This document shows, one piece after another, positions 1-64,000 of a stretch of DNA of 64,000 nucleotides; positions within the stretch are counted from its first letter, which is position 1, and each line of letters opens with the position of its first letter. Source of the DNA: a virus (taxonomy: Duplodnaviria > Caudoviricetes); the IMG/VR virus record IMGVR_UViG_2893071988_000005, positions 1-64,000 of that record; one strand, 5' to 3'. The position numbers were made by a program, and so were the translations under genes. Under the pieces are notes generated by a model that was given only the letters and a program-made list of their open reading frames with translations, made no database searches and was not told the origin of the DNA.

Positions 1-62
1 ATGTTTTCCGATTTGGGGGAAACCGCAAAAAGAGAAGCGGAAACAATGCTTGAAAAAGCGAA

Positions 63-138
<76 letters not shown>

Positions 139-191
139 ACTCAGCGAGGGAGTTAGCATATTCTCCGCCGCTGTAAAGGGAAAAGGCGGCT

Positions 192-1139
192 TCAGATCGA
201 CCAGTTGCTGTCGAGGGCGGTTCTGGGGATGATTTCCTGGCAGCGCACCATCGAGCGGGGCAGGTTTTCGGCGAGGTGATCGATGAGGGCGCGCACGGCC
301 GGCAGCATGCCGTGGCGCGAGGTGAAAACGGCGTGCACGGTCGATTCCGCGCTGGTCCATTCCGGCAGGACCGGTGTCAGGAAGCCGCTGCGGAAGCCGC
401 GTTCGACGATCATGTCGGGCAAGAGGGCAAGGCCGATGCCTTCGATCGTCGCCCGCTCCAGCACGCTGAAATCCGAGCAGAGCAGCACGGGGGAATGGGA
501 GACGTCGTGTACCTCGCCGTTCTCGTGAAAGAGTGTCCAGATCGCCCGGGGGCTGTTTTCCTGCATGGAGAGTGTGGGTACGCGGCCGATCGTCTCGAGA
601 TCGACCGGGCCGTGCTGCTCCAGAAAGCGCGGGCTTGCAGCAAGATAGCGCCGCGTGCCGGCAAAGCGGCGCACGATCAGCGACTGGTCCGTGTCGTAGC
701 CGTCGCGCACGCGCAGGGCGATATCGATGCGCTCCTCGATGAGATCGACCGCGCGGCCGGTGGTGAGGATGGAGAGGCGGACGCCGGGATAGCGCTTCAT
801 GAAACCCGGCAGCACGTCGGCCACCATGGGGGCAAAACCCGGCGGCATCGACAGGCGCACGGTGCCCGCCGGTTCCGCCTTGGCGACTGCGATCACGGCC
901 TCGGCCGCCTCCACGCCGGAGAGCACGGCCTCGCAGCGCTCATAGAAGGACTGGCCGATATCGGTGATGGCGAGCTTGCGGGTGGAGCGCTCGATGAGGC
1001 GCACGCCGAGCTGTTCCTCCAGCGCCGCGATGCGCTTGCTGATCTTGGACTTGGGTACGGACAGGGCGTTTGCCGCGGCGGTAAAGCCCTTGTGGCGCAC
1101 CACGGCGGCGTAGAGCGCGAGATCGTTCAGGTCCTGCAT
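192..1139 (-). CDS. LysR-family transcriptional regulator (CrgA/DmlR-like)
   Basis: N-terminal HTH 'FTAAANALSVPKSKISKRIAALEEQLGVRLIERSTRKL' plus substrate-binding domain; divergent from azoR. Confidence 0.95.
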   Translation of the reverse strand: MQDLNDLALYAAVVRHKGFTAAANALSVPKSKISKRIAALEEQLGVRLIERSTRKLAITDIGQSFYERCEAVLSGVEAAEAVIAVAKAEPAGTVRLSMPPGFAPMVADVLPGFMKRYPGVRLSILTTGRAVDLIEERIDIALRVRDGYDTDQSLIVRRFAGTRRYLAASPRFLEQHGPVDLETIGRVPTLSMQENSPRAIWTLFHENGEVHDVSHSPVLLCSDFSVLERATIEGIGLALLPDMIVERGFRSGFLTPVLPEWTSAESTVHAVFTSRHGMLPAVRALIDHLAENLPRSMVRCQEIIPRTALDSNWSI

Positions 1140-1168
1140 GGGTGTCTCCGGGCGGTTTTGCGAATTAT

Positions 1169-1186
1169 TGTTTCCTCAGTGAAACA
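1169..1186. promoter_or_regulatory. Putative LysR binding site
   Basis: Palindrome TGTTTC-N6-GAAACA containing a T-N11-A box in the divergent lysR/azoR gap. Confidence 0.55.
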
Positions 1187-1270
1187 GTCAATTGGATTTT
1201 TGCTGTCTAATCGCGTGATTGTTTTCGGGACATATGTATCGCACCCAAACCGCAACCAAGGTGCTGATCC

Positions 1271-1894
1271 ATGAACATCCTCCATATCGATTCCGGCATT
1301 CTCGGCGATCATTCCGTCTCCCGCCGCCTGACGGCCGCTGTTGCCGCCCAGATCAAGGCCGAACAGCCTTCCGCCACCATCACCTACCGCGATCTCGTCG
1401 CCAATCCGCTGCCGCACCTGTCCGGTGCGCATCTGATGGCCGCCAATGCCAAGCCGGAAGAGCTCGACGCACAGATCGCCGCCGACGTCGCCGAAAGCAA
1501 GATCGTGCTCGACGAGTTCCTCGCGGCCGACACGGTCATTCTCGGCGTGCCCATGTACAACTTCTCCCTGCCCAGCCAGCTGAAGGCCTGGATCGACCGC
1601 GTTGCCGTCGCCGGCAAGACCTTCCGCTACACGGCCGAGGGGCCGGAAGGCCTCGCCAAGGGCAAGAAGGTCATCATCGTCTCCACCCGCGGCGGCCACT
1701 ACTCCGCCGGTCCGGCCGCCGCCATGGACCACCAGGAAAGCTACCTGAAGGTCGTGCTCGGCTTCTTCGGCATCACGGATGTCGAGGTGGTGCGTGCCGA
1801 AGGCCTGAACCTCAGCCCCGATTCGAAGATCGAGGCGATTTCCGAAGCCGAGCGCACCATCAACGGTCGCGGCGTGCTGAAGCTTGCCAGCTAG
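1271..1894 (+). CDS. azoR: FMN-dependent NADH-azoreductase
   Basis: 'HIDSGILGDHSVSRRL', 'PMYNFSLPSQLKAWIDR', 'AGKTFRYTAEGPEGL', 'STRGG' motifs. Confidence 0.93.
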   Translation: MNILHIDSGILGDHSVSRRLTAAVAAQIKAEQPSATITYRDLVANPLPHLSGAHLMAANAKPEELDAQIAADVAESKIVLDEFLAADTVILGVPMYNFSLPSQLKAWIDRVAVAGKTFRYTAEGPEGLAKGKKVIIVSTRGGHYSAGPAAAMDHQESYLKVVLGFFGITDVEVVRAEGLNLSPDSKIEAISEAERTINGRGVLKLAS

Positions 1895-1913
1895 GCGCTG
1901 CCCTTCGAAACGC

Positions 1914-1947
1914 AAAAGGCCCGCCGGTGAAAGCCGGTGGGCCTTTT
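1914..1947. terminator. Bidirectional intrinsic terminator
   Basis: AAAAGGCCCGCCGG-TGAAAG-CCGGTGGGCCTTTT between convergent genes. Confidence 0.85.
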
Positions 1948-1965
1948 CGTTTGTCAGCGGTCGGT

Positions 1966-2841
1966 TCAGCCCAGAAGGTGCCGCTGCGTGGCGTAAAGCG
2001 CGATCGCCGCGGCGTTCGAGACGTTGAGCGACTTGATCGCGCCGGGCATATCGAGCCGGGCGAGCGCCTTGCAGGTGGCGCGCGTCTTCTGCCGCAGGCC
2101 CTTGCCCTCCGCGCCCATGACGAGGGCGATGCGATCGCCCGAAAGCGTGCCCTCCAGCGGTTCCGGACCTTCCGAATCAAGGCCGATCGTCAGGAAACCG
2201 AGCTTGTGCAGCTCGTCCAGCGCGTCGGCGAGGTTGGTGATCTGGATATAGGGAATGAGCTCCAGCGCGCCCGAGGCCGTCTTGGCGAGCACGCCCGACT
2301 CGGTCGGCGAGTGGCGCTGCGTCGTGATGACCGCGCCGGCATTGAAGGCGACGGCCGAACGCATGATGGCGCCGACATTGTGCGGGTCCGTCACCTGGTC
2401 GAGCACCAGCAGCAGCGGACTGTCCTTCAGCGCTTCCAGCCGCCGGACGGGCAGGGGACGCGTCTCCAGCATGACGCCCTGATGGATCGCATCGGGGCCG
2501 AGCACCTTGTCTAGGTCGGACGGCAGCACGGTTTCGACCGGATAGGGCAGGGTGGAGAGATCGGGCAGCTCCAGCCGCTGGGCGGCGTTCTGGCTCACCG
2601 AAAGCTTGATGATCTTCCGTTCCGGATTGTCCAGCGCGGCGCGCACCGTGTGCAGGCCGTAGAGGTAGACCTGGTCGGGTGAAGCCGTCGGGGCCTTCCA
2701 GCCCTCCGCCGGTTTGCGACGACGGTCGTCCCGGGGTGTCGGAATCTCGCCGCGCTCGCGCCGCTGGTCGCGATGCGCCCGGCGCAATTTGGCATAGTGG
2801 GTGTCTTTTGCGGATTTGCCGCCGGTATCGTCTTTGCTCAT
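1966..2841 (-). CDS. rlmB: TrmH/SpoU-family 23S rRNA (G2251) 2'-O-methyltransferase
   Basis: 'LDQVTDPHNVGAIMRSA', 'MGAEGKGLR', 'SLNVSNAAAI' SPOUT motifs; 'HQGV'. Confidence 0.88.
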   Translation of the reverse strand: MSKDDTGGKSAKDTHYAKLRRAHRDQRRERGEIPTPRDDRRRKPAEGWKAPTASPDQVYLYGLHTVRAALDNPERKIIKLSVSQNAAQRLELPDLSTLPYPVETVLPSDLDKVLGPDAIHQGVMLETRPLPVRRLEALKDSPLLLVLDQVTDPHNVGAIMRSAVAFNAGAVITTQRHSPTESGVLAKTASGALELIPYIQITNLADALDELHKLGFLTIGLDSEGPEPLEGTLSGDRIALVMGAEGKGLRQKTRATCKALARLDMPGAIKSLNVSNAAAIALYATQRHLLG

Positions 2842-3032
2842 GCGGCCTTATAGACCAAGTCGCAGCGAAGTGTGCAGCGGTTTTGCACAAGGGACGGGCG
2901 AAAAACAGAAAAACATCGGCCGGAGGGCGGGATGCTCCGCTTCCGGTGGAGTGCCGGCGGCTTGCGAACCGTGCCGGCCGACCGCCGATTGGGGACGATG
3001 ACGTTTTTCGCAATTTTTTCCGTGGCCTCGTG

Positions 3033-3061
3033 TTGACAGGACGATTTGTGCCCGTCATATA
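3033..3061 (+). promoter_or_regulatory. Sigma70-type promoter of the tRNA-Tyr/tRNA-Gly operon
   Basis: TTGACA-N17-CATATA upstream of the tRNAs. Confidence 0.65.
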
Positions 3062-3137
3062 CGCCGCCAGATCGAAGGCGCTGGCCACAAGGCACTGCCC
3101 GCCGGTCGACACTGGTCGCTTGATCCCGACGGAATAT

Positions 3138-3222
3138 GGAGGGATGCCCGAGTGGTTAAAGGGGACGGACTGTAAATCCGTTGGCTCAGCCTACGTTGGT
3201 TCAAATCCAACTCCCTCCACCA
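3138..3222 (+). tRNA. tRNA-Tyr(GTA)
   Basis: GGAGGGATGCCCGAGTGG...CTGTAAA...long variable arm...GTTCAAATC...CACCA; 85 nt. Confidence 0.97.
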
Positions 3223-3247
3223 TTCCGTTGCACGGATCAAGACCCCC

Positions 3248-3321
3248 GCGGGTATAGCTCAATGGTAGAGCAGCAGCCTTCCAAGCTGAATACGCGGGTT
3301 CGATTCCCGCTACCCGCTCCA
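3248..3321 (+). tRNA. tRNA-Gly(TCC), probable prophage attachment site
   Basis: GCGGGTATAGCTCAATGG...CTTCCAA...GTTCGATTC...CTCCA; 74 nt; integrase stop codon 50 bp downstream. Confidence 0.96.
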
Positions 3322-3348
3322 ATACTTTCAATTACTTGGAAAAACGGC

Positions 3349-3374
3349 GTGTCACTCGTGTCACGTCATGTCAC
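3349..3374. repeat. Three RTGTCAC direct repeats, putative integrase arm-type sites
   Basis: GTGTCAC 3349, GTGTCAC 3358, ATGTCAC 3368, between the tRNA end and the integrase stop. Confidence 0.55.
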
Positions 3375-4513
3375 TTGCGCTTTTCAGCGCGCGCCTCGGC
3401 AACCTTCCTGCTTGCCTCAAGGCCATCGCCCCGGCTGTAGCGTCGGGTCGTCTTCGTAGTGGTGTGAGTCGCCAAATCACGAGCGGCTTCCAACGATCCG
3501 GTTGCTTCGACGGTTTCTGATACCGCGCCGGCTCGCGAATCCATCGACCACACATGTGCAGGAACTCCCGCCTTATCCCGCACGATGCGGAATTTTTCCG
3601 TGTAGCGATTCTCCCAGTATGGCTGCCCGGTGTTTTCGTCGATGACGACTGGGCCGATCTGAGGGATCGAGTAGGCCTTCAATGCTTCCTGAACCAGCGG
3701 CATAAGCTTCAGGTCGCGAGCGGCGTCGACGCCAGTCTTGCTCGTCGTGACCTTGAGGATCATGTCTTTGGAGATGTCGCCGACCGTCATGCCGCGCCAA
3801 CGGAATGGGCCGCCGTCCGGAGTTGGTTGCCATTCACCAATCACGTCGATGCGGCGCAGTGCCGATTCGAATTTCAGGGCTTCGACGAAGCCGATGGAAG
3901 GGCACTCCAGTTCTGCGCTCTTGCGAACGATCGCGAGGCACTGCTCGTAGGTCATGGCGACCTTCCGCGGCATTGGCTGCTCGAACCGCATGTCAGACAG
4001 TATCAAACGAGCGTCCGCGCACCCGTGAAGCTTTTCTCCGGCTCCGTAGGAGATCACTACCCTGAGGAGCTTGATCGCGCCAGACGCCCGCCTGTGGCCT
4101 TTCTTGCGCCATTGCTCGAACCAGCGAATGAAGTCGGAGGCTCGTAGGGCGTCGATACGTCGGCCGCCTACGGCATCCACCAAGATTCTGAGGCTAGGTT
4201 CATAGTCGCGGATCCGCGTTGAGTGCTTGACCCGGTGGATGCTACTCGTCTTGTCGGTCCGGTACAGATCAATAAGGGATTTGATCGTTCCGTCGTAGGT
4301 CGGTGATGCCCCGAGTTTACGGAGGTCGTCGCGGAGAAGCTGCGTTAACCGTTGGCACTCCTCCGCGATCTGTTCATCGGTCAAGCCATCTTCAAGCCGG
4401 CGAGTGCTCAGATAATCGGGAGCCCCCTTTATAGCCCTCTTCGGGCTCCAGTAATGGACGGCTGTCCCATCCTTGTTTTTCCGGCTTTGGTAGCCGGGCC
4501 TATCAGTCCTCAT
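3371..4513 (-). CDS. Tyrosine recombinase/integrase
   Basis: 'ALRRIDV' (Arg I), 'KTG', 'MDSRAG' (variant HxxR), 'ATHTTTKTTRRY' (His/Tyr); start MRTDRPGY chosen. Confidence 0.88.
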   Translation of the reverse strand: MRTDRPGYQSRKNKDGTAVHYWSPKRAIKGAPDYLSTRRLEDGLTDEQIAEECQRLTQLLRDDLRKLGASPTYDGTIKSLIDLYRTDKTSSIHRVKHSTRIRDYEPSLRILVDAVGGRRIDALRASDFIRWFEQWRKKGHRRASGAIKLLRVVISYGAGEKLHGCADARLILSDMRFEQPMPRKVAMTYEQCLAIVRKSAELECPSIGFVEALKFESALRRIDVIGEWQPTPDGGPFRWRGMTVGDISKDMILKVTTSKTGVDAARDLKLMPLVQEALKAYSIPQIGPVVIDENTGQPYWENRYTEKFRIVRDKAGVPAHVWSMDSRAGAVSETVEATGSLEAARDLATHTTTKTTRRYSRGDGLEASRKVAEARAEKRK

Positions 4514-4721
4514 CCCAGTTTTCCTTTCCATCAGGGGCGAGATTGCCCTGGGAGAGGATGCCAACCGGCTTCACCGAAAAGTCAACAGGTTTCGTCCCGC
4601 GGGCTGCCGGAAAAACGGTCGCTACCAACGTGGTCAGATCGATCTGCACGATGGCGCCTTGGTTCTCGGCGGCTTTGATAAGGCGTTCCGCGTCCTTCTG
4701 GCGCAATACGGACCGCTTCAT
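4503..4721 (-). CDS. Small protein in excisionase position
   Basis: 72 aa MKRSVLRQKDAERLIKAA...; overlaps the integrase start; function inferred from position only. Confidence 0.5.
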   Translation of the reverse strand: MKRSVLRQKDAERLIKAAENQGAIVQIDLTTLVATVFPAARGTKPVDFSVKPVGILSQGNLAPDGKENWDED

Positions 4722-4990
4722 GGTGTGGTGCCTGAAGAATGCAAGGGGTCGTGGGGGCGGCCCTCTTCGTCGAACAGGCCGGTGTGGACAATCCCGGGCG
4801 TCTCGGGGTTCCAATGGTACAGAGGGAACCAATGGCCGCACCCCTGGCAGCGGAACACGGCTGCGCTGGTACGCTCGGGGTCGTAGCCGTGCCGAGCCGC
4901 ATCATCTGCGGTCCACTCGGTCGCGACGAACGTGTGCCCCTCGTGGCCGTTGCCGCCGCATTTCGGGCAAAGTGGTGCGAGCGCCATCAT
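4718..4990 (-). CDS. Hypothetical Zn-ribbon protein
   Basis: CPKC...CQGC pairs; ATGA-coupled on both sides. Confidence 0.6.
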   Translation of the reverse strand: MMALAPLCPKCGGNGHEGHTFVATEWTADDAARHGYDPERTSAAVFRCQGCGHWFPLYHWNPETPGIVHTGLFDEEGRPHDPLHSSGTTP

Positions 4991-5292
4991 TCATCCTCCA
5001 GCACAAGAGGGATGACCTGTGGTTCCAGCGCGCAGCCGGCGCATATCAGCGCACGTTTGGTCGGCATCCTATGAGCGACCCTGGTCACCGGGGAGAGCGC
5101 CATGCCGAGGGCAGGGTGCCCCATCAACATGTCCATGCCGGCCTGCTGCTGGACCGCTGGCAGGTCAACAATGCATTGGCCGACGGTGACCTCGTAGAAG
5201 TGGATGTCGCCGCCGTGCATCATTCCCTTCTCGCAGAAGAAGCATTTCTCAAGCTCTGAGCGGTCGAGTGGTTTGGTGACTGGTGCTTTCAT
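4987..5292 (-). CDS. Hypothetical Zn-binding protein
   Basis: CFFC...CAGC; ATGA overlap at the start. Confidence 0.6.
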   Translation of the reverse strand: MKAPVTKPLDRSELEKCFFCEKGMMHGGDIHFYEVTVGQCIVDLPAVQQQAGMDMLMGHPALGMALSPVTRVAHRMPTKRALICAGCALEPQVIPLVLEDE

Positions 5293-5774
5293 CGCGTTGA
5301 ACTCCAGACGATCGTCGGGTCGGTGCGTAGAACGAGTAGGGTGGCGGCCATGACGAGCAGGAAGGTTATCAATACCCACTTCGCTTTTGCGGCTGCCACG
5401 CGCTTCCGCTGTAGGTTGAAGAGCGCACGTTCACGAGCGGCCTCTTCGCGCGCATCGAAAGCAGCAATGTTCAGCTTGGTAATAGCCTCGTCCACCATGT
5501 GCGGCGAAAGACGCTGGCAGAGGTGGAGTTGGCTGGCGCTGATCAGCACGCGGTCATTTTCAGCTACGCCGCACAGCGCGTCGACGATGCGTACATCGTG
5601 GAACGGAAGGGATGCGGGCGGCATATACCGGACCCTTTTCGGGGCCGCCTCTCGCCATTCGCGCAATGCCGCCTCATATTCCTTTTTGCGGTGCAGGTAG
5701 TGATCGAGATAGGGGTGGATGGAGAGCCGAAGCATTCGAGCGGATACCCATGCCTTCGCGTCCTGGGTGCTCAT
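5289..5774 (-). CDS. Hypothetical protein with C-terminal transmembrane helix
   Basis: ATGA-coupled; 'WVLITFLLVMAATLLVL'. Confidence 0.6.
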   Translation of the reverse strand: MSTQDAKAWVSARMLRLSIHPYLDHYLHRKKEYEAALREWREAAPKRVRYMPPASLPFHDVRIVDALCGVAENDRVLISASQLHLCQRLSPHMVDEAITKLNIAAFDAREEAARERALFNLQRKRVAAAKAKWVLITFLLVMAATLLVLRTDPTIVWSSTR

Positions 5775-6109
5775 GCCGGCCATCCAGTCGCGCGGAAACC
5801 GACGCGCGCCAGTACCATGTCCTGTAGCCGGCTGATTTTCCGTTCAAACTCCGCATCATCGGAATGACGTCCGGGGAGATTTGAAAAGTCACGAGCCGCG
5901 TCCGATAGCTTGTTGAGGAGCGCGGTTTCCGCGGGGGTGATCATCGGCCTCGACAGACCGGCGACCGCCTGAGCGATTTCCTCGTCCTTGCCATCGGCGT
6001 TCATGATCTTGAGGACCGCGATGCACCGGCCGGCCGGGCCGTCCTTCACCATGAGCGACGAACCCACGATGCTGCTATGGGCCACCTTTTCGATGTGGAT
6101 CGATTTCAT
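5771..6109 (-). CDS. Hypothetical phage protein
   Basis: ATGA-coupled ORF MKSIHIEK... Confidence 0.55.
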   Translation of the reverse strand: MKSIHIEKVAHSSIVGSSLMVKDGPAGRCIAVLKIMNADGKDEEIAQAVAGLSRPMITPAETALLNKLSDAARDFSNLPGRHSDDAEFERKISRLQDMVLARVGFRATGWPA

Positions 6110-6543
6110 TCCGTTGGTCTCCGTTTCGGGAAGGGCCGCGTCGGCCATTTCGACTTCGGCTTCCCGCTCTTGCCCCCGTCCGGATCGGGGGCTTCGCACG
6201 ATTGCTTTGCCGTTAACCGGCGCCGGAATTCCGCTTGCTGTTTTTCGAGCCGCTTCATCTTCGCGATTGCGTGGATGTCGCCGCCCGCTGTCGTGATCCT
6301 CTTCTCGCCGCCTGGACCGTAGGTCTTTGGCTTGTGCTCGGTCTCGTGGACGAGCATGTCGATGAAGTCTGGATCGTTGGCCGGGGGGATCGTTTCCCCC
6401 GTTACCGGGTCGATCCGGCGCAAACCGAGCGCCGGATTGTGATCGAACTGCACCTCCTCGATTTTCAAGCCCATGCGGCGGAGGGCGACCTCGAGCTTGA
6501 TGCGGTCAGGGATTTTCTTTCTGACTGTCCGTGTCGTGCCCAT
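6106..6543 (-). CDS. HNH-like protein
   Basis: 'QFDHNPALGLR...HKPKT...DIHAIAKMKR', basic C-terminus. Confidence 0.6.
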   Translation of the reverse strand: MGTTRTVRKKIPDRIKLEVALRRMGLKIEEVQFDHNPALGLRRIDPVTGETIPPANDPDFIDMLVHETEHKPKTYGPGGEKRITTAGGDIHAIAKMKRLEKQQAEFRRRLTAKQSCEAPDPDGGKSGKPKSKWPTRPFPKRRPTE

Positions 6544-6721
6544 GGTGCCCGTTCAATGCGCTGAGCATTGTGCCGATAAGGCTCAGATCAAGGACTTGGC
6601 AGACGACCCCCTCGTCGTTGCCGGCGCGAACCTCTTCCTCGGTGACACGTTCCTCCGCGATGAAATGGGACGTTTCGCCGATGTTCGAGTAGCTCACGCT
6701 AATTGCCTTGTATTTCTTCAT
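6506..6721 (-). CDS. Small hypothetical protein (AT-richer)
   Basis: MKKYKAISVSY... preceded by AGGAAAGAG; lower-GC context. Confidence 0.4.
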   Translation of the reverse strand: MKKYKAISVSYSNIGETSHFIAEERVTEEEVRAGNDEGVVCQVLDLSLIGTMLSALNGHHGHDTDSQKENP

Positions 6722-6917
6722 TTTTCTCTTTCCTGAAATACTCACCACTTGCCACCGCACGCACGTATTGATCGTTTTGTGCAGCCCTCCCAGTTGCTCA
6801 CCGGTTGCGGCAGTTGAGCGTCGTGGTTCACGGCTGGTCAATGCACCCAAACAAATCGTGATGCCGTTTTGGGACAGTTTGGCGAGAATTCGTTTGTTAA
6901 GATTAAGGGCTAAGATT

Positions 6918-7646
6918 TTAGAAAACCGTCGTTTTGCTCCTGTGAATTGCGAGCCAATGGCGGGCCGTCGCCTTGGTTTCTTCGTCGAATTCCTTCTTCA
7001 ATACCCATTCTAGAAGGCCGGTATCGAGCTCGGACCACAGGCGACCATGATGCTCGCCTCCGAAGAGGACGCGCTTCTGGATCACAGGCTCGAAGGTGAG
7101 GCGGTGCAGGTCATCTGCGGAGCGCTCGCGGAGCAGGCAGAGCAGAATGCCGGCAGTGACGTGGGTGTCGGGGCCGGCGCGGTGCACTGGCATGGCCTGC
7201 CGAGGATCAACAAGCCCACGGCCGTCAAGGTCCAGCCAGTAGCGGAGGCACTGGTTCGAATATCCCGGCGCTTCGGGCCACAGGTGCTGGGCGCACGTCT
7301 TGGTGCAGATCCACTTGCGCCCTGGCGCGTCGAGGAACGCCATCTCGAATTTGGCATGGTGCGCGACGAGCATGCTGTTGAGCCCGCGGGATTTCTCTAC
7401 GAGAAGACGAGCGTTCTCCACCGGTGATATTGCGCCAGCGACATCGGCGTCACTGATGTGGTGGATGGCGCGCGCTTGCGGCGGGATAGGGTGCCCTGGG
7501 TTGACGAACCAGCTGATGGCCGCTGATGCTTCGCCGTCCTGAACAATCGTGATGCCGGTCTCGCAAACCTCAGCCGGTTTGCCGGCGAGCCTGGCCTTGT
7601 CGAAGTCAGTGGTCTCGAAGTCGACCACATGGAAAACCTGTGCCAC
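6918..7646 (-). CDS. DEDDh 3'-5' exonuclease (ExoX-like)
   Basis: 'VVDFETT', 'AIHHISD', 'VAHHAKFE', 'WICT', 'HRAGPD'. Confidence 0.85.
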   Translation of the reverse strand: MAQVFHVVDFETTDFDKARLAGKPAEVCETGITIVQDGEASAAISWFVNPGHPIPPQARAIHHISDADVAGAISPVENARLLVEKSRGLNSMLVAHHAKFEMAFLDAPGRKWICTKTCAQHLWPEAPGYSNQCLRYWLDLDGRGLVDPRQAMPVHRAGPDTHVTAGILLCLLRERSADDLHRLTFEPVIQKRVLFGGEHHGRLWSELDTGLLEWVLKKEFDEETKATARHWLAIHRSKTTVF

Positions 7647-7699
7647 GTTAAATCCTCAAAGGTAGTGGGGTGGAAGGGCCGCGCCGGCGGCCCTTCTGC

Positions 7700-8986
7700 T
7701 CATGCGTCGGACTGTACGGTTGATTCGGGAGCCGGGTATTTTGCGAGGTCGAGCTTATCGACGCCGAGCGCTTCCTTTGCCTCGTGGATGGTGAGGGAAA
7801 GCTCCGTCGCCCACGGAAGGCTCAGGCTGTCACGCTGGATCGTCCAGTCTACGGCTGCGATGAGGGCCCTTACGAAATCCCTGGCATGATCCGGTATCGC
7901 CTCCTGCCAGTTCACCGCGACCTGCTTAAGGTTCGCCCTGCGATCTTCCGGGCCTCGGCCTTCGTCCGTGGCAACGCCAAGAATTTTGGAGGCGGCTTCC
8001 GTCAGAAGGTCGATGTCCTTCGGCGGGATCATGACGTCAGGCAATGTGTCCGGTTTGTCGGCGAGGGGCTTCTTCTGGTCGTCCTTCCGGGGGGAGGCGT
8101 CGGGCCTCGCATGCAGCTTCGGGTGCTCGCGTTTGTCGGAGGTGGTCTGAGCGAAGTCCGCTTCAGGCTTACCGACGATCTTCTCCATCGGCTGCTGGCC
8201 ACTAGAAGGCAGCGCCGCCATGCCGGTGCCTTCGATTGTGCCAGCGGCGAATGGATTGAAACGCTCGACCTGACGCGGATTGTTCTGGAAATCGAACATC
8301 GAGTCCTGGCGCTCGAGCAGGCGGCGGATCTTATCGTTGTCGATTGAGATGTATTTCGAGCCGCGCCGGAGCACAGCTTTCTTCTTCATCTCGTCCTCCC
8401 ACTTCGTCCACGCTGGCGAGTTCGGGGCCTTGGACGCCTCCCTCACCTGGTCGAAGTCCTCAGCCGACATCGTTTCGAGGTGCATCACACGGAGGTGTTC
8501 GTCGCGGAAGATGACGTAGCCGCCAACGACCGGCCCCCGGGTCTCCTTGCTCGCGAACGGCTTCGACTTGTGTGAAAGCGAATCCGGGTTGGCCTCGTCG
8601 AGAACGAAATCGTCGTTCTCCCTGACAAGGCGGCAAACGATCTGGAATACACCGCCTAGCTCGCGCATCCGTTTGATGATGCCGTAGACCATCGGCTGGT
8701 AGTTGGCGACGTAGCGCTTCTCGTTTGTTTTACGGTCGGTCTCGAAGTAGGCCAGCAACACCGCTTCCTTGCTGTCCGGCACCAGGCCATCCGCGGCACA
8801 CTTCGAAATTTCACGGCGGATGCTTTCCGGCGTGCATTTCAGGATATCCGGCTCCTGCTGGACGGCGATCATGAAGGTAGACCGCAGGCGGTCGAAGGAA
8901 AGGCCGCTGTCGGCGAGGAGGGACGTAAGGTCGTCCCTGAACTCGTCGAGCATCGCAGCTGCGTCAGCGGTCGGCTGGTTGCTCAT
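7700..8986 (-). CDS. recT: RecT-family ssDNA annealing protein with long C-terminal extension
   Basis: 'ILKCTPESI...AADGLVPD...YQPMVYGII', 'PAWTKWEDEMKKKAVLRR'. Confidence 0.82.
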   Translation of the reverse strand: MSNQPTADAAAMLDEFRDDLTSLLADSGLSFDRLRSTFMIAVQQEPDILKCTPESIRREISKCAADGLVPDSKEAVLLAYFETDRKTNEKRYVANYQPMVYGIIKRMRELGGVFQIVCRLVRENDDFVLDEANPDSLSHKSKPFASKETRGPVVGGYVIFRDEHLRVMHLETMSAEDFDQVREASKAPNSPAWTKWEDEMKKKAVLRRGSKYISIDNDKIRRLLERQDSMFDFQNNPRQVERFNPFAAGTIEGTGMAALPSSGQQPMEKIVGKPEADFAQTTSDKREHPKLHARPDASPRKDDQKKPLADKPDTLPDVMIPPKDIDLLTEAASKILGVATDEGRGPEDRRANLKQVAVNWQEAIPDHARDFVRALIAAVDWTIQRDSLSLPWATELSLTIHEAKEALGVDKLDLAKYPAPESTVQSDA

Positions 8987-10112
8987 AGGTGGCTCCGCGA
9001 TTGTAGGAGGGCAGGGACTGGGCATCGAGCAGGCGTGGCACCTTCGGCGCCGGCGTCCACAGTTGGTCGGCGCCCTGGGTGGTGACGTGGTGGTGGTAGG
9101 TGTCGAGCGCAGCACGGGCGATGTCGTTGCCGTGGTTGATCAGCGCGCTGTAGATGTCGGTGGCGAGGATGACGGGGATCATCCCGTTGTCGCGGCGCAT
9201 CATCACCCACACCCACATGAACGCGTGCTTGGGGGCACCGAGGAAATCACGGAGGAATCCGTCCTCGCAGTCACCGAAGACCTGCCCGTTCGCTGCGAGG
9301 AGGCGGGCCGCGTCGATCGCATCGCGATAGTAGCCAGCCTGCACGTCATAGAATTCGTCGTATACCTTGCGAACGCCACCTTCCTCGTCGGTACCGGAGC
9401 GGAACGTCGTGAAGGATTTCAGGTCGACCACCATCGAGTAAGGGCGGCCACCGGTCATGGGGATGGCGTAGTCGAGGCGTGCCTTGCGCCGGATACCGCG
9501 CTCGTCGGTGTAGAAGATCGAAAGTTCTGCCGCGCCGTCGATCAAAGATCCTGCCGTCATCACGGCCGACAGGGATGGGTCGCGCGCCATATTGGAGACG
9601 GCGTCCTCGATCTCGATCAACTGCGCCTTGGAGACATCCTCGTGCTTCGGGTGGGCGTCCCACCAGGCGCTGACCACGTCGTCGAAGAGCCGCGGGCAAC
9701 CATCGATCTCCTGGGCGCGGGCGAAAACCTCAGCCTTGGAGCCGCTCACCTTCATCCCGTGTTCCTTGAGAAAGGCGCGGATCTGGTCGGAATTGTGGAA
9801 GTAGGCGGGGTAGGGGTAGTCGGCCGGAGACGGAGGTTCGGCATACCGCTCGTCGAACTCTCCCTTGCCTTCCAGCACGCGGCAATGGAAGGCGCGGCCC
9901 CACTTCAGGTGCTCCGGCTCGCGCTCCGTATCCTTCGGGCGGATGCGATCGCGCTGCCACTTGTACGGTTTCGTCGCGAGGCCCTTGATGGACGTCGAGC
10001 CGAGGGCCTTATCGGAGTGGTAGATGTCTTCGGCCAGGCCGAAATAGATACCGTCGGGGAGGCAATACGAGCCGTCCTCCTTCCGGTACATGTCGAGATG
10101 GATTCCGCGCAT
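8964..10112 (-). CDS. RecE/exonuclease VIII-like PD-(D/E)XK nuclease
   Basis: 'YHSDKALGSTSIK', 'WGRAFH', 'KARLDY', 'VDLKS', 'YDVQAGYY'; upstream of recT. Confidence 0.8.
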   Translation of the reverse strand: MRGIHLDMYRKEDGSYCLPDGIYFGLAEDIYHSDKALGSTSIKGLATKPYKWQRDRIRPKDTEREPEHLKWGRAFHCRVLEGKGEFDERYAEPPSPADYPYPAYFHNSDQIRAFLKEHGMKVSGSKAEVFARAQEIDGCPRLFDDVVSAWWDAHPKHEDVSKAQLIEIEDAVSNMARDPSLSAVMTAGSLIDGAAELSIFYTDERGIRRKARLDYAIPMTGGRPYSMVVDLKSFTTFRSGTDEEGGVRKVYDEFYDVQAGYYRDAIDAARLLAANGQVFGDCEDGFLRDFLGAPKHAFMWVWVMMRRDNGMIPVILATDIYSALINHGNDIARAALDTYHHHVTTQGADQLWTPAPKVPRLLDAQSLPSYNRGATYEQPADR

Positions 10113-10120
10113 GGCTGTCC

Positions 10121-10531
10121 TCACGCTGAAAGTTGATAATAGATGGCGAACTGGGTGGCGCCGGCCCGCGCCATGAGCGCGTGCATCCGGTCGTTGGTGG
10201 GCATCGTGCCGAGCTTGACGGAGGTGTGCCCCTTCTGTCGGGCGATCTCCGCGCAACGCGAGACGATGAGGCTGCCGATGCCCTGACGACGGGCTTCCGG
10301 CTTCACGTAGAGCAGGTAGAGAAACTCGCAGTGCCACTGCGGTGCCTCATAGTGGACGCCGAAGCCGATCATGCGGTCGCCGTCGGTAACCACGGTCACC
10401 TGCATGTCCGCATTCGGCTCGAGGGCATCGATCTCGCGCGGCGGCGCCCAGTCGCCTCGACCAGCGCGGAAAAGGGCGCTGATCTCCTCGGCGAAGCGGC
10501 ATTGGTTGAACCATTCGGTCGTGACCTTCAT
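10121..10531 (-). CDS. GNAT-family acetyltransferase
   Basis: 'LYVKPEARRQGIGSLI' acetyl-CoA motif A. Confidence 0.85.
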   Translation of the reverse strand: MKVTTEWFNQCRFAEEISALFRAGRGDWAPPREIDALEPNADMQVTVVTDGDRMIGFGVHYEAPQWHCEFLYLLYVKPEARRQGIGSLIVSRCAEIARQKGHTSVKLGTMPTNDRMHALMARAGATQFAIYYQLSA

Positions 10532-10534
10532 CGC

Positions 10535-10861
10535 TCAGGCCTCCGTCTCTTCGCCGGCAGGCTCCGGCGGAATAACCGCGTCCGGTGTCGTGCGATCGAT
10601 GAGATCGGCGAGCGCGCGGAGCGTCGAGGAGCATTCGCGAGCCTTGTCGGCGTGCGCGGCGATGGAGGCGTTGTAGCGGAAGACACCCTGGACATTCAGG
10701 ACCGTGCCGATGGGCAGGCGCGCGGTATCCGATGCCGGGATGGCGCGTTTGAATTTCCGCCAGCCCTCGGAGTAGGTATTGGTGTGGCCGGTAGCGATGG
10801 CTAGCTCGTCCTCGGTTGCTGAGATGAGGTAGCCCTTGTCGGTGTTGCCGATGATCTGCAT
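10535..10861 (-). CDS. Hypothetical phage protein
   Basis: MQIIGNTDKGYLISATEDEL... with GGAG RBS. Confidence 0.6.
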   Translation of the reverse strand: MQIIGNTDKGYLISATEDELAIATGHTNTYSEGWRKFKRAIPASDTARLPIGTVLNVQGVFRYNASIAAHADKARECSSTLRALADLIDRTTPDAVIPPEPAGEETEA

Positions 10862-10866
10862 GGCGC

Positions 10867-12189
10867 CTACTCCGCTGCTTCGCGGTGCGCCGCGACCATG
10901 CCGTCTTCGATAACGATGGCAGTGGGGCGGGAGGATTCGACGGTCTCGACCCAGATCTGCATGTCCTTCTCGTCGGCGAAGGCCGAGAGCGCCTGCCACG
11001 CCTCGCTGTCAAGGATCGAGCCGTCGCGGACACGAAGCACACGGAGGCTCGGGTTCGCGGCGGCGGCGACGGCGATCGAAGCCCTGAGCCGGCGAGCATC
11101 CGAGGCCTGCGCGAACGGGTGGCCGTCGAGCAGAACGTCGGTCTCCGTTAATTCGAGACCTTCGAGAGCGAGGTCCGCCTTCGCGATGGCGGCGCGGGCC
11201 TCATTGGTGCGCTTGGTGATCGCGTCGGAAAGCTCCTGCGATTCCTCGGTGAGCACCTTGATTTCGTCGCGGGTTTCTCGCGCCTCGATCTTTCGCCGCA
11301 CATTGGCGTTGACGGCCTCGACGCTCGTGGTTCGGTCGCGGATGGCGTCGATATCGACTGTCTCCGGCGCCGCCTGCTCAAGGTGAGCGGCAAGCGCCCC
11401 TTCCGCTTCCTCGATGTGGCCGCGCTTTTCCTGCAGGATGCGTCGTGCTGTCTCCAGCTTTTCTGCGAGGTCAGCCACCTGCCGCTGCTGCGCGTCCGCG
11501 CTTTCCTTCGCGAAGTCGACGTCCGCCGTAAGCTTGCTGGTGGTGGCGTGGAAGCGCTCGACCAACTTGTTCTTGTCGATCCCTTCCTGCATCTCGGCCA
11601 TGAGGTCGGACAAGCTGATGGGCTGGTCCGGCGTGTCATCCGGGAATTTCAGGCTTTCGAGCCTGCCTTCATTGTCGCGGATGATCCGGTTGATGCCCTG
11701 CCGCTTCTGGAAGTCGGCCTGGTTCTGCTTGTCGTGAGCTTCGAAATCGAAGTCCGGAACGAGGCCCCGGAGCGCCATGATCTGGTCCGCGGGCTTCATG
11801 CGCGAGAACGCGACGGGATCGAAGGAGAGGGCGCCGATCAGCTTGTTGAGCACGTCCTGCGGATCGGATGCCCGGAACCCATCTTCGCCCTCAACGACGA
11901 GGGAGGTCGTGAAGTCGCCATCGGGCTTCCGCTTGAACCGACGGGTGACGGTGTATTTCTCGACGCCGTTGTCGCCGAGCTTGATCTGGATGGTAGCCTT
12001 CTCCTCGCCCGCCCGGATCGGATCCTTGTCGATGGGCTTCTTCCCGGAGAAGCACCACCAGATGGAATCGAGGATGGAGGATTTACCCTGCTCGTTCTTG
12101 CCGGTGAGTTCGATCACGTTGCCCTTCGGGTCAATTTTGACCGCACGGATGCGCTTGATCGCCTCGGCCTGGAAACCGATGATCTTCAT
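10867..12189 (-). CDS. SMC/Rad50-like ATPase with coiled coil
   Basis: Walker A 'GKNEQGKSS', central coiled coil, C-terminal 'QASDA...VRDGSILD'. Confidence 0.85.
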   Translation of the reverse strand: MKIIGFQAEAIKRIRAVKIDPKGNVIELTGKNEQGKSSILDSIWWCFSGKKPIDKDPIRAGEEKATIQIKLGDNGVEKYTVTRRFKRKPDGDFTTSLVVEGEDGFRASDPQDVLNKLIGALSFDPVAFSRMKPADQIMALRGLVPDFDFEAHDKQNQADFQKRQGINRIIRDNEGRLESLKFPDDTPDQPISLSDLMAEMQEGIDKNKLVERFHATTSKLTADVDFAKESADAQQRQVADLAEKLETARRILQEKRGHIEEAEGALAAHLEQAAPETVDIDAIRDRTTSVEAVNANVRRKIEARETRDEIKVLTEESQELSDAITKRTNEARAAIAKADLALEGLELTETDVLLDGHPFAQASDARRLRASIAVAAAANPSLRVLRVRDGSILDSEAWQALSAFADEKDMQIWVETVESSRPTAIVIEDGMVAAHREAAE

Positions 12190-12215
12190 GAACTGTCCTA
12201 TCTTGTTGCTTGTTC

Positions 12216-12407
12216 TCAGGCGGCCGAGAAGTAGTGCCCGAACTGGCGTCGCAGGGTCGCAACGCCCGCCTCATCAATGAGGCGCTGCTGCTCAGCGGTC
12301 AGGGATTTCCCGGCGTGCCATGCTGCAAATGCAGCGATGATCGCCTGCTTCTCTGCCACTGGTTTTTCAGAAGCTATGCCCATGCTTCGAACCACCGATT
12401 TCATCAA
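12216..12407 (-). CDS. Small hypothetical protein, first gene of the left operon
   Basis: 63 aa ORF just downstream of the predicted PL promoter; start uncertain. Confidence 0.4.
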   Translation of the reverse strand: MMKSVVRSMGIASEKPVAEKQAIIAAFAAWHAGKSLTAEQQRLIDEAGVATLRRQFGHYFSAA

Positions 12408-12418
12408 CCACGATGAAG

Positions 12419-12447
12419 ACGATACATAGCGTATCGATACAGGTCAA
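12419..12447 (-). promoter_or_regulatory. PL-like promoter with overlapping operator
   Basis: Minus strand TTGACC-N17-TATCGT; palindrome GATAC-ATAGC-GTATC at 12421-12435. Confidence 0.7.
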
Positions 12448-12499
12448 TACGAAATGAATAAAAAATTCAGCAGTTGACGCGATGCGTATCGACGGAGCA

Positions 12500-12537
12500 T
12501 AAAAACGAAAACCCCGGCCTGGGCAAAGGCCGGGGTT
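12500..12537 (-). terminator. Intrinsic terminator downstream of cI
   Basis: Minus strand AACCCCGGCCT-loop-AGGCCGGGGTT followed by TTCGTTTTT. Confidence 0.7.
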
Positions 12538-12941
12538 ATAAGGGATCGGAAGGTTGAATGACGATGGCGATCCCGCGCTGTATCAGCGTATTTTCCATAC
12601 CATCGGGCGCGACAGAATGGAAGGCCCACTCCGAAATCTCGAAGGGCTTGTCGCCGTTACCCGCCCAGGGGTGACGAAGAAGTGCGAGAAACTGACGGCG
12701 CTGGGTGCGATCGTCAGGTCTATGTGACGAGCGGCTCGGTCGGTAAGGTCACCTAGACTTGGGAGCTAACCCCGGATGCTTTTGAAGCACGGGGCTTAGT
12801 CCTCCTATGTCTAAGCTCTAAGCTCTCCATCGGTAAGACTTTAAGAATATACATTCAACAATAAGGGTTTAACGGAAACTATAGGTGTATAGGAGAGACG
12901 ATACGTTGTGCATCATCTCTCCATTGTGGGTTGTCCTTCAC

Positions 12942-13652
12942 TCATAGCCGGCCGATCTTTCCTTTGACCCGTCCAACAATACGAAGATAGGACGGGGATA
13001 CCTCATAGGTTGCGTATTGCGGATTGCGGGAACTTACGCGAATCGTTCCTTCGGCTTTGCGGTCAGTCATCGAGTGCGTGACCTCCAGATGATTGATGAC
13101 GAGCCCGGTGCCGTCATGAACGAGGAACAATCCCGGCGGTGAAGGGCGGCGGTCGCTGGCATCGATGATGACGCGGTCGCCAGGTTGGATTGTGGTCGCA
13201 AGCCCCGGCTGGCTCGGATCGAACTGAGAATCGCTCTGATAGGTGAACACCCACGCGTGCGCCGGTTTTACCCGTAGCATCCCGGCCAGAAAGTCCTCCG
13301 GCAGTTGCCATCGCGCAATCGCTACCGCGCCCGGCGCGACACCACGCTCATTCGGGAGGTCGTCAACATCAACCAGCGGATCGAGTTCCGGGGTGCCGTT
13401 TGTCGGCCAAGAGCTATCCTCGAATTCGATCCCCGGTTGTTGTTCATCCCCGAGCAGAAGGTGCTCCGGAGGAACATTAAACTTCGCAGCGTATAACAGC
13501 GCGTCATTCGTATCGAATTGGCGACCGCCATTTTCATGCGCTGTGTACGTTACCGGATTTTTTCCGAGGGCCCGCGCGGCGTGCTGAGCGCTCTTAAAAC
13601 CAGCATTCTTCCTTGCAATCCTGAGCCTTTCGGCCGCTGTATTGTTCTTCAT
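12942..13652 (-). CDS. CI-like repressor (XRE HTH plus S24-like domain)
   Basis: 'RLRIARKNAGFKSAQHAARALG...YTAHENG' and C-terminal 'IQPGDRVIID...IVGRV'; divergent from a Cro-like gene. Confidence 0.88.
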   Translation of the reverse strand: MKNNTAAERLRIARKNAGFKSAQHAARALGKNPVTYTAHENGGRQFDTNDALLYAAKFNVPPEHLLLGDEQQPGIEFEDSSWPTNGTPELDPLVDVDDLPNERGVAPGAVAIARWQLPEDFLAGMLRVKPAHAWVFTYQSDSQFDPSQPGLATTIQPGDRVIIDASDRRPSPPGLFLVHDGTGLVINHLEVTHSMTDRKAEGTIRVSSRNPQYATYEVSPSYLRIVGRVKGKIGRL

Positions 13653-13689
13653 CGGCGATACTCCTTTCCTTTTTGTACCCTACTTGAGC

Positions 13690-13738
13690 GATACGTGTCG
13701 TATTATTTCGTTGCCAAAATCGACACGTTATGTATCAT
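13690..13738 (+). promoter_or_regulatory. PR-like promoter with two operators
   Basis: GATAC-N5-GTATT (13690), GACAC-N5-GTATC (13722); TTGCCA-N16-TATCAT. Confidence 0.65.
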
Positions 13739-13770
13739 GTGCGTATTTCCAAATCGTGAATGGAGACCAC

Positions 13771-14121
13771 ATGAAAACCCCGCGCCGGCCGAAGCCGAAC
13801 GGAGCAATCCCCATCCTCACGGCGGAGGACGGCAGCCAGTTCAAACTCACTTCCGATCAAGTGTGGTTTGTCCGCCAGTGCCTCCGCCTCTCCCAGCGCA
13901 ATCTCGGCCGTCGTCTTGCGACATCGCAGCCGAGCATCCTGCGCCTGGAGAATAAGGACCCCGCCGACCCCGGCGCACTTCATGACGGCCCGGCCGTAAT
14001 CCTGCTGTGCGGTATCGCCAAGCAGGAGGGCATTGAGCTTCCGGCGGTGCCAGTCTTCGACCGCGAAAGCGAGGCGATCAAGCGGCTGATTACCAAGCAC
14101 ACGGAGGCTGCCGCAGCATGA
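13771..14121 (+). CDS. Cro-like XRE HTH protein
   Basis: 'RQCLRLSQRNLGRRLATSQPSILRLE'; GGAG RBS. Confidence 0.78.
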   Translation: MKTPRRPKPNGAIPILTAEDGSQFKLTSDQVWFVRQCLRLSQRNLGRRLATSQPSILRLENKDPADPGALHDGPAVILLCGIAKQEGIELPAVPVFDRESEAIKRLITKHTEAAAA

Positions 14122-14468
14122 GCCGAACTGGCAGGCCGCGCGGATCATTCTGGACCAAAGAGCGCGACGAAGAACTTTTGCGGGTTTCGCAGGAGCTAAA
14201 GGGGCAGGCGCTCGCCAACCATTTTGGACTGACCTCGTCCTATTGCCGGTACCGTCTCCGGCAGCTCCGGAACCATATCCCGTCTGCCCGCCCGGCATTG
14301 CTCAAGCCGGAGCCAGCGCCCGTCGATCACTCTGTTGAGGGCCGCGTCCGCGCCGCCGCCGACTATCGCCGGGGCTTCTCCGTGCCGCCCGAAAAGCAGG
14401 CGGAATACATCGAACTTCTCAAGACAGGCATCCCGGTCGCGGAAGCGCGCCGGCGCCTCGCCCTCTAA
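14118..14468 (+). CDS. HTH protein (GcrA-like N-terminus)
   Basis: 'WTKERDEELLR...LANHFG'; ATGA-coupled. Confidence 0.55.
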   Translation: MSRTGRPRGSFWTKERDEELLRVSQELKGQALANHFGLTSSYCRYRLRQLRNHIPSARPALLKPEPAPVDHSVEGRVRAAADYRRGFSVPPEKQAEYIELLKTGIPVAEARRRLAL

Positions 14469-14480
14469 CCGAAAGGGAGC

Positions 14481-14960
14481 ATGAATATGGCAGGTGCAGA
14501 GCATAATTCGCAGGAGATCTATGAGGATCAGCAGTTCCTCAAGGCCTTCACCCAGTTGAAGGAGCTCGAATCGAAGGGTGCCGGCATCCGGGCCGATCAG
14601 GGCGCCGTTTACAATCGCCTGAAGGATATCGGCTGGACGAAGAAGCACTTCGAGTATGCGAAGTGGCTTCAGGACAAGGATATCGGCGAAGTGCTCGCTG
14701 ACATCGAAATGAAGAAGCGCATCGCGTTGCTCATGGGGCACCCCGTTGGCCGTCAGCTGTCTCTGCTCGATGACGACCCTTACTCCGAGACGGAGAAGGC
14801 CTTCGAAGAAGGGTACACCGTTGGAAAGCTGCGGAAGGACAACCGTAATCCCTACGATGTCGGTTCGGACAAGGGGCAGGCCTGGCAGCGCGGGTTCAAC
14901 GATGGCACGTCCTTCATCAATCAGGAGCTTAAGGACGCCGTCGAGCAGGAAGGCGCCTGA
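14481..14960 (+). CDS. Phage protein with GapR-like N-terminus and Rmf-like C-terminus
   Basis: 'GAVYNRLKDIGW' helix; C-terminal 'AFEEGY...NPY...QAWQRGFNDG'. Confidence 0.55.
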   Translation: MNMAGAEHNSQEIYEDQQFLKAFTQLKELESKGAGIRADQGAVYNRLKDIGWTKKHFEYAKWLQDKDIGEVLADIEMKKRIALLMGHPVGRQLSLLDDDPYSETEKAFEEGYTVGKLRKDNRNPYDVGSDKGQAWQRGFNDGTSFINQELKDAVEQEGA

Positions 14961-14963
14961 TCT

Positions 14964-15346
14964 ATGTCTGGGTGGCACTATCGAGACCTGAGGCTCGAAA
15001 GAGCCTTTGACCGAGAGCAGCGCGCATCGGTGCTGCGGAAGCAGAACGGTCGCTGCAAGTACTGCCTCGACCGGCTGACCATGAAACAGGCAACGCGGGA
15101 CCATGTGATCCCGCGCTCCAAGGGCGGTCCAATCTCGACAGCAACATCGTCGTCGCATGCAGCCCGTGCAATCTGACGAAGGGCAGTCTTCCCGTGAAGC
15201 AGTTCCTCCGGCTGATCACATCCCCGCGCCCTGGGGAGCCGACGAAGTACCTTCTGATCTGGTGCCAACGCCGGCTGAACCTCGCGCTCGACCGCATGGA
15301 ACGCAACGTCATGCGGGCAATATGGGGGGCGAATTGGGAAAGCTGA
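14964..15346 (+). pseudogene. HNH endonuclease with a 1-bp frameshift
   Basis: 'CKYC...TRDHVIPRSKGG' continues as 'NLDSNIVVACSPCNLTKG...WES*' in the -1 frame after ~15130. Confidence 0.75.
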
Positions 15347-15915
15347 GAGAGCGCAACTCCCACATCTGGGAGCGCGGCGACCGGGATTGGTATGTGGAGC
15401 CGACCCGGTGCACTGAGCAGCTTTGCCAGCATGAGGATTTCGACGGGCCGGTTCACGATCCGTCGTGCGGTGGCGGCAATATCGTCACCGCCCTCCTGCG
15501 CTGCGGCTATCAGGCCACAGGCTCGGATGTCGTTGACCGGACGGGCGGTGCACCGTGGTTCACCGGCCTGAGCGACTTCCGCACCTGCCGGCGCAAGCGG
15601 GCCAACATTGTCATGAACCCGCCGTTCTTCCGCGGCGAGGGCACCGAGTTCTTCATCCGAAAGGCAATCTCGGTCACGAGCGGGAAGGTCTGCGCGTTCA
15701 CCGAGGCACGCTTCCTCTTCGGCGAGGGCCGGGCGACCGGCCTCTACCGCGACCACAAGCCGTCCCGCGTTCACTTCGTGACGCCGCGCCCGTCGTGCCC
15801 TCCCGGCGAGTTCCTTGAAGCCGGTGGCAAGGCCACTGGCGGCAACCCCGATTTCGTTTGGATCGTCTGGGACCGGCACGCGCCTACGGCCGACGGCCTC
15901 AACTGGCTTTCCTGA
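15322..15915 (+). CDS. DNA N6-adenine methyltransferase-like protein
   Basis: Motif I 'DPSCGGGNI', motif IV 'MNPPF'. Confidence 0.75.
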   Translation: MGGELGKLRERNSHIWERGDRDWYVEPTRCTEQLCQHEDFDGPVHDPSCGGGNIVTALLRCGYQATGSDVVDRTGGAPWFTGLSDFRTCRRKRANIVMNPPFFRGEGTEFFIRKAISVTSGKVCAFTEARFLFGEGRATGLYRDHKPSRVHFVTPRPSCPPGEFLEAGGKATGGNPDFVWIVWDRHAPTADGLNWLS

Positions 15916-15926
15916 CTGGAGCATCC

Positions 15927-16502
15927 ATGGACATCCCCGGATCCTACTTCGTCTTCGACCCAGGCCGGACATGCGGTTGGGCATCTTGTTTGCCCGGTGG
16001 CAAGAACCTTCGCCATGGCACTTGGCGCTTCCGGGACCCCAGTGCAGGCGCGACCTTCTTCGAATTCTCGCAGAGCCTGCGGCGCGTCCTCGCCGGCCTC
16101 CCAGACCCGCTTATCGGCATAGAGTTGATGACCATCGTCGGTCATGGCGAAGACAACAAGGTTGACGCGCAGCAGGTCCTTTTCTCTTCCGGGTGGACCT
16201 CAATTGCACAGACTGTCTGCCATTCGCTGGCGCTGCGCGAGCCTCAGCTGATCGCAATCCAGACGTGGCGTTCCAAGACGCACGGCAAGGTCTACACGCC
16301 GAAGAACCTGAACCTTGACCAGAACGCCCGGTCGAAATGGTTCAAGGTCGAAGCCAAGAAATACTGCGACCGCAACGGCTGGTCCTACAACACCGAGGAC
16401 GAGGCCGAAGCTCTGTGCATGCTCGACTACCTGCGCATCGAGCACGAGCCGACCTACGCCTTCGACAAGGGGCGATCCTATCAGCAGGAGAGCTTCCTCT
16501 GA
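15927..16502 (+). CDS. RuvC-like (RNase H fold) resolvase/nuclease
   Basis: 'FDPGRTCGWA', 'IGIE', 'QTWRS', 'DEAEAL'. Confidence 0.7.
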   Translation: MDIPGSYFVFDPGRTCGWASCLPGGKNLRHGTWRFRDPSAGATFFEFSQSLRRVLAGLPDPLIGIELMTIVGHGEDNKVDAQQVLFSSGWTSIAQTVCHSLALREPQLIAIQTWRSKTHGKVYTPKNLNLDQNARSKWFKVEAKKYCDRNGWSYNTEDEAEALCMLDYLRIEHEPTYAFDKGRSYQQESFL

Positions 16503-16819
16503 TGGCGCGTTTTGAACCCAGGGAGATTGTCGATCAGGCAACAGGATGGCTCGAACTGCGCCAGATGGATCTCGATGACCCCAACGCCCTGCTTCCGCGC
16601 GGAGCGGTGCTGCTCTGCGAGGCAGGGCACGCTGCAGCGGTAGTCGAAAATTCCATGGTGGCCGGCCAGATGACCAAAGCTTGCGACTTTGCGCCGTTGC
16701 AAGCCGGAATGCGTTTCCGGGATGGGGAGCGGTTCCCTCTTTGCCGATGTGGGGCGCGCCTTGTCCGGCTTGATGACCATGGCTGGAGCCTGAACATCCA
16801 AGGCAAAGGCTGGACCTGA
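16502..16819 (+). CDS. Hypothetical Zn-binding protein
   Basis: TGATG-coupled; 'CEAGH...CRCG'. Confidence 0.55.
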   Translation: MARFEPREIVDQATGWLELRQMDLDDPNALLPRGAVLLCEAGHAAAVVENSMVAGQMTKACDFAPLQAGMRFRDGERFPLCRCGARLVRLDDHGWSLNIQGKGWT

Positions 16820-17946
16820 TGCGTTTCTCCGATCAGTTTCTTGCCGACCTCCGGGACCGTGTGTCGATTGCCGATGTCGTTGGGACACGGGTGGCGTGGG
16901 ACCGGAAGAAGACGAACGTCTCGCGTGGCGATTACTGGGGCTGCTGCCCGTTCCATGGCGAAAGCCGGCCGTCCTTCCACTGCGAGGTTCGGAAGGGCCG
17001 ATACCATTGCTTCGGCTGCGGCGCGAGCGGCGATCACTTCCGGTTCCTAACCGAGCTTGACGGCGTGTCGTTTCCACGGGCGGTCGAAATAGTTGCATCC
17101 CTCGCCGGCGTTTCGCTGCCGGGCGGTCGAGAAGAATCAGCGGCCGAGAAGCGCAAGCGAGAGGCGGCGGAGCAGCGGCGCAAGGTGGACGCGGACCGCC
17201 GCGCCGCCGATCAGCGCCGGGAGGAAGAAGAGAAGGCTGATAACGCGCGGTGGCTCTGGAAGGCCGCCCAGCCGATCGCCGGCACCCTTGCGGAAACCTA
17301 CCTGAACGGCCGCTCCATTGAGCTTTCCGACCTCCGGGTGCCCGTGTGGCCGCAATCGCTCCGGTTTCACCCCGGGCTCCTGATGCCCACCAACCAAGAC
17401 ATCCCGCTCGAATTCCATCGGCGGCGCTTCCCGGCTCTGATCGGCGCAGTCCAGGCGCCGGATCGCCGTGTCACCGCCGTCTGGCGCATCTTCCTCTCGG
17501 CCGAGGGGCAGGCCCTGACGAACGCGGACGGAAAAAAGATCAAGCTTGGCTTCGGCCCTGCGTCGGGCGGCGCGGTGCGGCTCGGGCCGGTCACCGAAAC
17601 GCTGCGTCTCGCCGAGGGCATTGAGACCGCGACCGCCGTCATGGCGCTCCTCCAATCCGAAGCATCCGTCTGGGCGACCTTGTCGACCTCAGGAATGCAG
17701 AATTTTCAGATCCCGGCCGGCGTTCGCCGTCTGCAGATCTATGCCGATGGCGACCACCACCGGCTCAACAAGCGCACCGGCGACGTGATGACGCCGCCGG
17801 GCATCCGGGCAGCAGAAACTCTCCAGTCGCGGGCAAGGGCCGTTGGCGTCGAGGTAGGCATCTACCCGTCGCCGGCCCCCGACGATTGGCTTGATGTGTG
17901 GCAGACAGCAAAGAAGAAGCGGGATGACGAACAGCGTTATTGGTAA
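16819..17946 (+). CDS. DNA primase (CHC2 zinc finger plus Toprim)
   Basis: 'CCPFHGESRPSF...CFGCGASGD', 'AEGIET', 'YADGD', 'DDWLD'. Confidence 0.9.
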   Translation: MRFSDQFLADLRDRVSIADVVGTRVAWDRKKTNVSRGDYWGCCPFHGESRPSFHCEVRKGRYHCFGCGASGDHFRFLTELDGVSFPRAVEIVASLAGVSLPGGREESAAEKRKREAAEQRRKVDADRRAADQRREEEEKADNARWLWKAAQPIAGTLAETYLNGRSIELSDLRVPVWPQSLRFHPGLLMPTNQDIPLEFHRRRFPALIGAVQAPDRRVTAVWRIFLSAEGQALTNADGKKIKLGFGPASGGAVRLGPVTETLRLAEGIETATAVMALLQSEASVWATLSTSGMQNFQIPAGVRRLQIYADGDHHRLNKRTGDVMTPPGIRAAETLQSRARAVGVEVGIYPSPAPDDWLDVWQTAKKKRDDEQRYW

Positions 17947-19351
17947 TACGCAGGTCGAAAAGATCGTCTTGGGGGCGATCTTGCAGAGCGAGGATTCGTT
18001 CTGGGAATTGGCGGACAGCCTGTCGATGGAGGTATTCTCCACCGACGATCACAAGAAAATCTATGCGGTGGTCAGCGAGCTTGCCACGGTTGGCAAGGTC
18101 ATTTCGCCGGCAATCGTAAGCGGGCGCGTCGGGAAGATCTCCGATGGGCAGGATGCAGACGGCTATATCTCCATGCTGCTCCACCTCGCGGCCCGCGAGG
18201 AGATGCTGCAGGCCAAGCTGCCGCAATATCTCGACGAGCTGCTCTCTTTGTCGGCGCGCCGGCGCCTGGAGAGCTTGGCGAACAGTATCCTGAAATCGGT
18301 TGGTGACCTTCGGCTCGACCCGAACGATTTGATCGAGCGCACTGCGCAGCGCATGGCGGACATCTCCCGGGCCAGCACCATCGAGAAGGAGCATACTCTC
18401 GCGTCATCGCTCGACGAGGTGTTCGAGCGGGCGAACGTGCAGCTCGAGCAGAATCAGACCAGCCTCGCGCTGCGGCCTTGCCTTGCCGGCCTGACGGAAA
18501 TGATCGGGTTCATCCCCACGTCATCGCTCATCCTCTGGGGAGGCGGACCGGGCGGGGGCAAAACGGCAATCGCCGCGCAGCAGGCAATTTTCTCCGCCGA
18601 AATGGATGGTGAGCCCACCACGTTCTTTGAACTGGAAATGGACAACCGGTCGCTCGTCACCCGCGCGCTGTCTGGCCGCACCGGTGTCACGGCACGCGAT
18701 GCCATGCTCGGCCTGACCGAGGAGCAGCTGGGCAAGATCCTCGACGTTCGCAAGGAAGTGCGGGAGGTCCCGCTTCGTCTGATCTGCCGCGGCGAAATGA
18801 CCATGGAGCAGCTTGCGATGCGGGCGAGGGCGCACAAGCGCAAGCATGGGCTCCGGCTTCTGCTGGTCGACCACATGAAGCTGCTCGGCCGGGCCAATGC
18901 TGGCCGGCTGAGCGGGCCGGAGATCGTCTACAAGAACGGCGGCACGCTGAAGGCCCTCGCAAAGGAACTCGACTGCGCGATCATTGCGCTCTGCCAGTTC
19001 ACCAAGGACGCGCGCTCGCGCGAGGACAATCCAGAACCGGAGATGGAGGACTTCTACGGCGGTGCGCTGGAAGAGCATGCCGACATGATGCTGGCCAACT
19101 TCAATCGCCATGCCTGGCTAACGAAGAATCCTCCGAAAACGAAGAACAAGCAGGAGGAATACGACGGGAAGCTGATCGTCAATAAAGGGAAAATCGAAGT
19201 CTACAAGTTGAAGGACCGATTGGGCCCGGGGCGAGATCGCCGGATCTTTAATTGGAACGGCCGGCTCACCCGCTTCGAGGACCAGGACGTGGCCCCCAAG
19301 CAAAACAGCCTCTTCACCGACGAACCCACATTCCACGAGGTCTACAACTGA
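17924..19351 (+). CDS. DnaB-like replicative helicase
   Basis: Walker A 'GGPGGGKT', 'FELEM', 'VDHM', 'LKALAKELDC...LCQ', 'LEEHAD'. Confidence 0.9.
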   Translation: MTNSVIGNTQVEKIVLGAILQSEDSFWELADSLSMEVFSTDDHKKIYAVVSELATVGKVISPAIVSGRVGKISDGQDADGYISMLLHLAAREEMLQAKLPQYLDELLSLSARRRLESLANSILKSVGDLRLDPNDLIERTAQRMADISRASTIEKEHTLASSLDEVFERANVQLEQNQTSLALRPCLAGLTEMIGFIPTSSLILWGGGPGGGKTAIAAQQAIFSAEMDGEPTTFFELEMDNRSLVTRALSGRTGVTARDAMLGLTEEQLGKILDVRKEVREVPLRLICRGEMTMEQLAMRARAHKRKHGLRLLLVDHMKLLGRANAGRLSGPEIVYKNGGTLKALAKELDCAIIALCQFTKDARSREDNPEPEMEDFYGGALEEHADMMLANFNRHAWLTKNPPKTKNKQEEYDGKLIVNKGKIEVYKLKDRLGPGRDRRIFNWNGRLTRFEDQDVAPKQNSLFTDEPTFHEVYN

Positions 19352-19662
19352 TGAACGACTTTGATTACGAGATCGAGCCGAAGGGCAACGGGTTTGTCGC
19401 CAAGATGCGCACCGCTCGCGACGGGGCTATGCGTCCGCTCGTCGGCAAAAAGGGAAAGCCCATCGTCTTCGTCGCCCGGGCCGCGGCCGCCGAAGCGCTC
19501 CTCACGAATCTCTGCGCCTTCGTCAATGGGCATTATGAGCGTGACGGAGAAATAGCCGGACACACGGCGGCGGCCGTCAACGCCGTGTTCCGAATCGTCA
19601 AGCAGAAGGGGCGAACCCGGCAGATCACCGTCGTCACGAACCGGAGGCCTGTCCGTGGCTAA
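19351..19662 (+). CDS. Hypothetical phage protein
   Basis: TGATG-coupled to the helicase. Confidence 0.6.
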   Translation: MNDFDYEIEPKGNGFVAKMRTARDGAMRPLVGKKGKPIVFVARAAAAEALLTNLCAFVNGHYERDGEIAGHTAAAVNAVFRIVKQKGRTRQITVVTNRRPVRG

Positions 19663-19957
19663 CTACACCGAGAAGGAACTCTTGATCGCCTGGGTGCTCT
19701 GGCTCGTCGGTCACTCCGAGAGCGCCGTTGGGCAGGTTATCGGGCGGCGGAAGAAACAGGTGGCCGGTCTCGTCAATCGGTCCCCTTACCCCAATCGCTC
19801 CGCAATGAACATCGAAGAGCGCCGGGTCGCCATCGCTGAGCTGATGATGACCCGGTACGGCGACGACGGAAAGCCCATCGATGGCGGATTGCTCGACCGG
19901 GTGTCGCTGACCCCGCTGCAGCTTCGCAGCCGGCAGGTGAAGAGGAGAGAGACATGA
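19655..19957 (+). CDS. Hypothetical HTH-like protein
   Basis: 'GHSESAVGQVIGRRKKQVAG'; GGAGG RBS. Confidence 0.55.
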   Translation: MANYTEKELLIAWVLWLVGHSESAVGQVIGRRKKQVAGLVNRSPYPNRSAMNIEERRVAIAELMMTRYGDDGKPIDGGLLDRVSLTPLQLRSRQVKRRET

Positions 19958-20769
19958 GCGCAGGAAAGGCGTTGAAGGAACGGCTTCGGAAGGTTCAGAC
20001 CGGGGAGCATTTGACCGGCGGCGCGTTGCCGCTGATCGCATTTTATGGGCGAGAACCTGCGGCCGAGGAAATGCGCAGGCGCTTCTACGACCGGTGCGAG
20101 CGAGTTTTCAACAGCACCGAGATTGACGACATGGAGATCGCAGGAAGCCAGCGGCTCGTGATTGTCAACGGCAAGATGGCCATCGTGAACCCGGATGCAG
20201 GGCTGGTAGAGAAACTGGTTGCCGCTCGGGAAATGACCACTGATCGAGACAGCAAGGGAATGCTCGGGATCCGCTATCATACGGCGCTCAAGCTGCGGGA
20301 GCTTATCGATGGCGCCCAGGTCAAGACGATGCGCTCGCCCGCGCTCGACAAGGAGGGTGGCGGTGGTGGCTTTGGGCCGGGCGAAATCCGCGGGTATCAG
20401 CTGGACTGCATGGGGAAGCTTCGGCGGATGCGGGAGCAGCTCGGTGCTTGGGGCGAGGCCAATCTCGCCGATCTTCTGGAGGACGTGGTTTGCCACGATG
20501 CGTTCCGAGATCCTCGGCCGCGCGAAATCGCCCAGGCTGACCCGATGCCGCACGAGAAGATGCTCACCCTCCTGCACTTGTCGCTCGACGTGGCGGCAGC
20601 ATCGCTCGGCTATCTCGACGACAATAGCGTCCAGCATCGCTGGAACCATGAGGAATGGAAGAAGGGACGTGCCGGCGGCGGGCCGATCAGGTCCTACCGG
20701 GACGAGACGTGGCGTCCTCAACTCGATCAAGAAGATCTTCGGCGCGGTCGATCATCTTCTCAGGATTGA
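19954..20769 (+). CDS. Hypothetical protein (possible late-gene regulator by position)
   Basis: ATGA-coupled last gene of the rightward early operon. Confidence 0.6.
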   Translation: MSAGKALKERLRKVQTGEHLTGGALPLIAFYGREPAAEEMRRRFYDRCERVFNSTEIDDMEIAGSQRLVIVNGKMAIVNPDAGLVEKLVAAREMTTDRDSKGMLGIRYHTALKLRELIDGAQVKTMRSPALDKEGGGGGFGPGEIRGYQLDCMGKLRRMREQLGAWGEANLADLLEDVVCHDAFRDPRPREIAQADPMPHEKMLTLLHLSLDVAAASLGYLDDNSVQHRWNHEEWKKGRAGGGPIRSYRDETWRPQLDQEDLRRGRSSSQD

Positions 20770-21220
20770 ACCGCATCAGGTGAATGACGAGGTAGACGGA
20801 GTGCGGGATGTCCTGCACTCCGTCGATCCACCCCATGACCCGCGACTGCGGGAAGCCGGTCAGCTCGGCAAAGAACGTCGGCGTGACGTTCAGTTCATCC
20901 AGGGCAAGCGCCAGTTCGGCGCCGGTCATCCGGACATAGCCCTTGTTCTTCCGGGTATCGAGCGTCCGGCTGTCGTAGAGCGAGGCGAACGCCTTGAGTG
21001 CAGCGATCTCCGCCGCCTCGGCAGTCTCGAACTTCTTCACCGCACCGCCGACTTGCACATACTCTGGCACAAGGCCGGGCATTGCGTACTCGGCGACGAA
21101 CTTGTCGCCTTTCGGCACGGCCCGGCAGATGCGGCGGGAGGCTGGCTTCATGTCCGTTGCGGTCTTCATCGTTAGGGTGGGCCGCGGTGGCGCGGCGAGC
21201 GTGACGGACATATTTCCCAT
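20687..21220 (-). CDS. XRE-type HTH-containing protein
   Basis: 'MTGAELALALDELNVTPTFFAELTG...VMGWIDG'; start uncertain. Confidence 0.65.
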   Translation of the reverse strand: MGNMSVTLAAPPRPTLTMKTATDMKPASRRICRAVPKGDKFVAEYAMPGLVPEYVQVGGAVKKFETAEAAEIAALKAFASLYDSRTLDTRKNKGYVRMTGAELALALDELNVTPTFFAELTGFPQSRVMGWIDGVQDIPHSVYLVIHLMRFNPEKMIDRAEDLLDRVEDATSRPGRT

Positions 21221-21258
21221 CCTTGATTACTGCACGGTTAAAGTGGTGATCGAAAAGC

Positions 21259-22050
21259 TCAATCGCTGAAATCGAATAGCGGAAGGCCAGCCGTGCTTCG
21301 GATCTTTACCTTCTTCGCTGGCGGAGTGACAGCGGCGTCCGGAACTTCGGGTTTGGCGTCGGGCTGCGCCACCTGTTTCGCCGCCAGACGGCCCGACCAG
21401 AAGCCAAGGATATGCGCCGGCGTGAACCAGTCCTCGCGAAACTCCATTCGAAGCGTGTCGCCGACGATGACCTGCGCGGGTATGTGGAGGAGAGAGAACT
21501 GGATATAGGCCATGTGGACGGCTCGCGGGTCAACATCGACCGCCACCACATGCAGCTTCCTTTGATAGTTGATGCCCAGGTCTTTGATCGCTTCTGCGAG
21601 GGCGATAATCGTTGCCCCTGCGCCCACAGCAGGCTCGTGCGCGGTGACGTAGCCGTGCGCATTGATGACCTTTTGAAGGTCGTCGAAGCCGCCGATGTTG
21701 ATCTTCGCCATCATGAGGCAAAGCTCGTAAGGCGTGAAGAACTGGCCGCGCGCCTTGTTGTGCAACTCCAATTCGTGGAACGTGGCGCCGAGGATATCCT
21801 GCGGCGCGGTCTCCAGCGCCATCGTCACTTCCCCGAGGATCTGTGGGAAGATTGCAAGTTCGTCCTTCTGATAGCGGCGGACGATGTCAAGGTAGCGAGC
21901 CTCCCTCGCTTCGCGCTGGCGAACATCGATGGCGTTGCTGATGGCGATCGCCGCGCACGCGCACCAATCCGAGAAGACCGTGTATAGGTCGTGCCGATAT
22001 CGCAGGGATTCGAATAGCTTCGAGATTGTCTTGAGGTGTTGGGTGCTCAT
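21259..22050 (-). CDS. N-6 DNA methylase-like SAM-binding protein lacking an evident NPPY/F motif
   Basis: 'GQFFTPY', 'EPAVGAGA', 'AVDVD', 'GDTL'; ATGA-coupled to the upstream gene. Confidence 0.75.
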   Translation of the reverse strand: MSTQHLKTISKLFESLRYRHDLYTVFSDWCACAAIAISNAIDVRQREAREARYLDIVRRYQKDELAIFPQILGEVTMALETAPQDILGATFHELELHNKARGQFFTPYELCLMMAKINIGGFDDLQKVINAHGYVTAHEPAVGAGATIIALAEAIKDLGINYQRKLHVVAVDVDPRAVHMAYIQFSLLHIPAQVIVGDTLRMEFREDWFTPAHILGFWSGRLAAKQVAQPDAKPEVPDAAVTPPAKKVKIRSTAGLPLFDFSD

Positions 22051-23123
22051 GGCTGGCTCGCCTTCTGCTGCTTCTGCGCGAGCAATTCGGCATAGCGTTC
22101 GCGGACGCTGTCCGGTGTGAGGTGGCGTGACTGGAAGCCATAGAGTTCGGTGACCTCGCTGCGGGCTCGGGCGAGAATGTCGGCCTCGTTGTTGGTGAGC
22201 ATCCGTGTCGGCCAGCCCTTCACGTAGAGCATGCGCCTGGTGATCCGCTTTTCGATCTCGGATCGGCGGCGGGCCTTTTCCTTTGCCATCGCCAAGCCGT
22301 CTCGGCCTTTGCTGGTGAGGAGGTGCGGGGCGACATCGCCGAGCCACCGTGCTCCTTGGAATGCGAAGCCGCTGGCGATCTCCAGCGCAACCATGTTCCG
22401 GTAGAGGTCGTGGCTCTCGGACTGGCCGGTTGCCGCGATAAGGTCGCCGAGCGCTGACATGATGCAGAAGCGGCAAGAGACGCGGCTCATACCGAAGACC
22501 CGGTATGCCGGGTGAGGGTGGAGGCCAGACGCGTCAATGAGGGCGAAAACCTCGTCGACGGTAAGGTCGATGATCGGGCGCCAGTTCATGATCCTGCCGG
22601 TGGCATCGGCATCCGCAACGGACATCCTGGACCGATTGCGGCTTTCCTCCCGGCGCACGCCGGTCACATTCAGGACCTGCTTGCCTCTGAAGCGCCGCTT
22701 GAGTTCGGCGATGATGACGTGGGTCTTCTGCTCGGAGGTGCAGAACCGCATGTCGGGTGTCGACCAGCAGGGTACCAACGTCACGGTGCTCAGTGTCTCG
22801 TAACGGGTCATGCTGGACAACCAGCGGCTTTCCCAACGCTCCATCAGGCCACCGGCTTTTCGGCGGACCACGACGAGGCCGCATTTCAGGTGGCCGGCAA
22901 GCTCTTCGCAGATGCGGAAGCTGTCGTTCCATTCGACTGAACCGAGATCGGCATGGATGAGAATGCGTTCGCCGGCGTGGCCGACGATATCCAGATGTTG
23001 AAACGTAGCGAGGGCGGCCGCCTGGCTGTCCTTGCCGCCAGACACGCCAATGGCAACGGGCGCGTCTGCATTGACAAGCGCCACGACATCGCCGGTGAGG
23101 GCGACGTTGGTAATGGGGGGCAT
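22047..23123 (-). CDS. PAPS reductase-family (PP-loop) protein
   Basis: 'SGGKDS', 'RFCTSEQK', 'GVRREES', 'RVSCRFC'. Confidence 0.85.
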   Translation of the reverse strand: MPPITNVALTGDVVALVNADAPVAIGVSGGKDSQAAALATFQHLDIVGHAGERILIHADLGSVEWNDSFRICEELAGHLKCGLVVVRRKAGGLMERWESRWLSSMTRYETLSTVTLVPCWSTPDMRFCTSEQKTHVIIAELKRRFRGKQVLNVTGVRREESRNRSRMSVADADATGRIMNWRPIIDLTVDEVFALIDASGLHPHPAYRVFGMSRVSCRFCIMSALGDLIAATGQSESHDLYRNMVALEIASGFAFQGARWLGDVAPHLLTSKGRDGLAMAKEKARRRSEIEKRITRRMLYVKGWPTRMLTNNEADILARARSEVTELYGFQSRHLTPDSVRERYAELLAQKQQKASQP

Positions 23124-23167
23124 GAGGTGGTCTCCTGGGAGCGCATAATTGCGGTGGTGCCGGCCGG

Positions 23168-23404
23168 CTAGACCGGATGTCGGTCGCTGCGGGCCTGCTC
23201 GTAGTGCTCTTTGGTGAAGCCGCCATTGGCGACGAACCAATCCCAAGTGCCTCGCTTTACAAGGCCAAGGGTTTCGAGGCGGCAGACCAACTGCCGCACC
23301 GAGAGGTCGAAAAAGTCCGCCATGTCGATCGCCATGCGACGGGTGAATTTGGTCTGCCCTTCCTTGTGGGCGTGGAAGGCGGCGGCTAGATCCTCGTCAT
23401 CCAC
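23168..23404 (-). CDS. Small protein resembling the ImmA/IrrE C-terminal HTH
   Basis: 'MADFFDLSVRQLVCRLETLGLVKRGTWDWF'; GTG start after GGAGG. Confidence 0.55.
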   Translation of the reverse strand: MDDEDLAAAFHAHKEGQTKFTRRMAIDMADFFDLSVRQLVCRLETLGLVKRGTWDWFVANGGFTKEHYEQARSDRHPV

Positions 23405-23597
23405 CGTCGCCTCCCATATCGACAACCTTGAATTCCCATCCCGGGTTCTCGCCAGCGTTGACGGCGATGAAATTCTCGGCCTTCTCCTTCTCTGCCCAGC
23501 GGGAGGCGTAGATCCGGAGCGAGCTAAGCGCACCGTTAGGCGCAATGAACTTCCACTTCTTCTTTCCGACTTCGCGGGCTTTGACAGCATACCTCAT
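23397..23597 (-). CDS. Hypothetical phage protein
   Basis: ATGA-coupled MRYAVKARE... Confidence 0.55.
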   Translation of the reverse strand: MRYAVKAREVGKKKWKFIAPNGALSSLRIYASRWAEKEKAENFIAVNAGENPGWEFKVVDMGGDGG

Positions 23598-23854
23598 AGG
23601 CCGGCGGCTCCTTCGATTGCTTTGGCTCTGCATGCCGCCCAGGCGGCATCGTCGGCGCGGTGGATACGGGCGAGGCGGGCGGGATCACCCGTCCGCTTCG
23701 CAAGGCGGCGGAGCTTGGCCCGGCGCCGCTTGAGGCGGGCAGGCACAAGCTTCCAGTGAATGTGGCAGAGCCACTCGTTGTGGCCGGCGTCGAGCTTCTG
23801 CCGGTCGACGGTGCGCCGGCAGAAGGGAACGCAGCAGGAGAGGCGGTCAGCCAT
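23594..23854 (-). CDS. Hypothetical Cys/His-rich basic protein
   Basis: 'CCVPFCRRT...WLCHIHW'. Confidence 0.6.
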   Translation of the reverse strand: MADRLSCCVPFCRRTVDRQKLDAGHNEWLCHIHWKLVPARLKRRRAKLRRLAKRTGDPARLARIHRADDAAWAACRAKAIEGAAGL

Positions 23855-24026
23855 CGAGCTTTTCGAGCAGGTCGATGATCTTCCGGGCCGTATCAACTTC
23901 GCGGAACGTGTACTGCCCCAGATGGGTGAGCGCCCATTGGTTTCTCTCCTCGTCCGATTTGAAGTCCGGGAAGGAGACGGCGGCCTCCGCGCATTTGAGG
24001 ATGCGAATGATGCCGGCGTCATCCAT
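23847..24026 (-). CDS. Small hypothetical protein
   Basis: MDDAGIIRIL... after GGAGG. Confidence 0.5.
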   Translation of the reverse strand: MDDAGIIRILKCAEAAVSFPDFKSDEERNQWALTHLGQYTFREVDTARKIIDLLEKLDG

Positions 24027-24789
24027 GGCCGCCTCCAATCTCACCGTGGCTGTTCTGCAGCCAGGGCCACACGATGAAGACGCCGCGCGATTCATCATCT
24101 CCGCACGTCCACCCGCATTTTCGGCAGGACTTCGCAGGCGGAGGACCGGCGGCGTTCGAGCAGTCGAACCAGTCGTGCACGCAAGTGGAGATCGCCTCGA
24201 ACCGACCATCCTCGAACTCTTCGCGAGGACGGGCCCACAGCGACCCGTCCTCGATGGAGCGATAGATTGCGACCTCGCGCATATCGACCGACGTTACCTG
24301 GTTGCGATAGGTCACATCCTCCCATCTCTCGGTCTGCATTCTGCCGACGCCGAGCAGCACGTATTCCGTACCGCGTTTCCTGTGACGGTGCGTGGCGCCG
24401 GTCCCTCCTTCCTGACCTGAGAGCGGCAGTGAAGCGTGTCTGGCGATGGAGGCATAGATGTCTTCGATGACCGAGGCGTCCTCAATCGCTCCGTCAAAGA
24501 CGTCATCGATGATCTTCCCCAAGAGGTCGCGATCCATGCGGGGCAGCTTGGGGGGCTTGCCGCAGCCCTGCGATTTAATGGGAGAAACACGGTCGAGCAC
24601 GGAGCAGCCGGTGAGGCCCTCCAACCAGATGGCAGCCGTATGCCCGGAAATGACATCGGCTTTCGAGCGGGTCTTGGTGATGAAGGCCTCGCCGTCGTCC
24701 TTGCGGACGGCGACTTTGGTGCCGATCGGATATCGGCTGTTAAATATTTCGCACTGGTTGCGCAGTTGCGCGGGGTCCGGTGTTCGCAT
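24019..24789 (-). CDS. Mosaic hypothetical protein (DUF1653-like segment)
   Basis: 'FNSRYPIGT' N-domain; 'RHRKRGTEY...IYRSIEDGSLWARPREEFEDGRF'. Confidence 0.65.
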   Translation of the reverse strand: MRTPDPAQLRNQCEIFNSRYPIGTKVAVRKDDGEAFITKTRSKADVISGHTAAIWLEGLTGCSVLDRVSPIKSQGCGKPPKLPRMDRDLLGKIIDDVFDGAIEDASVIEDIYASIARHASLPLSGQEGGTGATHRHRKRGTEYVLLGVGRMQTERWEDVTYRNQVTSVDMREVAIYRSIEDGSLWARPREEFEDGRFEAISTCVHDWFDCSNAAGPPPAKSCRKCGWTCGDDESRGVFIVWPWLQNSHGEIGGGHG

Positions 24790-24792
24790 TGA

Positions 24793-25659
24793 CTATCTCC
24801 TGCCTGCGGCGACGACGACCTTGGTGTCTTTCGGCAGTTTCCTGCCGCAGCACGGGCAATTGACCGGGGAGTGAACGAGGCGCACGCGCTCGACCTGTTC
24901 TCCGATCCAGGCGCCAACCTTGGCGAGGAGATCATCCAAGTTGTCCCCCTGGATTTGCGGTACGATCGTGTTGCCGTAGTCGTTGGTCAGCCCCCAGCGG
25001 AGGATTCGGAAACTGAATTCCTGGGGGAAGCCCTGCACCTTCACAGCGGCATCGACGGATAGGGAGCCGATATTGCGGTGATCGCCGACCTTGAAGTGCG
25101 AACGGTTCTTTGTTTCCGCGACGACCGCATCGGCCAGCCGGGTGAACAGTTCCTTCTTCTCCATGAAGCAGGGCAGCGTGTGCCAGACGTTTCGGTAACG
25201 CCGGAGGTAATCGGGAACCGTGATCATGACGCCAGGCGGGAACTTCCGCGGTGCGGCATCGACTTCGTAGACCACGTATTCCATCGGCCGTGGCGGAACG
25301 TCTTCCATCCGGTAGGCCGGCTGGTAGATCACCTCGCGCCGATCCTCGTTCAGCGCGGAGTATTCTGCAATACTCAACGGGCCCTTCACCGTGTCGGTGA
25401 ACTCGGGTCGAGGGACGTAATGGGTAATCACCTTTCGCTGTGGGTAGTGCGCGGCAATCGAGGTGATATCGCCCACAACATCAACGAAGTTCTCGTCTCC
25501 TATTGCATCCGGGAAATCGGTGCAGGCCTTGCCGTTGATGTGAGCTGTGTAGCCGTAGCCGGTGAGGCCGGCATTGTGATAGCCACCACCTTGCTTCTTC
25601 TGCACGTAGGAATGCCCGGCGTGGCGGAATACCACGATCCGTGTGTCCTGGGAGCCCAT
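24793..25659 (-). CDS. Hypothetical protein with C-terminal CxxC
   Basis: 288 aa, GGAGGAG RBS, 'CPCCGRKL'. Confidence 0.7.
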   Translation of the reverse strand: MGSQDTRIVVFRHAGHSYVQKKQGGGYHNAGLTGYGYTAHINGKACTDFPDAIGDENFVDVVGDITSIAAHYPQRKVITHYVPRPEFTDTVKGPLSIAEYSALNEDRREVIYQPAYRMEDVPPRPMEYVVYEVDAAPRKFPPGVMITVPDYLRRYRNVWHTLPCFMEKKELFTRLADAVVAETKNRSHFKVGDHRNIGSLSVDAAVKVQGFPQEFSFRILRWGLTNDYGNTIVPQIQGDNLDDLLAKVGAWIGEQVERVRLVHSPVNCPCCGRKLPKDTKVVVAAGRR

Positions 25660-25721
25660 GTGCTCCTCCATACTTGTCTGTTGAAGGGGCCGGCGCCGTG
25701 GATGGGCGCCGGCATGGATTG

Positions 25722-25892
25722 TCAGCCCTTTGGCGCGACCCGCTGGGCGGCCCATACGAGGCCGACCAGCATGCAGCCGATGACGACGTCGCCGATGAAA
25801 CCTGCCGCGATCTGCATCAAGACGAGCAGGCCGGCGATGGTCACGAGGATCGTGGCGAGATGCTCGCGGATCTTGTCGACGAGCTTCTTCAC
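25722..25892 (-). CDS. Small two-TM membrane protein
   Basis: GTGA-coupled to the TAXI-like gene; two hydrophobic stretches. Confidence 0.6.
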   Translation of the reverse strand: MKKLVDKIREHLATILVTIAGLLVLMQIAAGFIGDVVIGCMLVGLVWAAQRVAPKG

Positions 25893-26776
25893 TTGCCGAA
25901 CTCCGCCTTGATACCGGGGGCGGCGCGCGCCACGGCGGTGACGAAGGCCTTCAGCAACGCCTTGTCCTTGAGGCGATCCGTGTTGACGTAGACACCAGCC
26001 GGCCAGCTGATCGTGCTCACGTCCGACCAATAATCGAAGGAGAGCGGATATGCCTCGCCCGGGATCTTGGCGTACTCGTAGAGCGGGTTGCCCTTGATAT
26101 CGACGGCATCGTCGAAGTCGCGGTCGTTGGCTCCGACGAGAGCGATGGTATCGCCGAACGTGGCGTCCGCCTCGTTGACGACGCCGTTCTTCAGGCCGGC
26201 CGGGACCAGCATGCAGGTGGTGTCGCCGTTCGATACGGAGTTGAGCGCGAGGATGTCGCTGTCGTTGGAAACCGGGACGGCTGCATAGTCCTCGTCCTCG
26301 GCCGTGAGGTTCTGCCAGATCACCCAGGCGCCGGAGCCCGGCTCGCCGATGGCGATGCGGTACTTGTCCGGGTCGCCTTCGAGGTCGCCGAGGTCATCCA
26401 CGCCGCTCGCCTTGTTGCACAGCACATGCAGATATTCCCGGTGGAGAGAGCCCACCTGCAGGAGCTTGCGCGCCTTCGCCTGGGACTGGCGGGCGAGGTA
26501 GACCGGGCCGTCCGGCTGGCCGATCATCGCATCACACGCCTTCGGGTCGCTCGCCGGGGTGTCGAGCATGCGCTCCATGCTGTCGATCGTGCCGGCGCTT
26601 TCGACCACCTCGACCTCGGCCGGGCTCCCGGCCATCTTTGCGATCATGGCGCCGGCTGCATAGTAGTTGCCGCTCTGGCTTCCGGTGCAAAGCCGGATCG
26701 GCTCCGCGCTGGCGTGGCTCGCCGAGACCATGGCGATGCCAGCGGCCGCGACGAGAGTGAGGTATGCGATTTTCAT
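25889..26776 (-). CDS. TAXI-family (TRAP) solute-binding-like periplasmic protein
   Basis: Signal peptide; 'TGSQSGNYYAAG', 'SAGTIDS', 'QPD', 'LHREYLH', 'IGEPGSG'. Confidence 0.8.
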   Translation of the reverse strand: MKIAYLTLVAAAGIAMVSASHASAEPIRLCTGSQSGNYYAAGAMIAKMAGSPAEVEVVESAGTIDSMERMLDTPASDPKACDAMIGQPDGPVYLARQSQAKARKLLQVGSLHREYLHVLCNKASGVDDLGDLEGDPDKYRIAIGEPGSGAWVIWQNLTAEDEDYAAVPVSNDSDILALNSVSNGDTTCMLVPAGLKNGVVNEADATFGDTIALVGANDRDFDDAVDIKGNPLYEYAKIPGEAYPLSFDYWSDVSTISWPAGVYVNTDRLKDKALLKAFVTAVARAAPGIKAEFGK

Positions 26777-26824
26777 GTGAGGGTTCCTTTCCCCTTGGTG
26801 CCGCGAGCCGACCACCGGCCCGCG

Positions 26825-26858
26825 AAAAGAAAAGGGCCGGCGCGAACGCCAGCCCTTT
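26825..26858 (-). terminator. Intrinsic terminator after the parB-like gene
   Basis: Minus strand AAAGGGCTGGCG-TTCG-CGCCGGCCCTTTTCTTTT. Confidence 0.75.
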
Positions 26859-26881
26859 GAGGTCTGAGCCGGAAGGCCCGG

Positions 26882-28651
26882 CTATTGCTTGAAGTGGTAG
26901 ACGCCCGCGCGAAGCAGGTTCGGCAGCCATTTCTTTTCCTGCGCCGTGGCAGCGGCGAGATCCACCATCTCGCCCTTCTTGCCATCGGCCAGTTCCGTGC
27001 CTGTCATCTCCAGATAGGCGGCGGCGATCTGCTGCTTCTTCAGGCCCTTGAAGTAGAGCTCTGCGTCGAAGTGCTCCAGCGGATCGAGCTTCATGGTCGC
27101 AAGGAGGCCGGTCTGTATGTCCTCGCGCGCCTCGTCGGCGACATAGCCGTGGGAGCCGGAGAGCCATTCTTCAGTGACATCCACGGTCTGCGATGCCAGC
27201 TCGGCCAGCTTGGCACCGAGTGCGTCAGGCTTCATCTTCGAGAACCGTTTGAAGCGGGTCAGGAACTTGTCGTCGGACGCTTCATCGGTGCGATGGCCGA
27301 TCTCCCGGGTGACCGTGATGCGGGAAGGTTTGGCGTTGCCGTAGCCGCCCGGCGCGTTCACCGACATGTCGAGCATGGTGACGACGAAGGCGAGGGCCGT
27401 AGGAGAGTGGGTCTGGACACGCTTTCGGACGGCGTCCGTCACGGCCTTCGCGAGGAGCGACTTCGTCGCCTTCGAGATGGCAAACGGGTCCTCCTCTTCC
27501 TTCGCGCCGCCAGAGCCGGAGACGGAGCCACTGCCCGTCTCCTTGCCGCGCTCGTAGATGCCGTAGGTCACCTCGTACTGCTTGTCATCGATGAACACGC
27601 CGGATGTCGCTCGCTGCTCGGAGGTGAATTCTCCCGGCCGCTTTTGCAGGGCCTCGTATTCCGCCTCCAGCTTTTCAAACTCGGCTTCATCAATGGTCTC
27701 GCCCTCGGAGTTCAGGATCTTCTCGAGCTGGCTGGAGCGAGCGGCTTCCGCATCGGTGTACTGGGCCTCCGGCTGGTAGCGCGCATAGTCCCAGTAGGAT
27801 TTGCCGCTCTCCGATGCGGTGACGATGAATGCCCAGCCCTCGTTGAGAGCCTCAGTCTTGAGGTCTTCGAGCCGCTGCGCCGCCAGCTTCTCGACAAGAG
27901 CGGTGTCCTCCCAGGTTTCATCGTCGGTGAAGAGGTCTGAGCGGACCGGGCCGCCGGCAGCCTGGTAGGCATCTCGGCCGACGAACTTCGCTATCCGGCT
28001 ATCGCCTTTCACCGAGTCCTTGCTGAGCAGATAGCGAACTTGGCGGGCGTTACGGTCGTAGCGGTAGAGGCCGGACCAGACTTCGAGCTGGCGCTCTTGC
28101 TCCGGCTCCAGGGTGAAGGCGGCGAGGGTGGAGAAGTCCATTTCCTCTGCCTCGAACGCGGCGAGTAGATCCGGGTGGACGTTCGCCAGCGCCAGCCTGC
28201 CCCGCACGAACTTCTCGGTCTGGCCGAAGCGCAACGCGATCTCTTCGATCGTTGCGCCGCCGTCGATCAGATCCTTGAACGCCCGAAATTCGTCGAGCGG
28301 CGACATGCCTCTACGGATGATGTTTTCCGCAAGGCTCAACTCTTCGGCCTTATGGTCATCGACATCGCGAATGATGATCGGGACCGGGTAGTCGGCCGGA
28401 ACTAAGCCTTCGGATACGAGAGACTGCACCGCAAGGAACCGGCGGCCGCCACCGAAGGTTCGGTAGCGAGCCCCTTCGAGGTCGGCGTCCGATACCGCCG
28501 GCGGGCGGACTGCGATCGGCTGGATGATGCCATTGGCGAGGATCGAGGCCTTCATTGCTTCGATCGAGTCCTTCTCCCGGTTTTTACGGACATTCTTCTC
28601 GTCGATGATGAGCCGGTCGATGGTGGTGGAGAGCTGCTGAAACTCGTGCAT
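26882..28651 (-). CDS. Long ParB/RepB/Spo0J-family protein
   Basis: 'NVRK...GIIQPIAV', 'GGGRRF', 'SLAENIIR', HTH 'IALRFGQTEKFVRGRLAL'. Confidence 0.88.
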   Translation of the reverse strand: MHEFQQLSTTIDRLIIDEKNVRKNREKDSIEAMKASILANGIIQPIAVRPPAVSDADLEGARYRTFGGGRRFLAVQSLVSEGLVPADYPVPIIIRDVDDHKAEELSLAENIIRRGMSPLDEFRAFKDLIDGGATIEEIALRFGQTEKFVRGRLALANVHPDLLAAFEAEEMDFSTLAAFTLEPEQERQLEVWSGLYRYDRNARQVRYLLSKDSVKGDSRIAKFVGRDAYQAAGGPVRSDLFTDDETWEDTALVEKLAAQRLEDLKTEALNEGWAFIVTASESGKSYWDYARYQPEAQYTDAEAARSSQLEKILNSEGETIDEAEFEKLEAEYEALQKRPGEFTSEQRATSGVFIDDKQYEVTYGIYERGKETGSGSVSGSGGAKEEEDPFAISKATKSLLAKAVTDAVRKRVQTHSPTALAFVVTMLDMSVNAPGGYGNAKPSRITVTREIGHRTDEASDDKFLTRFKRFSKMKPDALGAKLAELASQTVDVTEEWLSGSHGYVADEAREDIQTGLLATMKLDPLEHFDAELYFKGLKKQQIAAAYLEMTGTELADGKKGEMVDLAAATAQEKKWLPNLLRAGVYHFKQ

Positions 28652-28661
28652 AGCTCTTTCC

Positions 28662-29045
28662 TTATGCTGCAGCCGCGGCGGTTGCCGTGACTTCGTTGGA
28701 GAGGACGCGCACCAGATCGGACACGACAGCGCGGTGCTTGTCGGGGAGGTTCTCGATCTGGATGGCGAGGCGGATGGCGTAGACGGAGGGGCCGGCGTCC
28801 TCGGTGACGGGCTCCGCGTTCTCCAGCGGCATCAGGTTCGGTGCCGTGGTCTTCAGGGCAGCAGCGATCTGCATCAACCGGCTGCCGCCGACGCGGTTGG
28901 TGCCCTTCTCGTACTTCTGGATCTGCTGGAAGGTGACGCCGACGGCCTCGCCAAGCTTCTCCTGGCTCATGCCGATCGCGACACGGCGCGCACGGATCTT
29001 CATCCCGATGAGGATGTCATCGGGCTTGGGCTGCTTCTTCATCAT
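28662..29045 (-). CDS. XRE-family HTH regulator
   Basis: 'MSQEKLGEAVGVTFQQIQKYEKGTNRV'. Confidence 0.9.
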   Translation of the reverse strand: MMKKQPKPDDILIGMKIRARRVAIGMSQEKLGEAVGVTFQQIQKYEKGTNRVGGSRLMQIAAALKTTAPNLMPLENAEPVTEDAGPSVYAIRLAIQIENLPDKHRAVVSDLVRVLSNEVTATAAAAA

Positions 29046-29057
29046 GGGGATATCCTC

Positions 29058-30215
29058 TTAGGCGCGACGGGGCATGAGGAGGAACCGGACATTCGGTTCC
29101 TTCTGGTCGAGGAAGAGGCCCGCGCCATTGGCCGCTTCGTTGATTTCGAGGGAGACCTGGCCGGCGATCCGTTCGAGGATGTCGGCAAGGTAGGTGGCAG
29201 AGAACGCGACCTTGAACGGCTCATTGGCGAGGCAGGGCAGGTCCGTGCTGCCTATGCCAAAACCTTCCGATGCGCAGGTGAGCTCGGCGACCTCGCGGCC
29301 GATATCGATTGCGATCGGCGCCTGCTTGATGTCCGAGACGGAGGCAACGCGGTCGACGGCCTCACGGAGCGCGGCCGTCACGAAGAGCGCCCTGCGATCG
29401 AGGTTGGCGGGGAAGACGCGCTGGTAGTCCGGGAACGAGCCGTCAACGAGCTTGGATTCGATCTGCTCGTCGCCCAGGCAGAACAGCACGGCATCGCCGG
29501 ACACAGCGATGTCGACCACGGGCGGGGCGTCCTTGCGGCTGGCGAGCCGGAGGACTTCCTTGACCGTCGCGGCGGGGATGATTGCGCCAGCTTCGTGCAT
29601 GGCTTCGCAGCCCGCCGGCGGATCGACGGCATAGGCCGCCAGCCGGTGCCCGTCGGTGGTGACGAACATCAAGCGCTCCTGGTCGGCGTCGTATTTCAGG
29701 AACACGCCGTTCAGGTAGTAGCGGGTGGCATCGGTGGAGATGGCGAACCGGACGGTGTCCAGTGCTTTCCGCAACTCGCTCGTGTCGAGCGTGAAGCGGC
29801 AGTTCGTCGCCTTCAGTCCGTCGGCGCGGGAGAAGACCGGGAACTGATCGACATCATCGCCCGGCACAAGCTGGAGCTTAGTTCTGCCGAACATGCAGAC
29901 GGTGTGGTCGTCGTGCCTGATGAAGTCGAGGGACTGAGCGAACGGGACCTTCGCCAAGGCCGGCTGCAGGCGATGGGCATCGACCATGATCTTGAAGTCC
30001 GGCGAGACACGGCCCGGAACGAAGGTCGAGGTCTGGACATCGAGGTCGGTCCCGGTGACGACGACGCCGCCCTTCACGGCGGTGATCAGCGCCGCGCCCA
30101 GGATCGGGATGGTGGCCTTCCTCGGCACCACCTTCGTGACGTTTTCGATGGCGCGACCGAAGCGGCGATAGTCAAGCGAGGCGCTGGTCGGAACCGGCAG
30201 AGCAAGTGCGCACAT
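29058..30215 (-). CDS. dnaN: DNA polymerase III beta sliding clamp (phage copy)
   Basis: 'TIPIL...GTDLD', 'FAISTDATRYYLNGV', 'TDGHRL', 'LVDGSFPDYQRV', 'LMP'. Confidence 0.9.
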   Translation of the reverse strand: MCALALPVPTSASLDYRRFGRAIENVTKVVPRKATIPILGAALITAVKGGVVVTGTDLDVQTSTFVPGRVSPDFKIMVDAHRLQPALAKVPFAQSLDFIRHDDHTVCMFGRTKLQLVPGDDVDQFPVFSRADGLKATNCRFTLDTSELRKALDTVRFAISTDATRYYLNGVFLKYDADQERLMFVTTDGHRLAAYAVDPPAGCEAMHEAGAIIPAATVKEVLRLASRKDAPPVVDIAVSGDAVLFCLGDEQIESKLVDGSFPDYQRVFPANLDRRALFVTAALREAVDRVASVSDIKQAPIAIDIGREVAELTCASEGFGIGSTDLPCLANEPFKVAFSATYLADILERIAGQVSLEINEAANGAGLFLDQKEPNVRFLLMPRRA

Positions 30216-30244
30216 ATGGTCTCCTTTCTGTGCATGGTTGCGGG

Positions 30245-30529
30245 TTATCGGTGCGCCGCCGCGACGGAAGCGGCGGCGCATTGGGCTTTGACCTCCGGTG
30301 GTGCTCGCGCCCAAACCTCACGGCTCACCTCTTCACTGAGGGGCGTGTCGTCGTAGAGGGTGAGGCAATAGAATTCTCGCAGGTGGATCGCATATGCCGC
30401 GATGCACCAAGCGCGGCCAAAGGACTGGACGGTGAACTCGAGCAATCCGGGTTGCGGGAGCCGCTTAAGAAAGGTCAGGTCACCGTCCCAGAAACTGCGA
30501 GGTGGCGGACGAAACGTCACGGGTGTCAC
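30245..30529 (-). CDS. Small paralogue-family member 1
   Basis: 'AAYAIHLREF' and C-terminal 'VWARAPPEVKAQCAAASV'; GTGA-coupled. Confidence 0.7.
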   Translation of the reverse strand: MTPVTFRPPPRSFWDGDLTFLKRLPQPGLLEFTVQSFGRAWCIAAYAIHLREFYCLTLYDDTPLSEEVSREVWARAPPEVKAQCAAASVAAAHR

Positions 30530-31164
30530 AGCGCCACGATAGGGCAGGCCGCCAAGCCTTGCCGCTCAGCAAGCCCGGTGACGAAATCGGTGGGTGCTTC
30601 GCCGGCCTTGAAGGCGCGGAGCGTCTGTGCCGGGTCCAGTTCGAGAGCGCAGTTGAACGCGGCGGCGGAGTAGGCTGTGGCCAGCGTGGTCCAGAAGCGG
30701 CGGGATTGGCGCCAGTGCTCGAAGTTCGCGCGCTCTTGGGACCAGACGATGAAGGCGAGGGCGGGGACGGTCGGGGAGTAGCGCCCGTCGCCGTAGCGGT
30801 TGTTCTCGATGACACGGTCCCACGGGAGGTTTTCGAGGACGGCCGGCGCGAAATCGAAATCGAAGGCGCCGTGATAGTGCTGGTCGCCTTCGAGCTTCTC
30901 CCACACGGCATGGATGATGCGGCCGGCCTGCTGAGCGACCATGCGCATGCCGGATGTTCCTGCAGCGTCGAAGTCGGCGGCGAACTTGGTCTCGCGGTTT
31001 TCGAGGATCCATTCCCACGCGCAGAGGGCGGCCTCGGTCTCCGCCGAGGTGTAGGTCGTGACGCCGTGGACCTGGCGGCCGCCGGCGTCGGGAATGGGGA
31101 GCGAAGGGAAGTGGTGAACGGCCAAAGGGGTGCCGTCCACCGCGATGTTCACGGTGACGTTCAT
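30526..31164 (-). CDS. Hypothetical phage protein
   Basis: 212 aa, AGGAG RBS; 'EAALCAWE...FDFDFAPAVL'. Confidence 0.7.
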   Translation of the reverse strand: MNVTVNIAVDGTPLAVHHFPSLPIPDAGGRQVHGVTTYTSAETEAALCAWEWILENRETKFAADFDAAGTSGMRMVAQQAGRIIHAVWEKLEGDQHYHGAFDFDFAPAVLENLPWDRVIENNRYGDGRYSPTVPALAFIVWSQERANFEHWRQSRRFWTTLATAYSAAAFNCALELDPAQTLRAFKAGEAPTDFVTGLAERQGLAACPIVAL

Positions 31165-31186
31165 CGTGGTCTCCTGTTGTGGTGGG

Positions 31187-32422
31187 TTACGGTTCGATGC
31201 GGATCACTTCGCCGAACGGGACGCGGGGCGCCCACTGGTCGAAGGCCTGCTTGGTGCCGGTATGCGCCCAAATGACGGGCGCCTCCGGCTTCTCGCCGAA
31301 ATCGTAGGTGCAGAGGTCGGTGAGAAAGATGATGGCGGTAGCGTCGGAGTGGTGCCGCTTGATGTAGCGGAAGGCCTCGGTGAAGGCGGTGCCGCCGCCG
31401 CCGGCAGCGCGCAGACGGATGGTGTCTCCGGCCTGGAATGTCTCGACGTTGCAGACCGCGGCGTCGGTGTAGATGACGGTGATCAGTTCCACATTGCCGT
31501 CGTCGAGGATGCCAGATATCTCGCCGCCGCACTCGGCAAGCATGTCGTCATCGACGGAGCCGGAGGTGTCGACGCAGCAGACGATATGCCTGATACCTTC
31601 GGTCGGCACGATGCTCGGCATGACCAGGCGGTGAGGGAGAAAGCGCCGGCTCGGCCGCGCCCAGCTGTAGTCGCTCATGAACACCTCGTCGGCGAAGCGG
31701 CGAAGCCTTTCCCGCCAGTTCACCTTCGGCTTGGTGATGTCAGCGATGAGCCGCTGCAATCCGGCAGACAGCTTGCCGATGCCGTTGCCTTTTGCCTTTG
31801 CGATAGCCGCCGCCTGCGCCACCTGAGTAGCGATGGTGGTTTCGGCCGAGGCGAGACCCTCCCGGTCATAGGTTGGCGCCGCCGGCATCGTGCCGCCGCA
31901 GCCACCAGGGTCAACGCCGAGGCTCCCTGCGCCTGTGCCACCGCCGCCCGGGCTGGATGCTCCGGTGTCCTCTTCGGAGCGTCCGGACTTGCCGCGGCTC
32001 TGCGACGGCGGCTTGTCGGGGAGGAGCCGGTAGACGTCTTCGGTCGACATGCCTCCATACTGAGGGTCGTAAAGCCCGCCCTTCGGCATCTCGCCGCAGC
32101 TGCTCTCCTTCAGTTCGAAGTTGATGACATAGTCCCCGGCGATGTTCCACTTCTCCGGGTCGCGATTGCCCATGCGGGTGTGGTGGTAGAACACGTCGTG
32201 CAGGATTTCGTGAGCGAGAACAAAGACAAGCTCGCGCTTGCTCAGCTTCTCCACGAACCTGGTGTTGTAGTAGAAGCGCTTGCCGTCAGTCGCCATCGTC
32301 GGGACGCGCGGATCCTCAACGATCTCCTTTTGAACGATCATCGCCCCGAAGAACGGTTGCTCGAACATGAGTGCGGTCTTCGCGGCCAGCAGCTTGCTTT
32401 CGATGTCCAACTTCGGCGGCAT
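31187..32422 (-). CDS. DUF2201-type metallopeptidase plus vWA domain protein
   Basis: 'TMATDG', HExxH 'HEILH', 'WNIAGDYVIN', MIDAS 'DTSGS', 'GGGGT', 'FLTD'. Confidence 0.88.
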   Translation of the reverse strand: MPPKLDIESKLLAAKTALMFEQPFFGAMIVQKEIVEDPRVPTMATDGKRFYYNTRFVEKLSKRELVFVLAHEILHDVFYHHTRMGNRDPEKWNIAGDYVINFELKESSCGEMPKGGLYDPQYGGMSTEDVYRLLPDKPPSQSRGKSGRSEEDTGASSPGGGGTGAGSLGVDPGGCGGTMPAAPTYDREGLASAETTIATQVAQAAAIAKAKGNGIGKLSAGLQRLIADITKPKVNWRERLRRFADEVFMSDYSWARPSRRFLPHRLVMPSIVPTEGIRHIVCCVDTSGSVDDDMLAECGGEISGILDDGNVELITVIYTDAAVCNVETFQAGDTIRLRAAGGGGTAFTEAFRYIKRHHSDATAIIFLTDLCTYDFGEKPEAPVIWAHTGTKQAFDQWAPRVPFGEVIRIEP

Positions 32423-32948
32423 CGGTGGTCTCCTTGTCGCATGATTGCGGTTGACAGGGCGTGGCGCCTTGTTGGGCTATTTCGGCCGCCACCATTTCCG
32501 CCATTTTCTCCCAGGCATCGTTGTCCACCCGCACCTCAAACTTGACTTCGATGGGTGGCAGGATCGCGGGAGGCGGATAGTAGGGCGCGCCGAACGTCGG
32601 CAACCGGACGTATTGAAGCTTGACCAGAGGCGGCGGTTCATTTTGCGCGTTGATCGATTTCGTCACCAACGATGCAATCTCCTCGGAGGAGAGGGCCGCG
32701 ACGAGAGGAGAGGTCTCGACCGAAACCACCACATGGTCCGCGAAGACTAGACGTCCTTCACGCCGGTTCACCTTGCTGAGATGCGTAGAGCAGGTTGCAT
32801 TGAAGCGCCGGGAGCGGACCCAATACTCCAGACGGTACACACGCCTCGGATACCGTCCGTCTCGGGGGCGAAACACGAAGACAACAAGGTCGCTGTCGTC
32901 TTTGCTGCGTCGGATCCGGTAGAACCGGCGAAGTATCTCCGGGGTCAT
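32316..32948 (-). CDS. Small paralogue-family member 2 (extended C-terminus)
   Basis: 'LEYWVRSRRF' and 'LVAALSSEEIASLVTKSI'; ATGA-coupled. Confidence 0.65.
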   Translation of the reverse strand: MTPEILRRFYRIRRSKDDSDLVVFVFRPRDGRYPRRVYRLEYWVRSRRFNATCSTHLSKVNRREGRLVFADHVVVSVETSPLVAALSSEEIASLVTKSINAQNEPPPLVKLQYVRLPTFGAPYYPPPAILPPIEVKFEVRVDNDAWEKMAEMVAAEIAQQGATPCQPQSCDKETTDAAEVGHRKQAAGREDRTHVRATVLRGDDRSKGDR

Positions 32949-33343
32949 CTGCCCCTCCTTTGAAGAGAATAGGTGGTCGCCTTCGCGAGGTCGGCGGGGG
33001 AAAGGCAGGATCGGAGCACATCAATCAAGCGGTCGCCGACGAGGGGGAGCTTGGTGCTGCCGCGGAAGAACATGTCCGGGTCGATGGACTTCACCGGATC
33101 GCGTCCCTCCTTCGTGAGCTTTTCGGTGAGGGCCTTCATCCGCTTCCCGGTCGGGAGGCCCAGCGGCACGTTGGCCACGTTCCATTTCCGCTTGTCGACA
33201 TCGTAGGAAAGGATCCAGTTGGCCACTTCATGGTTGTCCCGGATGCCAATGAAGTACCACTTCATCGTTGCGCTGCCGTAGGGCTGGATGTTTTCCTCGG
33301 GATTGAAGGGGCCGAGGACCTGGCGAACCATGACCATGGTCAC
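32945..33343 (-). CDS. Small paralogue-family member 3
   Basis: 'LSYDVDKRKW' and 'LRSCLSPADLAKATTYSL'. Confidence 0.7.
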   Translation of the reverse strand: MTMVMVRQVLGPFNPEENIQPYGSATMKWYFIGIRDNHEVANWILSYDVDKRKWNVANVPLGLPTGKRMKALTEKLTKEGRDPVKSIDPDMFFRGSTKLPLVGDRLIDVLRSCLSPADLAKATTYSLQRRGR

Positions 33344-33669
33344 CTTCCTTTCTGATACTGGATGGCGGCAGCGATGGCCGCCGCCAGTTGAGCCGGTGGG
33401 ATGTGGGCACGGAGCATCTCCTTCAGGGTGTTCTCCTGGTGCTTCGGCTTGGCGCCGGGAAACATGTCGACCTGCGTCAGCCCTTTGTTAGCCGGCCGCG
33501 TGAAGGTGCGCAGAACCTTGAATGCGCGAGTGTCGAAGTAGAAGATCACCCGCCAGCCTGCCTGAGAGCCGTCATCGAGCACGCCGGAAAACTCCCAGAC
33601 GTAGCAGTCTCTATGCTGGCGCACCTTGGACGGCCCCCAGAGGGCCGTCACTTTCGAGGCCATCGTCAT
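33340..33669 (-). CDS. Small paralogue-family member 4
   Basis: 'VIFYFDTRAF' and 'LRAHIPPAQLAAAIAAAI'. Confidence 0.7.
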   Translation of the reverse strand: MTMASKVTALWGPSKVRQHRDCYVWEFSGVLDDGSQAGWRVIFYFDTRAFKVLRTFTRPANKGLTQVDMFPGAKPKHQENTLKEMLRAHIPPAQLAAAIAAAIQYQKGR

Positions 33670-33676
33670 CGCGCCC

Positions 33677-34678
33677 TCAGTTGTTGAAGAGGACGTCCTG
33701 ATTGGTGACCGTCCAGTCCACGTAGGTCTGGGTGTTCGCCAGCGCGGGATGCATCGAGACGTAGTCCATGCCGAACGTCACCTGGAAATCGCGCGGCAGC
33801 CGGCGCATGTAGGCATCCATCGCCGGGAGCTTGTGCTCGTCGGCGTGGTGAGCAAGGGCAGCGGTGATCGCGAACTGCGCGGCCTTATTCTGCGGGAGCC
33901 GTGCGCTGGCGGGATTGCGGACGATGCTGTCGACGGTCGGAAGGTCCGAGGCCATTTCGATGAAGCTCTTAAGCTCCCCGGCTGCACCCTCGCCAACGTA
34001 GCCGGCGAAAGCCCGGAGCCGGAGCATGTCATCTTCGACATCCATAACCTTGCTCAGCTCTTCCCAGGAGCGCGGGGTCGGGAACGCCATGTTGTCGCCT
34101 TCGCCCATCTGGTGAAGCAGACCGGGCCGGAAGCGGAGGAACGCGATCAGCATGGCGGGAAGCCGCTTGGCTGCGAAGTAGGCGACTGTGCTTTCGAGGT
34201 CAGCTACCACGCCGATATGGGCGAAGCGGTTGCCGAGGGCGGTCGGCATGGCCTGGGCGGCGGCCTTGTCGCTCTTGCGGTTGCCGGCGCCGACGACGCG
34301 CCAGCCCGGGGGAAGGCGGTACTCGCCGATGAAGCGGTCGAGGACGAGACCGAACGCTGCAGCCTGCATCATCGGCGGTGCGGCATTGATCTCATCAAGC
34401 AGCAGGATGCCTTCTTCGCCGTCACGTGCGACCTGCGGGAATTCGTCCGGCACCTTCCACCGGGTGGTATCGGCGGCAAGATCGGGCAAGCCCATCATCG
34501 AGACCGGATCGCGGGTGGAGCAGCGGTAGTCGATGACCTTCCAGTTTCTGCCCTTGGCGATCTGTTTCACGATTGAGGACTTGCCCACGCCGGGCGGCCC
34601 CCAGAGCATGGCGGGGCTATCGACGCGGAGGTAGGTTTCGAGCACGGCGCCAGCCGCGACGATGTTCATGTCGAGCAT
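33677..34678 (-). CDS. MoxR-like AAA+ ATPase
   Basis: 'GPPGVGKS', 'LLLDEIN', 'AGNR', 'ALGNRF', 'FPTPRSWE'. Confidence 0.9.
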   Translation of the reverse strand: MLDMNIVAAGAVLETYLRVDSPAMLWGPPGVGKSSIVKQIAKGRNWKVIDYRCSTRDPVSMMGLPDLAADTTRWKVPDEFPQVARDGEEGILLLDEINAAPPMMQAAAFGLVLDRFIGEYRLPPGWRVVGAGNRKSDKAAAQAMPTALGNRFAHIGVVADLESTVAYFAAKRLPAMLIAFLRFRPGLLHQMGEGDNMAFPTPRSWEELSKVMDVEDDMLRLRAFAGYVGEGAAGELKSFIEMASDLPTVDSIVRNPASARLPQNKAAQFAITAALAHHADEHKLPAMDAYMRRLPRDFQVTFGMDYVSMHPALANTQTYVDWTVTNQDVLFNN

Positions 34679-34717
34679 GTGTTTCTCCTGATGTGCATGA
34701 TTGCTGTGAGCGGCGGG

Positions 34718-34987
34718 TTATCGCCGCTTGGAGGTGCGGGTGATGGAGGCGGCTGCAGCCTTTGCCCTCTCTTCGTCCGGCAGCATCGTGAGGATGTAGT
34801 CCAGCGTGAGGTCTGGGCCGCGATGCTTATAGGTGGCGGGATCGATCAGGTGGCTGAGTTCGAAGCTCCGCTCAGCGACGACGTAGGTGAGCCTGTGGCT
34901 TGCGAATGTGTCCTCGGGGGGGGCGAAGTGCCATTCCAATAAGCTACCGAGATCCATGGCCTCGGACATGAGGCGCACGGCGGTCAT
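34718..34987 (-). CDS. Small paralogue-family member 5
   Basis: 'LTYVVAERSF' and 'ILTMLPDEERAKAAAASI'; ATGA-coupled. Confidence 0.7.
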   Translation of the reverse strand: MTAVRLMSEAMDLGSLLEWHFAPPEDTFASHRLTYVVAERSFELSHLIDPATYKHRGPDLTLDYILTMLPDEERAKAAAASITRTSKRR

Positions 34988-35238
34988 GGCCAGGCCTCGG
35001 TTCCGGCCAGAGACGCGGTCACGCAACGAGCAAGGATTGCCGGAGGGATGCGAGCGATGATGGCGCGTTGTCTACCTTCGCTGATGTCCCGGCGCTTGTG
35101 ATCCCGGCACACCCACTTTCGGTCCACAATCTTGTAGCTGACATAGGCGTGGGTGCGGCCGCGCCAAAGCGCCTCGAATTCAAGTTCCCAAGGCACCCAT
35201 CGCGGCGCTTCCCGGAACTCCAACTCTCTCAGCTTCAT
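34984..35238 (-). CDS. Small paralogue-family member 6
   Basis: 'VSYKIVDRKW' and 'IIARIPPAILARCVTASL'. Confidence 0.7.
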   Translation of the reverse strand: MKLRELEFREAPRWVPWELEFEALWRGRTHAYVSYKIVDRKWVCRDHKRRDISEGRQRAIIARIPPAILARCVTASLAGTEAWP

Positions 35239-35247
35239 CGGCGGCCG

Positions 35248-36156
35248 TCACTTCATGAACGCACTGATGTCGTCGAGGATGCGCTGCGCCTCGTCCGCGA
35301 TGTTTTCGCGGGCGGAATCGCTGTTGCGCAGTGTCTCCGCGTCGTGCCGGGAGAGCCGGGCCAGACGATCGGCGAGGGCGTCAAGCTCCGGATCGCCGGT
35401 GATGTTGAGCGACGGCATCACCTTGACCAGATCGCGGATGTTCTCGACCAGGCTGTCCCGGAACACGCCGGCCGTGGTCTCGCCCGGGCGGGTGGCCGGC
35501 TTGTAGTTGACCATGCGCTCATGCATGTGCTCGACGGCGCCGACGATGCGCTCGTAGACGTTCCGGACCGCGGCGCGCGCCGCCTCCTGCACATCGCGCT
35601 CGATATCCTGCCGGATGCTGTGGACCTGCTCGGCGGCGAGGTTGGCGCGGAAGTCGCCGGCAGTCGGAACCGGCATCACCTTCGTGATGAAGCTGAACTT
35701 CATGGTGATCTCGTCGGCGTCCGGGTAATCCTCCTGCCGGAACATGGTGCCGAGGTGGCGCTGCGCGTCCTGCACATGCTGCGGATAGTCCCGGAGGAAG
35801 CGCTCGACTTCTTTCTCGAACTTGTTGCGCTGGTCGGCCAGCCATTTGGCGTGGGCCATGAAGGCCTGCGCCGCCATGATCCGCTTGCCGTCGTCCATCC
35901 AGGGCAGGGTGCGGCCGTTGAACTCGTTGCGGATCTCGCCGACGAGCTTGGCGATCGGTTTCAGGGCATCCGGTTTCACGATCGCCTTGTTGTAGCGACC
36001 GGCGTCGGATGCGGCAGACTTGCTGCGGTTGACCTCGTTCGTCACATCGCGGTCCAGCCGGCGGCCCGACCACTGCGCGATGGAGAGGGATACGACCATC
36101 GCCCGCGATGCCAGGGCATTGGAGGCGAGGGCGGTGGTGGGGATATTCATGTTCAT
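35248..36156 (-). CDS. DUF3150-like phage protein
   Basis: 'VSLSIAQWSGRRLD', 'TLPW', 'FRQEDYP', 'FRDSLVEN', 'LNITGDP'; usual neighbour of MoxR/vWA pairs (recalled, not searched). Confidence 0.7.
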   Translation of the reverse strand: MNMNIPTTALASNALASRAMVVSLSIAQWSGRRLDRDVTNEVNRSKSAASDAGRYNKAIVKPDALKPIAKLVGEIRNEFNGRTLPWMDDGKRIMAAQAFMAHAKWLADQRNKFEKEVERFLRDYPQHVQDAQRHLGTMFRQEDYPDADEITMKFSFITKVMPVPTAGDFRANLAAEQVHSIRQDIERDVQEAARAAVRNVYERIVGAVEHMHERMVNYKPATRPGETTAGVFRDSLVENIRDLVKVMPSLNITGDPELDALADRLARLSRHDAETLRNSDSARENIADEAQRILDDISAFMK

Positions 36157-36186
36157 GCAGGTCTCCGTGTTGCCATGAGCGGCGGG

Positions 36187-36216
36187 AAAAGAAAAAGCCG
36201 GGCTGAAACCCGGCTT
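36187..36216 (-). terminator. Intrinsic terminator
   Basis: Minus strand AAGCCGGG-TTTCAG-CCCGGCTTTTTCTTTT. Confidence 0.75.
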
Positions 36217-36237
36217 GTGAACCATTCTGAATTGGCG

Positions 36238-36266
36238 TTGACATCGGAGTACTTTTCGAACACCCT
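36238..36266 (+). promoter_or_regulatory. Putative promoter of the CRISPR-like RNA array
   Basis: TTGACA-N17-CACCCT; predicted start ~36273 coincides with the first unit. Confidence 0.5.
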
Positions 36267-36272
36267 CAATTG

Positions 36273-36605
36273 GTCAGCGCATGGAGTTGGCGATGTCGTG
36301 GTGGTCCTGCCCACTTCGTTGGATTGAAACCCTCTAAGTGGCGGTCAAGAGATTGGCTGTTACCAAAGACCAGTCGGCGCCTGGGGCCGGCGATGTCGCG
36401 ATGGCCTTGCCTGTCGTGTTGGATTGAAACTCTTTAAGTGACGGTATGGAGCTTCCTACCCGTTGCGAGAAGTTAGCCGGCGCATCGGGCCGGCGGTGTC
36501 GCAGCGGCCGCGCCTGCTGTGTTGGATTGAAACTCTCTTATTGGTGTTTACCGGCTTTTGCCGCAACGCGGAGCGGCTACCTCAACGGGTAGCCGCTTTC
36601 GTTTC
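36273..36605 (+). CRISPR. Degenerate CRISPR-repeat-like mini-array (3 units, ~100-nt period), no cas operon in the window
   Basis: 36-nt cores GTCG...GTTGGATTGAAAC at 36295-36330, 36395-36430 and 36498-36533, each preceded by a conserved 19-nt hairpin; ends at hairpin GCGGCTAC...GTAGCCGC-TTTCGTTT. Confidence 0.65.
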
Positions 36606-36854
36606 CTGCGCCAGCGGCGCCGGGGAGTTGGTGGCAGCATTCCAGACAAAGCCATTTTCAATTGCTTCTCTTGCGGCTATCGCCTTGCTTTCTGCTGCCA
36701 TCCGCCAATTGCTATCCACCAGCGCGGCGAGTTGGGAACTGGAAAGTGTCGCCTGAACATCAGTGGGAATGCTGTTCCACATCGCATCGAAGCTGCGATC
36801 GTGGGAGCCGATGACGGAAGCCGCTTTTGCTCGATTGTACTTCACGATGCTCAT
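36582..36854 (-). CDS. Small hypothetical protein
   Basis: 90 aa MSIVKYNRAK..., GGAG RBS, lower GC. Confidence 0.6.
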   Translation of the reverse strand: MSIVKYNRAKAASVIGSHDRSFDAMWNSIPTDVQATLSSSQLAALVDSNWRMAAESKAIAAREAIENGFVWNAATNSPAPLAQETKAATR

Positions 36855-36873
36855 GGTTCGTGCTCCAGATGGG

Positions 36874-37203
36874 TTAGTCGATGACACCTACCTTTTTCAG
36901 GTGGGCGGGGTCGTATGAGGTAAGCTCCTCCTGTACGGCTGCGCAGAACCCCTCGCTGTCCCGTTCGAAATCGAACTTTGCGGCGCGGGTGCCGGCAAGG
37001 ATTGCCTGCTGTCGTTGGTCGTTGCTCCAGCCTAGATCCTGGGCGAGGTCGCGAACCTGATCGAGAGTTTTCTCGAAGTTGATGGCGAAGGCCGGGCAGC
37101 GTTCGTTCGCCCACATGAAGCGCAGGAAGGCTTGCACGTCAGCATGCGGGGTCGGCGTTATGTAGGTAGCTGCGGCCAGCATCGCAGCAAGGATCGAATT
37201 CAT
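36874..37203 (-). CDS. Small probable secreted protein
   Basis: Hydrophobic N-terminus, Cys pair (ERCP...GFCA), GAGGA RBS. Confidence 0.6.
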   Translation of the reverse strand: MNSILAAMLAAATYITPTPHADVQAFLRFMWANERCPAFAINFEKTLDQVRDLAQDLGWSNDQRQQAILAGTRAAKFDFERDSEGFCAAVQEELTSYDPAHLKKVGVID

Positions 37204-37258
37204 CGGCGCATCCTCGGATGGAAGATGCGCCGAAGGTAGTATCAGCGTCGGGTGGTGG

Positions 37259-37456
37259 TCAACCTGTGGTCGGTTCGTCCTCGCCGTCGAGGAGATCGAC
37301 GGAGACCGCTTCTCCGCCGCTGTCGAACTCGATCACCGTGAACGACGTGGCCGTTGTGCCCGGTCGCTGCATTATCTCGAACGCCTGGCGGGCGGCATGG
37401 CGAGGGGAACAAGCCTCGACAACATCGATTTCCCACATCACGAGGTAGCGGGCCAT
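37259..37456 (-). CDS. Small hypothetical protein
   Basis: 'YLVMWEIDVVEACSPRHAARQAFEIMQRP'; abuts the ligase stop. Confidence 0.65.
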   Translation of the reverse strand: MARYLVMWEIDVVEACSPRHAARQAFEIMQRPGTTATSFTVIEFDSGGEAVSVDLLDGEDEPTTG

Positions 37457-38335
37457 CTATATGTCCTCCCGAATGGTGACGATGCTGGCGATCAGCGGCT
37501 TGCCGTTCGGCCCGACGCCCTTGTACCGGAAGGTGATGCGCTTGCCCGGTAGGCTGTCACGCCGCGCCCACAGGCCCGCGCGCTGGTCGGCGGAGAGGCC
37601 GGTAGAGAGCTTGAAGCGGATACCGTTCCAGTCCACCCAGAAGCCGCCGAGCGTGCCTTTCCCGACCTTGCCGTCCTTCGCGCTTGAGCGCTTCGTCTTG
37701 CCGATCTTGTTGACGGTCGCCTCGTTGGTGTTCTGCATCTGCTCGAAGGTGCTGACGATGGTGGCTTCGTTGTCGCTGAACCGTTTGAACTTCAGCAGGA
37801 TCGCCTCGGTGACGGTGGAGCGGCCGAACTTGTAGCGGCCGTCGGGGCGGCGAAGCATCACGCCTTCGAAGCCCAAGGTGTCCACCATGGCGCGCTCATA
37901 TTCATCGAACTCGGCCATATTTCGCAGCGGCTCGTGCGGCACCAGTTCGATACGGCCGCGCTGGAAGATGGGGTTGCCGGAAAGGAGAGCCAGGCGGTCG
38001 GTGTAGGGCATGTTGGGATGCTGGAAGTGGTCGAACACATGAAAGCGCCAGTCGACTTCGCCCGGCTTGGAGACCTTGCTCTGCACCGTGGCGAGCGGGT
38101 CGGCTTCGCCGTCGGTGTAGGTGACGATTTCCCCGTCGTGGAACGTTAGGTTAGCGGCTTCGAGCGCGGTCCGGATCTGGGTGTTGCCGAGCGGCTCGAG
38201 GCGCCGGGTGACGAAGCCGTATTCCGGGTGGCCGACGATCCGCCAGCCGTCGTATTTCGGCGTGCCGATCAGCGGGAACTTCATCTCCTCGCGCTCGACG
38301 GGGGAGGCGAGGACGGGTTCAAACTTTGTGGGCAT
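37457..38335 (-). CDS. ATP-dependent DNA ligase
   Basis: Motif I 'KYDGWR', 'DGEI', 'FHVFD', 'EGVMLR', 'LLKFKRF', OB-fold tail. Confidence 0.9.
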   Translation of the reverse strand: MPTKFEPVLASPVEREEMKFPLIGTPKYDGWRIVGHPEYGFVTRRLEPLGNTQIRTALEAANLTFHDGEIVTYTDGEADPLATVQSKVSKPGEVDWRFHVFDHFQHPNMPYTDRLALLSGNPIFQRGRIELVPHEPLRNMAEFDEYERAMVDTLGFEGVMLRRPDGRYKFGRSTVTEAILLKFKRFSDNEATIVSTFEQMQNTNEATVNKIGKTKRSSAKDGKVGKGTLGGFWVDWNGIRFKLSTGLSADQRAGLWARRDSLPGKRITFRYKGVGPNGKPLIASIVTIREDI

Positions 38336-38362
38336 GGTGGTTCCTTGTTCGCATGATTGCGG

Positions 38363-38680
38363 TTATCCCGCCGCGTACTGGATGGATGCGGCGATGCACT
38401 GGGCTTTGATTTCTGGCGATATCCTCGACAGGAGGACGGCGTGGAGGCGGTCACATACGCAGTGAGGCCGTGGCCTGCAGGTGCCGTGATAGCTCCAAGC
38501 GGGCAGATACGCTCTTTCGCCGATCTGGTAGCAAATGTACCAGTGCGGCCCCTCGGCCCCCTCGAACCCATCTAGACGCCCAAAGCGGATGTACAGAGAC
38601 GAACCTCCAAGCGTCTCGCAGGTGATCGCCATCTCGTCGATGAGCCGGTGAGCGAGGCTTTCACCGCTCATGGCCGCCAT
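38363..38680 (-). CDS. Small paralogue-family member 7
   Basis: 'ICYQIGERAY' and 'LLSRISPEIKAQCIAASI'. Confidence 0.7.
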   Translation of the reverse strand: MAAMSGESLAHRLIDEMAITCETLGGSSLYIRFGRLDGFEGAEGPHWYICYQIGERAYLPAWSYHGTCRPRPHCVCDRLHAVLLSRISPEIKAQCIAASIQYAAG

Positions 38681-39054
38681 GTCCCCGCCGCAAACCTGAT
38701 TGAGGCGGCAGCGCAGTACGCCAGGTCTCGTTCGCTTAGGGTGGCGCGAAACAGAGACGTGATTTCTTCGGGCATTCGGGCCGGAACATCGAGCGCATAA
38801 AATTGCCCTCCCTGGCCAATCGGGGGAGGTGCGGCGCTCCGCGGGAATCGCATGTGTTCAGAGGTGAACACGCGATCAGCAAGACTGTATCGAAGGGCGT
38901 AAGCGCCGTCCCCGCCATCGGGCCAAGTCCATCTCACTTCGTCTGATGATTGCCAGGGCATGCGATCGGGGTACTGTTCAATGATGCTGCGAATATGGTC
39001 GTCGAAAGACAGCGCAGGGCGTGAAACAAACTTGCCGAAGGGGATTCGTACCAT
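38668..39054 (-). CDS. Small paralogue-family member 8
   Basis: 'LRYSLADRVF' and 'FRATLSERDLAYCAAASI'; TGATG-coupled. Confidence 0.7.
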   Translation of the reverse strand: MVRIPFGKFVSRPALSFDDHIRSIIEQYPDRMPWQSSDEVRWTWPDGGDGAYALRYSLADRVFTSEHMRFPRSAAPPPIGQGGQFYALDVPARMPEEITSLFRATLSERDLAYCAAASIRFAAGTWRP

Positions 39055-39350
39055 CAGCCGATCCTTCGCAGGGACGCGTTCACGCACATCGCAACCTGCT
39101 CCGGGCTGAGCATCGCCCGCAACTCATCGCACTGATCGTCCGACGCATACCGGATAGTTGTGTCGCCTGCATCGCCTCCAGCCGGGCAGGTGTAGAAAAA
39201 GGCGCGGAAGAGGCGCTCGGCGGCGAGGTAGGAGAGAAAGAAGCCGTCGTCATATGGATCGCGATACTTGAACCAGATGAAGTTGGCCTTGTTGAAGTCG
39301 AGCGAAAGCCCGGCCGTGGGGAGTGGAGCGTCGGGATCAGGCCGCGCCAT
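39054..39350 (-). CDS. Small paralogue-family member 9
   Basis: 'LSYLAAERLF' and 'LRAMLSPEQVAMCVNASL'; AGGAG RBS. Confidence 0.7.
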   Translation of the reverse strand: MARPDPDAPLPTAGLSLDFNKANFIWFKYRDPYDDGFFLSYLAAERLFRAFFYTCPAGGDAGDTTIRYASDDQCDELRAMLSPEQVAMCVNASLRRIG

Positions 39351-39867
39351 TGCGATGCTCCTGCTGCCGGCTGGAGAGGACACCGCGCAGGACGGCAATG
39401 CAAAGCGCGATAGCCTCCCGCCCGGAGGGGCGGAGGTCCACATCGGTGAGGCCGGCCCAATCGACAGCCGGGCTCAGTTCGGAGAGCAGGCGCGCTCCGT
39501 GCGTAGGGCAGTTGAAGTCCGGCTGCACCCATGCGTCATCGGAGACGCAGCAACTGGCGACACGGTAGGACCAGCCGGGCAGGGCGATGCGCACCAGCGT
39601 GCGGGCAGCGTCGAGAGAGGAGGTGAACGGCAAGCTGTCCCAGATCAGACCGAGATCGCCGTTGTCGTACTGCAGGCCGCACATGCCGCGCTGGTTCTTG
39701 TGGTGCGACCAGGTCGGATAGTTCGCCCATGCCCAGGCATAGCCGGTCCTATCGCCGAGCATTTTCTCTGCGCCGACGCGCAGCGCGGCATCGATCTTGG
39801 CATCAAGCCACCGGCAGGGGCCGGGTGCAGCCGCCAGCAGATTGATGAGGGAGGGGAGATCGGTCAT
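39337..39867 (-). CDS. Hypothetical phage protein
   Basis: 'LAAAPGPCRWLDAKI...PFTSSLDAARTL...LPGW...AIALCIA'. Confidence 0.7.
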   Translation of the reverse strand: MTDLPSLINLLAAAPGPCRWLDAKIDAALRVGAEKMLGDRTGYAWAWANYPTWSHHKNQRGMCGLQYDNGDLGLIWDSLPFTSSLDAARTLVRIALPGWSYRVASCCVSDDAWVQPDFNCPTHGARLLSELSPAVDWAGLTDVDLRPSGREAIALCIAVLRGVLSSRQQEHRNGAA

Positions 39868-39895
39868 GGTGGTCCGTCCATGTTGGGAGAGTGCG

Positions 39896-40081
39896 ATGAA
39901 AAAGGTGAAGCCGCCGCGCGAGCTGGCCGCCCGCGCGCTTTGCAGTTCAAGAGGTCTGCCGGAGAACACGAAGTTCGAGGGCCGGCCCATGTGGGAAAGC
40001 CAGCTCGAGGAGGTGGATGTGGTGCTGAAAGCGGCGCTCCCGCCCGAGGAGTGGGAGCGGGTGAGAAGGGAAGGGCCTTAG
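39896..40081 (+). CDS. Small protein on the opposite strand
   Basis: GGGAG RBS; 'PPRELAARALC...FEGRPMWES'; fills a gap between minus-strand genes. Confidence 0.6.
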   Translation: MKKVKPPRELAARALCSSRGLPENTKFEGRPMWESQLEEVDVVLKAALPPEEWERVRREGP

Positions 40082-40118
40082 CCGATATGCCGAAGGGCTT
40101 CCCGCTCTTTGTCGGCGG

Positions 40119-40427
40119 TCATTGAAGTACTTCGCGGCTACCATCCGGCAGGGCGATCACCGTGTCAGCGATATTGCTCGGTTGCCCGAATTTCGCATTG
40201 AAGAGGGTTTCACCAGCCGGCGTGATCTCGAAGTCATGCTGCCCGTGCAAGGCGACGTATTCGCCGCTCGCCAATGTCAGGGCGGCGAAGACGAGCTGGA
40301 GCTTGACCGCATCGGGGATTGCGGCGGCGTGCAGCAATTCGTGCCGGTTCACCCGTGAAACACCCTTGTTTTTGGCCCGAAGGAGCAAGTCGAGAACGCA
40401 CCACTGAGCGTCAGTCAGATTGGCCAT
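40119..40427 (-). CDS. Winged-helix-like hypothetical protein
   Basis: GGAGG RBS; 'LTDAQW...FEITPAGE'. Confidence 0.55.
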   Translation of the reverse strand: MANLTDAQWCVLDLLLRAKNKGVSRVNRHELLHAAAIPDAVKLQLVFAALTLASGEYVALHGQHDFEITPAGETLFNAKFGQPSNIADTVIALPDGSREVLQ

Positions 40428-41208
40428 GATCGCCTCCGGGGGCGGCTCCGTCCGTGTCTGTGGTGACCACAGGCCATTGCCGGATAAGAAGATCATCCGG
40501 GATCGGGGCTTTCCGGGTCATTTGCTTCATGAAGAACGCTCGGCCGAGCGCTGCGCTCTGATCCCGCAAATAGCGGAAATCATCCGGGTCGGTGTGGCGG
40601 GCCTTGTGCGATCCTTGATCGGTCTCGCCGCCCGTGATGATCAGGTCCGGTGCATACCGATCGAGGATGATGCGGCTGAGGAGCGGCTCGTAGCTGCCGA
40701 AGGTGAAGAGCGGCGACAGCGAATGCTTCACCTCCCAGAGCTTCATCCGGTCTCGGTCGTATTCCGGCTGGTTGGCGATCGTCGCGCCGATGGCGACATT
40801 ACGCGGGAGCATGCGGTGACCTCGCGCCGGATCGGTCATTTTCGTGACATTGCCGATCCGCTTGGTTAGGAGCAGCCAGATCAAGTTTGGCGTGGCCTCG
40901 ATCAGGTTCATGAGGTCGTAACGCCACATCTCATCGACCTCGTTGTCGAAGACGTCAGCGAGTGAGGCGCAGAACACGCGTGGCCGGGTGCCACTGGCGG
41001 CAGCTTCCTTGTCCCAGGCGATTGGCTTGCGCCAATTTGCCCTGCCTGTGCGCTGGCGATCCTCGCCGGCACCCCACTGCACGCGGCCGTACCGGTTCGC
41101 CATAAGGTTTTCCGCATAGCACCCGTCACAGGCCGGGGAGACTTTCGTGCATCCGATCCACGGATTGAATGTATGGTCGGTCCATTCGATCTTGCTGTTT
41201 TCAGCCAT
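40411..41208 (-). CDS. Phage Gp37/Gp68 (DUF5131) family protein
   Basis: 'SKIEWTDHTFNPWIGCTKVSPACDGCYA', 'FCASLADVF', 'LLTKR', 'GGE', 'FFMKQ'. Confidence 0.9.
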   Translation of the reverse strand: MAENSKIEWTDHTFNPWIGCTKVSPACDGCYAENLMANRYGRVQWGAGEDRQRTGRANWRKPIAWDKEAAASGTRPRVFCASLADVFDNEVDEMWRYDLMNLIEATPNLIWLLLTKRIGNVTKMTDPARGHRMLPRNVAIGATIANQPEYDRDRMKLWEVKHSLSPLFTFGSYEPLLSRIILDRYAPDLIITGGETDQGSHKARHTDPDDFRYLRDQSAALGRAFFMKQMTRKAPIPDDLLIRQWPVVTTDTDGAAPGGDHGQSD

Positions 41209-41755
41209 GATCGCCTCCGGATGTTCCTATGGCGTCGGGGAATGCGGCATCAAGCGATGCGAGGTTTTCGCGCTCCTGGTCGAGCGCGCTTTTGAGAGAG
41301 GCGAGGCTGTCTTCGGCCTCCCTGATGCGTCCCTCGAAGTGCTCGATGCCGATGCGCGCATCCTTTTTCGCCCACGCAACCACCTTCGCCCGGTCGTTTG
41401 AGAACCGGTTCTCGTACATCATCTCGCCATCGTGAGTGACGTTGGGCCAGCCCAGTTCCTCGCATTGCTTTTCGATGATCTCCGCGCCGCGCCAGGTGTA
41501 GACCGGTATGGAGAGTTCGAAGGTGTCCTCCTGCCGGACCAAGCGGCGCAGGGTCTCGGGATCGCCCTTCATCTCGGCCTGATACCTCATCAGGTCGTCG
41601 TTCATCGTGCGATCATCATCTTTGACGATCTTGCCGTCCCGATTGATGACGATGATGTCGTGGATGTAGGGCGATCCGATGCAGATACCGTCATCGGTAA
41701 GCTGCACGCCGTGAACGATGCGATAGTGTTCTTTGACAGCTTTCCAGCCCATCAT
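41201..41755 (-). CDS. Hypothetical phage protein
   Basis: 'MGWKAVKEHYRI...CIGSPYIHDII...CEELGWPNVTHDG'. Confidence 0.75.
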   Translation of the reverse strand: MMGWKAVKEHYRIVHGVQLTDDGICIGSPYIHDIIVINRDGKIVKDDDRTMNDDLMRYQAEMKGDPETLRRLVRQEDTFELSIPVYTWRGAEIIEKQCEELGWPNVTHDGEMMYENRFSNDRAKVVAWAKKDARIGIEHFEGRIREAEDSLASLKSALDQERENLASLDAAFPDAIGTSGGDHG

Positions 41756-42075
41756 TCGCCCCCGTTCGATGATGTGGCGGAGCCCTCGCGCGCAGCATCG
41801 AGAAACGCCTTGTGGGCCCCATCTTTCGCCGTACGGAGCAAAACGGCATGCTCGTTCATGAGTTGGGCGCCGGCCTCGCGGAGCATTCGACTGACGGCCA
41901 TCAATTCGTGATGGCGGCGCCGAGGGCGGCCGAGGAGAAACGTACCGGGCAAAGCCTTGTGCTCTCTTGTGGCGCCTTCGTGAAGTTGCTGGAGGATCTC
42001 ATGTGCGCGGCGGAGCCCAGCGGCCTGCTCGAACAGGTCTGGGGAGCGCAGTTGAGACGTGCGATTTGTTGCCAT
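41752..42075 (-). CDS. Hypothetical protein
   Basis: MATNRTSQL... after AGGA; stop overlaps the next start. Confidence 0.5.
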   Translation of the reverse strand: MATNRTSQLRSPDLFEQAAGLRRAHEILQQLHEGATREHKALPGTFLLGRPRRRHHELMAVSRMLREAGAQLMNEHAVLLRTAKDGAHKAFLDAAREGSATSSNGGE

Positions 42076-42130
42076 GTCGCGGTCCTGTCTATGTTGAAAA
42101 AATCCGAAGGAGGGGCGGTGGGGCGATGCG

Positions 42131-42748
42131 TCACACATAGCCGAGGCTCTCCTGGGTTAGCGTATCCAAGATCGTGACGCCTTCCGAGATCTTGGTATCG
42201 ACGGAGATCGTCTTGAAGTGGTCGAACGCGCGGTTGTGGGCGGCAAGGAACTTGGATGCTTCCTTGCCGATGTTTTCGATGAAGAGTTTGCCCTCCAGCA
42301 CTGCGAGGCACATTTCAGCGATAACGTCATCCCGAACGAACTTCGGAATGGCGCGGGAAACCGCCTTGTTGATGAGCTTGAAAACCTCGTCTGGTGACAG
42401 CGTGATCTTCTTTATCGAACGCTCTTTCGCATATCGCCGCTTGTTCCTGGCGCGCTGTTTTTCGATGGTCTTCCAGTAGTAATCTCGCTGATAGGCGCGC
42501 TCTTTTTCGCGCGCACCTTCAACGAGCTTTGCGGCATCCCTGCGGGCCTTCCAGTAGGGGAGAAGCCTTTCCCGGTTGCGCTCTCGGAACTCCTTTTGAA
42601 GCTGGCGCATACGCTGTTTCTGCGCCTTCGTCCGCGTCGGGTATCTATTGCGAGCGCCCCAGTTCTTGGAATGCCGACGCCGCTCTTCCTTCGCCATAGC
42701 CGCCCATACTGAGGGCAAGAACCCGTACTTGTTGGGCTCCTCATCCAT
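42131..42748 (-). CDS. Basic helical protein with sigma-like C-terminus
   Basis: Arg/Lys-rich repeats; 'RDDVIAEMCLAVLEG...TISVD'. Confidence 0.6.
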   Translation of the reverse strand: MDEEPNKYGFLPSVWAAMAKEERRRHSKNWGARNRYPTRTKAQKQRMRQLQKEFRERNRERLLPYWKARRDAAKLVEGAREKERAYQRDYYWKTIEKQRARNKRRYAKERSIKKITLSPDEVFKLINKAVSRAIPKFVRDDVIAEMCLAVLEGKLFIENIGKEASKFLAAHNRAFDHFKTISVDTKISEGVTILDTLTQESLGYV

Positions 42749-43397
42749 GGTCACGCCCTCCATCGAGCGCGGGCGGAGTGATCGGGCACCAGTGGGTGAA
42801 CTCGTAGTTGCTCGGTTTGGCTTTGTCGTCGTCGTGCTTGATGAGGCCATCATGATCGGCCAGCCACCAAGGGCCGTTTTGGGACCGGCGAATGACGAGA
42901 TAGCGATGCTCGCCGAGCCACATGTATCTGGCGAGGATCGCCGTACCGTCTTTCGGGGCGGTCTCGATGGGGCGCCAGTCGTCTGCCGTGACGGCGTAGA
43001 TTGTCGGGTCCTGCGTCTCCTGCACGATGGTCAGCAGGCTTTCGGTCTTGCCGAGCGCTTGGGCCTTCACAATGACGACGGAGCCCGCGCCGGAGGGCCT
43101 GATGATGGCCCGGATCGAGCGTAGGAGGGGAGATACGCCCTCCTGCAAATCGTCGTCCTCGAACCCAGAAATGAAGGATTCGGCGGCGAGTAGCGCGGTA
43201 AACATCTGAGGGGCTGCAGCCATCTGGCGAGCAAGGGAGGCCAGCGCATCGGTCGGCCATTTCAGCGGCGTGCTGAGTTCGAAAATCGGCATGGGCGCGG
43301 CTGTGCTGATGTAGCCGAACGGCATGGGCTCGCCATCGATGGCGGAGCCGTAAAGCGAATGCGGTTCGAACTGCAAGGGGAGAGGGAACGGGTTCAT
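42741..43397 (-). CDS. Mosaic phage protein with DUF551-like C-terminus
   Basis: 'MAAAPQMF', 'WRPIETAPKDGT...THWCP'. Confidence 0.7.
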   Translation of the reverse strand: MNPFPLPLQFEPHSLYGSAIDGEPMPFGYISTAAPMPIFELSTPLKWPTDALASLARQMAAAPQMFTALLAAESFISGFEDDDLQEGVSPLLRSIRAIIRPSGAGSVVIVKAQALGKTESLLTIVQETQDPTIYAVTADDWRPIETAPKDGTAILARYMWLGEHRYLVIRRSQNGPWWLADHDGLIKHDDDKAKPSNYEFTHWCPITPPALDGGRDHG

Positions 43398-43909
43398 CGT
43401 GCCTCCGGCTGCTTCTTGATGAACATGGAAAGGGTGGCCGCGACAGGAAGTTCGCGCACGCCTTCGGCGACGGCATCGGCGACTTTCTGGAGTGAGCGCG
43501 GCTGCGTCATCATCGCGACGGTGCCGAGGATGGAAGCCTGCGCGGATGCCGCCGCTTGCTGCAGGCGGGTCAGGTTTTCGAAATCGGCCTTGGCCTGGCG
43601 CTCCAGCGCGCGCAGGGCTTTCCGCCGAACGCTTTTGGCATTGGCCGCGCCGTCTTCGACGATCTCGGCGTCATTGAGCCGGCGAAAGCCCTCGTTGCGA
43701 ACGCAGCCGAAAACCATGTCGTGGTCGCGCATGGCGCGGATGGTGGCTGTCCGGAGCGGCGCTCGCAGCTTGCTCAACGGGAGCGAGGTGATGTCTCTCA
43801 TGCGGCCGTAGGTGATGATTTCTCCGACCTCGATCTTCTTCAGTTCCTGCAGAAGCAGGCGGGATTCGACGGACATGCGGAATGAGGGTTTGGGCATGGG
43901 GTTCTCCAT
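43394..43909 (-). CDS. wHTH-like protein downstream of the RAMP-like locus
   Basis: 'VGEIITYGRM...VFGCVRNEGFRRL'; likely start 43897 after GGAG. Confidence 0.7.
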   Translation of the reverse strand: MENPMPKPSFRMSVESRLLLQELKKIEVGEIITYGRMRDITSLPLSKLRAPLRTATIRAMRDHDMVFGCVRNEGFRRLNDAEIVEDGAANAKSVRRKALRALERQAKADFENLTRLQQAAASAQASILGTVAMMTQPRSLQKVADAVAEGVRELPVAATLSMFIKKQPEAR

Positions 43910-43924
43910 GTAGAGGGGAGGCGG

Positions 43925-44298
43925 CTGGTGTATAGCGAGGCGCGACGTTGTGGGGCGCTGCGACGTGGCGAGCTGTGCAGAGGCGCGACGTGGAGTGGCG
44001 GATGTGGTGCATTTTCGGCACCTATAAGCCCTTGTGCTGCCGAGGGTTTACAGGTGCCGACCCTTTCGGGCCGGCTGGCTGATGCGGAGTGTCGCGGGGC
44101 GCAGTGGGGTGACGAGAAGCGTTGTGCTGCGGCGCGGGGTGGTGCGGGTGATGCCGTTGCCGACACCTCTGTCCCGCTCATTTCAGCAAGATAGAGGTGC
44201 CGGCCTCCGAAGAGACCGGCTGGCTGATGCTTTGTGTTGCGATGCGAGACGTTGCCGCGCGCTGCGCCGCGGTGCGACGAGTGGCGTCGTGACGCGAG
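43925..44298 (-). ncRNA. Three pentamer-repeat RNA units (C, B, A) downstream of the RAMP-like gene
   Basis: Plus-strand (GYG-NN)n tracts at 43930-44004, 44084-44146 and 44229-44298, separated by hairpins and a shared GCCGGCTGGCTGAT-like motif. Confidence 0.75.
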
Positions 44299-44299
44299 G

Positions 44300-44872
44300 T
44301 TAAACCTCAGACCACTCAAACCTCTCGACCGTGAAGCGGCCATTGAAGCCGCCTTTCTCCGGCCGGAAGCGGCCGATGCCGACGAGCCGCCCAGCTTCGA
44401 CGAGGGCCTGCTCGAAAACTTTGTTCGGGATCACCTCGTCCAGAATGGAGAAGTGCGCCTTGCCTTCCCAGGAGGGAATGTACGGAAACTTGCGGCGAAC
44501 ACGCTTGCCGCTGCCGCGCACGCCGTCGGCGTTCGCCCAGATCGTGATGGGCTGGAGCTTGTCCTTGTGGACGCCGATCGGCACGTTGCCGTCGCAGATC
44601 TGCCCGGCGACGAAGAACTTCGTGTAGGTGGACTTGCCGCGCCCGGGGATCGAAATGTTGAGACGCTTCACCGCCTCATCGATGCTCATTTTGAGAGCCA
44701 TGGCGGGGATGCAGACGGTGCCTGCGTCGTCATAGGTTGCCTTCTCCTTCCAGAGGCGAAGGTCGTAGTCGGCGGCGGATTCCTTCTCCAACTTGGGATG
44801 ATGGTCCGGGTCGATGGCGGCGGACTGGGAATAGGGCGTGGCGGATTTCAGGTGTGCGATGACGATGCGCAT
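44300..44872 (-). CDS. Stand-alone RAMP/Cas7-like protein (Vipr-like)
   Basis: N-terminal strand 'IAHLKSATP', 'CIPAMALKMSI' (cf. RAMP IPGSSLKG), C-terminal Gly loop 'GRLVGIGRFRPEKGGFNGRF'. Confidence 0.75.
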   Translation of the reverse strand: MRIVIAHLKSATPYSQSAAIDPDHHPKLEKESAADYDLRLWKEKATYDDAGTVCIPAMALKMSIDEAVKRLNISIPGRGKSTYTKFFVAGQICDGNVPIGVHKDKLQPITIWANADGVRGSGKRVRRKFPYIPSWEGKAHFSILDEVIPNKVFEQALVEAGRLVGIGRFRPEKGGFNGRFTVERFEWSEV

Positions 44873-44892
44873 TGAGGAGACCTTTCTGATGG

Positions 44893-45156
44893 GGCTGATG
44901 TGTTGCGAGGCGGGGCGACGAGCCGCAGCGCGTGGCGAAACGACGCGCGGCAGGGCGCGGCGCAGTGGGTGTTGACACCCTGAAAGCGGCCGAGGTGCCG
45001 GCAGATTTCAGGGTGCCAACTCCACAAGGGAGTTGGCGGGCTGAAGTGTGGTGTTGCGGCGCGCAGCGACGTGCAGCGGAGTGGAGCGCTACGCGGCGAA
45101 GTGGAGCATTCCGGCTCCCTTATCCATCGGCAGCTCGAGAGATAAGGCAACCGGAA
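44893..45156 (-). ncRNA. Two pentamer-repeat RNA units (E, D) upstream of the RAMP-like gene
   Basis: (GYG-NN)n tracts at 44900-44967 and 45046-45110, each with GGCTGA(T/A) on one side and a long hairpin on the other. Confidence 0.75.
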
Positions 45157-45200
45157 GCACGAAAGCGGGCGGGGTGAGGCCCTCATCCCGCCCGTTCGTG

Positions 45201-45443
45201 CTATCGGGGTTTCAGCGGTAGAACTTCCCGGACTTCCGGATCCAGCGCGGCATGCGCGGCCTCCCATTTGTCGCGGGTTTCGGTGAACCGCTCATACGCG
45301 GCACGCAATCGGGTGCCGGGTTCGCCTGTCGCGCGCTGGGTGTGGCGGAGTTCGCCGGGCCATTCCATGGGGAAGGCGAGGGCGATCTGCACCAGCCACG
45401 CGCGATCGGCGGCTCTATGGGCCTCATAGATCGAGGCGATCAA
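45201..45443 (-). CDS. Small hypothetical protein
   Basis: GGAG RBS; 'AHRAADRAW...GEPGTRLRAAYE'; followed by a long hairpin at 45157-45201. Confidence 0.55.
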   Translation of the reverse strand: MIASIYEAHRAADRAWLVQIALAFPMEWPGELRHTQRATGEPGTRLRAAYERFTETRDKWEAAHAALDPEVREVLPLKPR

Positions 45444-45633
45444 TACAATGCGTCTCCAAGGCTGGAGGGACAGGGTGCCTCCCCGTGGCGTGGGCGGGAA
45501 GGGAGGCTGGCGAGCCCGCCGATGATATTCAGCCGGCTTTCAGGCCCGGCGCATGCTGCACCTCCGCGTTTGAGGGATCGGTTGCCATTGGCCGCGCATT
45601 GGGCCGGTTGATGGGTGCGCGGCCCCGGAACGG

Positions 45634-45822
45634 TTAAACGAGGGCCGCGGCGGCGAGCGACTGCTCGACCTGGGCGAGGCGGTGCGCCATGGCGGCGCAG
45701 GCACCGACGAACGCGATGCAGAGAACAGCGAGGATCACGAGGCCGAGCTTGCGGGAGGGCGCAGGCGGTCGCTTCACCATCGGCTCAAGCACGATGGTGC
45801 GGGGTCGGGGGAGCGCGGGCAT
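45634..45822 (-). CDS. Small single-TM protein
   Basis: 'LGLVILAVLCIAFVGACAAMA'. Confidence 0.55.
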   Translation of the reverse strand: MPALPRPRTIVLEPMVKRPPAPSRKLGLVILAVLCIAFVGACAAMAHRLAQVEQSLAAAALV

Positions 45823-45828
45823 GGGCGT

Positions 45829-46143
45829 TTACTCGGCGATGCAGGCCGTGAACGCGCCATAGGCGTTCGCCTTGCGGCTGGTTGAGGTGCAGGCCTCTTC
45901 CGGCATGGCGCGCGCAATCGCGGTCTTCACCTCGGATTTCGTCATGGTGCGACCAGCGAGGAATGCGGCCTCGTCGACCACGGCGAGCGTGAACGTCTTC
46001 GCGGGGGGCGGCAGGTCCTTCGTCTTGGTCGAGACAAGCGCGGCCATGTTGGAGGAGGTGAAACCGATGGTTTCGGCGCAGGCGGGCAGGGCAAGCGAAG
46101 CCCCGAGAATGGCGGTAAGGCCGAGCGCGAGCGGCAGGTGCAT
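45829..46143 (-). CDS. Small secreted protein
   Basis: AAGGAG RBS; signal peptide 'MHLPLALGLTAILGASLALPACA'; Cys pair. Confidence 0.65.
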   Translation of the reverse strand: MHLPLALGLTAILGASLALPACAETIGFTSSNMAALVSTKTKDLPPPAKTFTLAVVDEAAFLAGRTMTKSEVKTAIARAMPEEACTSTSRKANAYGAFTACIAE

Positions 46144-46278
46144 GGGAGGTCTCCTTGGTCGCATAATTGCGGGGGTGGCCGTGCGGCCGTGGAATGCCGG
46201 GCGTGCCGACATTGCAGAGGCGCACGAAAAAGCCGCCCGGAGGCGGCTCTAGGAAGCATCTATTGAGGCAGGCGAGCG

Positions 46279-46515
46279 CTATGTCAGCTTGATCAGCACC
46301 GCGAGCGCGCCGACGCCGGCTATCATGATCGCGCCAAGGCGAACCGTGATGCGCAGCGTGAGCGTGTCCATCGCGGCGGTGAGGTCGGATTTCGTCACGA
46401 GATCGGCCATGATGTAATCCCTAGCGGCCTCCGCTTGTGCTTCTGCCTGTTTCTGGGTGACGCCGGCATCGCGCAGGCGCTTGGAGTAGCCGAGTGTATC
46501 AAACGCAACTGACAA
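46279..46515 (-). CDS. DUF1640/CCDC90-family membrane-anchored protein
   Basis: 'FDTLGYSKRLRDAGVTQKQAEA...LVTKSDL' plus C-terminal TM; TTG start after GGAG. Confidence 0.75.
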   Translation of the reverse strand: MSVAFDTLGYSKRLRDAGVTQKQAEAQAEAARDYIMADLVTKSDLTAAMDTLTLRITVRLGAIMIAGVGALAVLIKLT

Positions 46516-46627
46516 TGGAAGTCTCCATAGTTCGAGGTGGAAGAGGGGACGAGAAAGCCGCCCGAAGGCGGCTTGGTGGGCGGGGCACGGATTGACGGGC
46601 AGGCCCGTGGGGAGACATGGGCCATGG

Positions 46628-46774
46628 CTAGACCGCGCAGCGATCGCGCCGCCACCTGGCAAGGACGGCGCGGGAGAAGAAGGCGAGATAGCCGCCGGTG
46701 ACTTTCACGATGGCGACGGCGTGCGGATACCAGCGGGCGACGGTCCGCCGCGATTTCACAGGTGCGAATTGCAT
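46628..46774 (-). CDS. 48-aa phage microprotein
   Basis: GGAG RBS plus upstream 13-bp motif; 'IVKVTGGYLAF'. Confidence 0.6.
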   Translation of the reverse strand: MQFAPVKSRRTVARWYPHAVAIVKVTGGYLAFFSRAVLARWRRDRCAV

Positions 46775-46828
46775 GATGGTCTCCATAGTTCGCATGATTG
46801 CGGTGTTTGGGGCGCGGCACAGCCGCAA

Positions 46829-46933
46829 CTAGGGAGGCTCCACGTCGATCTCCGCGAGGCTAACCACGGCGAGCGCGGCGAGGCCTTGCAGGAAGGCGCG
46901 TCGGCGCATGGTCGGCTGAGGAGGAAGGGGCAT
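46829..46933 (-). CDS. 34-aa peptide resembling a Tat signal
   Basis: GGAG RBS plus upstream motif; MPLPPQPTMRRRAFLQGLAALAVVSLAEIDVEPP. Confidence 0.5.
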   Translation of the reverse strand: MPLPPQPTMRRRAFLQGLAALAVVSLAEIDVEPP

Positions 46934-47072
46934 GAAGGTCTCCATTGGCGCATGATTGCGGTTCGGCGTGACGCCGCGAAAAGGCGTACAGGTGCGCGAC
47001 CTTTCGTAGGGACACGATAGAGGGGGGGGGCGGTGCCCGGAGGGGAGGAGCCCCGGGCACCGCATGACGGCT

Positions 47073-47606
47073 TTAGGCGGCGTCGGCGGTCTTTTCGGCC
47101 TTGACCTTCTTCGGCTTGGCCGGAACCAGCTCGACAACCGCGGGCGTCTGCGCAAGACGCAATGCACCTTCGAGCGCCTGCACGACGCGGATGGACGCGC
47201 CCTTTTCCGTCATTTTCTTCAGGAACGCGGTGATCTCCTTCACCTCGTCCAGTGCCTTTTCACCGCCGGCAGCGGCCTTCGTTTCCTTGATGTAGTTCGC
47301 CGGTGCGATCTCCATCATGTCGGTGAGCTTGGTTTCGCCCTTGCCGTGGTAGTCGAAGACCATCGTCTCAGCGTTGAACTTGACCTTGCCGAAGGCGACG
47401 GCCCATGCCTTGAGACCGGCGCGGTAGTTCGCCGGGGTGACAGCCAGAAGGCTGTTGAGGTGAGACGGGCAGGAATGTTCCTCGACGTGCATCAGGCACG
47501 ACACGGCGAGCTGGTGCTCGCGCTGGGTGAAGTTGGCGACCAGCTTGCCCTGACCGACGATAGCTTTGCCGAGAGCCTTGCCCTTGATGATCGAAAACGT
47601 TGCCAT
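47073..47606 (-). CDS. Hypothetical early phage protein, first gene of the leftward accessory operon
   Basis: 177 aa, strong RBS, highly biased codons; GC hairpin at 47031-47062 follows. Confidence 0.75.
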   Translation of the reverse strand: MATFSIIKGKALGKAIVGQGKLVANFTQREHQLAVSCLMHVEEHSCPSHLNSLLAVTPANYRAGLKAWAVAFGKVKFNAETMVFDYHGKGETKLTDMMEIAPANYIKETKAAAGGEKALDEVKEITAFLKKMTEKGASIRVVQALEGALRLAQTPAVVELVPAKPKKVKAEKTADAA

Positions 47607-48239
47607 GGTAGTTTCTCCATCGTTCGCATAATTGCGGTTTGAAGCGGATTGCTTCTGAAAGGCCAAAGCCCATTGCCCTTTCAGAAACGATCCTCTTGTG
47701 AGACCGCCAACTTTCGCCGACGGCCTCAGAATTCAACGTGATTTCTTTTTCTCGGTGCCCAAGCCTGTATCGGTTGAGGGGTGCAGCACTGAGCGAGTCC
47801 ATCGCTTGCCGGTTATCTTTCCGCCACCTAACGCTTTCGCGTCGTGCATGTCTTTCGCTGTGCCCAAGGGTTTCATTCCCCTTTCCAGTGCATGATGAAC
47901 ATCATGCTTCGCGCCCCTTTTGCCCTACGGCTTTCGCCGCTTCGGCCGGAACCTTCACCGATGCAAGTATTTTGTTGCCCGTACCTTGCCGCACGTCCTT
48001 CCCCGCAACACTGGCTTTGTCTTGCCAGCTACCTACGGCTCTCGCCGTATTGGGTCGCCCGATTCGCAAACCGCATTCCCTGTTGATCCGCTGTAAAGCT
48101 CAATCCACCTACCTGACCGCCGAAGCGATAACCTGAGGCAACCAAAACCGTACTTGGCAGGAAACCGTTGTCTTGCTGTCAAATAACCTTCGGGAAGTCC
48201 CGAACCCCGAACCGCTGTGTATCGCCGTTCGATGATTGA

Positions 48240-48267
48240 AAGATACGTTTTGTATCGGAAAATACAA
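48240..48267 (-). promoter_or_regulatory. Leftward promoter with operator
   Basis: Minus strand TTGTAT-N16-TATCTT overlapping a perfect GATAC-GTTTT-GTATC (48242-48256); AT-rich upstream region. Confidence 0.6.
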
Positions 48268-49156
48268 GCGGGTAATGCGCTGAGACTGCGATTATTTTGT
48301 AAGACGCTGAAAACAAATAGATAAAAATAATTCACATCGTATCGATAGGCATTCCGACGGCCGGACAAAGCTCGGATTTCCAACGCTGGCAAGGCCGTCA
48401 CCCAGGGTGATACTCCCCCCGGCCTGCCGGGAAAGCCGTGCATGGGGAAAGGGGGAGGGGTGTTAGAAAAAACGCTGGACGAAACAAAAGTCCGCGAGTC
48501 ATACCAATCCCCATAAGCCGGCATTGCGCCCGGCAAGAGCTTCCCCTCTCCCCCCTCATTCGAGCCGCCCGCCTGTTGCGAGGTTGGCCCTGCCGCCCGC
48601 TGATTGTGGCAGGCAGGCAATGCGCCGTCGTCACTCGATGGCCCGCACACTGGCCCTGCGCCGCGCTCATGAGGACGGGGAGAGGGGAAGGCAAGGAAGC
48701 CTCATAGGAGCGTAGCGGGAGGGGGAGAGCGTAGCGAGGGGGAAGCAGCCCTCTGCCTCTCCACCTGCCTCAGCCTGCCCGCCATGCCTGCGCTCGCCTC
48801 ACACGCTCGCCCCTGCCTGACACGCTCGCCCATGCGCTCGCCCTCACATGCGCGCAGGCCCTCACGCCCGCACACGTAGGCGCGCCCGCCCACCCGCGCA
48901 CGCACCCCCCCACGCGCAGGTTCTTCTCTCCCACCCCGGCGCCCGCGGGTCAGCGGCAGCGCACGATTTGAGCGATTTCGGTGTTTTCGATTTCGCGGTT
49001 CCGATTCCGCAATTCCCGACCGATCCGGCTTGGAATGATTTTGCGTGGATCGGGCAAAAAATGCCCGGGTGCTGCAAAGGCGAATACAAATAATTTTCTA
49101 CAGAAGCCGCTTCGGCGGCCCGATCTGTAGAACAAAGCTTTCGTTTGGAGGTTTCG

Positions 49157-49849
49157 ATGTACGTCGTGAAGAGCGGACAGAACCTCGTCGTCATCGGCCG
49201 GTTCGCGCAGATGGCCAAGCGGCTCAGCAGCAGCACGGCGAAGCGAGAGCTGTTTCGTGGTGTCGTGGACGCGGGTCGCCGGATGAAAACCGACACCCAG
49301 AAGGTCGTCACCGAGCAGATGGCGCTCAAGCGCGGGCTCTATCAGAGCTATGTCGTGGCCAACACGCGCGGCGTCGGAAGCCAGGCGCTCCTCGCCTATG
49401 ACATCTATTCGTCGAAGGGCGGCATCAAGGTCCAGAACTATAAGGGGCTCAAGTCCCTGAAGGGCGGCGGGCGTGTCGCCAAGAAGCTGAATGGCGGCCG
49501 GGCTGCGTTCGACAAGGGTACTGTCCGGTCAGGCGTCTGGAACAATCCGCGCGTCTTCAAGCGCTCGTTCGAGGTGGACGGCTCCTTCTACATGATGCGC
49601 ACGGCACAGGATGGTGTCCGGGCGCCGCGCATCTTGTGGACCCATGACAACCGGTCCTGGCAGCCGCGAACGGCGCAGGGCCGGTTCGCATCGACCGGAA
49701 CGAAGTGGGGCAAGGTTCGCCAGCTGTATGGCCCGGCGCTCGGCAAGGAAATCCCGGATGGGCAGTCGGCGGCAAACTTCATGGCTCGCGCGCCGATCGT
49801 ACTCGAGGCGGCAGTGACGCCGCGTATCGCAAAGCTCCTGAGGTACTGA
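49157..49849 (+). CDS. Minor tail/neck protein (gpZ-like)
   Basis: Basic protein with 'VRQLYGPAL'; GGAGG RBS; TGATG-coupled to the terminase small subunit. Confidence 0.65.
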   Translation: MYVVKSGQNLVVIGRFAQMAKRLSSSTAKRELFRGVVDAGRRMKTDTQKVVTEQMALKRGLYQSYVVANTRGVGSQALLAYDIYSSKGGIKVQNYKGLKSLKGGGRVAKKLNGGRAAFDKGTVRSGVWNNPRVFKRSFEVDGSFYMMRTAQDGVRAPRILWTHDNRSWQPRTAQGRFASTGTKWGKVRQLYGPALGKEIPDGQSAANFMARAPIVLEAAVTPRIAKLLRY

Positions 49850-50400
49850 TGGCGAAGGCAACGCCCCGCGCGAAACCCGCAAGGCCGACCAAGGCTGCTC
49901 CGAAGATCTCGGTCGCCGATCAGATGGTCAATCAGACCGAGATGGCGAAGATCCTCGACATCAGCACGCGGTTTCTCCGCCAATTGCAGGTTGACGGGGT
50001 GCTCCAGCCTGAGAAGGGGAAGTTCCGGGTAGGCTCGACAGTTCGGGCATATGCAGACTTCCTCAAGCAGGGTTCGGAAAAGCGATCTGGCTCCAGCAGC
50101 ATGGACGAGCTTCGCGCCGAGAAGGCGCTCGACATCCGCCTTAACCGAGCGCGGAAGGACCGGGAAATCATCTCGCTCGACGAAGCGCTGAGCGCCATCG
50201 ATGAGGTCACGGGCCTATATGTCTCGTCCCTTTCTGGACTTCCTGCGCAGATAACGGGAGTGCCGAGAGAGCGGCAGAGGTTGGATGAAATCTTCGACAG
50301 AGAACGGCTCCGCATCAGAGATCGTCTCGCCAAAAAGCGACAAGCTCTTCTTGAGGGCCGAGAAACTTCTGACACCGAGGCCGAGGACGACGCCGACTGA
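49849..50400 (+). CDS. Terminase small subunit (Nu1-like)
   Basis: wHTH 'VNQTEMAKILDISTRFLRQLQVDGVL'; directly upstream of the large subunit. Confidence 0.8.
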   Translation: MAKATPRAKPARPTKAAPKISVADQMVNQTEMAKILDISTRFLRQLQVDGVLQPEKGKFRVGSTVRAYADFLKQGSEKRSGSSSMDELRAEKALDIRLNRARKDREIISLDEALSAIDEVTGLYVSSLSGLPAQITGVPRERQRLDEIFDRERLRIRDRLAKKRQALLEGRETSDTEAEDDAD

Positions 50401-52345
50401 ATGGGCGAAGAACCGACACTACCCGGACTCCGCAGGCCGACCCGGTCAGCGCAATCCGCACATCACCCCCTACATGACGCCTTTCGCCATGGCGGTCCAC
50501 GGCCGCACGCACAAGCGCGTCGTGTTCGTGGTATCGGCGCAATCGGGCAAGACCGAGACGTTCCTTGACATCATGGGCGAGCGCCTCGACACCGCGCCGG
50601 TCCCGACAATCTACGTCGGACCTTCAAAGCAGTTTCTGAACGAGCAGTTCGAGCCCCGGCTAGACGATCTCATGCAGAACACGCCGCTGAAGGACCGGCT
50701 TGCTCCGCCGTCGAAGCAGAAGAAAACCCGCAAGTTCATCAACGGCGTCCCGCTCCGCCTGGCGCACGGCGGCTCGTCGACAGCGATGAAGTCGGACCCG
50801 TTTGGCCTCGCAATCACCGACGAGGTGGACGAGATGATGGGAAACCTGCGCGGTCAAGGAAACCCGGTCGGCCTGATCGACGCGCGCGGCGACACCTACG
50901 CGGATTTCGTCCACGCGATCACGTCGACCCCGAGCAAGGGGGCCGCCGAAGTGGAAAAGGATCCAGAAACAGGCCTCGAGTTCTGGGCCGAATCCGACCC
51001 AGAGGAGGTGGAGTCCACCATCTGGCGGCTCTGGATGAGCGGTACGCGATACCATTGGGCTTGGCCGTGCCCGCATGACGAATGTGGGGAATATTTCATT
51101 CCCCGCTTCTCCTGCCTTGAGTGGAAGAAGCCGATAGCTGAAAGCGGTCGGGAGCTTCCGTCTACGCCTTCGTTGGCGCAGAAAACGGCGCACCTTATTT
51201 GTCCGTGCTGTGGCGCCGAGATCTTTGAAACGGATCTCAAGGCCGGCTCGAACATGAACAATAAGGAGTGGATGAACGCGCGCGGCGTGTACGTCGCTCC
51301 CGGTCAGAGGGTTGATAGGGAAGGCGTCGTGCATGGCATGACGCCGGAGAGCTGGACGCTCAGCTATTGGGTATCGGGTTTGTGCTCGCCATTCGTGTCG
51401 TGGGGGGAGCGCGCGGCACGCTACGTCGAAGCCGTCAGATCCGGTGATCCTGGCCAAATCCAGTCGGTTAAGAACCAAGGCTTTGGCGAGCTTTATGCCC
51501 CCGGTGGCGGAACCGCTCCGGAGTGGGGCGAGGTTTTGGAACGGGCGGATGACAGCTATCAGCACGGTGAAGTGCCCGCGGCAGTCAAGGTCCTTACACT
51601 CACCTGTGACGTTCAGAAGGACCGCCTCATCTACATCATACGGGGGTGGGGCGCCTTCGGGGAATCCTGGCTGGTGCAGGCTGAAGAATTATTCGGCCTG
51701 ACTGAGGAGGCCGAAGTCTGGGATACGCTGGCCACCGTGCTTACGGATACCTATGATGGGCTGCCGATCCGCCTAGCTCTGATCGATTCCGGTTTCCGTC
51801 CTGGCAAGCCCTTTGTCGTTCCGGAGCATCGTGTCTATGCTTTTGCCCGTCGTTTCCCGAACCTCGTCCGCGCGACGAAGGGGGCCTCGACGGTTATGAA
51901 GAAACCCATCGATGTCAGTAAGATCGACGTGACCCTGAACGGTAAGACGTTCAAACACGGGCTCGATCTCATTCGGCTGGACACCGACTACTTCAAGTCG
52001 TGGGTGCAACAGAAGATCAGATGGGAAGATAGCATGCCGGGGGCTTGGCATCTCCCGGGCAACATCTCGGAAGACTACTGCAAGCAAGTCGTTTCCGAAA
52101 CGCGGCTCCGTTCGATGGGCAAGGTGAAGTGGGTAAAGCGCTATCGCGAAAACCACTTTCTCGACTGCGAGGCAATGCAGGCTGCCGCGCAGATGATTCT
52201 CAATCTCGGCAAGCTGCGTAGCAACGCTCCCACGAGACGCGCGGCCGCCACTGAAAATCAACCTACAAGCAATCCGGACAGGTCAGCACCGACGCCGCAG
52301 GGGCGACCGGGAGGCTTCCTTGGCCGGCGGAGTATATGGTCATGA
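50285..52345 (+). CDS. Terminase large subunit (lambda gpA family)
   Basis: 'SAQSGKT', 'ITDEVD', 'STP', 'DVQKDR', 'IDSG', 'ENHFLDC'; true start may be slightly downstream. Confidence 0.93.
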   Translation: MKSSTENGSASEIVSPKSDKLFLRAEKLLTPRPRTTPTEWAKNRHYPDSAGRPGQRNPHITPYMTPFAMAVHGRTHKRVVFVVSAQSGKTETFLDIMGERLDTAPVPTIYVGPSKQFLNEQFEPRLDDLMQNTPLKDRLAPPSKQKKTRKFINGVPLRLAHGGSSTAMKSDPFGLAITDEVDEMMGNLRGQGNPVGLIDARGDTYADFVHAITSTPSKGAAEVEKDPETGLEFWAESDPEEVESTIWRLWMSGTRYHWAWPCPHDECGEYFIPRFSCLEWKKPIAESGRELPSTPSLAQKTAHLICPCCGAEIFETDLKAGSNMNNKEWMNARGVYVAPGQRVDREGVVHGMTPESWTLSYWVSGLCSPFVSWGERAARYVEAVRSGDPGQIQSVKNQGFGELYAPGGGTAPEWGEVLERADDSYQHGEVPAAVKVLTLTCDVQKDRLIYIIRGWGAFGESWLVQAEELFGLTEEAEVWDTLATVLTDTYDGLPIRLALIDSGFRPGKPFVVPEHRVYAFARRFPNLVRATKGASTVMKKPIDVSKIDVTLNGKTFKHGLDLIRLDTDYFKSWVQQKIRWEDSMPGAWHLPGNISEDYCKQVVSETRLRSMGKVKWVKRYRENHFLDCEAMQAAAQMILNLGKLRSNAPTRRAAATENQPTSNPDRSAPTPQGRPGGFLGRRSIWS

Positions 52346-52569
52346 GCGGAATTTCTCTCGACGGAATCCCGGAGGAGGAGCGTGCCTCGCTGCTGCGCGA
52401 TCTGAAGGAAGCCTATTTCCTCGGCGCTCTGCGAGTGCGTTTTCGTGAAAGAGACGTGACCTACCGGTCGCGCGCCGAGATGCGGCAGATCATCGCCGAT
52501 CTCGAAGGTGCTGTAGCCACGGCGCCCCAGCGGAACATCATCCTGACGACGTTCAGCAGGGGGTATTGA
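52342..52569 (+). CDS. Head-tail joining protein (gpW-like)
   Basis: 'GALRVRFRERDVTYRSRAEM'; between terminase and portal. Confidence 0.8.
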   Translation: MSGISLDGIPEEERASLLRDLKEAYFLGALRVRFRERDVTYRSRAEMRQIIADLEGAVATAPQRNIILTTFSRGY

Positions 52570-54110
52570 TGGCGAATGCCCTGGACCGATTCATCGGGTT
52601 CTTAAACCCGAAAAGAGGAGCAGAGCGTGCCGCATATCGCCTCCGGTCGGAGATTCTAAATGGTGCGTACCGCAGCTATGAAGGCGCGTCATCAGGGCGC
52701 CTTGCTCAAGGCTGGCGCGCTCCGCCGGGTGATGCGGACACGCATATTGCACGATCAGGTCAGCAGCTTCGTGATCGTTCGCGGGAGCTTGTCCGCAATA
52801 ATCCGCTCGCGGCGAAGATCGTAACAGTCCACGCGAACAACCTCGTAGGGCCAGGGATTATGCCCCGCGCAAAGACGGGGAAACCGGAAACGGACAAGAA
52901 GATCAACGATCTTTTTGACGAATGGTCGGAGCAGTGCCACGTAGACGGTGCAACCAATTTCTACGGTCTCTGCTACATCCTTGCTCGTTCGATGGTGACC
53001 GACGGCGAGCAGTTTGTTCGCCGCCGCCGCCGCCGCATCGAGGACGGCCTCGCCGTTCCTCTACAATTGCAACTTCTTGATTCAGAGTTTTGCGATTGGG
53101 GGAAGACGACCGTTGTCGGTGCCGCAGAGATCATCGGCGGCATCGAGTATGATGTGATTGGCCGCCGTCGCGGCTACTGGATGTTCCCCAGACACCCGCA
53201 CGGTCGGACAGCGAAGGCGGAGGCAGTCGTTAGCTCATTCGTTCCGGCCGACGATATAGCGCACGCCTTCGAACCGCTGGCCAACCAAACGCGTGGCGTC
53301 CCATGGCTTGCGCCGGTCATGACCGAACTGAAGGATCTTCGTGACTACGAGCTTGCGGAGAATATCCGGAAAAAGGTCGAAGCGTGCCATGTCGGGGTTG
53401 TGCGGCCCAAACTCGGCGACATCGATCCGAATGTCGGTTTAACGGAGACGCCCGGCTCCAACTCGGCTCTCCGGGATATCTATGGGAACCCGGTCGACCG
53501 AATGGAGCCCGGTATGTTCGCCATAGCGTCTGACGGGGCAGACATAACGTTCAACAACCCGGCGATCTCGGCCGGGGTGGAAGCCTACATTCGCACCCGC
53601 CATCGCAGCATCGCCGCCGGCGCACGGCAACCGTACGAGCTGATGACGGGCGACTTCAGCCAGGCGAACTTCGCATCCGGTCAACTTGGATTGCTGGATT
53701 ACCAACGGTTCATCTCCTCGATCCAGTGGCATTACCTTATCCCTCAGGTGATGCATCGGATGTACGGTTGGTTTCTCCAGGCCGGCCGAGAGAACGGAAA
53801 AATCCCGTTGAACCTCAAGGTGGTGGTCGAGTGGCAGCCTCCTGAGTTCGAAAAGATCAACCGTCTCGATGACGCGCGTGCCGACCTCCTAGAGGTTCGT
53901 ATGGGCAAGCGATCGATGCCGGAGATCATCGCGAAAACGGGCCGTGATCCGGCGACCGTCGTGGCGGAGAACGACGACTTCTTCCAGATGGTCGACAAGA
54001 CGAAGAGCAAACTCGTGCTCGACGCCGACCCGCGGAAGGTTTCGATCAACGGCCAGGCTCAGGCCGCAAATCAAGTAGACAAAGGAGACGGCGGTGCCGC
54101 AGGCTCTTGA
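52569..54110 (+). CDS. Portal protein (lambda family)
   Basis: 'YEGAS', 'LRDRSRELVRNNP', 'QTRGVPWLAPV', 'YELMTGDFSQANFAS'. Confidence 0.93.
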   Translation: MANALDRFIGFLNPKRGAERAAYRLRSEILNGAYRSYEGASSGRLAQGWRAPPGDADTHIARSGQQLRDRSRELVRNNPLAAKIVTVHANNLVGPGIMPRAKTGKPETDKKINDLFDEWSEQCHVDGATNFYGLCYILARSMVTDGEQFVRRRRRRIEDGLAVPLQLQLLDSEFCDWGKTTVVGAAEIIGGIEYDVIGRRRGYWMFPRHPHGRTAKAEAVVSSFVPADDIAHAFEPLANQTRGVPWLAPVMTELKDLRDYELAENIRKKVEACHVGVVRPKLGDIDPNVGLTETPGSNSALRDIYGNPVDRMEPGMFAIASDGADITFNNPAISAGVEAYIRTRHRSIAAGARQPYELMTGDFSQANFASGQLGLLDYQRFISSIQWHYLIPQVMHRMYGWFLQAGRENGKIPLNLKVVVEWQPPEFEKINRLDDARADLLEVRMGKRSMPEIIAKTGRDPATVVAENDDFFQMVDKTKSKLVLDADPRKVSINGQAQAANQVDKGDGGAAGS

Positions 54111-56304
54111 GAAAACTATCCGTATCCCCAGGAGCTTCGGTGACGTTGAGGTCCGTGGTAGCACGGCGAACGAAACGGACCGCACGGTCGAGGTCGTGTG
54201 GTCAACCGGAGCCGCCGTAAAGCGCCGTTCCTGGGATGAGGGCGAATACATGGAAGAGCTTTCCATGGAGCCCAAAGCCATCCGCATGGCCCGGTTCAAG
54301 TCGGGGATGTCCCTTCTGGACTCTCATGACAACTGGTCGATGGCGGCCCGGCTCGGCACAGTTGTGCCGGGCTCGGTAAAGGTCGAGGGAGGCAAGGGCA
54401 CCGCCCTTGTAAAGTTCTCTCGAAGTGAACTTGCCGAAACGATCTTTCGAGATCTGCTGGACGGCCACCCCGTCCAAATTTCGGTTGGATACAAGGTCCA
54501 CAAGTACGTGAAAACCGAAGCAGGCGAGAAGTCGCTCCCAACATTCCGCGCGACGGATTGGGAGCCGATGGAGCTTTCGGTTGTCCCGATACCCGCGGAC
54601 GCCGGCTCTCACTCGCGATCTGATGCTGCTTCTGAAGAGGAGAGCTACGAGGTGATTGTATCCGGCGATGAAGCAACTTTCGCCGCGCGCGCGGCCTATA
54701 CCACGGAGATTCCCATGAACAAGCGTGAAGCCGCGAAGACCCTCAAGGGCAAGGAGCTCGATGCTCTCTCCCTCGGAGCTGGTCTTGCCCGCAACGCAAA
54801 CGAGACCGACGACCAGCTCAGCGCCCGGCTCCTCGCGCACTACGATGCCGAGGACAAGCAGCGCGCCGACGCTGAGGCGACGAAGAAGCGAGAGGCCGAT
54901 GAAGCCGCGCGCCGTGAGGCCGAGGCAGAGGCTGCAAAGCGCGCCGCCGAGGGTGGCCAGGCCGCAACGTCGACGCCCGCCGGCGGCCTGACGGCCGAGC
55001 AGGTGGCTGAGCAGGTACGCTCGGCGACCACTGCGGAGAAGAAGCGGGCCAAGGAAATCCGCGATCTCGCTCGCTCTGCCGGCTTCAAGGATGACGACGA
55101 TTTCGTTCGCTCGGCGGTCGACGGCGATCAGACGATCGAGGTCTTCCGCTCCGAAATGCTGAACAAGCTTATCGAAAAGGAGCAGAAGTCGCCGACTTTC
55201 CCGCACTCTGAAACTCGCGGCATGCGGGATAGCCAGGAAACGACCCAGAAGCTCATCGCCAACGCGATGATGCACCGTCACGGCCTCACGGATAAGCTGG
55301 AAGACGGCGCCAGCCAGTATCGCGAGATGAGCTTGGTCGACGTGGCCCGCGATCTCCTCGTTGCACGCGGCGAGAGCGGGCGTGGCTCCAACGTCGATAT
55401 CCTTCGCCGCTCGCTGCATAGCACGTCGGACTTCCCGATCATTCTCGGCGATATCACGCGCCAGACGATGATGCAGGCCTACACGCTCGAGCAGGAGCAG
55501 AACACGTTCCAGCTTATCGCAAGCCGGAACGTCATGCCCGACTTGCGCGAAGTCAAGGTTCTCGAAATGGGTAACGGCCCGGAGCTCGAGGAACTGACGG
55601 AGAAGGGCGAGTACAAGCGCGGCACGATCCGTGAAAGCGCCGAAGGCTTCACCATGTCGCACTACGGCAAGGTCATCGGCCTCACCGAGCGCATGATCAT
55701 CAACGATCAGCTTGGCGCGTTCGCCAAGGTCATTGCGAATTGGGGTCGCGTCGTCGCTCGCCTCGAAGGCAACATTGTCTGGAGCATCGTTCTCGACAAC
55801 GCTAAGCTGAAGAGCGACAACAAGGCGCTCTTCCACGCGGACCACGGCAACCTTGCCGGCTCGGGTACGGCTCTCGACGAGACGAACCTCATCGCCGGCC
55901 GCACCGCGTTCCGCAAGCAGAAGGACATCGATGGCCAGCAGATCTCGCTCGCCCCGACCTATCTCTTCGTCGGCACGGACCTCGAAGTTCCCGCCCAAAA
56001 GCTCATTCAGGGCGTGACGGTCCCGCATACCGTCGCGGAGGTGGTCCCCCAGGCGATCCGCTCGCTGAAACCGGTTTACGAAAGCCGCATTGACCGACTG
56101 CCGAACAAACCGTGGTTCCTCTTCGCCACGCCACAGGCAACCCTCGGCCGTGGCCTGCAGTATTCGTACCTCTCCGGCTACGAAACTCCCCGCACCATGG
56201 AGCGTTGGGGTTTCGACTATGACGGGGTCGAGTACCGCCTCGACCACTACTTCGGCGCGGGTCTGACCGACTTCCGTTTCGCCTACAAGAACCCCGGCAA
56301 CTAA
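54094..56304 (+). CDS. Fused prohead protease-scaffold-major capsid protein
   Basis: N-terminal 'LLDSH...ISVGY...WEPMELSVVPIPAD'; C-terminal 'HSTSDFP...GEYKRG...YGK...MIIND...YKNPG'. Confidence 0.9.
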   Translation: MPQALEKTIRIPRSFGDVEVRGSTANETDRTVEVVWSTGAAVKRRSWDEGEYMEELSMEPKAIRMARFKSGMSLLDSHDNWSMAARLGTVVPGSVKVEGGKGTALVKFSRSELAETIFRDLLDGHPVQISVGYKVHKYVKTEAGEKSLPTFRATDWEPMELSVVPIPADAGSHSRSDAASEEESYEVIVSGDEATFAARAAYTTEIPMNKREAAKTLKGKELDALSLGAGLARNANETDDQLSARLLAHYDAEDKQRADAEATKKREADEAARREAEAEAAKRAAEGGQAATSTPAGGLTAEQVAEQVRSATTAEKKRAKEIRDLARSAGFKDDDDFVRSAVDGDQTIEVFRSEMLNKLIEKEQKSPTFPHSETRGMRDSQETTQKLIANAMMHRHGLTDKLEDGASQYREMSLVDVARDLLVARGESGRGSNVDILRRSLHSTSDFPIILGDITRQTMMQAYTLEQEQNTFQLIASRNVMPDLREVKVLEMGNGPELEELTEKGEYKRGTIRESAEGFTMSHYGKVIGLTERMIINDQLGAFAKVIANWGRVVARLEGNIVWSIVLDNAKLKSDNKALFHADHGNLAGSGTALDETNLIAGRTAFRKQKDIDGQQISLAPTYLFVGTDLEVPAQKLIQGVTVPHTVAEVVPQAIRSLKPVYESRIDRLPNKPWFLFATPQATLGRGLQYSYLSGYETPRTMERWGFDYDGVEYRLDHYFGAGLTDFRFAYKNPGN

Positions 56305-56330
56305 CCGAGGCGTTCGAAGCTGAGACCGCG

Positions 56331-56362
56331 AGCCGGCCCTAGAGGGGTCGGCTTTTTCTTTT
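56331..56362 (+). terminator. Intrinsic terminator after the capsid gene
   Basis: AGCCGGCCC-loop-GGGTCGGCT-TTTTCTTTT. Confidence 0.8.
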
Positions 56363-56381
56363 CGCATAACGGGAGATCCCC

Positions 56382-56711
56382 ATGCGCAACTATGTTCAGC
56401 CGGGCAAAACCCTCACCCTGCCGGCCCCGACCGGTGGTGTTGTTTCCGGCAATTTCTACAAGATCGGCGCATTCTTCGGTGTGGCTGCAATCAGCGCCGC
56501 CGAGGGCAAGCCCTTCGATCTTGAAACCGGCGAGGTCTACGACCTGCCGAAAACTTCGGCTGAAGCCTGGGCTATCGGCGACGTCATATATGCCACCTCG
56601 GGCGGCATCATGACGACCACCTCGTCCGGCAACACGAAGGTTGGCGTGGCGGTCGCAGTCGCTGCTAACCCCTCTGGCATCGGCCGCGTGCGTCTCAACG
56701 ACAATTTCTAA
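56382..56711 (+). CDS. DUF2190 capsid cement protein
   Basis: 'MRNYVQPGKTL...GVVSG...GEVYDLPK...VGVA...VRLN'. Confidence 0.85.
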   Translation: MRNYVQPGKTLTLPAPTGGVVSGNFYKIGAFFGVAAISAAEGKPFDLETGEVYDLPKTSAEAWAIGDVIYATSGGIMTTTSSGNTKVGVAVAVAANPSGIGRVRLNDNF

Positions 56712-56759
56712 CCGACGGCAGTGAAAGCCGCCGACCAGTTGGCAACAAGGAAAAGCCAG

Positions 56760-56948
56760 ATGAAAGAGTATGTTGTCGCCATCGCCACCGTTATCGAAGG
56801 GCGCCACCGGGAGCCCGGCGAACCCGTCGCACTCGACGAGAAGAAGGCGAAGATCTACGGCGATGCCGACCTCGTTGTAACCCCGGAAGAGTGGGAGAAG
56901 CGCAAGGCCACTCCCGCCAAGGCCGCGCCGACGAAGGCCGAGAAGTAA
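56760..56948 (+). CDS. Small virion-associated protein
   Basis: AAGGA RBS; 'EGRHREPGEPVALDEKKA'. Confidence 0.6.
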   Translation: MKEYVVAIATVIEGRHREPGEPVALDEKKAKIYGDADLVVTPEEWEKRKATPAKAAPTKAEK

Positions 56949-56951
56949 GCC

Positions 56952-57368
56952 ATGGGCATTTTCAGCCGCCTTGATCGAACAGCGAGCAGGACGGTTGATC
57001 GTGTCAACGCGATCCGGTTCACGCTCGTGCCGCAGGCATCAACGCCAAATGGCCGGCCGGGGCCGGATCCGACCCGCCACGAAGTGACCGGGCGAGGGGT
57101 CTTCGACTATGTCGCAACAGAGCAGGGGCTCCAGCTCGGCGTTCGCAAATCGTACCGAGAAGCCAACGACCTTCGCGCGCTCCAGACCGGCCGCGATCCG
57201 CAGCTATCCGTCGATCGCCGGTATTTCGGCAGCGAAGAACCGAAGCAGGGCGATATCGTCGTCTTTCCCGACAACCCGGAGCTTCCGAGCTTCGATGTGA
57301 TGTCCGTTCCTCGTGACGGCCTTTCTCGGCTTGTTCTCATGCTGTCTCACGGAGGTGCCCAGGTATGA
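56952..57368 (+). CDS. Head-tail adaptor/closure protein (putative)
   Basis: Position in the head-tail block; 'PKQGD...PRDG'. Confidence 0.65.
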   Translation: MGIFSRLDRTASRTVDRVNAIRFTLVPQASTPNGRPGPDPTRHEVTGRGVFDYVATEQGLQLGVRKSYREANDLRALQTGRDPQLSVDRRYFGSEEPKQGDIVVFPDNPELPSFDVMSVPRDGLSRLVLMLSHGGAQV

Positions 57369-58138
57369 GCGTTTATCGCGTTGTTGGCCGCCTCGCCGCT
57401 GTCAGCGCCTTGAACAATTTCATGTCGGCGCCATGGCCGACAATCGCTGGTCCCAACTGGTTCGATTCCAAAATCGAACCGGTCGAGGACATGAAGACCG
57501 ACAAGATGTTCCCGTGCGGCGTGGTCTATACCGACTACGATTTCAACCACTGGAACAAGGGGGCTGGCCAGAACAAGCGCCGCCTCACCACGATCACGCT
57601 CGAACTGCTGATCGTCCAGGCTCGGGAAGTGACGACCGGTGCTCGGCCGGACTACCGCCTCGACTGCCCGGTGACGGACAGTGAAATCGAATCCTCTCTC
57701 GACTTCTTCGAGAGCCAGATATTCCGTGCGCTCGCCGCGAACAACGAGGCTGCCAACGCCTTCAGCTACCTCTATGCGTCCTACGACAATGTCGTCAGCC
57801 GACGCGGCGCATCGGCGGAAGGTGGTCAGCGGCTTGCTGCACGGCAGATTTCGATGGAGATGACCTCGGTGCGAGAAAACACCTCCGGGACCATTCCTCC
57901 GGAAATCGAGGCCTTCCTCGCCAAGCTGGAGGGCACGCCAACCTACACCGACTACGCCGATCGCGTCATCGATATCCGGCAAGCCCTAACCGCCCCGGCG
58001 GGGTGGAGTGAGGTTGAGCGTGAACGGCAGCTACTCGGCTGGAGCACGAAGACGGCAGAGGCTGTTGGTCGAGTGTTCGGCCCTCCGGTGCTGCTGCCTC
58101 CGAACCTGACCTTTCATCCAGTAGGGCCATCGCCATGA
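57365..58138 (+). CDS. Tail terminator-like protein (putative)
   Basis: ATGA-coupled; 'FDSKIEP...VVYTD'. Confidence 0.6.
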   Translation: MSVYRVVGRLAAVSALNNFMSAPWPTIAGPNWFDSKIEPVEDMKTDKMFPCGVVYTDYDFNHWNKGAGQNKRRLTTITLELLIVQAREVTTGARPDYRLDCPVTDSEIESSLDFFESQIFRALAANNEAANAFSYLYASYDNVVSRRGASAEGGQRLAARQISMEMTSVRENTSGTIPPEIEAFLAKLEGTPTYTDYADRVIDIRQALTAPAGWSEVERERQLLGWSTKTAEAVGRVFGPPVLLPPNLTFHPVGPSP

Positions 58139-58674
58139 ACTTCGATCAGGCCGTCATGAAGCTCGTCCGGCGCGTTGCGCAGTTGGAACGCATCGTCGAG
58201 CGGCAGACGGTCCGGATCAATAGCATGATCCGCGAAGGCACGGTTCTTGATGTCGACTACACGAAGGGGCTGGCGATCGTCGATGCTCATGGCATCCCGA
58301 CGAAACCCACCCCGTGGCTGGAGCCGGCGAACAGCGACTATGCCGAATGGACGCCGATGGCGAAAAATCAGCGCGTCATGCTCTTTTCGCCCGGCGGCGA
58401 CCTGGGCCGAGCGTTCATCCTGCCGGGTGGCTACACCGATGAGGCGGCACAGCCGCATCAGACGCAGGGTGAGCGCTTGACGAAATTCGGCGACACCACA
58501 TTCCGGCAATCAGCGTCCGGGTTCTTTCTCGCCGTGGGTGGTTGCTCCTTCAGCTTCACCGGTGCCGGCTTCTATCAGACCGGTGGGCGCCAGGACCACG
58601 ACGGCAAGAATGTCGGCTCCACGCACGGGCACGAGAGTGCACCGCCCGGCATTCCCGGTCCTCCGCTTCCGTAA
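58135..58674 (+). CDS. Baseplate assembly protein V (spike)
   Basis: 'REGTV...PW...QRVMLFSPGGD', C-terminal 'NVGSTHGH'. Confidence 0.85.
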   Translation: MNFDQAVMKLVRRVAQLERIVERQTVRINSMIREGTVLDVDYTKGLAIVDAHGIPTKPTPWLEPANSDYAEWTPMAKNQRVMLFSPGGDLGRAFILPGGYTDEAAQPHQTQGERLTKFGDTTFRQSASGFFLAVGGCSFSFTGAGFYQTGGRQDHDGKNVGSTHGHESAPPGIPGPPLP

Positions 58675-58685
58675 CGAGGTTCAAC

Positions 58686-59036
58686 ATGGCCGCTCTTTCT
58701 CGAAAACTCCGCAGCCTCGAAGGCGGCGGCATCGCCTTCGCCTGTCCGGGGTGCGGCGAGATGCATCAGATCCGGGTGGGAGCCGGACCCGGGCCGCGGT
58801 GGACATTTACCGGGGACGCGGAATTGCCGACGTTCCGGCCGTCAATCCTCGTGATGGGTGTCAACTTCGATCAGGAGCAGGACTGGAGCCAGGAGGATGT
58901 CAAACGCGGTGTCCTCGAAATAGCGGCCCAGGAGCGGCGCTGCCACTCCTTCGTCACGCTCGGCAACATCGAGTTTCTGCCGGACAGCACGCACGATTTG
59001 GCGGGGCAAACGGTCCCGCTTCCTGACCTTCAGTAG
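58686..59036 (+). CDS. DUF6527-like Zn-binding protein
   Basis: 'FACPGCGEMH...PTFRPSIL...CHSFVTLG...DSTHDLAGQTV'. Confidence 0.7.
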   Translation: MAALSRKLRSLEGGGIAFACPGCGEMHQIRVGAGPGPRWTFTGDAELPTFRPSILVMGVNFDQEQDWSQEDVKRGVLEIAAQERRCHSFVTLGNIEFLPDSTHDLAGQTVPLPDLQ

Positions 59037-59060
59037 CGCCGAGGCGCAAGGAGACCCCGT

Positions 59061-59288
59061 ATGACGAAGAAGATGTATTACGCCGCGGTCGAAGGCTTTC
59101 TTTTCGACAAGTACCGGAAGATCGGTGAGCCGGTCGGCATGCTCAGTGTCGATGAAGCCAAGTACCCGGCGCAGATGGGGCAGATTTCGGAGACAGCGCC
59201 GGGGCAGCCGACAACGGTAAGCGGTGGCGGCGTCAACATGGAAGCTGGTGGCGGCAAGGGCGGCAAAGCCGGCGGCGGTGAAGCCTGA
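59061..59288 (+). CDS. Small hypothetical protein
   Basis: AAGGAG RBS; TGATG-coupled to the next gene. Confidence 0.6.
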   Translation: MTKKMYYAAVEGFLFDKYRKIGEPVGMLSVDEAKYPAQMGQISETAPGQPTTVSGGGVNMEAGGGKGGKAGGGEA

Positions 59289-59701
59289 TGGCCCGGGTCG
59301 GTTTCGACGCAGAGACCGGCCAACTGCTTCGCGGCTGGCCGCACTGCCTGCAAAGCATCAAGAAAATCTTGAACACGGAACTTGGCTCAATGCCGCAGCG
59401 GCGAGGGGCCGGCTCGAAAATCCCCCAGCGCATCGACGACCCGCAGAACCCGGAATCGGTCATTGCTCTCTATCTCGACACCGCGCAGGCGCTTGAGCCG
59501 CGCACGGTCGAGGGGCGGCAATACGGTGAGCCGGGTTTCGTCCTGCTGCAGGCGAACATCGACGCGGCCACGCCGGGCCATGTGCTCCTGACGCTCGGCG
59601 GCATCTACTTCGAAGATGGCCATCTCGGCGACTACAGCAATCCATCGGAGAAGACCGTGGTTATCGACTTGGTCGATGGCGAGGGCGTGTCCTCCGAGTA
59701 A
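59288..59701 (+). CDS. Baseplate protein gpW/gp25 family
   Basis: 'GFDAETG...HCLQSIKKILNTELGS...EP'. Confidence 0.85.
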   Translation: MARVGFDAETGQLLRGWPHCLQSIKKILNTELGSMPQRRGAGSKIPQRIDDPQNPESVIALYLDTAQALEPRTVEGRQYGEPGFVLLQANIDAATPGHVLLTLGGIYFEDGHLGDYSNPSEKTVVIDLVDGEGVSSE

Positions 59702-59715
59702 TCGGGGACCTCCAG

Positions 59716-60657
59716 ATGACCATCTATGTGGGTGAGCTGCCGATGGCGCAGCTGCCGGCGCCGCAGCTTGTCGAAGTCGAATTCGAGAAAGCATTCGATG
59801 CGCGCAAGGAAAAGCTCGTCGAGCTGCTGGTGCTCGCAGGGTACCCGATCACAGTTCAGGACCTTGAGTTCGACCCGTACATCATCCTGCAGCGTGCGGA
59901 CAACATCCGCGAAATGCTCTGCCGGGTGGCGATCAACGATGTCTACAAGCAGACGCTGATCGCCTTCGCGGTCAAGGGCGCGCTCGACCACTTCGCCGCC
60001 CAGTTCACGGGCCTCCTTCGCCAGCCGGATGAGAAGGACGAGCGCTTCCGCCGCCGCATCATTGCCGAGATCCAGAATCGCTCTGGCGGCCGCCTTTCCG
60101 GTTACCAGGCGGACTGCATGAACTTCTCGCCGGTGATCGAACATGTCGGGGCTTGGTACGACCGCTCCAACCCCCTCCAGCCGACCGTGCGCCTTGCGCT
60201 GATGGCCGAATGGGTGGGGGCGTGGCAGGAGGTCGATGCTGGCGCGCCGATGACCACGCGGCTGAATTGGGTGGGGAACACGGGTGCCGTCGAGGCAAAC
60301 CTCGTGATCGGGACGCAGGAATACATCGACCGCGAGGACGTGAAGCAGGCGACCGATATCGTCCACGTCACGTCGTCGCAGGTTATCGAGACCGTTCTCG
60401 ACTTGACGATGTTCCATCTGCGCGGCCCGGACCCGGCGCTCTTGCGGCGTGCTGGTGCCGATGCGGTTGCCAAGATGGCGGCCGATCGCAAGCAACCTCA
60501 CCGCGACCTTCCTCGATCCGCAATCGAAGCTGCCGCCTCGGTCGGCGGGGCAGAGCGTGTCGCGTTGAACACGCCGCCCAACGGCATATCGGCCGGCTAT
60601 GGCCAGCTGATCCATGTGTCTTCGATCATCATCAGGAGCGCGCTGACCGATGTTTAG
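59716..60657 (+). CDS. Baseplate J-like protein
   Basis: 'LPAPQLVE', 'LIAFAVKGALDH', 'EKDERFRRR', 'TDIVHV'. Confidence 0.85.
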   Translation: MTIYVGELPMAQLPAPQLVEVEFEKAFDARKEKLVELLVLAGYPITVQDLEFDPYIILQRADNIREMLCRVAINDVYKQTLIAFAVKGALDHFAAQFTGLLRQPDEKDERFRRRIIAEIQNRSGGRLSGYQADCMNFSPVIEHVGAWYDRSNPLQPTVRLALMAEWVGAWQEVDAGAPMTTRLNWVGNTGAVEANLVIGTQEYIDREDVKQATDIVHVTSSQVIETVLDLTMFHLRGPDPALLRRAGADAVAKMAADRKQPHRDLPRSAIEAAASVGGAERVALNTPPNGISAGYGQLIHVSSIIIRSALTDV

Positions 60658-61918
60658 AACCATCCACCCGACCGAGCCGGCGGGTGCGATGGAGCGTCGT
60701 CTCGAGCAGGTTAGCGGGGAACGCTGGCCGCTCGATGTCGATGCCATCCGCCGCGCCCAGGATCCTTGGACCTGCCCTGAACGCTTGCTGCCGTGGCTCG
60801 CCCATAGCCGTGGTGTTCGGCTGTGGTTTGATGATTGGCCGGAATTCCGCAAGCGCCAGGCGATTGCCCTGTGGCCGGAGATCCTTCGCAACATCGGCAA
60901 GATGCGCGCTATCCGCCTCTGCCTCCTGCTGGTCGATGCGCCCTTGAAGGGCTACGACTTGCCACCGAAGCGGCCCTATCTTGGCGTATCGCTCACCGGC
61001 GAGCGCCGGCAGCGCTGGCTTTCGCATCTGCCTCAGCTTCGCCTCTACGAACACCGGTCCCGGTACGAGGGAGAGAGCAGCGCGCGGTATGTGAGCCGGA
61101 ACTTCGTTCTCCGGCCGGGTGGTGCGATCTGCGGTCCCGACCCTGCCGCCGTCTACTACGGCGTTCGAGCCTTCCTCTGGAAGGGCGGACAGGAGACGGC
61201 GCTCAAGGTGCATGAGCTGGAGCGTTCATCGGAGACGAAGTTCTCCGAAAAGACGGTCCGGGTGCATTTGCCACCGCGCAAGCTCACCGCCTTCCGGACT
61301 GGCGGACCCCTCGGATATCTGAGGCCGGACGGCGATGCGAAAGCGCAATTCATGACGGTGACCCTCACCGAGAGCGCCGTCTCGTCCAAAGCTGACATCC
61401 GCATTCGCGAATATGCCCTGGGCTATGAACCGGTCGACACTCGATACGAGGAGGTGGCCGAAGCCTACACGCCCGAGCCGTCGGCGCGCTTTCTCGGCCG
61501 TTGCACCCCAGGCGGCGTGATCAGCAGCCGGATGCTGTGCGGACGAGATCCCGCCTACCTTCATCTCTACCAGCGGGTCTACCTCTACGACGAGGCCGCC
61601 ACCCAGTACGCGCACCGGCCGAGCGGCACCTTCGCCCTCAACAGTGCCCGGCTGGGGATAAAGCCGTTCACGGGGCACCTGAAGGTGGACATCCGTGAAC
61701 CATCCCCCACGCGAAGGTTCCGCGTCGGCGGCACGCTCGGTGCCGTCACGACGCTTCCTCACACCCGCCTGAAGCGGGCGATCGAGGCTGTGAAGGTCGC
61801 GCAAGGCGGCACGGACGCCTTCGTCATCCACACCGACATCTTCACGCCTGTGACCCTTGGCGACCGTCCGCGACTGGACGGCTCCGTGCGGCTCGGCCAA
61901 ATGCTCAGGAGATTCTAA
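60650..61918 (+). CDS. Phage tail protein I (P2-like), extended
   Basis: 'DPWTCPERLLPWLAHSRGVRLWFDDWPE'. Confidence 0.85.
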   Translation: MFRTIHPTEPAGAMERRLEQVSGERWPLDVDAIRRAQDPWTCPERLLPWLAHSRGVRLWFDDWPEFRKRQAIALWPEILRNIGKMRAIRLCLLLVDAPLKGYDLPPKRPYLGVSLTGERRQRWLSHLPQLRLYEHRSRYEGESSARYVSRNFVLRPGGAICGPDPAAVYYGVRAFLWKGGQETALKVHELERSSETKFSEKTVRVHLPPRKLTAFRTGGPLGYLRPDGDAKAQFMTVTLTESAVSSKADIRIREYALGYEPVDTRYEEVAEAYTPEPSARFLGRCTPGGVISSRMLCGRDPAYLHLYQRVYLYDEAATQYAHRPSGTFALNSARLGIKPFTGHLKVDIREPSPTRRFRVGGTLGAVTTLPHTRLKRAIEAVKVAQGGTDAFVIHTDIFTPVTLGDRPRLDGSVRLGQMLRRF

Positions 61919-61920
61919 CG

Positions 61921-64000
61921 ATGAGGAAAGTCTCTTTCGGCGACTTCCAGTTCGTCGAGACTATCGACCTCAACAATATGGGCAATTTCGCTCAGGAGGG
62001 CCTCGACGCCCTCGGCGCGATGGCTGTCGGCCGCGGGCGCGGCTGGGAGGGCTTCAACGTCCTGCAGGATACGTCGTCCTCGGTAAACGTCGTCGTCGGC
62101 CGGATCATTCTCGACGGCATCATGTACGGACTGCCTGATCTGGCTCTCACGCCGGTGGATCTTCTGGCGGTATCGCCGACCAGCTCGAAAAAGATCATCA
62201 CCATCGTTGCCACCGGCGCTGAGGTGCCCACCGGCGCCGAGCCGCGCAGCTTCGAGGACGAGACGACCAAGGAGGCAATCTCCAAGTCGCATTTCACCGA
62301 GAAGCGCCGCAAGATCGGCATCGGCCTGGTCGCGGGTGAAGAGGCGCCGACGCCGATGCGCCCGGCTCTCCTGCCGAGCTACACGGCGATCGCATATGTC
62401 ACGATGCAGGTCGGGGCAGGGGTCGTCGCTATCGAGATGGCCTACGATTTTCAGGTGAAAAGCCTCCAGGCACAGGAAGCCCGTTTGAAGGCCGCTGAGG
62501 GCACTTTGGCGGCCGCAGGTACGCAGCTGGAAACGCTCGGCACCACCATCGCCAACACCCAGCAGAGCATCAGCCGCATGAACGTGCCGCTGATCAACCA
62601 GATCGCCCGTTTCGTGGCCGAACTTCGCGATATGTTCGGTCGTAGCTCGGACGGCCTGCTCGATGGGTATGAGCGTTTCATGACGCTCACCGGGACGGAC
62701 GAGGCCGCAGTCGGGTACAAGGCTCGTGTTGAGGAGGGGTTGCGGTTCCCATGGGCTGCGACCATCGAGATCACGCCGCAGCTGCTGAACCCCGGCAATG
62801 GCCGCACGATGACGCTGTCGGGCTGGACTCTCCCGCGCTTCACGAAGTCTCTGCGCCTCAACATCTGGCGCCAGGACATTTCGGTCAACGTCGCCGACTA
62901 CAACTACAGCAACGTCTCGGCGACCGTATATCCGGGGGCCAAGACCCGTCGTCGTTCCGGTCCTTCGATGATCGTGAGCGAGAACTCGCAGCTGTGGCAG
63001 GACGGGCGCTACACCTACAACTACCTGACGCAGACCTTCAAGGTTGGCACCGAGAACTGGGTCGTCACCGACGAGTGGGTGCAGGATGGCGTAACCTATC
63101 GCCGCGTCGAGCAGTTCTTCAGCGACAAAATCCCGTACTGGAACGGCTACCGAAGCATGACGGACGCCGTGTCCGGCAACCTGCTTGCACAGACCTTCCT
63201 CAATGCGCAGCCGGGCTGGCTGCTTGAGCTTGGCCTGCGCTTTTCGAAGGTCACGGCCGACGACTTGAAGGTCTACCTCACCGGTCTCACGGGTGGTCAG
63301 CCCAGCTTCGACAAGACCTATAGCCAGGGTCTGATTTCGGATGCTGTTGCGTCGGCGGGCGATGGGACCGATGGGCATGAGAACAAGGCTGTCATGCAGC
63401 CGATCTTCATGCAGACCGGCGAAAAGTACGCGCTGCAGCTGTCCACCGCGGGCGACTATGCGGTCGCGTGCCGGGCGGACAACTATCTCACGCTCGGTTC
63501 ACTGCACAACGGCGACGGCCTCGGCTACATCGCCGACCTCGGCAAAGACATGTGCATGCGGCAGTACTTTGCCCAGTTCGACAACAACTATGTTGAGGTC
63601 GAGCTGCAGTCGCTCACCCTGAGCGGCGGCATCACCGATATCGACATCATCTCGGAGGAATACGTTCCGGAAGGGTCGCAGCTGATTTTCCGCTACGGGA
63701 TCGGCGGCGCCTGGCACGAGATCGACAAGACCTCGGGTACCCACCCGCTCGCCGTTCTCCCGCCGACGATTGTCTTCGGGGCGCTGATGGTGGGAACGCG
63801 TGATGCGATGCCGGGCATCAACCTCGCCAACACGAGGGTCCGGCTCTCTCGCGCCGACGACGATTTCGTCTGGCAGTCCAAGGTCAAGAACTGCGGCACT
63901 CCTGCCGCCACCGTCGAGATGATCGTGGTGCTCCGCAACTGGAAGCCCGCCAAGCACACGCTGACCAGTTCGGTTCTCAGCGGTGCCAACACCGACGCGC
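61921..64000 (+). CDS. Large baseplate/tail protein, truncated by the window end
   Basis: ATG at 61921 after AGGAG (MRKVSFGDFQ...); frame appears open to the window end; follows tail protein I. Confidence 0.75.
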   Translation, partial: MRKVSFGDFQFVETIDLNNMGNFAQEGLDALGAMAVGRGRGWEGFNVLQDTSSSVNVVVGRIILDGIMYGLPDLALTPVDLLAVSPTSSKKIITIVATGAEVPTGAEPRSFEDETTKEAISKSHFTEKRRKIGIGLVAGEEAPTPMRPALLPSYTAIAYVTMQVGAGVVAIEMAYDFQVKSLQAQEARLKAAEGTLAAAGTQLETLGTTIANTQQSISRMNVPLINQIARFVAELRDMFGRSSDGLLDGYERFMTLTGTDEAAVGYKARVEEGLRFPWAATIEITPQLLNPGNGRTMTLSGWTLPRFTKSLRLNIWRQDISVNVADYNYSNVSATVYPGAKTRRRSGPSMIVSENSQLWQDGRYTYNYLTQTFKVGTENWVVTDEWVQDGVTYRRVEQFFSDKIPYWNGYRSMTDAVSGNLLAQTFLNAQPGWLLELGLRFSKVTADDLKVYLTGLTGGQPSFDKTYSQGLISDAVASAGDGTDGHENKAVMQPIFMQTGEKYALQLSTAGDYAVACRADNYLTLGSLHNGDGLGYIADLGKDMCMRQYFAQFDNNYVEVELQSLTLSGGITDIDIISEEYVPEGSQLIFRYGIGGAWHEIDKTSGTHPLAVLPPTIVFGALMVGTRDAMPGINLANTRVRLSRADDDFVWQSKVKNCGTPAATVEMIVVLRNWKPAKHTLTSSVLSGANTDA

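Follow-up and report, generated by a model that had tools for sequence, protein, structure and literature searches.

Ternary conflict systems centred on a MoxR-type AAA+ ATPase and a vWA protein are known from bacteria, the VMAP, iSTAND, FtsH and beta-propeller types among them (Kaur et al. 2020, PMC7159879). In the parts of two accounts considered here, the vWA partner of MoxR takes up the substrate peptide, and MoxR-vWA pairs frequently act with a third component (PMC7159879, PMC7911831). In phages, the relevant passages of Iyer et al. 2021 (PMC7824862) describe an adjacent MoxR and metallopeptidase-vWA pair of group 2.2 jumbo phages as chaperone and co-chaperone, and propose virion assembly as its role. 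We found no demonstrated function for this pair, virion assembly, as put forward in those passages, being the sole proposal met. Here we describe a window, that is, a stretch of 64,000 nucleotides from the 78,496-bp (78.5 kb, ~62% G+C) genome of a soil-type phage, in which an array of small genes stands between the members of such a pair.

Nine paralogues of one family

Nine ORFs for small, fast-evolving proteins (c1-c9), all on the minus strand, were found at the lower coordinates given in a first-pass annotation, relative to which the likely starts of c9, c8, c5 and c3 were revised (Table 1). The annotation had taken them for divergent paralogues, and this was borne out by leave-one-out searches, in which an HMM built from eight copies was run against all six-frame ORFs of the whole genome (1,147 at a minimum length of 40 aa). 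The omitted copy ranked immediately below the eight training copies every time, with E-values of 3.6e-8 to 0.016 (seven of them no higher than 9.3e-6), and the best unrelated ORF had an E-value of 0.089-1.9. With a 64-sequence profile, which includes c1 itself, c1 reached E 8e-14; the next ORF in the genome had E 0.25, and there are exactly nine copies. The nine ORFs are true paralogues and form one family with no prior description and no database name: Pfam (best E 0.26) and PHROGs (best E 0.019) gave no significant match for the nine copies, and NCBIfam and PADLOC gave nothing for the three of nine that were searched. The family is rare (62 matches among 1.84 billion representative proteins), its members usually being about 85-130 aa long, with c2 longer. 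FG-GAP-type beta-propeller blades were considered and rejected, no per-repeat match being significant: P0010, an M23 peptidase with FG-GAP repeats, scores only via six repeats that contribute 6-10 bits apiece, each non-significant by itself.

Table 1 The nine small genes, their neighbours and the copies of the upstream element. E-values are leave-one-out values for c1-c9 and Pfam values for the neighbours.
Feature	Position	Strand	Description	E-value
c1	30245..30529	-	94 aa from GTG 30529 (alternative start GTG 30520, 91 aa); between orf212 and dnaN	0.016
Metallopeptidase-vWA	31187..32422	-	411 aa	DUF2201_N 1.7e-43; DUF2201 1.4e-21
c2	32316..32948	-	210 aa; final 107 nt overlap vWA gene	0.0014
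c3	32945..33337	-	130 aa from ATG 33337	1.5e-6
c4	33340..33669	-	109 aa; first gene past MoxR; basic, pI 10.1	3.6e-8
MoxR-type AAA+ ATPase	33677..34678	-	333 aa	AAA_5 8.9e-7
c5	34718..34987	-	89 aa from ATG 34987 (ATGA overlap with c6 stop; TTG 35026 less likely start)	9.8e-7
c6	34984..35238	-	84 aa; directly downstream of DUF3150 gene; basic, pI 10.0	9.3e-6
DUF3150 protein	35248..36225	-	325 aa	DUF3150 2.4e-7
c7	38363..38680	-	105 aa; overlaps c8 end by 13 nt; stop abuts upstream element of ligase gene	1.4e-7
c8	38668..39054	-	128 aa from ATG 39054, overlapping c9 stop by one base (alternative start GTG 39087)	4.5e-7
c9	39054..39350	-	98 aa from ATG 39350; AGGAG upstream; open frame extends to 39443; acidic, pI 4.6	8.9e-8
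Dyad element, ligase	38349..38362	-	exact copy, then Shine-Dalgarno, before ligase ATG	
Dyad element, vWA	32437-32450		exact copy	
Dyad element, MoxR	34693-34706		3 mismatches	
Dyad element, dnaN	30230-30243		3 mismatches	

Both motifs of the first-pass annotation, a short stretch around an Arg (motif 1) and a helix with an invariant Ala (motif 2), are present in all nine copies, as judged by reading the translations and the MAFFT alignment, which places them in register. The motif 1 Arg and the motif 2 Ala are the invariant columns, both in the nine window copies and in the 64 sequences. In eight of the nine, motif 2 stops 4-9 residues short of the C-terminus, close to it as had been noted; the exception is c2, whose family domain (residues 1 to ~100) is followed by a C-terminal extension reaching ~110 residues beyond motif 2, which is also present in the c2 orthologue P0027 (194 aa). 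With a third common element upstream of motif 1, the family signature comprises a W-x-F strand, an h-x-[YF]-x4-R-x-[FWY] strand pair and a C-terminal helix with Ala, the conserved aromatics and the invariant Arg lying on the strands.

AlphaFold models of two of the nine copies, c4 (pLDDT 83.7, pTM 0.71) and c3 (pLDDT 79.6, pTM 0.70), obtained from independent alignments, converge on the single fold expected of paralogues at the first pass: a four-stranded antiparallel beta-meander joined to a C-terminal helical hairpin by a disordered linker, which is variable and in c3 contains an additional helix. This predicted fold found no match in PDB or BFVD, Foldseek against PDB giving no row with E <= 0.001 for either model (best E 0.19-0.22). 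The C-terminal helix, previously regarded as a constant docking helix, is packed into the modelled fold with high confidence (pLDDT 88-96 over the last 30 residues of c4). Since the helix appears to be a component of the fold, conservation of its small residues needs no docking role, and this part of the earlier proposal is not supported.

Gene arrangement, linkage and divergence

Starts and stops of consecutive genes overlap or abut, and the copies do form the coupled runs of 3, 2, 3 and 1 described earlier, each terminating right before a copy of the upstream element, a dyad with 93% pairing and two compensatory pairs. The genes near the array (dnaN, ligase, ParB, RecT and exonuclease) constitute an early/replication module, and DUF3150 is the third member of a conserved trio with MoxR and vWA. 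The P-loop GxxGxGKS is invariant in 13 MoxR orthologues that are 48-56% identical, as are HExxH and the MIDAS DxSGS in 14 metallopeptidase-vWA orthologues (H71, E72, H75, D285, S287, G288, S289, T345 and D369). Because the peptidase HExxH and the vWA MIDAS are invariant, the MoxR-vWA-peptidase machine is probably active.

The family is confined to a single clade of Hyphomicrobiales phages, mostly temperate, and prophages, the named carriers being phages or prophages of this order. In all 14 loci found through MoxR, only family copies lie between MoxR and vWA, where 3-7 copies account for a gap of 1,032-2,510 nt. The same layout was seen in the loci found through the family itself (four of four in bacterial genomes, and one new viral locus) and in four further genomes that matched in a search of 400 genomes of one GTDB family; in these, vWA was adjacent in all four and MoxR lay on the opposite side in all three with a continuing contig. 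Over all loci the gap holds 1 to 7 copies in tandem, and in four whole host genomes every family match fell within a single prophage locus. Of the 14 MoxR-found loci, 13 carry DUF3150 (in L027, none was seen within its 14.6 kb), as do three of the four profile-found loci L044-L047, the short L046 being the one without it. Co-occurrence with MoxR and vWA, suggested earlier as a check, thus proved to be a recurrent, tight genomic linkage in every locus found. Co-location and co-inheritance are established. Judged from synteny, the linkage of the family to MoxR and vWA is strong, and it suggests, short of proof, that the small proteins work jointly with the MoxR-vWA machine.

Where MoxR is 95% and vWA 88% identical, orthologue pairs of the copies are 57-74% identical. 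Between L001 and L002, the copies have dN of 0.20-0.41 compared with 0.028 for MoxR and 0.073 for vWA, and dN/dS of 0.19-0.35. The copies evolve faster than their flanks, yet under constraint: their proteins diverge at about 3-14 times the rate of the genes on either side, with dN/dS 0.2-0.4, and their synonymous divergence is also above that of the flanks. GC3 is only 0.60-0.69 in c1, c2, c6 and c8, against 0.80-0.88 in adjoining genes. In the soil run X2, a contig across c2-c4 differs at 141 of 1,277 positions, and pieces over ligase (0 differences in 622) and c8-c9 (1 in 706) are near identical; RNA-library contigs, in which DNA carry-over is possible, span c7 and c8 with zero differences. 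The copies fall into orthologous subtypes with an order conserved between phages, c1/c6/c7 in the window phage and mid2-4 of L013 being lineage-specific duplications, and the cassette flanks carry changing cargo across loci. The diversified repertoire proposed at first pass therefore holds as regards a conserved core with a fast-changing remainder; it is not free-running, the subtypes being orthologous and ordered.

Possible functions of the small proteins

We propose, with a probability of roughly 0.45, that the family may serve the MoxR-vWA-peptidase module in an accessory role, as adaptors or as clients. The small proteins would be lineage-specific accessory subunits of this chaperone/peptidase module. 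The MIDAS site of vWA and the MoxR ring would act either through them, as adaptors that choose the targets, or on them, as clients to be remodelled or cleaved within the linker, and their fast-changing surfaces would be turned to variable partners, probably host proteins. Any binding, cleavage or target of the small proteins we infer; any role against host defence is speculative. In favour of a tie to the module we counted the predicted fold, synteny, gene coupling, invariant catalytic and MIDAS residues and fast, constrained evolution, together with the small genes upstream of vWA in phages MinM2 and At2 and the published view of a third component. Counted against it were the six of nine window copies outside the MoxR-vWA gap, a plasmid trio without the family, and the chance that the slot is a permissive site gathering small accessory genes. 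Every carrier falls in the same phage clade, so shared ancestry could preserve the order without any functional tie; moreover, the family shows no conserved acidic residue that would be an obvious MIDAS ligand, its invariants being one Arg and one Ala. The adaptor idea of the first-pass annotation thus keeps the genomic linkage on its side and is narrowed by the plasmid, which makes the family an add-on.

A bolder form of the adaptor idea, which we regard as improbable, takes the paralogues for exchangeable target selectors of an ATP-driven phage degradation machine. The conserved core of each copy would dock on the vWA/MoxR complex, and its fast-evolving surface and linker would offer the fused metallopeptidase a different host protein (a defence, nucleoid or replication factor); the array would then amount to a repertoire of specificities that is heritable and can expand. 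If true, this would give the MoxR/metallopeptidase-vWA pair its first function.

Somewhat unlikely, in our estimate, is that the copies are stand-alone host-interaction proteins, for example for counter-defence or host takeover, merely co-transcribed with early and replication genes, the gap being a tolerated hotspot of insertion and duplication. Fast evolution with synonymous divergence above the flanks is what exchanged accessory genes would show; also in favour are the copy number of 1 to 7, the lineage-specific duplications, the copies dispersed near ligase, DUF3150 and dnaN, the X2 contig that diverges over c2-c4 and is near identical over ligase and c8-c9, and the plasmid trio that lacks the family. 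However, the gap is filled by the family exclusively in every locus while the cassette flanks vary, subtype order is kept across phages with MoxR just 48-56% identical, and PADLOC gave no defence-related match for the three of nine copies searched.

It is considerably less probable that the copies are small nucleic-acid binders of the replication/recombination module. Their predicted beta-beta-beta-beta-alpha topology (c4 and c3 models) is one that we presume to resemble PC4, Pur-alpha or Whirly-type single-strand binders, with aromatics and the invariant Arg on the strands; dnaN, ligase, ParB, RecT and exonuclease are neighbours; and pI exceeds 9 in 74% of 62 family sequences (median 10.0; 55 outside representatives plus seven window copies or near-copies), c2, c3, c4 and c6 having pI 9.5-10.1. 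Five of the nine window copies are nevertheless neutral or acidic (pI 4.6-6.7), and the weak Foldseek rows of c3 (SSB, T5 PC4 homologue, Pur-alpha, PARP WGR domain) are non-significant at E 0.2-0.9 and TM < 0.3, with no significant superposition of PC4, Pur-alpha or SSB on either model against PDB (TM 0.19-0.33). Numerous fast-evolving paralogues would also be unusual among replication proteins, and the fixed position between MoxR and vWA would be left unexplained. That the copies are chance ORFs with chance motifs is refuted computationally, despite the long spurious ORFs in which a genome of such G+C content is rich and the low GC3 of four copies, by the profile statistics, the confident and concordant folds, and orthologues under purifying selection at about 20 other loci, the RNA-library contigs matching c7 and c8 also speaking against it, subject to possible DNA carry-over.

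Comparison with known systems

As in the bacterial systems, a MoxR AAA+ and a MIDAS-bearing vWA are encoded together in the window with diversifying extra components; the logic proposed for those systems, in the part of the account considered, has vWA capturing a peptide and the complex being remodelled by MoxR (PMC7159879). The carrier there is a multicellular bacterium and here a phage; the vWA there has C-terminal effector domains and here an N-terminal metallopeptidase; and the extra component here is 1-7 paralogues of ~100 aa, unrelated to VMAP-C, iSTAND or FtsH, and differing in size and predicted fold from VMAP-C as described there (about 7 strands, 6-7 helices). A VMAP, inactive STAND NTPase, FtsH or beta-propeller as the third component was rejected for want of a Pfam match, VMAP being compared by description only. 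If the small proteins are adaptors or clients, the published "ternary" conflict idea would extend from bacteria to phages; if they are independent of MoxR-vWA, the array would be a clean case of a fast-evolving, copy-number-variable accessory family in a fixed slot.

On the plasmid side, DUF3150 homologues occur in 60 plasmid records. The one plasmid examined, NZ_OW485604.1 of Rhodovastum atsumiense, carries the same MoxR, DUF3150 and VWA-like families in the same orientation with a long ParB-like gene nearby, but its order is AAA, DUF3150, VWA, whereas DUF3150 precedes MoxR in the window, and its trio is contiguous, without small paralogues, which makes the family an add-on, not a core part. 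Among phages, Synechococcus phage MinM2 (OQ594354.1) has three tandem ~112-aa paralogues between DUF3150 and VWA, likewise immediately upstream of vWA in a homologous cassette, with no detectable homology to the family (HMM E > 0.5; hhalign probability 0.5%), and phage At2 has one unrelated 134-aa gene between MoxR and vWA; small genes unrelated to the family thus stand right upstream of vWA in two other phage lineages.

With the jumbo-phage pair, as presented in the passages of Iyer et al. considered (PMC7824862), the locus shares the two-gene core, a MoxR AAA+ beside a vWA with an N-terminal metallopeptidase; DUF2201_N, DUF2201 and HExxH belong here to the neighbours, not to the nine small proteins. 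Relatives of the metallopeptidase-vWA occur in 628 of 50,697 phage records, counted irrespective of an adjoining MoxR. The pair is adjacent in the jumbo phages and split here, where it lies, well away from the structural genes, in a replication module with DUF3150, ParB, dnaN and ligase. A clade in which the MoxR and vWA genes are always split by a variable array of small proteins, candidate partners of the module, offers a concrete handle on it. The pair itself is already known from phages; the array of small paralogues that splits it is new.

Nine copies of one small protein family

All nine small minus-strand ORFs (c1–c9, numbered from the low to the high coordinate), which the first-pass annotation had read as divergent paralogues, were found where it had placed them, and, judging from their sequences, they are true members of one family. 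The two motifs it had described, h-x-[YF]-x-h-x-x-R-x-[FWY] (motif 1) and an 18-residue helix that lies near the C-terminus in eight of the nine (motif 2), were legible in all translations and stood in register in a MAFFT alignment; pairwise BLAST matches were weak, yet consistently paired the C-termini. Each copy in turn was left out of an eight-copy profile, which was then run against all 1,147 six-frame ORFs in the genome; the omitted copy always ranked straight after the eight training copies. Its E value was 0.016 for c1, 0.0014 for c2 and between 3.6e-8 and 9.3e-6 for the other seven, and the top unrelated ORF reached 0.089–1.9. A 64-sequence profile retrieved exactly the nine copies from the ORFs of the genome, the next ORF having an E value of 0.25. 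The invariance claimed for the Ala of motif 2 holds in both the nine and the 64 sequences, where the only other invariant position is the Arg of motif 1, and a W-x-F strand upstream of motif 1 is a third common element. Thirteen neighbouring proteins, the DUF3150 protein and 12 that lack a match above the Pfam cut-off, were rejected as homologues at hhalign probabilities of ≤0.5%.

The probable starts of c9, c8, c5 and c3 give proteins shorter than the longest ORF. Isoelectric points are 9.5–10.1 for c2, c3, c4 and c6 and 4.6–6.7 for the other five copies; in a set of 62 family sequences, of which 55 are outside representatives and seven come from the window or are nearly identical to it, the median is 10.0. 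In c2, about 110 residues lie beyond the family domain, the open frame running across an upstream element and then over 107 nt of the vWA gene. P0027, a stored outside orthologue of c2 (194 aa), is alike in this, and C-terminal extensions are also found on the last-in-array copies of several relatives.

The expectation of a shared fold was upheld by AlphaFold2, in which c4 and c3 agree in topology from separate alignments. The c4 model, obtained with the 64-sequence alignment (mean pLDDT 83.7, pTM 0.71), has antiparallel strands at 7–18, 22–31, 36–44 and 49–58, a low-confidence linker at about 60–80 and C-terminal helices at 82–89 and 92–108; that of c3, predicted from eleven c3-type sequences only (pLDDT 79.6, pTM 0.70), has an extra helix in a longer linker. 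The ESM Atlas's own model of c4 has a pTM of 0.67. The motifs fall on strands 2–4 and the last helix of the models, and the run of small residues in motif 2 would be sufficiently explained by the predicted position of this helix in the confident core. Foldseek found nothing at E ≤0.001 or TM ≥0.5 in the PDB, where the lowest E was 0.22 with c4 and 0.19 with c3, or in BFVD (best E 0.042, TM 0.41), and all matches in the ESM Atlas had TM <0.5. There was no match in Pfam or PHROGs, nor in NCBIfam or PADLOC for the three of nine copies tested. A PDB profile match to p-hydroxybenzoate hydroxylase (best E 0.0053) was judged spurious.

The locus and its upstream element

The virus record, of which the window is the first 64 kb, is a single contig of 78,496 bp with about 62% G+C, and it belongs to a tailed phage, with the terminase large subunit, portal, fused protease/major head protein and tail/baseplate genes on the plus strand beyond 50 kb. 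The closest named relative of the terminase is 46.6% identical, and megablast of the 10-kb region against phage and plasmid collections, from which near-identical records are possibly absent, gave no match. The head maturation protease and major head protein are apparently fused in one 736-aa ORF (phrog_4523, E 7e-186).

The copies c1–c9 are situated in a minus-strand replication/accessory module. Its order of transcription is o217, c9, c8, c7, ATP-dependent DNA ligase, three small ORFs, the DUF3150 protein, c6, c5, the MoxR-type AAA+ ATPase, c4, c3, c2, the metallopeptidase-vWA protein (DUF2201_N and DUF2201), orf212, c1, DnaN, an HTH protein and a 589-aa ParB-like protein. The last matched the PRTRC-system ParB model TIGR03734 with E 1.4e-23 and 83 bits, far under the 278.6-bit cut-off. 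The 212-aa orf212 is without a family match and is again found between a family copy and dnaN in relatives (loci L004, L009, L010, L011, L017 and L047). The co-chaperone HscB is weakly matched in its C-terminal domain by the DUF3150 protein, below the cut-off in both libraries (Pfam HSCB_C with E 0.0019; NCBIfam hscB with E 0.0062).

Features of the locus and of the phage genome
Feature	Position	Strand
RecT and exonuclease	7.7–10.3 kb	minus
ParB-like protein	26882–28651	minus
c1–c9 (whole range)	30245–39350	minus
orf212	30526–31164	minus
Metallopeptidase-vWA protein	31187–32422	minus
vWA linker region swapped in one soil contig	31846–32009	
c2	32316–32948 (C-terminal part, 32316–32650)	minus
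MoxR-type AAA+ ATPase	33677–34678	minus
DUF3150 protein	35248–36225	minus
Fused protease/major head protein	54094–56304	plus
Upstream element, up to 40 kb	23141–23154, 30230–30243, 32437–32450, 34693–34706, 38349–38362	minus
Upstream element, beyond 40 kb	46159–46172, 46790–46803, 46948–46961, 47624–47637	minus
Upstream element, weak copy	near 31165–31194	minus

Junctions between genes are mostly overlapping or abutting stop and start codons, and the four runs of copies each stop just ahead of a conserved upstream element, in keeping with the earlier reading. This element of about 30 nt consists of CCGCAATCATGCGA, 2–4 nt, GGAGA, about 5–8 nt and ATG, and stands ahead of the larger genes, among them those for the ligase, MoxR, vWA, orf212 and dnaN. 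At its core, a spacer of 4 nt parts the two halves of a 4-bp dyad. In the copy preceding MoxR, GCCA-N4-TGGC replaces CGCA-N4-TGCG in six of eight aligned relatives; across 18 sites, pairing holds in 93% of cells, and two of the four pairs are changed on both sides. The element may act either as an RNA hairpin ahead of the ribosome-binding site or as a palindrome recognised by a protein, and the compensatory changes in the dyad may represent one inherited event.

Relatives, distribution and divergence

In 14 of 14 IMG/VR loci found through MoxR (52–56% identity), MoxR is followed by family copies only and then by the vWA gene, with three to seven copies accounting for gaps of 1,032–2,510 nt. 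The expected co-occurrence was also recovered from the other side: searches started from the family gave the same layout at four loci in bacterial genomes and at a single new viral locus, seven further viral matches being contigs already known. A scan of genomes of the host family added four more with one to five copies; vWA was adjacent in all four, and MoxR lay beyond the array in the three whose contig continued. With L003/L004 and L007/L008, which have the same layout, treated as one element filed twice in each case, and L006/L019, whose contigs are equal in length, likewise taken as one, about 17–18 distinct elements were counted, and the MoxR–copies–vWA layout is without exception. Additional copies recur ahead of DUF3150 and ahead of orf212/dnaN. 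The stretches from DUF3150 to MoxR and from vWA to dnaN carry changing cargo, in contrast to the MoxR–vWA gap.

At E ≤0.001, the nine-sequence profile gave 62 matches among 1,835,955,588 representative proteins, five of which are the window's own. Another two, both long repeat proteins, match through nothing but many weak repeats, and kinship to FG-GAP/propeller blades was rejected, since every single repeat match was insignificant; the remaining 55 are 65–194 aa long and have the same layout. Ten clusters looked up had one to nine members each, with no name beyond "hypothetical" and with Pseudochrobactrum and Pseudorhizobium as their sources, and matches on genome contigs came from Brucella tritici and B. 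pecoris (both formerly Ochrobactrum), Rhizobium sp. CF080 and Pseudochrobactrum. No more than six proteins, none with a name, came from a homologue search based on the 64-sequence profile. With 12 candidates per genome scored, the family was found in one of 401 sampled genomes of the host order, which was the query genome itself, and in 5 of 400 of the host family; in four whole host genomes all family matches were confined to a single locus. Of five viral records checked, three are listed as proviruses. In soil metagenome runs, the share of the region's words that was present reached one half; two metagenome scans (queries A3 and P0065) gave no matches, which has no bearing on absence. The literature searched via DUF3150, DUF2201 and MoxR/vWA/phage contained no description of the family, which is nameless, the supplementary tables of PMC7159879 and PMC7824862 lying outside this search.

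A tree of 79 copies, with many unresolved forks, groups the subtypes across phages and keeps the array order: a "first" type that does not occur in the window, then the c4, c3 and c2 types. Local duplications gave c1/c6/c7 in the window and three or four copies in locus L013. Between loci L001 and L002, MoxR is 95% (dN 0.028), vWA 88% (dN 0.073) and the family orthologues 57–74% identical (dN 0.20–0.41); between L009 and L014 the corresponding identities are 93%, 94% and 61–71%. For the family copies of L001/L002, dN/dS is 0.19–0.35, and dS is also above that of the flanks, one pair being not computable. These ratios together with the higher dN indicate that the family fold is under purifying selection, with amino-acid change about 3–14 times faster than in the flanks, and their higher dS is a hint of recombinational exchange.

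Contigs of soil metagenome run X2 cover all 30 bins of 30200–39400 with a mosaic likeness to the window, although the pieces are possibly from different strains: differences amount to about 11% in c2–c4 (141 of 1,277 positions), 8% in orf212/vWA and 2% in MoxR–c5–c6 (28 of 1,597), with 0 of 622 in the ligase and 1 of 706 in c8–c9. One X2 contig has 171 other letters in place of 162 nt in the linker region of vWA. Neither the contigs of an RNA library (run X24) that overlie c7/c8 nor the gaps in runs X5, X14 and X24 are substantial enough for claims on expression or absence.

Possible roles of the copies and comparable systems

The catalytic motifs next to the copies are intact: the HExxH and MIDAS residues (DxSGS, T, D) are invariant in 14 orthologues of the vWA protein, as is the P-loop among MoxR orthologues. 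Among phage records, 628 contain a relative of the vWA protein, with N4-like, rV5-like and jumbo phages represented, and relatives of DUF3150 are present in only 3 phage records versus 60 plasmid records. On a Rhodovastum plasmid, MoxR, DUF3150 and vWA genes are contiguous, with a gene for a ParB-like protein, similar in length to that of the window, nearby and without small genes, whereas in the window the MoxR–vWA gap is filled by copies.

From these results, we suggest, with a probability of about 0.45, that the copies act as accessory subunits of the MoxR–vWA module, either adaptors or clients. Such a role is suggested by the single fold, the tandem coupled genes, the slot between MoxR and vWA that is fixed over about 50% protein divergence, the fast-changing surfaces on a constrained core and the intact neighbouring catalytic motifs, and additionally by the general action of MoxR/vWA pairs on dedicated partners, as in CbbQO, NorQD and RavA-ViaA. 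The same general rule is stated in PMC7911831. Somewhat less probably, the copies are stand-alone host-interaction proteins in a permissive hotspot, an explanation favoured by the six copies scattered outside the MoxR–vWA gap and by the plasmid trio that does without them. Binding of nucleic acids, to which the topology, basic charge and location of the copies point, is quite improbable, as no significant structural match was found and the acidic copies fit it poorly. That c1–c9 are a product of chance is, beside the leave-one-out ranking, scarcely credible.

The array has a parallel in Synechococcus phage MinM2 (locus L015, OQ594354.1, 12995–14021), where three tandem paralogues of about 112 aa stand between the DUF3150 and VWA-like genes of a homologous cassette, directly upstream of the latter gene, and in Acinetobacter phage At2 one 134-aa gene stands between the AAA+ and vWA genes. 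Homology to the window's family was rejected for the At2 protein and for the MinM2 triplet, which is a different, unrelated family. The MoxR/metallopeptidase-vWA pair was pointed out in jumbo phages by Iyer et al. (PMC7824862), who proposed that it has a role in virion assembly. Bacterial MoxR–vWA systems with a third, diversifying component are described by Kaur et al. (PMC7159879), who proposed that a substrate peptide is captured by vWA and then remodelled by MoxR.

The array overturns nothing, and it makes the function of the widespread phage MoxR–vWA module testable. A MoxR–vWA pair with extra diversifying components is a kind of system already known; the phage system, in which an expandable series of small paralogues separates the two genes, is a new form of it.

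Follow-up and report, generated by a model that had tools for sequence, protein, structure and literature searches.

Phage-borne mimics of CRISPR repeats can inhibit by repeat mimicry alone, and a type I-C example, RacrIC1, has been reported (PMC10651486). By the definition given there, a Racr is a solitary unit, and SRUFinder drops full matches that are clustered within 100 bp. Viral Cracrs, by contrast, include arrays: the main text of the relevant report (bioRxiv 10.1101/2024.10.29.618823) gives 219 viral candidates, 30 arrays among them, with nine two-spacer arrays for type I-C, and describes the guides of an array as matching different variants of one CRISPR type. For the host-encoded CrePA, bioRxiv 10.1101/2024.01.05.574328 places a −35 element directly downstream of the CreA target. 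The substrate of Cas5c, as given in PMC8524198, has a 7-bp stem, a loop of ∼5 nt, a 2-nt 5′ overhang and an 11-nt 3′ overhang that starts from U-G-G, where the RNA is cleaved. Recognition of the repeat depends on this trinucleotide and the 3′ overhang, whereas neither the loop nor the 5′ overhang is read. Changes close to the cleavage site are tolerated by SmuCas5c but not by BhaCas5c (PMC8524198).

Sequence comparison supports the locus described here as an array of CRISPR-repeat-like RNAs, carried by a phage, of the Racr/crlRNA type and apparently directed against a type I-C host. It lies on an IMG/VR virus record assigned to the Caudoviricetes (78,496 bp, 92% complete), of which the first 64,000 nucleotides form the stretch analysed (the window). 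The record carries phage genes for a terminase, portal, head-protease, DnaB, clamp, RecT and ligase. No Cas7, Cas5d or Csd1 was found in the 78.5 kb, although the part missing from the record could hold one; the positive control of the Csd1 search (G001) was detected. The array is thus virus-encoded and stands outside a CRISPR-Cas locus.

Reading of the sequence and a repeat finder both show three tandem units of 100–103 nt at 36270–36575 on the plus strand. Each unit is built in the same order, with a 6-bp hairpin, GAT or GGT, a 36-nt look-alike of a type I-C repeat, and a tail. The in-register copies start at 36273, 36373 and 36476, at spacings of 100 and 103 nt, and over 82 nt the second and third copies are 73% and 67% identical to the first. 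All three repeat look-alikes end at the 3′ side in an invariant 12-nt handle, TTGGATTGAAAC, and the first 15 nt of the tails are conserved; the segments between repeat cores are 64 and 67 nt long and structured. The parts are as follows.

36239–36267, plus strand: promoter-like TTGACA (36239–36244)-N17-CACCCT (36262–36267), read directly
36273–36291, plus strand: hairpin 1 of unit 1 (6 bp, 7-nt loop), then GAT; consensus fold
36295–36330, plus strand: repeat-like element of unit 1 (psiR1), GTCGT, an 8–9-bp stem and TTGGATTGAAAC; reading, repeat finder and fold
36331–36372, plus strand: guide-like tail of unit 1 (psiS1), beginning CCTCTAAGTGGCGGT; cognate target not found
36373–36391, plus strand: hairpin 1 of unit 2, then GAT; consensus fold
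36395–36430, plus strand: repeat-like element of unit 2 (psiR2); consensus fold and pairing
36431–36475, plus strand: guide-like tail of unit 2 (psiS2), beginning TCTTTAAGTGACGGT; cognate target not found
36476–36494, plus strand: hairpin 1 of unit 3, then GGT; consensus fold
36498–36533, plus strand: repeat-like element of unit 3 (psiR3); consensus fold and pairing
36534–36574, plus strand: guide-like tail of unit 3 (psiS3); matches a segment of the host locus L244 at 33/35 and the L244 site 1436–1459 at 19/24
36575–36605, plus strand: terminator-like hairpin GCGGCTACC/GGTAGCCGC with a TTTCGTTTCC tail; reading and fold
36195–36216, minus strand: hairpin resembling an intrinsic terminator, lying between array and DUF3150 gene start (36156); terminator scan

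An earlier, sequence-only reading of this DNA had claimed three units with 19-nt hairpins and GRT linkers, three 36-nt cores, and spacer-like segments with a common 5′ start. The hairpins and the linkers (GAT, GAT and GGT) were recovered by reading and by the repeat finder, the cores are letter for letter those it had given, and the tails do share their first 15 nt. The handle is specific to the array at the level of exact matches, with three in the window, all on the plus strand and all inside the array; allowing up to two mismatches gave six matches in the window where 3.0 are expected. Over the whole 78.5-kb record, the only match outside the array to TGGATTGAAAC with at most one mismatch is at 8252, within a coding region.

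The same reading had proposed a promoter in front of the array and a hairpin with a T-rich tail behind it, and each of these held in part. TTGACA-N17-CACCCT is indeed present and, judged by its position, would put the transcript start near the beginning of unit 1, but the match to consensus is weak (2/6 for CACCCT as a −10) and a sigma-70 scan gave no promoter-like site in 35800–37200. The 3′ hairpin folds at −23.6 kcal/mol (z −3.6), but it is absent from the terminator-scan list, in which the minus-strand hairpin at 36195–36216 alone appears. The latter is context and is outside the plus-strand RNA. The plus-strand hairpin overlaps the stop codon of a minus-strand 90-aa ORF (36582–36854).

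The Rhizobiales type I-C arrays compared here have 32-nt repeats of the form GTCGCC..GGAGGCGTGGAT[T/C]GAAAC and 33–35-nt spacers, and order-level I-C arrays show GTCGC, a stem-loop and TGGAT[T/C]GAAAC. Common to these repeats and to the phage cores are a 5′ GTCGC, which reads GTCGT in unit 1, a stem-loop in the middle and a 3′ TGGATTGAAAC, which bears out the claim that the cores carry type I-C repeat ends. Further points of likeness are the 5′ GU overhang, the GC-containing stem-loop and the 3′ UGGAUUGAAAC. A repeat likeness defined to subtype, including the Cas-binding parts, is therefore found in all three units, with one extra U. The phage elements differ from real repeats in being 36 nt rather than 32 nt long, in having 8–9-bp stems with one to three G-U pairs that vary from unit to unit, and in an additional U that separates the stem from UGG. 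Set against the Cas5c substrate, they have the 2-nt 5′ overhang and the stem-loop, but the stem is 8–9 bp and the 3′ overhang is 12 nt (U-U-G-G). That recognition relies on U-G-G together with the 3′ overhang agrees with the pattern of invariance among the phage elements, although with 36 nt and a 12-nt overhang instead of 32 and 11, cleavage by Cas5c is not assured. Nor is this a bona fide CRISPR array: the units are 67–73% alike and not near-identical, and in place of 33–35-nt variable spacers there are segments of 64 and 67 nt that share their first 15 nt.

Folding favours the plus strand. Over hairpin 1 and the repeat stem, 44/45 cells pair on the plus strand compared with 36/45 on the minus strand; the psiR1 stem has one U-U mismatch, and in the hairpin 1 helix all 18 cells pair across the three units. 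Four stem pairs change on both sides, although with three copies only, and with 22/500 shuffles as high. The stem covariation and plus-strand-only G-U pairs that had been claimed are thus present, and the covariation support from three copies is weak. Strand-specific G-U pairing points to an RNA rather than to sites in duplex DNA, and the combination of 67–73% divergence, a 12/12 handle and stems kept paired through changes that work on one strand only suggests selection on an RNA. The stability of single units is not unusual relative to shuffled sequences (z −0.25, −0.90 and −1.45), and for units 2 and 3 the structure of minimum free energy is not this one but an extended fold that pairs the handle. 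The 5′ arm of the hairpin can alternatively pair with the handle (27/27 cells, columns 2–10). Global folds of 342 nt show a slight preference for the plus strand (z −2.68 versus −1.99), with inter-unit pairings dominating. Four sequencing runs were examined, all as contigs; soil contigs (X2, 36084–36509) and sludge contigs (X7, 36329–36589) contain part of the array with no differences, so they offer no variation for testing covariation, and the array is outside the coverage of X5 and of the RNA-labelled X12.

A host counterpart was found in L244, a metagenome contig on which Pfam identifies the C-terminus of Csd1 (Cas8c), Cas7 and DUF1508, and whose Cas7 has 100% identity to one under the name Shinella sp. 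838; there are Shinella genomes in which Cas7 is at 99–100% identity to that of L244. Further downstream come the DUF1508 gene and, as in the phage, a hairpin, a repeat-like element (1927–1959) and a handle. A covariance model of the three phage units matched L244 1902–1998 over its full length (39.5 bits, E 5e-10 in 666 kb), taking in the upstream hairpin, with which hairpin 1 of unit 1 aligns, and CGGCG-N-TGTCGC. The 35 nt after the L244 handle agree with psiS3 at 33/35 positions, of which the search pattern demanded just 10, and include 17 contiguous matches; the phage array and L244 have 28 contiguous bases in common. No second GTCGC occurs in the 46 nt between the L244 handle and the contig end.

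L244 also contains a partial target for its own guide. TTC followed by TCTCTGATTGGCTTTAAACGGCTT lies at 1433–1459, between cas7 and the DUF1508 gene, and matches the L244 guide at 20/24 (mismatches 6, 12, 13 and 16) and psiS3 at 19/24; none of 2000 shuffled L244 sequences reached 20/24. The target ends ∼25 nt before TTGACA-N16-TGCAAT upstream of the DUF1508 ORF, an arrangement of target and −35 that resembles CrePA. L244 thus has the degenerate repeat, the guide and the nearby PAM-flanked target of a CreA/CreR-type host regulatory RNA. Together, unit 3 and L244 show a pattern that is a signature of such host RNAs and of viral Cracr arrays. With this hairpin, repeat-like element and handle, the 33/35 guide and the TTC-flanked partial target, the proposal of an array of the Racr/crlRNA kind facing a I-C host gained its main support. 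A literature search found no paper tying DUF1508 to a Cre-type module.

L244 is the single host counterpart found, and it is a guide match for unit 3 alone; none was found for units 1 and 2. Cognates of psiS1 and psiS2 were sought in 30 I-C loci and in 132 and 401 family-level genomes and none was detected, and in 401 order-level genomes there were three matches at three mismatches as against two in the control. Type I-C Cas7 is present in 40/401 order-level genomes; none of the 30 I-C loci taken from such genomes has a psiS-like target or a DUF1508 gene alongside. A pattern search of 11 and 401 genomes gave nothing above control, a DNA search with the L244 module returned repeat-level matches only in 132 and 401 family-level genomes, and the plasmid I-C locus of Rhizobium sp. 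Q54 is without an L244-like element. When a 20-kb phage stretch was compared with 401 genomes, short conserved-gene matches were seen in 103 and no close prophage was found. The phage lineage appears to meet I-C immunity, as judged by an I-C array from the Rhizobiaceae (G822), two spacers of which partly match the phage ORF 16819–17946, at 27/35 (21 contiguous) and 23/34, with TAC and TGC at the expected position of the TTC PAM. These came from a later set of 120 spacers, whereas 478 unique I-C-array spacers gave chance matches only.

A comparable case served as a positive control. A prophage of Fastidiosibacter lacustris has a mini-array of a build like that of the phage array, and the first 17 nt of its guide 2 are identical to those of the guide in a mini-array that immediately precedes the host cas5. 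That host guide has a TTC-flanked target matching at 19/22, with mismatches at exactly 6, 12 and 18. The prophage was the useful match of a scan of a genome collection with GTCGC-N17-23-GTTGGATTGAAAC, which otherwise gave about the chance number of stretches (106 in all) and no array of at least three copies; the pattern covers repeats of at least 35 nt and is silent on GTTGG junctions in 32-nt arrays. The 90-aa ORF and a 109-aa ORF (36874–37203) were compared with ORFs beside the Fastidiosibacter array, and the likeness was not significant. A scan of IMG/VR with GTTGGATTGAAACYCT yielded 39 loci of unrelated context, save one weak case (L039), and a scan with GGATYGAAACYCTYTWAKTG yielded none.

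On the phage, the array is situated in a region of replication and partition genes (ParB-like, DnaB, clamp, ligase), with ligase, DUF3150 and ATPase genes as neighbours. The 90-aa and 109-aa ORFs have no match in Pfam, PHROG or PDB sequences, and the former has no tblastn match among phages. Whilst a single DUF3150 protein used as query found no relative in IMG/VR, an alignment search found 204, of which 80 were kept. Not one of these 80 related loci with the DUF3150–ATPase module carries the array motif or an upstream tandem repeat, and hence the array is accessory to the phage; the 90-aa, 109-aa and ligase genes are likewise in none of the 80, and the covariance model run over them gave best E-values of 0.037, 0.19 and 0.36. 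The array DNA has no BLAST counterpart among 50,697 phage records or in 72,556 plasmids, and the array finds none elsewhere in the phage's own genome. Against phages, the sole match to 30000–45000 of the window is 600 bp at 75% in Ochrobactrum phage POI1126, far from the array. A permissive Rfam search of 35500–37500 gave hits at chance level, the best (U12, E 0.083; SorY, E 0.19) being far below gathering.

The reading that we favour, and think fairly likely, is that host Cas5c and Cascade process the array into guide-like RNAs, and that these act both as competitors of crRNAs and as guides that bring Cascade to a regulatory site belonging to the host itself. The phage would then probably be borrowing the CRISPR proteins of its host and thereby weakening host immunity. 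A single plus-strand transcript of ∼340 nt would run from ∼36270 to the hairpin at 36575–36605. Its processing would release at most three RNAs, all of them having a normal 5′ handle as well as a guide-like segment. These would load into the host Cascade (Cas5c–Cas8c–Cas7), rivalling real crRNAs, and RNA 3 at least would guide it to the PAM-flanked, partly complementary cas7–DUF1508 site that the host regulatory RNA would also use. The phage might in this way take over a CRISPR-linked regulatory or guard circuit, with no Cas3 cleavage triggered. Units 1 and 2 would be diverged paralogues of unit 3, presumably fitted to variant host loci. What the sequences show is the anatomy, the likeness to repeats, the homology between unit 3 and an element of a host cas locus, and the PAM-flanked self-target of that element; we infer that the array is transcribed, processed and loaded into Cascade, that repression follows, that the DUF1508 gene has a role, and that units 1 and 2 have targets.

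This agrees with only part of what had been suggested about targets. The idea of Cascade being steered to cas promoters gained a TTC-flanked partial target, but one that lies between cas7 and the DUF1508 gene and is not a known cas promoter. Targeting of competitor phages found nothing in its favour among the phage records and plasmids searched, and the hexamer TTGACC, read on the opposite strand of spacer 1, is trivial and without support. A bolder extension, which we hold to be possible but doubtful, is that the array is a three-guide crlRNA operon of a new build, in which each guide gene copies the host design of hairpin, degenerate I-C repeat and guide in full; a switch between hairpin and handle would time or limit processing by Cas5c, the RNAs would, during the phage's disabling of immunity, keep silent a hitherto undescribed DUF1508 guard module of Shinella I-C loci that is Cascade-repressed via its own crlRNA, and the three guides would answer to three host variants. 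If this were true, DUF1508 would represent a new type of guard effector, one under repression by CRISPR, and the array would serve the phage as a dedicated counter-guard.

The most serious alternative is that the look-alikes act as pure decoys in the manner of a Racr, sequestering Cas5c, Cas7 and Cas8c in aberrant complexes, with inter-repeat segments that have no guide function. Repeat mimicry is known to be sufficient for inhibition, with a type I-C Racr among the examples in PMC10651486; a normal guide seems poorly served by an additional U at the junction where cleavage would fall and by inter-repeat segments that are long and structured; and targets of psiS1 and psiS2 were not found in the 30 I-C loci or the 401 order-level genomes. 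A decoy, however, needs neither a guide shared with a host cas locus nor a PAM-flanked self-target, both of which psiS3 brings with it, and it would not account for conservation of the first 15 nt past each handle. Racrs are moreover solitary by definition (PMC10651486). We regard this explanation as unlikely. It is considerably more improbable that the array works without any CRISPR connection, as a structured small RNA (regulating in antisense, or soaking up a protein through the GGA motif) or as DNA sites such as iterons or partition sites. The surrounding ParB-like, DnaB, clamp and ligase genes, the resemblance of three evenly spaced repeats to iterons and the lack of an Rfam family (U12 and SorY being the best) would suit such a function. 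Yet in each of the three units 5 + 11 fixed bases flank a stem-loop and fit the type I-C repeat in the correct order, the homology to the cas-operon element spans the handle and 35 further bases, and the strand-specific G-U pairs favour RNA over duplex DNA.

We give an equally small chance to an inert relic at the DNA level, a captured piece of a host cas locus that was triplicated and is now functionless or provides homology for recombination or integration. The 28 contiguous bases identical to L244 would be explained, and solitary repeats of viruses were at one time suggested to mediate integration into CRISPR loci (PMC10651486). Against this, the copies have diverged to 67–73% while retaining the handle at 12/12 and both stems in pairing by one-strand-only changes, the array owns a terminator-like hairpin, and its neighbours are ligase, DUF3150 and ATPase genes. 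Marginally less credible still is a phage mini-CRISPR array that arms the host Cascade against competing phages or plasmids. The layout does recall repeats and spacers on a phage in which no cas genes were found, and such uses are mentioned in PMC10651486, but the would-be spacers are 64–67 nt long, structured and alike at their 5′ ends, the repeats are just 67–73% alike, and there is no match in the 50,697 phage records, the 72,556 plasmids or the phage's own genome, the sole match found being the host cas locus L244.

If the favoured interpretation, guide-like RNAs acting through the host Cascade, is right, the locus has consequences beyond this phage. Hijacking of host Cas proteins by viral crRNA-like RNAs is a recent discovery, mostly for types V-A, I-E and I-F, and the present array would contribute an example of type I-C from a phage of the Rhizobiaceae, bacteria found in soil, in sludge and in association with plants. 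The matching host element makes this a host–virus pair that is directly testable, and the DUF1508 gene with its own guide RNA is a possible new CRISPR-linked guard module in Shinella. The design of the units, in which a hairpin is added and the stretches between repeats are long and structured, may reveal the way in which RNAs of this kind are processed or protected, and compact natural multi-guide I-C units could be of interest for Cascade-based repression tools.

In relation to the known systems, the array resembles a Racr (PMC10651486) in being an intergenic phage mimic of a CRISPR repeat with promoter-like sequence upstream, and RacrIC1 provides a I-C example. It departs from them in that its three units, repeating every 100 and 103 nt, are not solitary, with no gap of 100 bp free of another repeat; with 64–67 nt between its elements, SRUFinder would cluster them as an array and discard them. 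Its guide-like segments also have a host counterpart. L244 compares well with CreA/CreR and with the CreTA and CrePA modules (bioRxiv 10.1101/2024.01.05.574328) by its degenerate repeat, its partly matching PAM-flanked target in the same locus, the mismatches including 6 and 12, and the placing of the target just upstream of the −35 of a small gene. It differs in being type I-C and in the small gene being DUF1508 (a candidate guard or toxin), and the phage array is a mimic of such a module and not the module itself. Differences from the viral Cracr arrays, as these are presented in the main text of bioRxiv 10.1101/2024.10.29.618823, are the three units where only two-spacer I-C arrays are given, the 64–67-nt inter-repeat segments compared with guides of 21–24 nt in the tested I-E array, the 3′ overhang of 12 nt and not 11, and the extra hairpin that opens each unit and is found in the host gene too. 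The host here belongs to the Rhizobiaceae, and the string ‘Rhizobi’ occurs 0 times in that main text, while its tables S1 and S2 may list the locus or the Shinella element. The likeness to those arrays extends to the phage location outside a cas locus, the several repeat-like elements per unit, the guides that are variants of one theme and the inclusion of type I-C among the types; and psiS3 matches the host cas-locus guide far past the 9-base PAM-proximal criterion used there.

The virus record is 78,496 bp long, with an estimated completeness of 92%, and the window, its first 64 kb, encodes a terminase, a portal, a head-protease fusion, a ParB-like protein, a DnaB-like helicase, a clamp, a RecT-like protein, an ATP-dependent ligase, a DUF3150 protein and a MoxR-type ATPase. 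The array lies in a 420-nt non-coding stretch between two minus-strand genes. A repeat finder returned an 82-nt unit three times, with starts at 36273, 36373 and 36476 (spacing 100 and 103 nt), units 2 and 3 being 73% and 67% identical to copy 1. Direct reading and alignment divide each unit into four parts, listed here with the neighbouring genes.

Array neighbours and parts of the repeated unit
35248-36156, minus strand: DUF3150 gene
36582-36854, minus strand: 90-aa ORF
Unit part 1, plus strand: 19-nt hairpin (hairpin 1)
Unit part 2, plus strand: linker, GAT or GGT
Unit part 3, plus strand: 36-nt core, comprising GTCG[T/C], a stem-loop and then TTGGATTGAAAC
Unit part 4, plus strand: tail, starting with YCTYTWAKTGRYGKT

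The cores agree letter for letter with those of the sequence-only reading, and the 12-mer at their 3′ end has three copies in the window, all of them in the array and on the plus strand. No Rfam family fits the array. The hairpin with a T-rich tail reported after unit 3 is indeed strong (36575-36605, z −3.6). The proposed promoter upstream of unit 1, TTGACA-N17-CACCCT, fared less well: the sequence is there, but it is a weak match and the promoter scan made no call. A terminator-like hairpin on the minus strand (36195-36216) precedes the start codon of the DUF3150 gene by only ∼40 nt, leaving no room for a promoter, so that expression of the DUF3150-ATPase operon would depend on read-through or on a promoter located within the array region. 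Contigs from a soil sequencing run (X2) carry window 36084-36509 and those from a sludge run (X7) 36329-36589, with 0 differences in the array parts; the same phage or prophage is therefore present in several habitats. The array region was not covered in the RNA-labelled run.

In the consensus structure the three units share hairpin 1 (6 bp) and a core stem of 9 pairs, and the handle, the invariant 3′ end of the core, is left single-stranded. Covariation of the core stems, with G-U pairs that work only on the plus strand, had been noticed from the sequence and is borne out: 44/45 cells hold standard pairs on the plus strand, with four pairs changed on both sides, while only 36/45 are paired in the minus-strand mirror structure because eight G-U pairs turn into C-A. 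Since there are three copies, and 22 of 500 column shuffles matched the observed covariation, this strand-specific evidence is suggestive, not strong. Single units show no extra stability over shuffles (z −0.25, −0.90 and −1.45), and overall the promoter and thermodynamic support for an array RNA is weak. For units 2 and 3, energy minimization favours a different, extended hairpin that pairs the handle with the 5′ arm of hairpin 1. This alternative pairs 61/69 cells, with columns 2-10 paired in 27/27 cells across all three units, and joins the bases just before and within the 5′ arm to the handle YGUUGG-A-UUGA. Such masking of the handle could act as a processing switch, or could be an accident of GC-rich palindromes.

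Regions of the alternative fold
36270-36330, plus strand: unit 1
36370-36430, plus strand: unit 2
36473-36533, plus strand: unit 3

Comparison of the cores with CRISPR repeats of related bacteria establishes their likeness to the type I-C arrays fetched from the same bacterial order, which lie beside I-C cas genes and have 32-nt repeats, for example GTCGCCTCCCTCGCGGAGGCGTGGATCGAAAC and GTCGCCTCCTTCGCGGAGGCGTGGATTGAAAC, and spacers of 33-35 nt. According to PMC8524198, the type I-C repeat has a 7-bp stem and a pentaloop with overhangs of 2 nt and 11 nt, and what is read in it is mainly U-G-G together with the 3′ overhang, rather than the loop or 5′ overhang. The phage cores retain the 2-nt 5′ overhang, the stem-loop and the complete UGGAUUGAAAC, and their stem letters vary freely between units. 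They differ from canonical repeats in being 36 nt long rather than 32 nt, in an additional U before UGG that extends the overhang to 12 nt, and in stems of 8-9 bp rich in G-U pairs.

A host counterpart came from scanning a metagenome collection for the handle followed by ten degenerate tail bases. It returned 13 loci. One of them, L244, a contig of 2,004 bp, stands apart, most of the others being ordinary I-C arrays matched by chance; it codes for the Cas8c/Csd1 C-terminus, Cas7/Csd2 and a 57-aa DUF1508 protein. Its Cas7 shares 100% identity with a protein that NCBI assigns to Shinella sp. 838 and 99% with further Shinella proteins. The DUF1508 gene is followed by a hairpin, a degenerate I-C repeat, TGGATTGAAAC and then TCTCTTATTGGTGTTTAACGGCTTTTGCCAACG; phage unit 3 has TCTCTTATTGGTGTTTACCGGCTTTTGCCGCAACG at the corresponding place, the two agreeing at 33/35 positions when only ten were imposed by the search pattern. 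A covariance model of the phage units can be aligned to L244 along its entire length (39.5 bits, E 5e-10), with both the hairpin upstream and the CGGCG-N-TGTCGC junction included; what each phage unit copies is therefore the complete design of the host gene rather than the repeat alone. GTCGC does not recur in the 46 nt between the element and the contig end, so the L244 element is not a normal repeat-spacer-repeat.

Directly 3′ of the cas7 stop (L244 1433-1459), TTC, the type I-C PAM (PMC8406640), is followed by TCTCTGATTGGCTTTAAACGGCTT. This putative target matches the locus's own guide at 20/24 positions (mismatches at 6, 12, 13 and 16) and psiS3, the guide-like tail of phage unit 3, at 19/24; 0/2,000 shuffles of the contig reached 20/24, the PAM not being demanded. 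Guides in type I complexes leave each sixth base unpaired. Judged by sequence, unit 3 is homologous to a Shinella cas-locus element that has a PAM-flanked self-target. The target overlaps a terminator-like inverted repeat and ends ∼25 nt upstream of TTGACA-N16-TGCAAT, which precedes the DUF1508 ORF; the CrePA module is arranged likewise, its −35 coming right after the CreA target (bioRxiv 10.1101/2024.01.05.574328).

Putative module of L244
1428-2004, after cas7: TTC-flanked self-target, promoter-like TTGACA-N16-TGCAAT, 57-aa DUF1508 gene, then hairpin, degenerate repeat and guide

This stretch is a candidate new guard module under CRISPR repression, with DUF1508 as its protein. No such module was found beside 30 other Rhizobiales I-C loci, nor did the literature search bring up a paper linking DUF1508 and CRISPR in this way. 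Some Rhizobiales I-C loci (L270 2490-2590; L265 3040-3170, minus strand) have mini-arrays of one or two repeats, the second repeat being degenerate, which stand alone or just ahead of the main array and may be host regulatory crRNA-like genes.

As a positive control, the logic applied to the window recovers a clean, textbook-looking pair in Fastidiosibacter. A genome scan found, in a Fastidiosibacter lacustris prophage and adjoining a lambda-type terminase, GTCGC-hairpin-GTTGGATTGAAAC twice and a truncated third hairpin with a T-run, making 2.5 units with two near-identical guide-like segments. Type I-C cas genes are present in this genome (Csd1, E 9e-191), and a two-repeat mini-array lies immediately upstream of the cas5 start. 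The guide of this host mini-array equals the second prophage guide over its first 17 nt and has a TTC-flanked target 250 nt away, with 19/22 matches and mismatches exactly at 6, 12 and 18. The elements look like a clean Cracr/CreR pair, that is, a viral crRNA-like RNA and a host regulatory guide.

Fastidiosibacter elements
L064 6326-6442 (= G001:C1:142326-142442), minus strand of L064: prophage mini-array, type I-C repeat-like
G001:C1:150816-150854: further copy
L151 1501-1585: host element

The DUF3150 protein has many relatives at 50-57% identity, those named being from Rhizobium, Ensifer, Pseudorhizobium, Aurantimonas, Ancylobacter, Pseudovibrio and Roseibium. Relatives are encoded at 204 IMG/VR loci, and 80 of these entered the comparison. 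The DUF3150-ATPase gene pair is conserved among them; a handle-like motif in the right place, the upstream tandem repeat and the neighbouring small genes were found in 0/80, and the covariance model gave no match below E 0.03. The array is therefore an accessory insertion in a variable spot. In the divergent intergenic region of another IMG/VR viral contig (L039 7854-7963, minus strand), a degenerate GTCGC-hairpin is followed by GTTGGATTGAAAAC, 17 nt, GTTGGATTGAAAC, CCTCTTGGCGGGGC and a small hairpin; its covariance-model score is low (20 bits) and does not count as independent, the locus having been retrieved by the handle pattern. In the genome collection, single elements of GTCGC, a good hairpin and GTTGGATTGAAAC, some then with a T-run, occur in unrelated genomes, those of Vicinamibacterales, Limisphaerales, Undibacterium and two Pedobacter (loci L106, L124, L127 and L075/L108), and are possible solitary repeat units.

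Cognates of psiS1 and psiS2, the tails of units 1 and 2, were not found in the 30 I-C loci or in samples of 401, 132 and 401 genomes, and a search for the phage's own host genome identified no match. Two spacers of a large Rhizobiaceae I-C array (G822, repeat GTCGCCTCCTTCGCGGAGGCGTGGATTGAAAC) partly match the window ORF 16819-17946, both in this phage without the TTC PAM, and give a modest hint that the lineage is under I-C pressure.

Matches of G822 spacers
17005-17039: 27/35, 21 contiguous, flanking triplet TAC
17562-17595: 23/34, flanking triplet TGC

The best reading, and in our view a probable one, is that of a three-unit type I-C Cracr-type array. Several points count against it: the inter-repeat segments are long and structured, and the one host counterpart found, L244, is truncated by the contig end; the weak promoter and thermodynamic support, the RNA-labelled run that misses the array, and the searches that found neither cognates of psiS1 and psiS2 nor the phage's host genome weigh in the same direction. 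Under the Cracr-type reading, a plus-strand transcript would be cut by Cas5c despite the extra U, the processed RNAs would load into Cascade, and Cascade carrying phage RNA would repress the cas7-DUF1508 site, with DUF1508 in a guard role and units 1 and 2 serving variant hosts.

Phage solitary repeat units were shown to work as RNA anti-CRISPRs, one type I-C unit included, and the finder used for them throws out repeats clustered within 100 bp (PMC10651486, Camara-Wilpert et al.). Viral Cracr RNAs are described in bioRxiv 10.1101/2024.10.29.618823 (Liu et al.) as copies of the host's CreR/CreA guides that act both as competitors for Cas proteins and as repressors of cas or guard-toxin promoters, and the guides in one array address variants of one system. 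The main text of that preprint makes no mention of Rhizobiales (‘Rhizobi’, 0 occurrences). Its survey gives 219 candidates and 30 arrays, those of type I-C being nine two-spacer arrays, in contrast to the three units of the phage array.

What the first reader, a model, noticed from the sequence alone, without database searches (positions are those of the whole stretch)
43925..45201. Stand-alone RAMP-like gene flanked by five pentamer-coded RNA units: candidate gapped-code RNA-guided system
Seen: five non-coding tracts with strict 5-nt periodicity (plus strand 43930-44004, 44084-44146, 44229-44298, 44900-44967, 45046-45110). Each has 13-15 repeats of a near-constant triplet (GCG/GTG, occasionally GAG/ACG/GCA; CRC on the gene strand) plus a freely variable NN. 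Example, unit E: GTGtg GTGtt GCGgc GCGca GCGac GTGca GCGga GTGga GCGct ACGcg GCGaa GTGga GCAtt. Units recur every ~145-155 nt with shared hairpins and a (A/T)TCAGCC 3' motif (ACCAGCC in unit A). Two lie upstream and three downstream of a 190-aa gene with RAMP/Cas7-like hallmarks (IPAMALK; Gly loop GIGRFRPEKGGFNGRF). No cas1/2/3/5/6 is in the window. Known: RAMP proteins polymerise along guide RNAs with fixed periodicity. Inference: each subunit grips a constant triplet and displays NN, so each unit is a different guide reading a gapped target. From memory (unverified), this matches the reported phage VIPR architecture (Vipr protein plus GGY/NN RNAs), but the constant triplet here is CRC, which suggests a distinct subtype.
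Basis: partly seen in the sequence, partly recalled or inferred. Interest (0 to 1): 0.95.

Follow-up and report, generated by a model that had tools for sequence, protein, structure and literature searches.

The report
Phage VIPR system with CRC-type guides
A phage genome carries a small Cas7-like protein flanked by five candidate guide RNAs built from 5-base units (fixed C-R-C plus two free bases): a non-canonical member of the recently described VIPR RNA-guided silencing systems, so it is real and interesting but no longer a new kind of system.

Summary
Five non-coding tracts of 13-15 pentamers flank a 190-aa gene. They are the only such tracts in the window and exceed 50 Markov simulations.

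On the gene (minus) strand each unit reads C-R-Y-N-N. The triplet is conserved and the NN positions are at maximal entropy. Every tract ends in CAGCC, in register.

The protein models as a Cas7-type RAMP. Its only PDB sequence hit is SUSP1 Vipr. By hhalign it is homologous to two phage proteins that lie directly downstream of canonical GGY/NN arrays.

The gene-plus-pentamer-array layout recurs in 32 of 34 genome loci and in the 80 IMG/VR viral contigs kept (scored together with the genome loci). A conserved winged-helix-like neighbour looks like an accessory (vap-like) gene. The contig is a 78.5-kb virus record.

This is therefore a VIPR system (bioRxiv, April 2026) with a non-canonical scaffold triplet. 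An October 2026 preprint already mentions non-canonical triplets such as CAC/NN, so I file it as a new member of a known kind.

Not shown: transcription, Vipr binding, and the gap rule. No natural target was found in any search. Confidence that it is a VIPR-family locus is about 0.88.

The parts
44300..44872 (-). vipr-like gene, 190 aa: a single-RRM Cas7-type RAMP with the G-loop GIGRFRPEKGGFNGRF
   Evidence: ORF. No Pfam family. phrog_4652, function unknown, E 1.1e-5. AF2 pLDDT 87.6. Foldseek against PDB gives Cas7/Csm3 at E 1.6e-7. BFVD gives viral ~200-aa RAMPs. SUSP1 Vipr is the only PDB sequence hit. hhalign to the Vipr-like proteins of canonical loci.
45039..45108 (-). vrRNA-like unit E: 13 C-R-Y/NN pentamers (45044-45108) plus terminal CAGCC (45039-45043)
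44893..44967 (-). vrRNA-like unit D: 14 pentamers (44898-44967) plus CAGCC (44893-44897). It lies directly upstream of the vipr ribosome-binding site and start codon.
44222..44296 (-). vrRNA-like unit C: 14 pentamers (44227-44296) plus CAGCC (44222-44226). It begins 4 nt after the vipr stop codon.
44077..44146 (-). vrRNA-like unit B: 13 pentamers (44082-44146) plus CAGCC (44077-44081)
43923..44002 (-). vrRNA-like unit A: 15 pentamers (43928-44002) plus CAGCC (43923-43927). It lies directly upstream of the vap-like gene.
44968..45038 (-). Spacer E-to-D: a 9-bp hairpin directly after CAGCC, then a long hairpin that ends about 10 nt before unit D
   Evidence: Consensus fold of the three spacers: 22 pairs, 9 of them with compensatory changes, and 4 G-U cells on the minus strand. 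Single folds have z -4.1.
44147..44221 (-). Spacer C-to-B, with the same two-hairpin layout
   Evidence: z -3.9
44003..44076 (-). Spacer B-to-A, with the same two-hairpin layout
45109..45158 (-). Long hairpin 5' of unit E. Its outer edge (45158) is where similarity to a related phage contig stops.
   Evidence: z -2.3; pieces of X3 and X6 end at 45158
43394..43909 (-). vap-like accessory gene, 171 aa: an N-terminal winged-helix-like domain followed by long helices
   Evidence: tblastn relatives lie next to vipr on the same strand in 17 of 34 genome loci. AF2 pLDDT 84.1 with H-E-H-H-E-E topology. Only weak fold hits, all to winged-helix DNA-binding domains, best E 0.059. A weak profile hit to the Ada/MGMT helix-turn-helix, E 0.026.

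Best explanation
The locus 43394-45158 on the minus strand is a phage-borne VIPR (Viral Interference Programmable Repeat) system. It has a vipr gene, five vrRNA genes (two upstream, three downstream) and a winged-helix vap-like gene.

By homology with SUSP1 VIPR I infer the following mechanism. Vipr protomers polymerise along each vrRNA, one per pentamer. They bury the constant triplet (here C-R-Y instead of G-G-Y) and present the two variable bases. The 12-14 displayed dinucleotides pair with a DNA target in which one base is skipped between pairs. The filament then blocks transcription of a competing mobile element.

Shown here: the repeats, their conservation pattern, the RAMP fold, homology to Vipr proteins of canonical loci, the family-wide gene-array association, and the phage context.

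Inferred: transcription, binding, the 1-nt skip rule, silencing, and the identity of the targets.
For: 1. Repeats beyond chance, with a conserved triplet and maximal-entropy NN.

2. Cas7-type fold.

3. SUSP1 Vipr is the only one of 177,635 PDB sequences matched. The hit improves from E 1.6 to 0.0077 with a 28-sequence profile and aligns on the G-loop.

4. The only phage-record tblastn hits below E 1 are Pseudomonas phage LESphi2 and phage DSL-LC04. Both are ~200-aa genes directly downstream of canonical GGY/NN arrays on the gene strand. hhalign gives probability 96.4% (E 1.1e-9) and 97.7% (E 2.1e-12).

5. Period-5 tracts flank the gene in 32 of 34 genome loci. In 105 loci with 15 or more pentamers, the gene-strand triplet has C at position 1 in 92 and G in 13, with C at position 3 throughout. 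The G-type members read GGC/NN on the gene strand, which is the canonical motif. This fixes the RNA strand.

6. The spacer hairpins covary and contain 4 G-U cells on the minus strand. Three of these cells appear as A-C mismatches in the plus-strand fold.

7. None of the window's five NN strings recurs in the 114 related loci beyond shuffled controls, while the triplets and the CAGCC end are shared with close relatives.

8. The vap-like neighbour is conserved.

9. The contig is a virus record with terminase, portal, capsid-protease and baseplate genes. 235 IMG/VR contigs encode relatives.

10. The published description of VIPR matches: one vrRNA upstream and an array downstream, 9-16 repeats, a vap gene, no cas genes, mostly viral.
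Against: The defining triplet is not GGY: position 1 is C in 62 of 69 units.

The SUSP1 residues said to read the guanines are not kept. D177 aligns with R168, which is invariant in 28 of 28 family members, and R138 aligns with F129. Scaffold recognition must therefore differ, and the gap rule could differ too.

The five searches for natural targets are in Tried and rejected.

There is no direct evidence of transcription, and no sigma-70-like promoter or intrinsic terminator was found in 43300-45700.

Two units (D and A) lack the downstream hairpins, so a uniform structured 3' tail as in SUSP1 is not evident.
Confidence: 0.88

Rival explanations
1. The RNAs are made from the plus strand, so the units read G-Y-G/NN and run antisense to vipr.
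For: The two spacer hairpins also fold on that strand (-27.2 kcal/mol, 10 pairs with compensatory changes).
Against: Homologous loci with G at position 1 read the canonical GGC/NN on the gene strand. So do the canonical loci of LESphi2 and DSL-LC04. Cells that are G-U on the minus strand are A-C mismatches on the plus strand: 4 G-U cells on minus against 3 broken A-C cells on plus. The minus-strand consensus energy is also lower, -29.7 against -27.2 kcal/mol. The pyrimidine-only position (69 of 69) matches Y3 of GGY only on the minus strand.
Confidence: 0.03
2. The tracts act as DNA, for example as iterated binding sites for the winged-helix neighbour or as recombination or packaging repeats, and the RAMP-like protein has another role.
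For: A DNA-binding-like protein is encoded alongside. No transcript evidence was obtained.
Against: Iterated protein-binding sites do not normally keep 3 fixed and 2 fully random positions over 13-15 units. The same layout accompanies this protein family in 32 of 34 genome loci, whether or not the winged-helix gene is detected there (17 of 34). For the homologous SUSP1 system the arrays were shown to be RNAs bound by Vipr (paper text). The hairpin covariation with G-U pairs points to RNA.
Confidence: 0.03
3. It is a VIPR-like ribonucleoprotein, but with a different output from SUSP1. It could use another gap rule, target RNA, or regulate the phage's own or host genes rather than silence rival elements.
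For: The scaffold-contact residues differ from SUSP1. The searches with the 1-nt-skip rule are in Tried and rejected. The cryo-EM paper reports that Vipr-vrRNA can also pair with ssRNA.
Against: The own contig shows no match above shuffled controls for gaps of 0, 1 or 2, so self-regulation is not supported. The fold elements that set the skip in SUSP1 (thumb and helical bundle) are present in the model. The accessory protein is of the DNA-binding type, as in the repressing VIPR types.
Confidence: 0.06

Closest known systems
Type II VIPR of Escherichia phage SUSP1 and the Pseudomonas fulva prophage (bioRxiv 10.64898/2026.04.26.720920 and 10.64898/2026.04.26.720927; Results and some Methods sections read)
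   Same: A ~190-200-aa single-RRM RAMP with a G-loop and thumb. vrRNA genes of 9-16 pentamers with a fixed triplet and free NN, on the gene strand, both upstream and downstream of vipr. An accessory DNA-binding-type gene. Phage-borne, with no cas genes and no CRISPR array. G-loop core G-x-G-x-aromatic-R-P, with the aromatic residue and the Arg kept (W178 to F169, R179 to R170).
   Different: The triplet is C-R-Y, not G-G-Y. SUSP1 D177, which reads G1, is Arg here, and R138, which contacts G2, is Phe here (alignment, contacts). The 3' end is a short in-register CAGCC plus simple hairpins, not a shown pseudoknot tail. Sequence similarity is detectable only with profiles. Function was not tested.
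Non-canonical VIPR array clusters in the Evo-PIN/COMPASS preprint (bioRxiv 10.64898/2026.10.21.760802; passages and section 4.22 read)
   Same: Period-5 arrays beside Vipr-like folds, with fixed triplets other than GGY. The text names GAC/NN and CAC/NN. Both occur in this protein family (CAC is the consensus of 30 tracts and GAC of 3).
   Different: The preprint text does not name CGC or CRC, which is the dominant form here (310 of 427 tracts). Its Fig. S10 and the cluster lists could not be seen, so I cannot say whether this exact family is included.
Class 1 CRISPR backbone subunits (Cas7 of type VII, Csm3, Cmr4, gRAMP)
   Same: RRM core, thumb and G-loop fold. Best Foldseek hits E 1.6e-7 to 1e-5, TM 0.5-0.6.
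   Different: No CRISPR array. No Cas family among the 10 neighbouring proteins scanned against PADLOC. The period is 5 nt instead of 6. The guide is interrupted rather than contiguous.

Membership tests
VIPR system | Vipr protein: a small stand-alone RAMP (single RRM, thumb, glycine-rich loop) homologous to described Vipr proteins | tested here: met
   (fold). (SUSP1 Vipr is the only PDB sequence hit; E 0.0077 with the profile). (hhalign E 1.1e-9 and 2.1e-12 to proteins beside canonical arrays).
VIPR system | Flanking non-coding arrays of tandem 5-nt units with three conserved and two hypervariable positions, 9-16 units each | tested here: met
   Five arrays of 13-15 units. Entropies are 0.59, 1.31 and 0.32 bits for the triplet against 1.99 and 1.98 bits for NN. 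Beyond chance.
VIPR system | Conserved triplet is GGY (canonical definition) | tested here: not met
   C-R-Y: C 62 of 69, purine 63 of 69, pyrimidine 69 of 69. The discovery paper allows 'a related consensus', and a later preprint lists non-canonical triplets. This fails only the canonical sub-definition.
VIPR system | Arrays lie on the vipr strand, in intergenic DNA upstream and/or downstream of vipr | tested here: met
VIPR system | Invariable, structured 3' tail after the repeat tract | tested here: inconclusive
   All five units end in an in-register CAGCC, which is shared with close relatives only. Covarying hairpins follow three of the five units. No pseudoknot was tested.
VIPR system | Accessory vap gene with a DNA-interacting fold | tested here: inconclusive
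   A conserved 171-aa neighbour in 17 of 34 loci. The model is winged-helix-like, but the best fold E-value is only 0.059. Homology to the published vap1-6 could not be tested because no sequences were at hand.
VIPR system | Mostly virus- or provirus-borne, with no cas genes and no CRISPR array | tested here: met
   Virus record with head, tail and replication genes. TRF finds no CRISPR-like array in 64 kb. None of the 10 neighbouring proteins hits a Cas model in PADLOC. The other ORFs of the window were not scanned for cas genes.
VIPR system | vrRNAs are expressed as ~100-nt RNAs and co-purify with Vipr | not testable with these tools
   No listed run is on record as RNA.
VIPR system | NN dinucleotides specify dsDNA targets with one skipped base between pairs | tested here: inconclusive
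   No match above controls.
CRISPR-Cas class 1 effector | Cas7 backbone encoded with other cas genes and a CRISPR repeat-spacer array | tested here: not met

The most novel reading that the evidence does not exclude
The C-R-Y family may be an orthogonal branch of VIPR. In this reading the first scaffold base switched from G to C together with the protein pocket. The Asp that reads G1 in SUSP1 is Arg here. Residues 113-114 are A-N in C-type loci and V-P in G-type loci.

If so, these Vipr proteins would load only their own vrRNAs and ignore GGY-type 'solo' decoy vrRNAs of rival elements. The recognition code, or the gap rule itself, may also differ. That would give a second, non-cross-reacting programmable scaffold.
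Probability: 0.3. Interest if true: 0.6.

Novelty: new member of a known kind. Interest (0 to 1): 0.4.

Why it matters
VIPR is a very recent class of RNA-guided DNA binders that use an interrupted guide. This locus belongs to a large viral family: 973 clusters at 50% identity and 235 IMG/VR contigs.

The family keeps the architecture but replaces the scaffold triplet and the residues that read it in SUSP1. It also contains both C-type and G-type members that differ at a few protein positions. That offers a natural experiment on how the scaffold triplet is recognised, and a possible source of mutually orthogonal Vipr/vrRNA pairs.

Tried and rejected
Natural targets: none found.

1. I scanned the own 78.5-kb contig and 114 related loci (0.66 Mb) with the five NN strings at gaps 0 to 3. 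The best scores equal those of shuffled guides, except for the guides' own DNA at gap 3.
2. I ran 323 guides from all loci against 0.75 Mb. Matches of 85% or more numbered 1, 2 and 3 for gaps 0, 1 and 2, and none reached 90%.
3. I scanned IMG/VR with exact 1-nt-gap seeds.
   - A 9-NN seed of unit E gave 0 hits.
   - 8-NN seeds of E, D, C, B and A gave 15, 30, 26, 7 and 6 hits.
   - The flanking NN of those hits matched at chance level. Best totals were 21/26, 23/28, 22/28, 21/26 and 19/30.
4. I searched 301 genomes of the order of the Devosia riboflavina genome with unit B at up to 3 mismatches, and got 0 matches. The other four guides were not searched there.
5. I scanned the metagenome contigs.
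   - A 10-NN seed of B gave 0 hits.
   - A 9-NN seed of D gave 12 hits.
   - The best was 24/28, in an ORF that I recognise from memory as IspF-like. I did not test that name. I take the hit as a chance match to a conserved coding motif.

These seeds require long exact runs, so targets with scattered mismatches would be missed. The host pangenome was not available.

Expression. No RNA holder is listed. Contigs of four runs covered only neighbouring genes and said nothing about the tracts.

Other negative or unavailable results.
- Rfam: nothing near a gathering score in 43300-45800, and no hammerhead.
- TRF does not detect the degenerate period-5 arrays.
- No promoter or terminator consensus.
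- Relatives of the genome cannot be drawn for a virus record.
- I considered a CRISPR remnant and rejected it.
- Supplementary figures S16-S17 of the discovery paper and S10 of the October preprint could not be seen. They may show this very family or motif.
Full report
**What is there**

Between 43923 and 45108 the window holds five non-coding tracts with strict 5-nt periodicity around a 190-aa ORF at 44300-44872 on the minus strand.

I scanned all 64 kb on both strands for 12 in-phase G-Y-G-N-N pentamers. Only five clusters have 7 or more of 12 matches, with maxima of 8 to 11. Fifty Markov-1 simulations never exceeded 7.

Read on the gene strand and anchored on a terminal CAGCC that every unit carries in register, the units have 13, 14, 14, 13 and 15 pentamers:

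| Position | Composition (of 69) | Entropy (bits) |
|---|---|---|
| 1 | C 62 | 0.59 |
| 2 | G 43, A 20, T 5, C 1 | 1.31 |
| 3 | C 65, T 4 (never a purine) | 0.32 |
| 4 | variable | 1.99 |
| 5 | variable | 1.98 |

All 16 dinucleotides occur at positions 4-5.

**The protein**

- It has no Pfam family.
- It has one PHROG of unknown function, phrog_4652, E 1.1e-5.
- An AlphaFold2 model built on 28 homologues is confident: pLDDT 87.6, pTM 0.82.
- Foldseek against the PDB returns Cas7 of type VII, Csm3, Cmr4 and gRAMP first, from E 1.6e-7 with TM 0.5-0.6. There are 169 hits at E of 1e-3 or better.
- In BFVD the three hits at E of 1e-3 or better include two viral ~200-aa proteins (208 and 194 aa). 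One of them is named a RAMP superfamily protein.
- By sequence, the only chain of 177,635 distinct PDB sequences that matches is 'SUSP1 Vipr protein' (36pp_D). The E-value is 1.6 with the single sequence and 0.0077 with the family profile, aligned over the thumb-to-G-loop region.

**An independent link to canonical VIPR**

A tblastn search of 50,697 phage records gave only four weak hits, in three phages. The two below E 1 are a 194-aa gene of Pseudomonas phage LESphi2 and a 205-aa gene of phage DSL-LC04.

The intergenic DNA directly upstream of both genes consists of canonical GGY/NN arrays on the gene strand.

hhalign of the family alignment against these two proteins gives:

- LESphi2: probability 96.4%, E 1.1e-9 over 144 columns.
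- DSL-LC04: probability 97.7%, E 2.1e-12 over 134 columns.

The window's protein is thus homologous to proteins of canonical-type VIPR loci.

**The association holds across the family**

The family is large:

- 2034 proteins at E of 1e-3 or better among 2156 candidates.
- 973 representatives at 50% identity.
- 34 loci in species-representative genomes.
- 235 IMG/VR contigs, of which 80 were kept.

Period-5 tracts flank the gene in 32 of the 34 genome loci. The two without tracts are cut off right after the gene.

Automated calling found 427 tracts of 9 or more pentamers in 114 loci plus the own contig. Gene-strand consensus triplets were CGC 310, CTC 49, CAC 30, GGC 29, GAC 3 and others 6.

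Among 105 loci with 15 or more pentamers near the gene, position 1 is C in 92 and G in 13, and position 3 is C throughout.

**Which strand is the RNA**

- The G-type members read GGC/NN, the canonical motif, on the gene strand. Together with the two canonical loci, this fixes the RNA strand for the whole family.
- Within the window, the three inter-unit spacers fold into two hairpins with 22 pairs, 9 of them with compensatory changes, and 4 G-U cells on the minus strand.
- On the plus strand three of these cells are A-C mismatches, and the consensus energy is weaker: -27.2 against -29.7 kcal/mol.

**Variable against constant parts among relatives**

None of the five NN strings recurs in the 114 related loci beyond shuffled controls (gap-3 scan). 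This holds even though relatives reach 72-78% protein identity.

The triplet and the terminal '..CRC-AY-CAG-CC' are shared with the closest relatives L001, L035-L037 and L039.

**Surroundings**

- The record is a 78.5-kb virus contig with terminase, portal, capsid-protease, baseplate, sliding-clamp, ligase and ParB-like genes.
- Directly downstream of unit A lies a 171-aa gene, 43394-43909(-).
  - tblastn finds relatives next to vipr, on the same strand, in 17 of 34 genome loci.
  - Its model (pLDDT 84.1) has a winged-helix topology followed by long helices.
  - Fold matches are weak, best E 0.059 with none at 1e-3 or better, but the listed matches are almost all to winged-helix DNA-binding domains.
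  - The profile weakly hits the Ada/MGMT helix-turn-helix, E 0.026.
  - It is a plausible counterpart of the DNA-binding-type vap genes described for VIPR types II, VI and VII. This is an inference.
- No CRISPR-like array is found in the window.
- None of 10 neighbouring proteins hits a Cas model in PADLOC. The remaining ORFs were not scanned.

**Comparison with what is published**

VIPR was described in two bioRxiv preprints of April 2026. I read the Results and parts of the Methods. They report:

- a ~200-aa ancestral RAMP;
- vrRNAs of 9-16 YNNGG units with a 3' tail;
- a 1-nt-skip pairing rule on dsDNA;
- transcriptional silencing of rival phages and satellites;
- seven types, with 'GGY/NN or a related consensus'.

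A third preprint covers satellite competition; I read its abstract and section 17.

An October 2026 preprint, of which I read passages and section 4.22, reports 21 clusters with non-canonical triplets, 'e.g. GAC/NN or CAC/NN', beside Vipr-like folds.

The window's locus therefore belongs to a known kind, and its type of deviation is already in print.

I could not establish whether this exact family and the CGC/CRC consensus are among the published types or clusters. The relevant supplementary figures and tables are closed. The main texts do not mention Alphaproteobacteria, Devosia or 'Rhizobi'.

**Where it differs from SUSP1**

In the alignment, the SUSP1 residues that the cryo-EM paper says read the scaffold map as follows:

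| SUSP1 residue | Role in SUSP1 | Residue here |
|---|---|---|
| D177 | hydrogen bonds to G1 | R168, invariant in 28 of 28 |
| W178 | stacks on G2 | F169 |
| R179 | cation-pi on Y3 | R170 |
| R138 | salt bridge to G2 | F129 |

The two canonical phage proteins keep the Asp.

The contacts to Y3 are thus kept, in line with the strictly pyrimidine position 3. The contacts to G1 and G2 are replaced, in line with the changed position 1 and relaxed position 2.

Within the family, residue 114 is Pro in 13 of 13 G-type loci but in 1 of 92 C-type loci, where Asn holds in 87 of 92. Two C-type loci that sit among G-type loci in the leaf order of the tree have Asn, and one C-type locus has Pro. G-type loci are mostly one clade, so this is a lead and not proof of co-evolution.

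**Mechanism**

By homology I take the SUSP1 mechanism as the most likely: a filament of one protomer per pentamer, NN displayed, gapped pairing with DNA, and silencing of a rival element.

The searches for natural targets found nothing above controls. They are listed under Tried and rejected. They show only that I did not confirm the gap rule or the targets.

Transcription could not be examined either.

**Verdict**

This is a genuine VIPR-family locus with a non-canonical C-R-Y scaffold. I rate the novelty as a new member of a known kind and the interest as moderate (0.4). The main open point is whether the C-type scaffold defines an orthogonal recognition class.

Noticed in passing
window 45158: Contigs of a related organism (X3, a 58.9-kb contig) and of a wastewater run (X6) match 45158-45450 almost perfectly and then diverge exactly at 45158, the outer base of the hairpin 5' of unit E. 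The VIPR locus looks like a cassette inserted or exchanged at this point in an otherwise related phage.
   Followed up: partly
window 44531-44536 (residues 113-114 of the 190-aa protein); loci L014, L015, L033, L097 and others: The protein motif A-N-A-D-G goes with C at scaffold position 1, and V-P-(A/S)-D-G goes with G. Pro is found in 13 of 13 G-type loci and in 1 of 92 C-type loci (L014 is the exception). This may be a determinant of scaffold base 1, but the G-type loci are mostly one clade.
   Followed up: partly
L199 1666-1997 (Pseudomonas phage LESphi2, OQ594955.1) and L200 1745-2005 (Phage DSL-LC04, OR003939.1): Both isolated phages carry canonical GGY/NN arrays upstream of a ~200-aa Vipr-like gene. 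The gene is annotated 'hypothetical protein' in one record and 'helix-turn-helix transcriptional regulator' in the other. In LESphi2 the locus lies beside the CI repressor gene.
   Followed up: partly
window 45109-45158, 44975-45020, 44155-44205, 44015-44060: Four of the five units (E, D, B, A) are preceded by a long stable hairpin that ends about 8-17 nt before the first pentamer. Unit C, right after the vipr stop, has only a short one. Whether these are 5' handles, tails of the preceding RNA or processing sites is open.
   Followed up: partly
L007 1606-1866, L013, L020, L033 and other loci: Some relatives have much longer uninterrupted period-5 tracts, up to 52 pentamers in L007 and up to 79 in the automated calls. 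These may be the 'staggered' arrays mentioned in the discovery paper.
   Followed up: no
window 48708-48872: Three short tandem repeats of 18-19 nt lie in the non-coding stretch upstream of the gene at 49145-49849, which precedes the large terminase gene. They may be a packaging or regulatory region.
   Followed up: no
window 40411-41208 (-): A 265-aa protein matches phrog_2045 (E 4e-70) and the PADLOC candidate-defence models PDC-M41B and PDC-M30B (E 4e-29). It lies 2.2 kb downstream of the vap-like gene.
   Followed up: no
window 57049-57093: The automated caller also flagged 9 pentamers with a G-T-C consensus inside a coding region. I take this as a false positive of the period-5 detector.
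   Followed up: no
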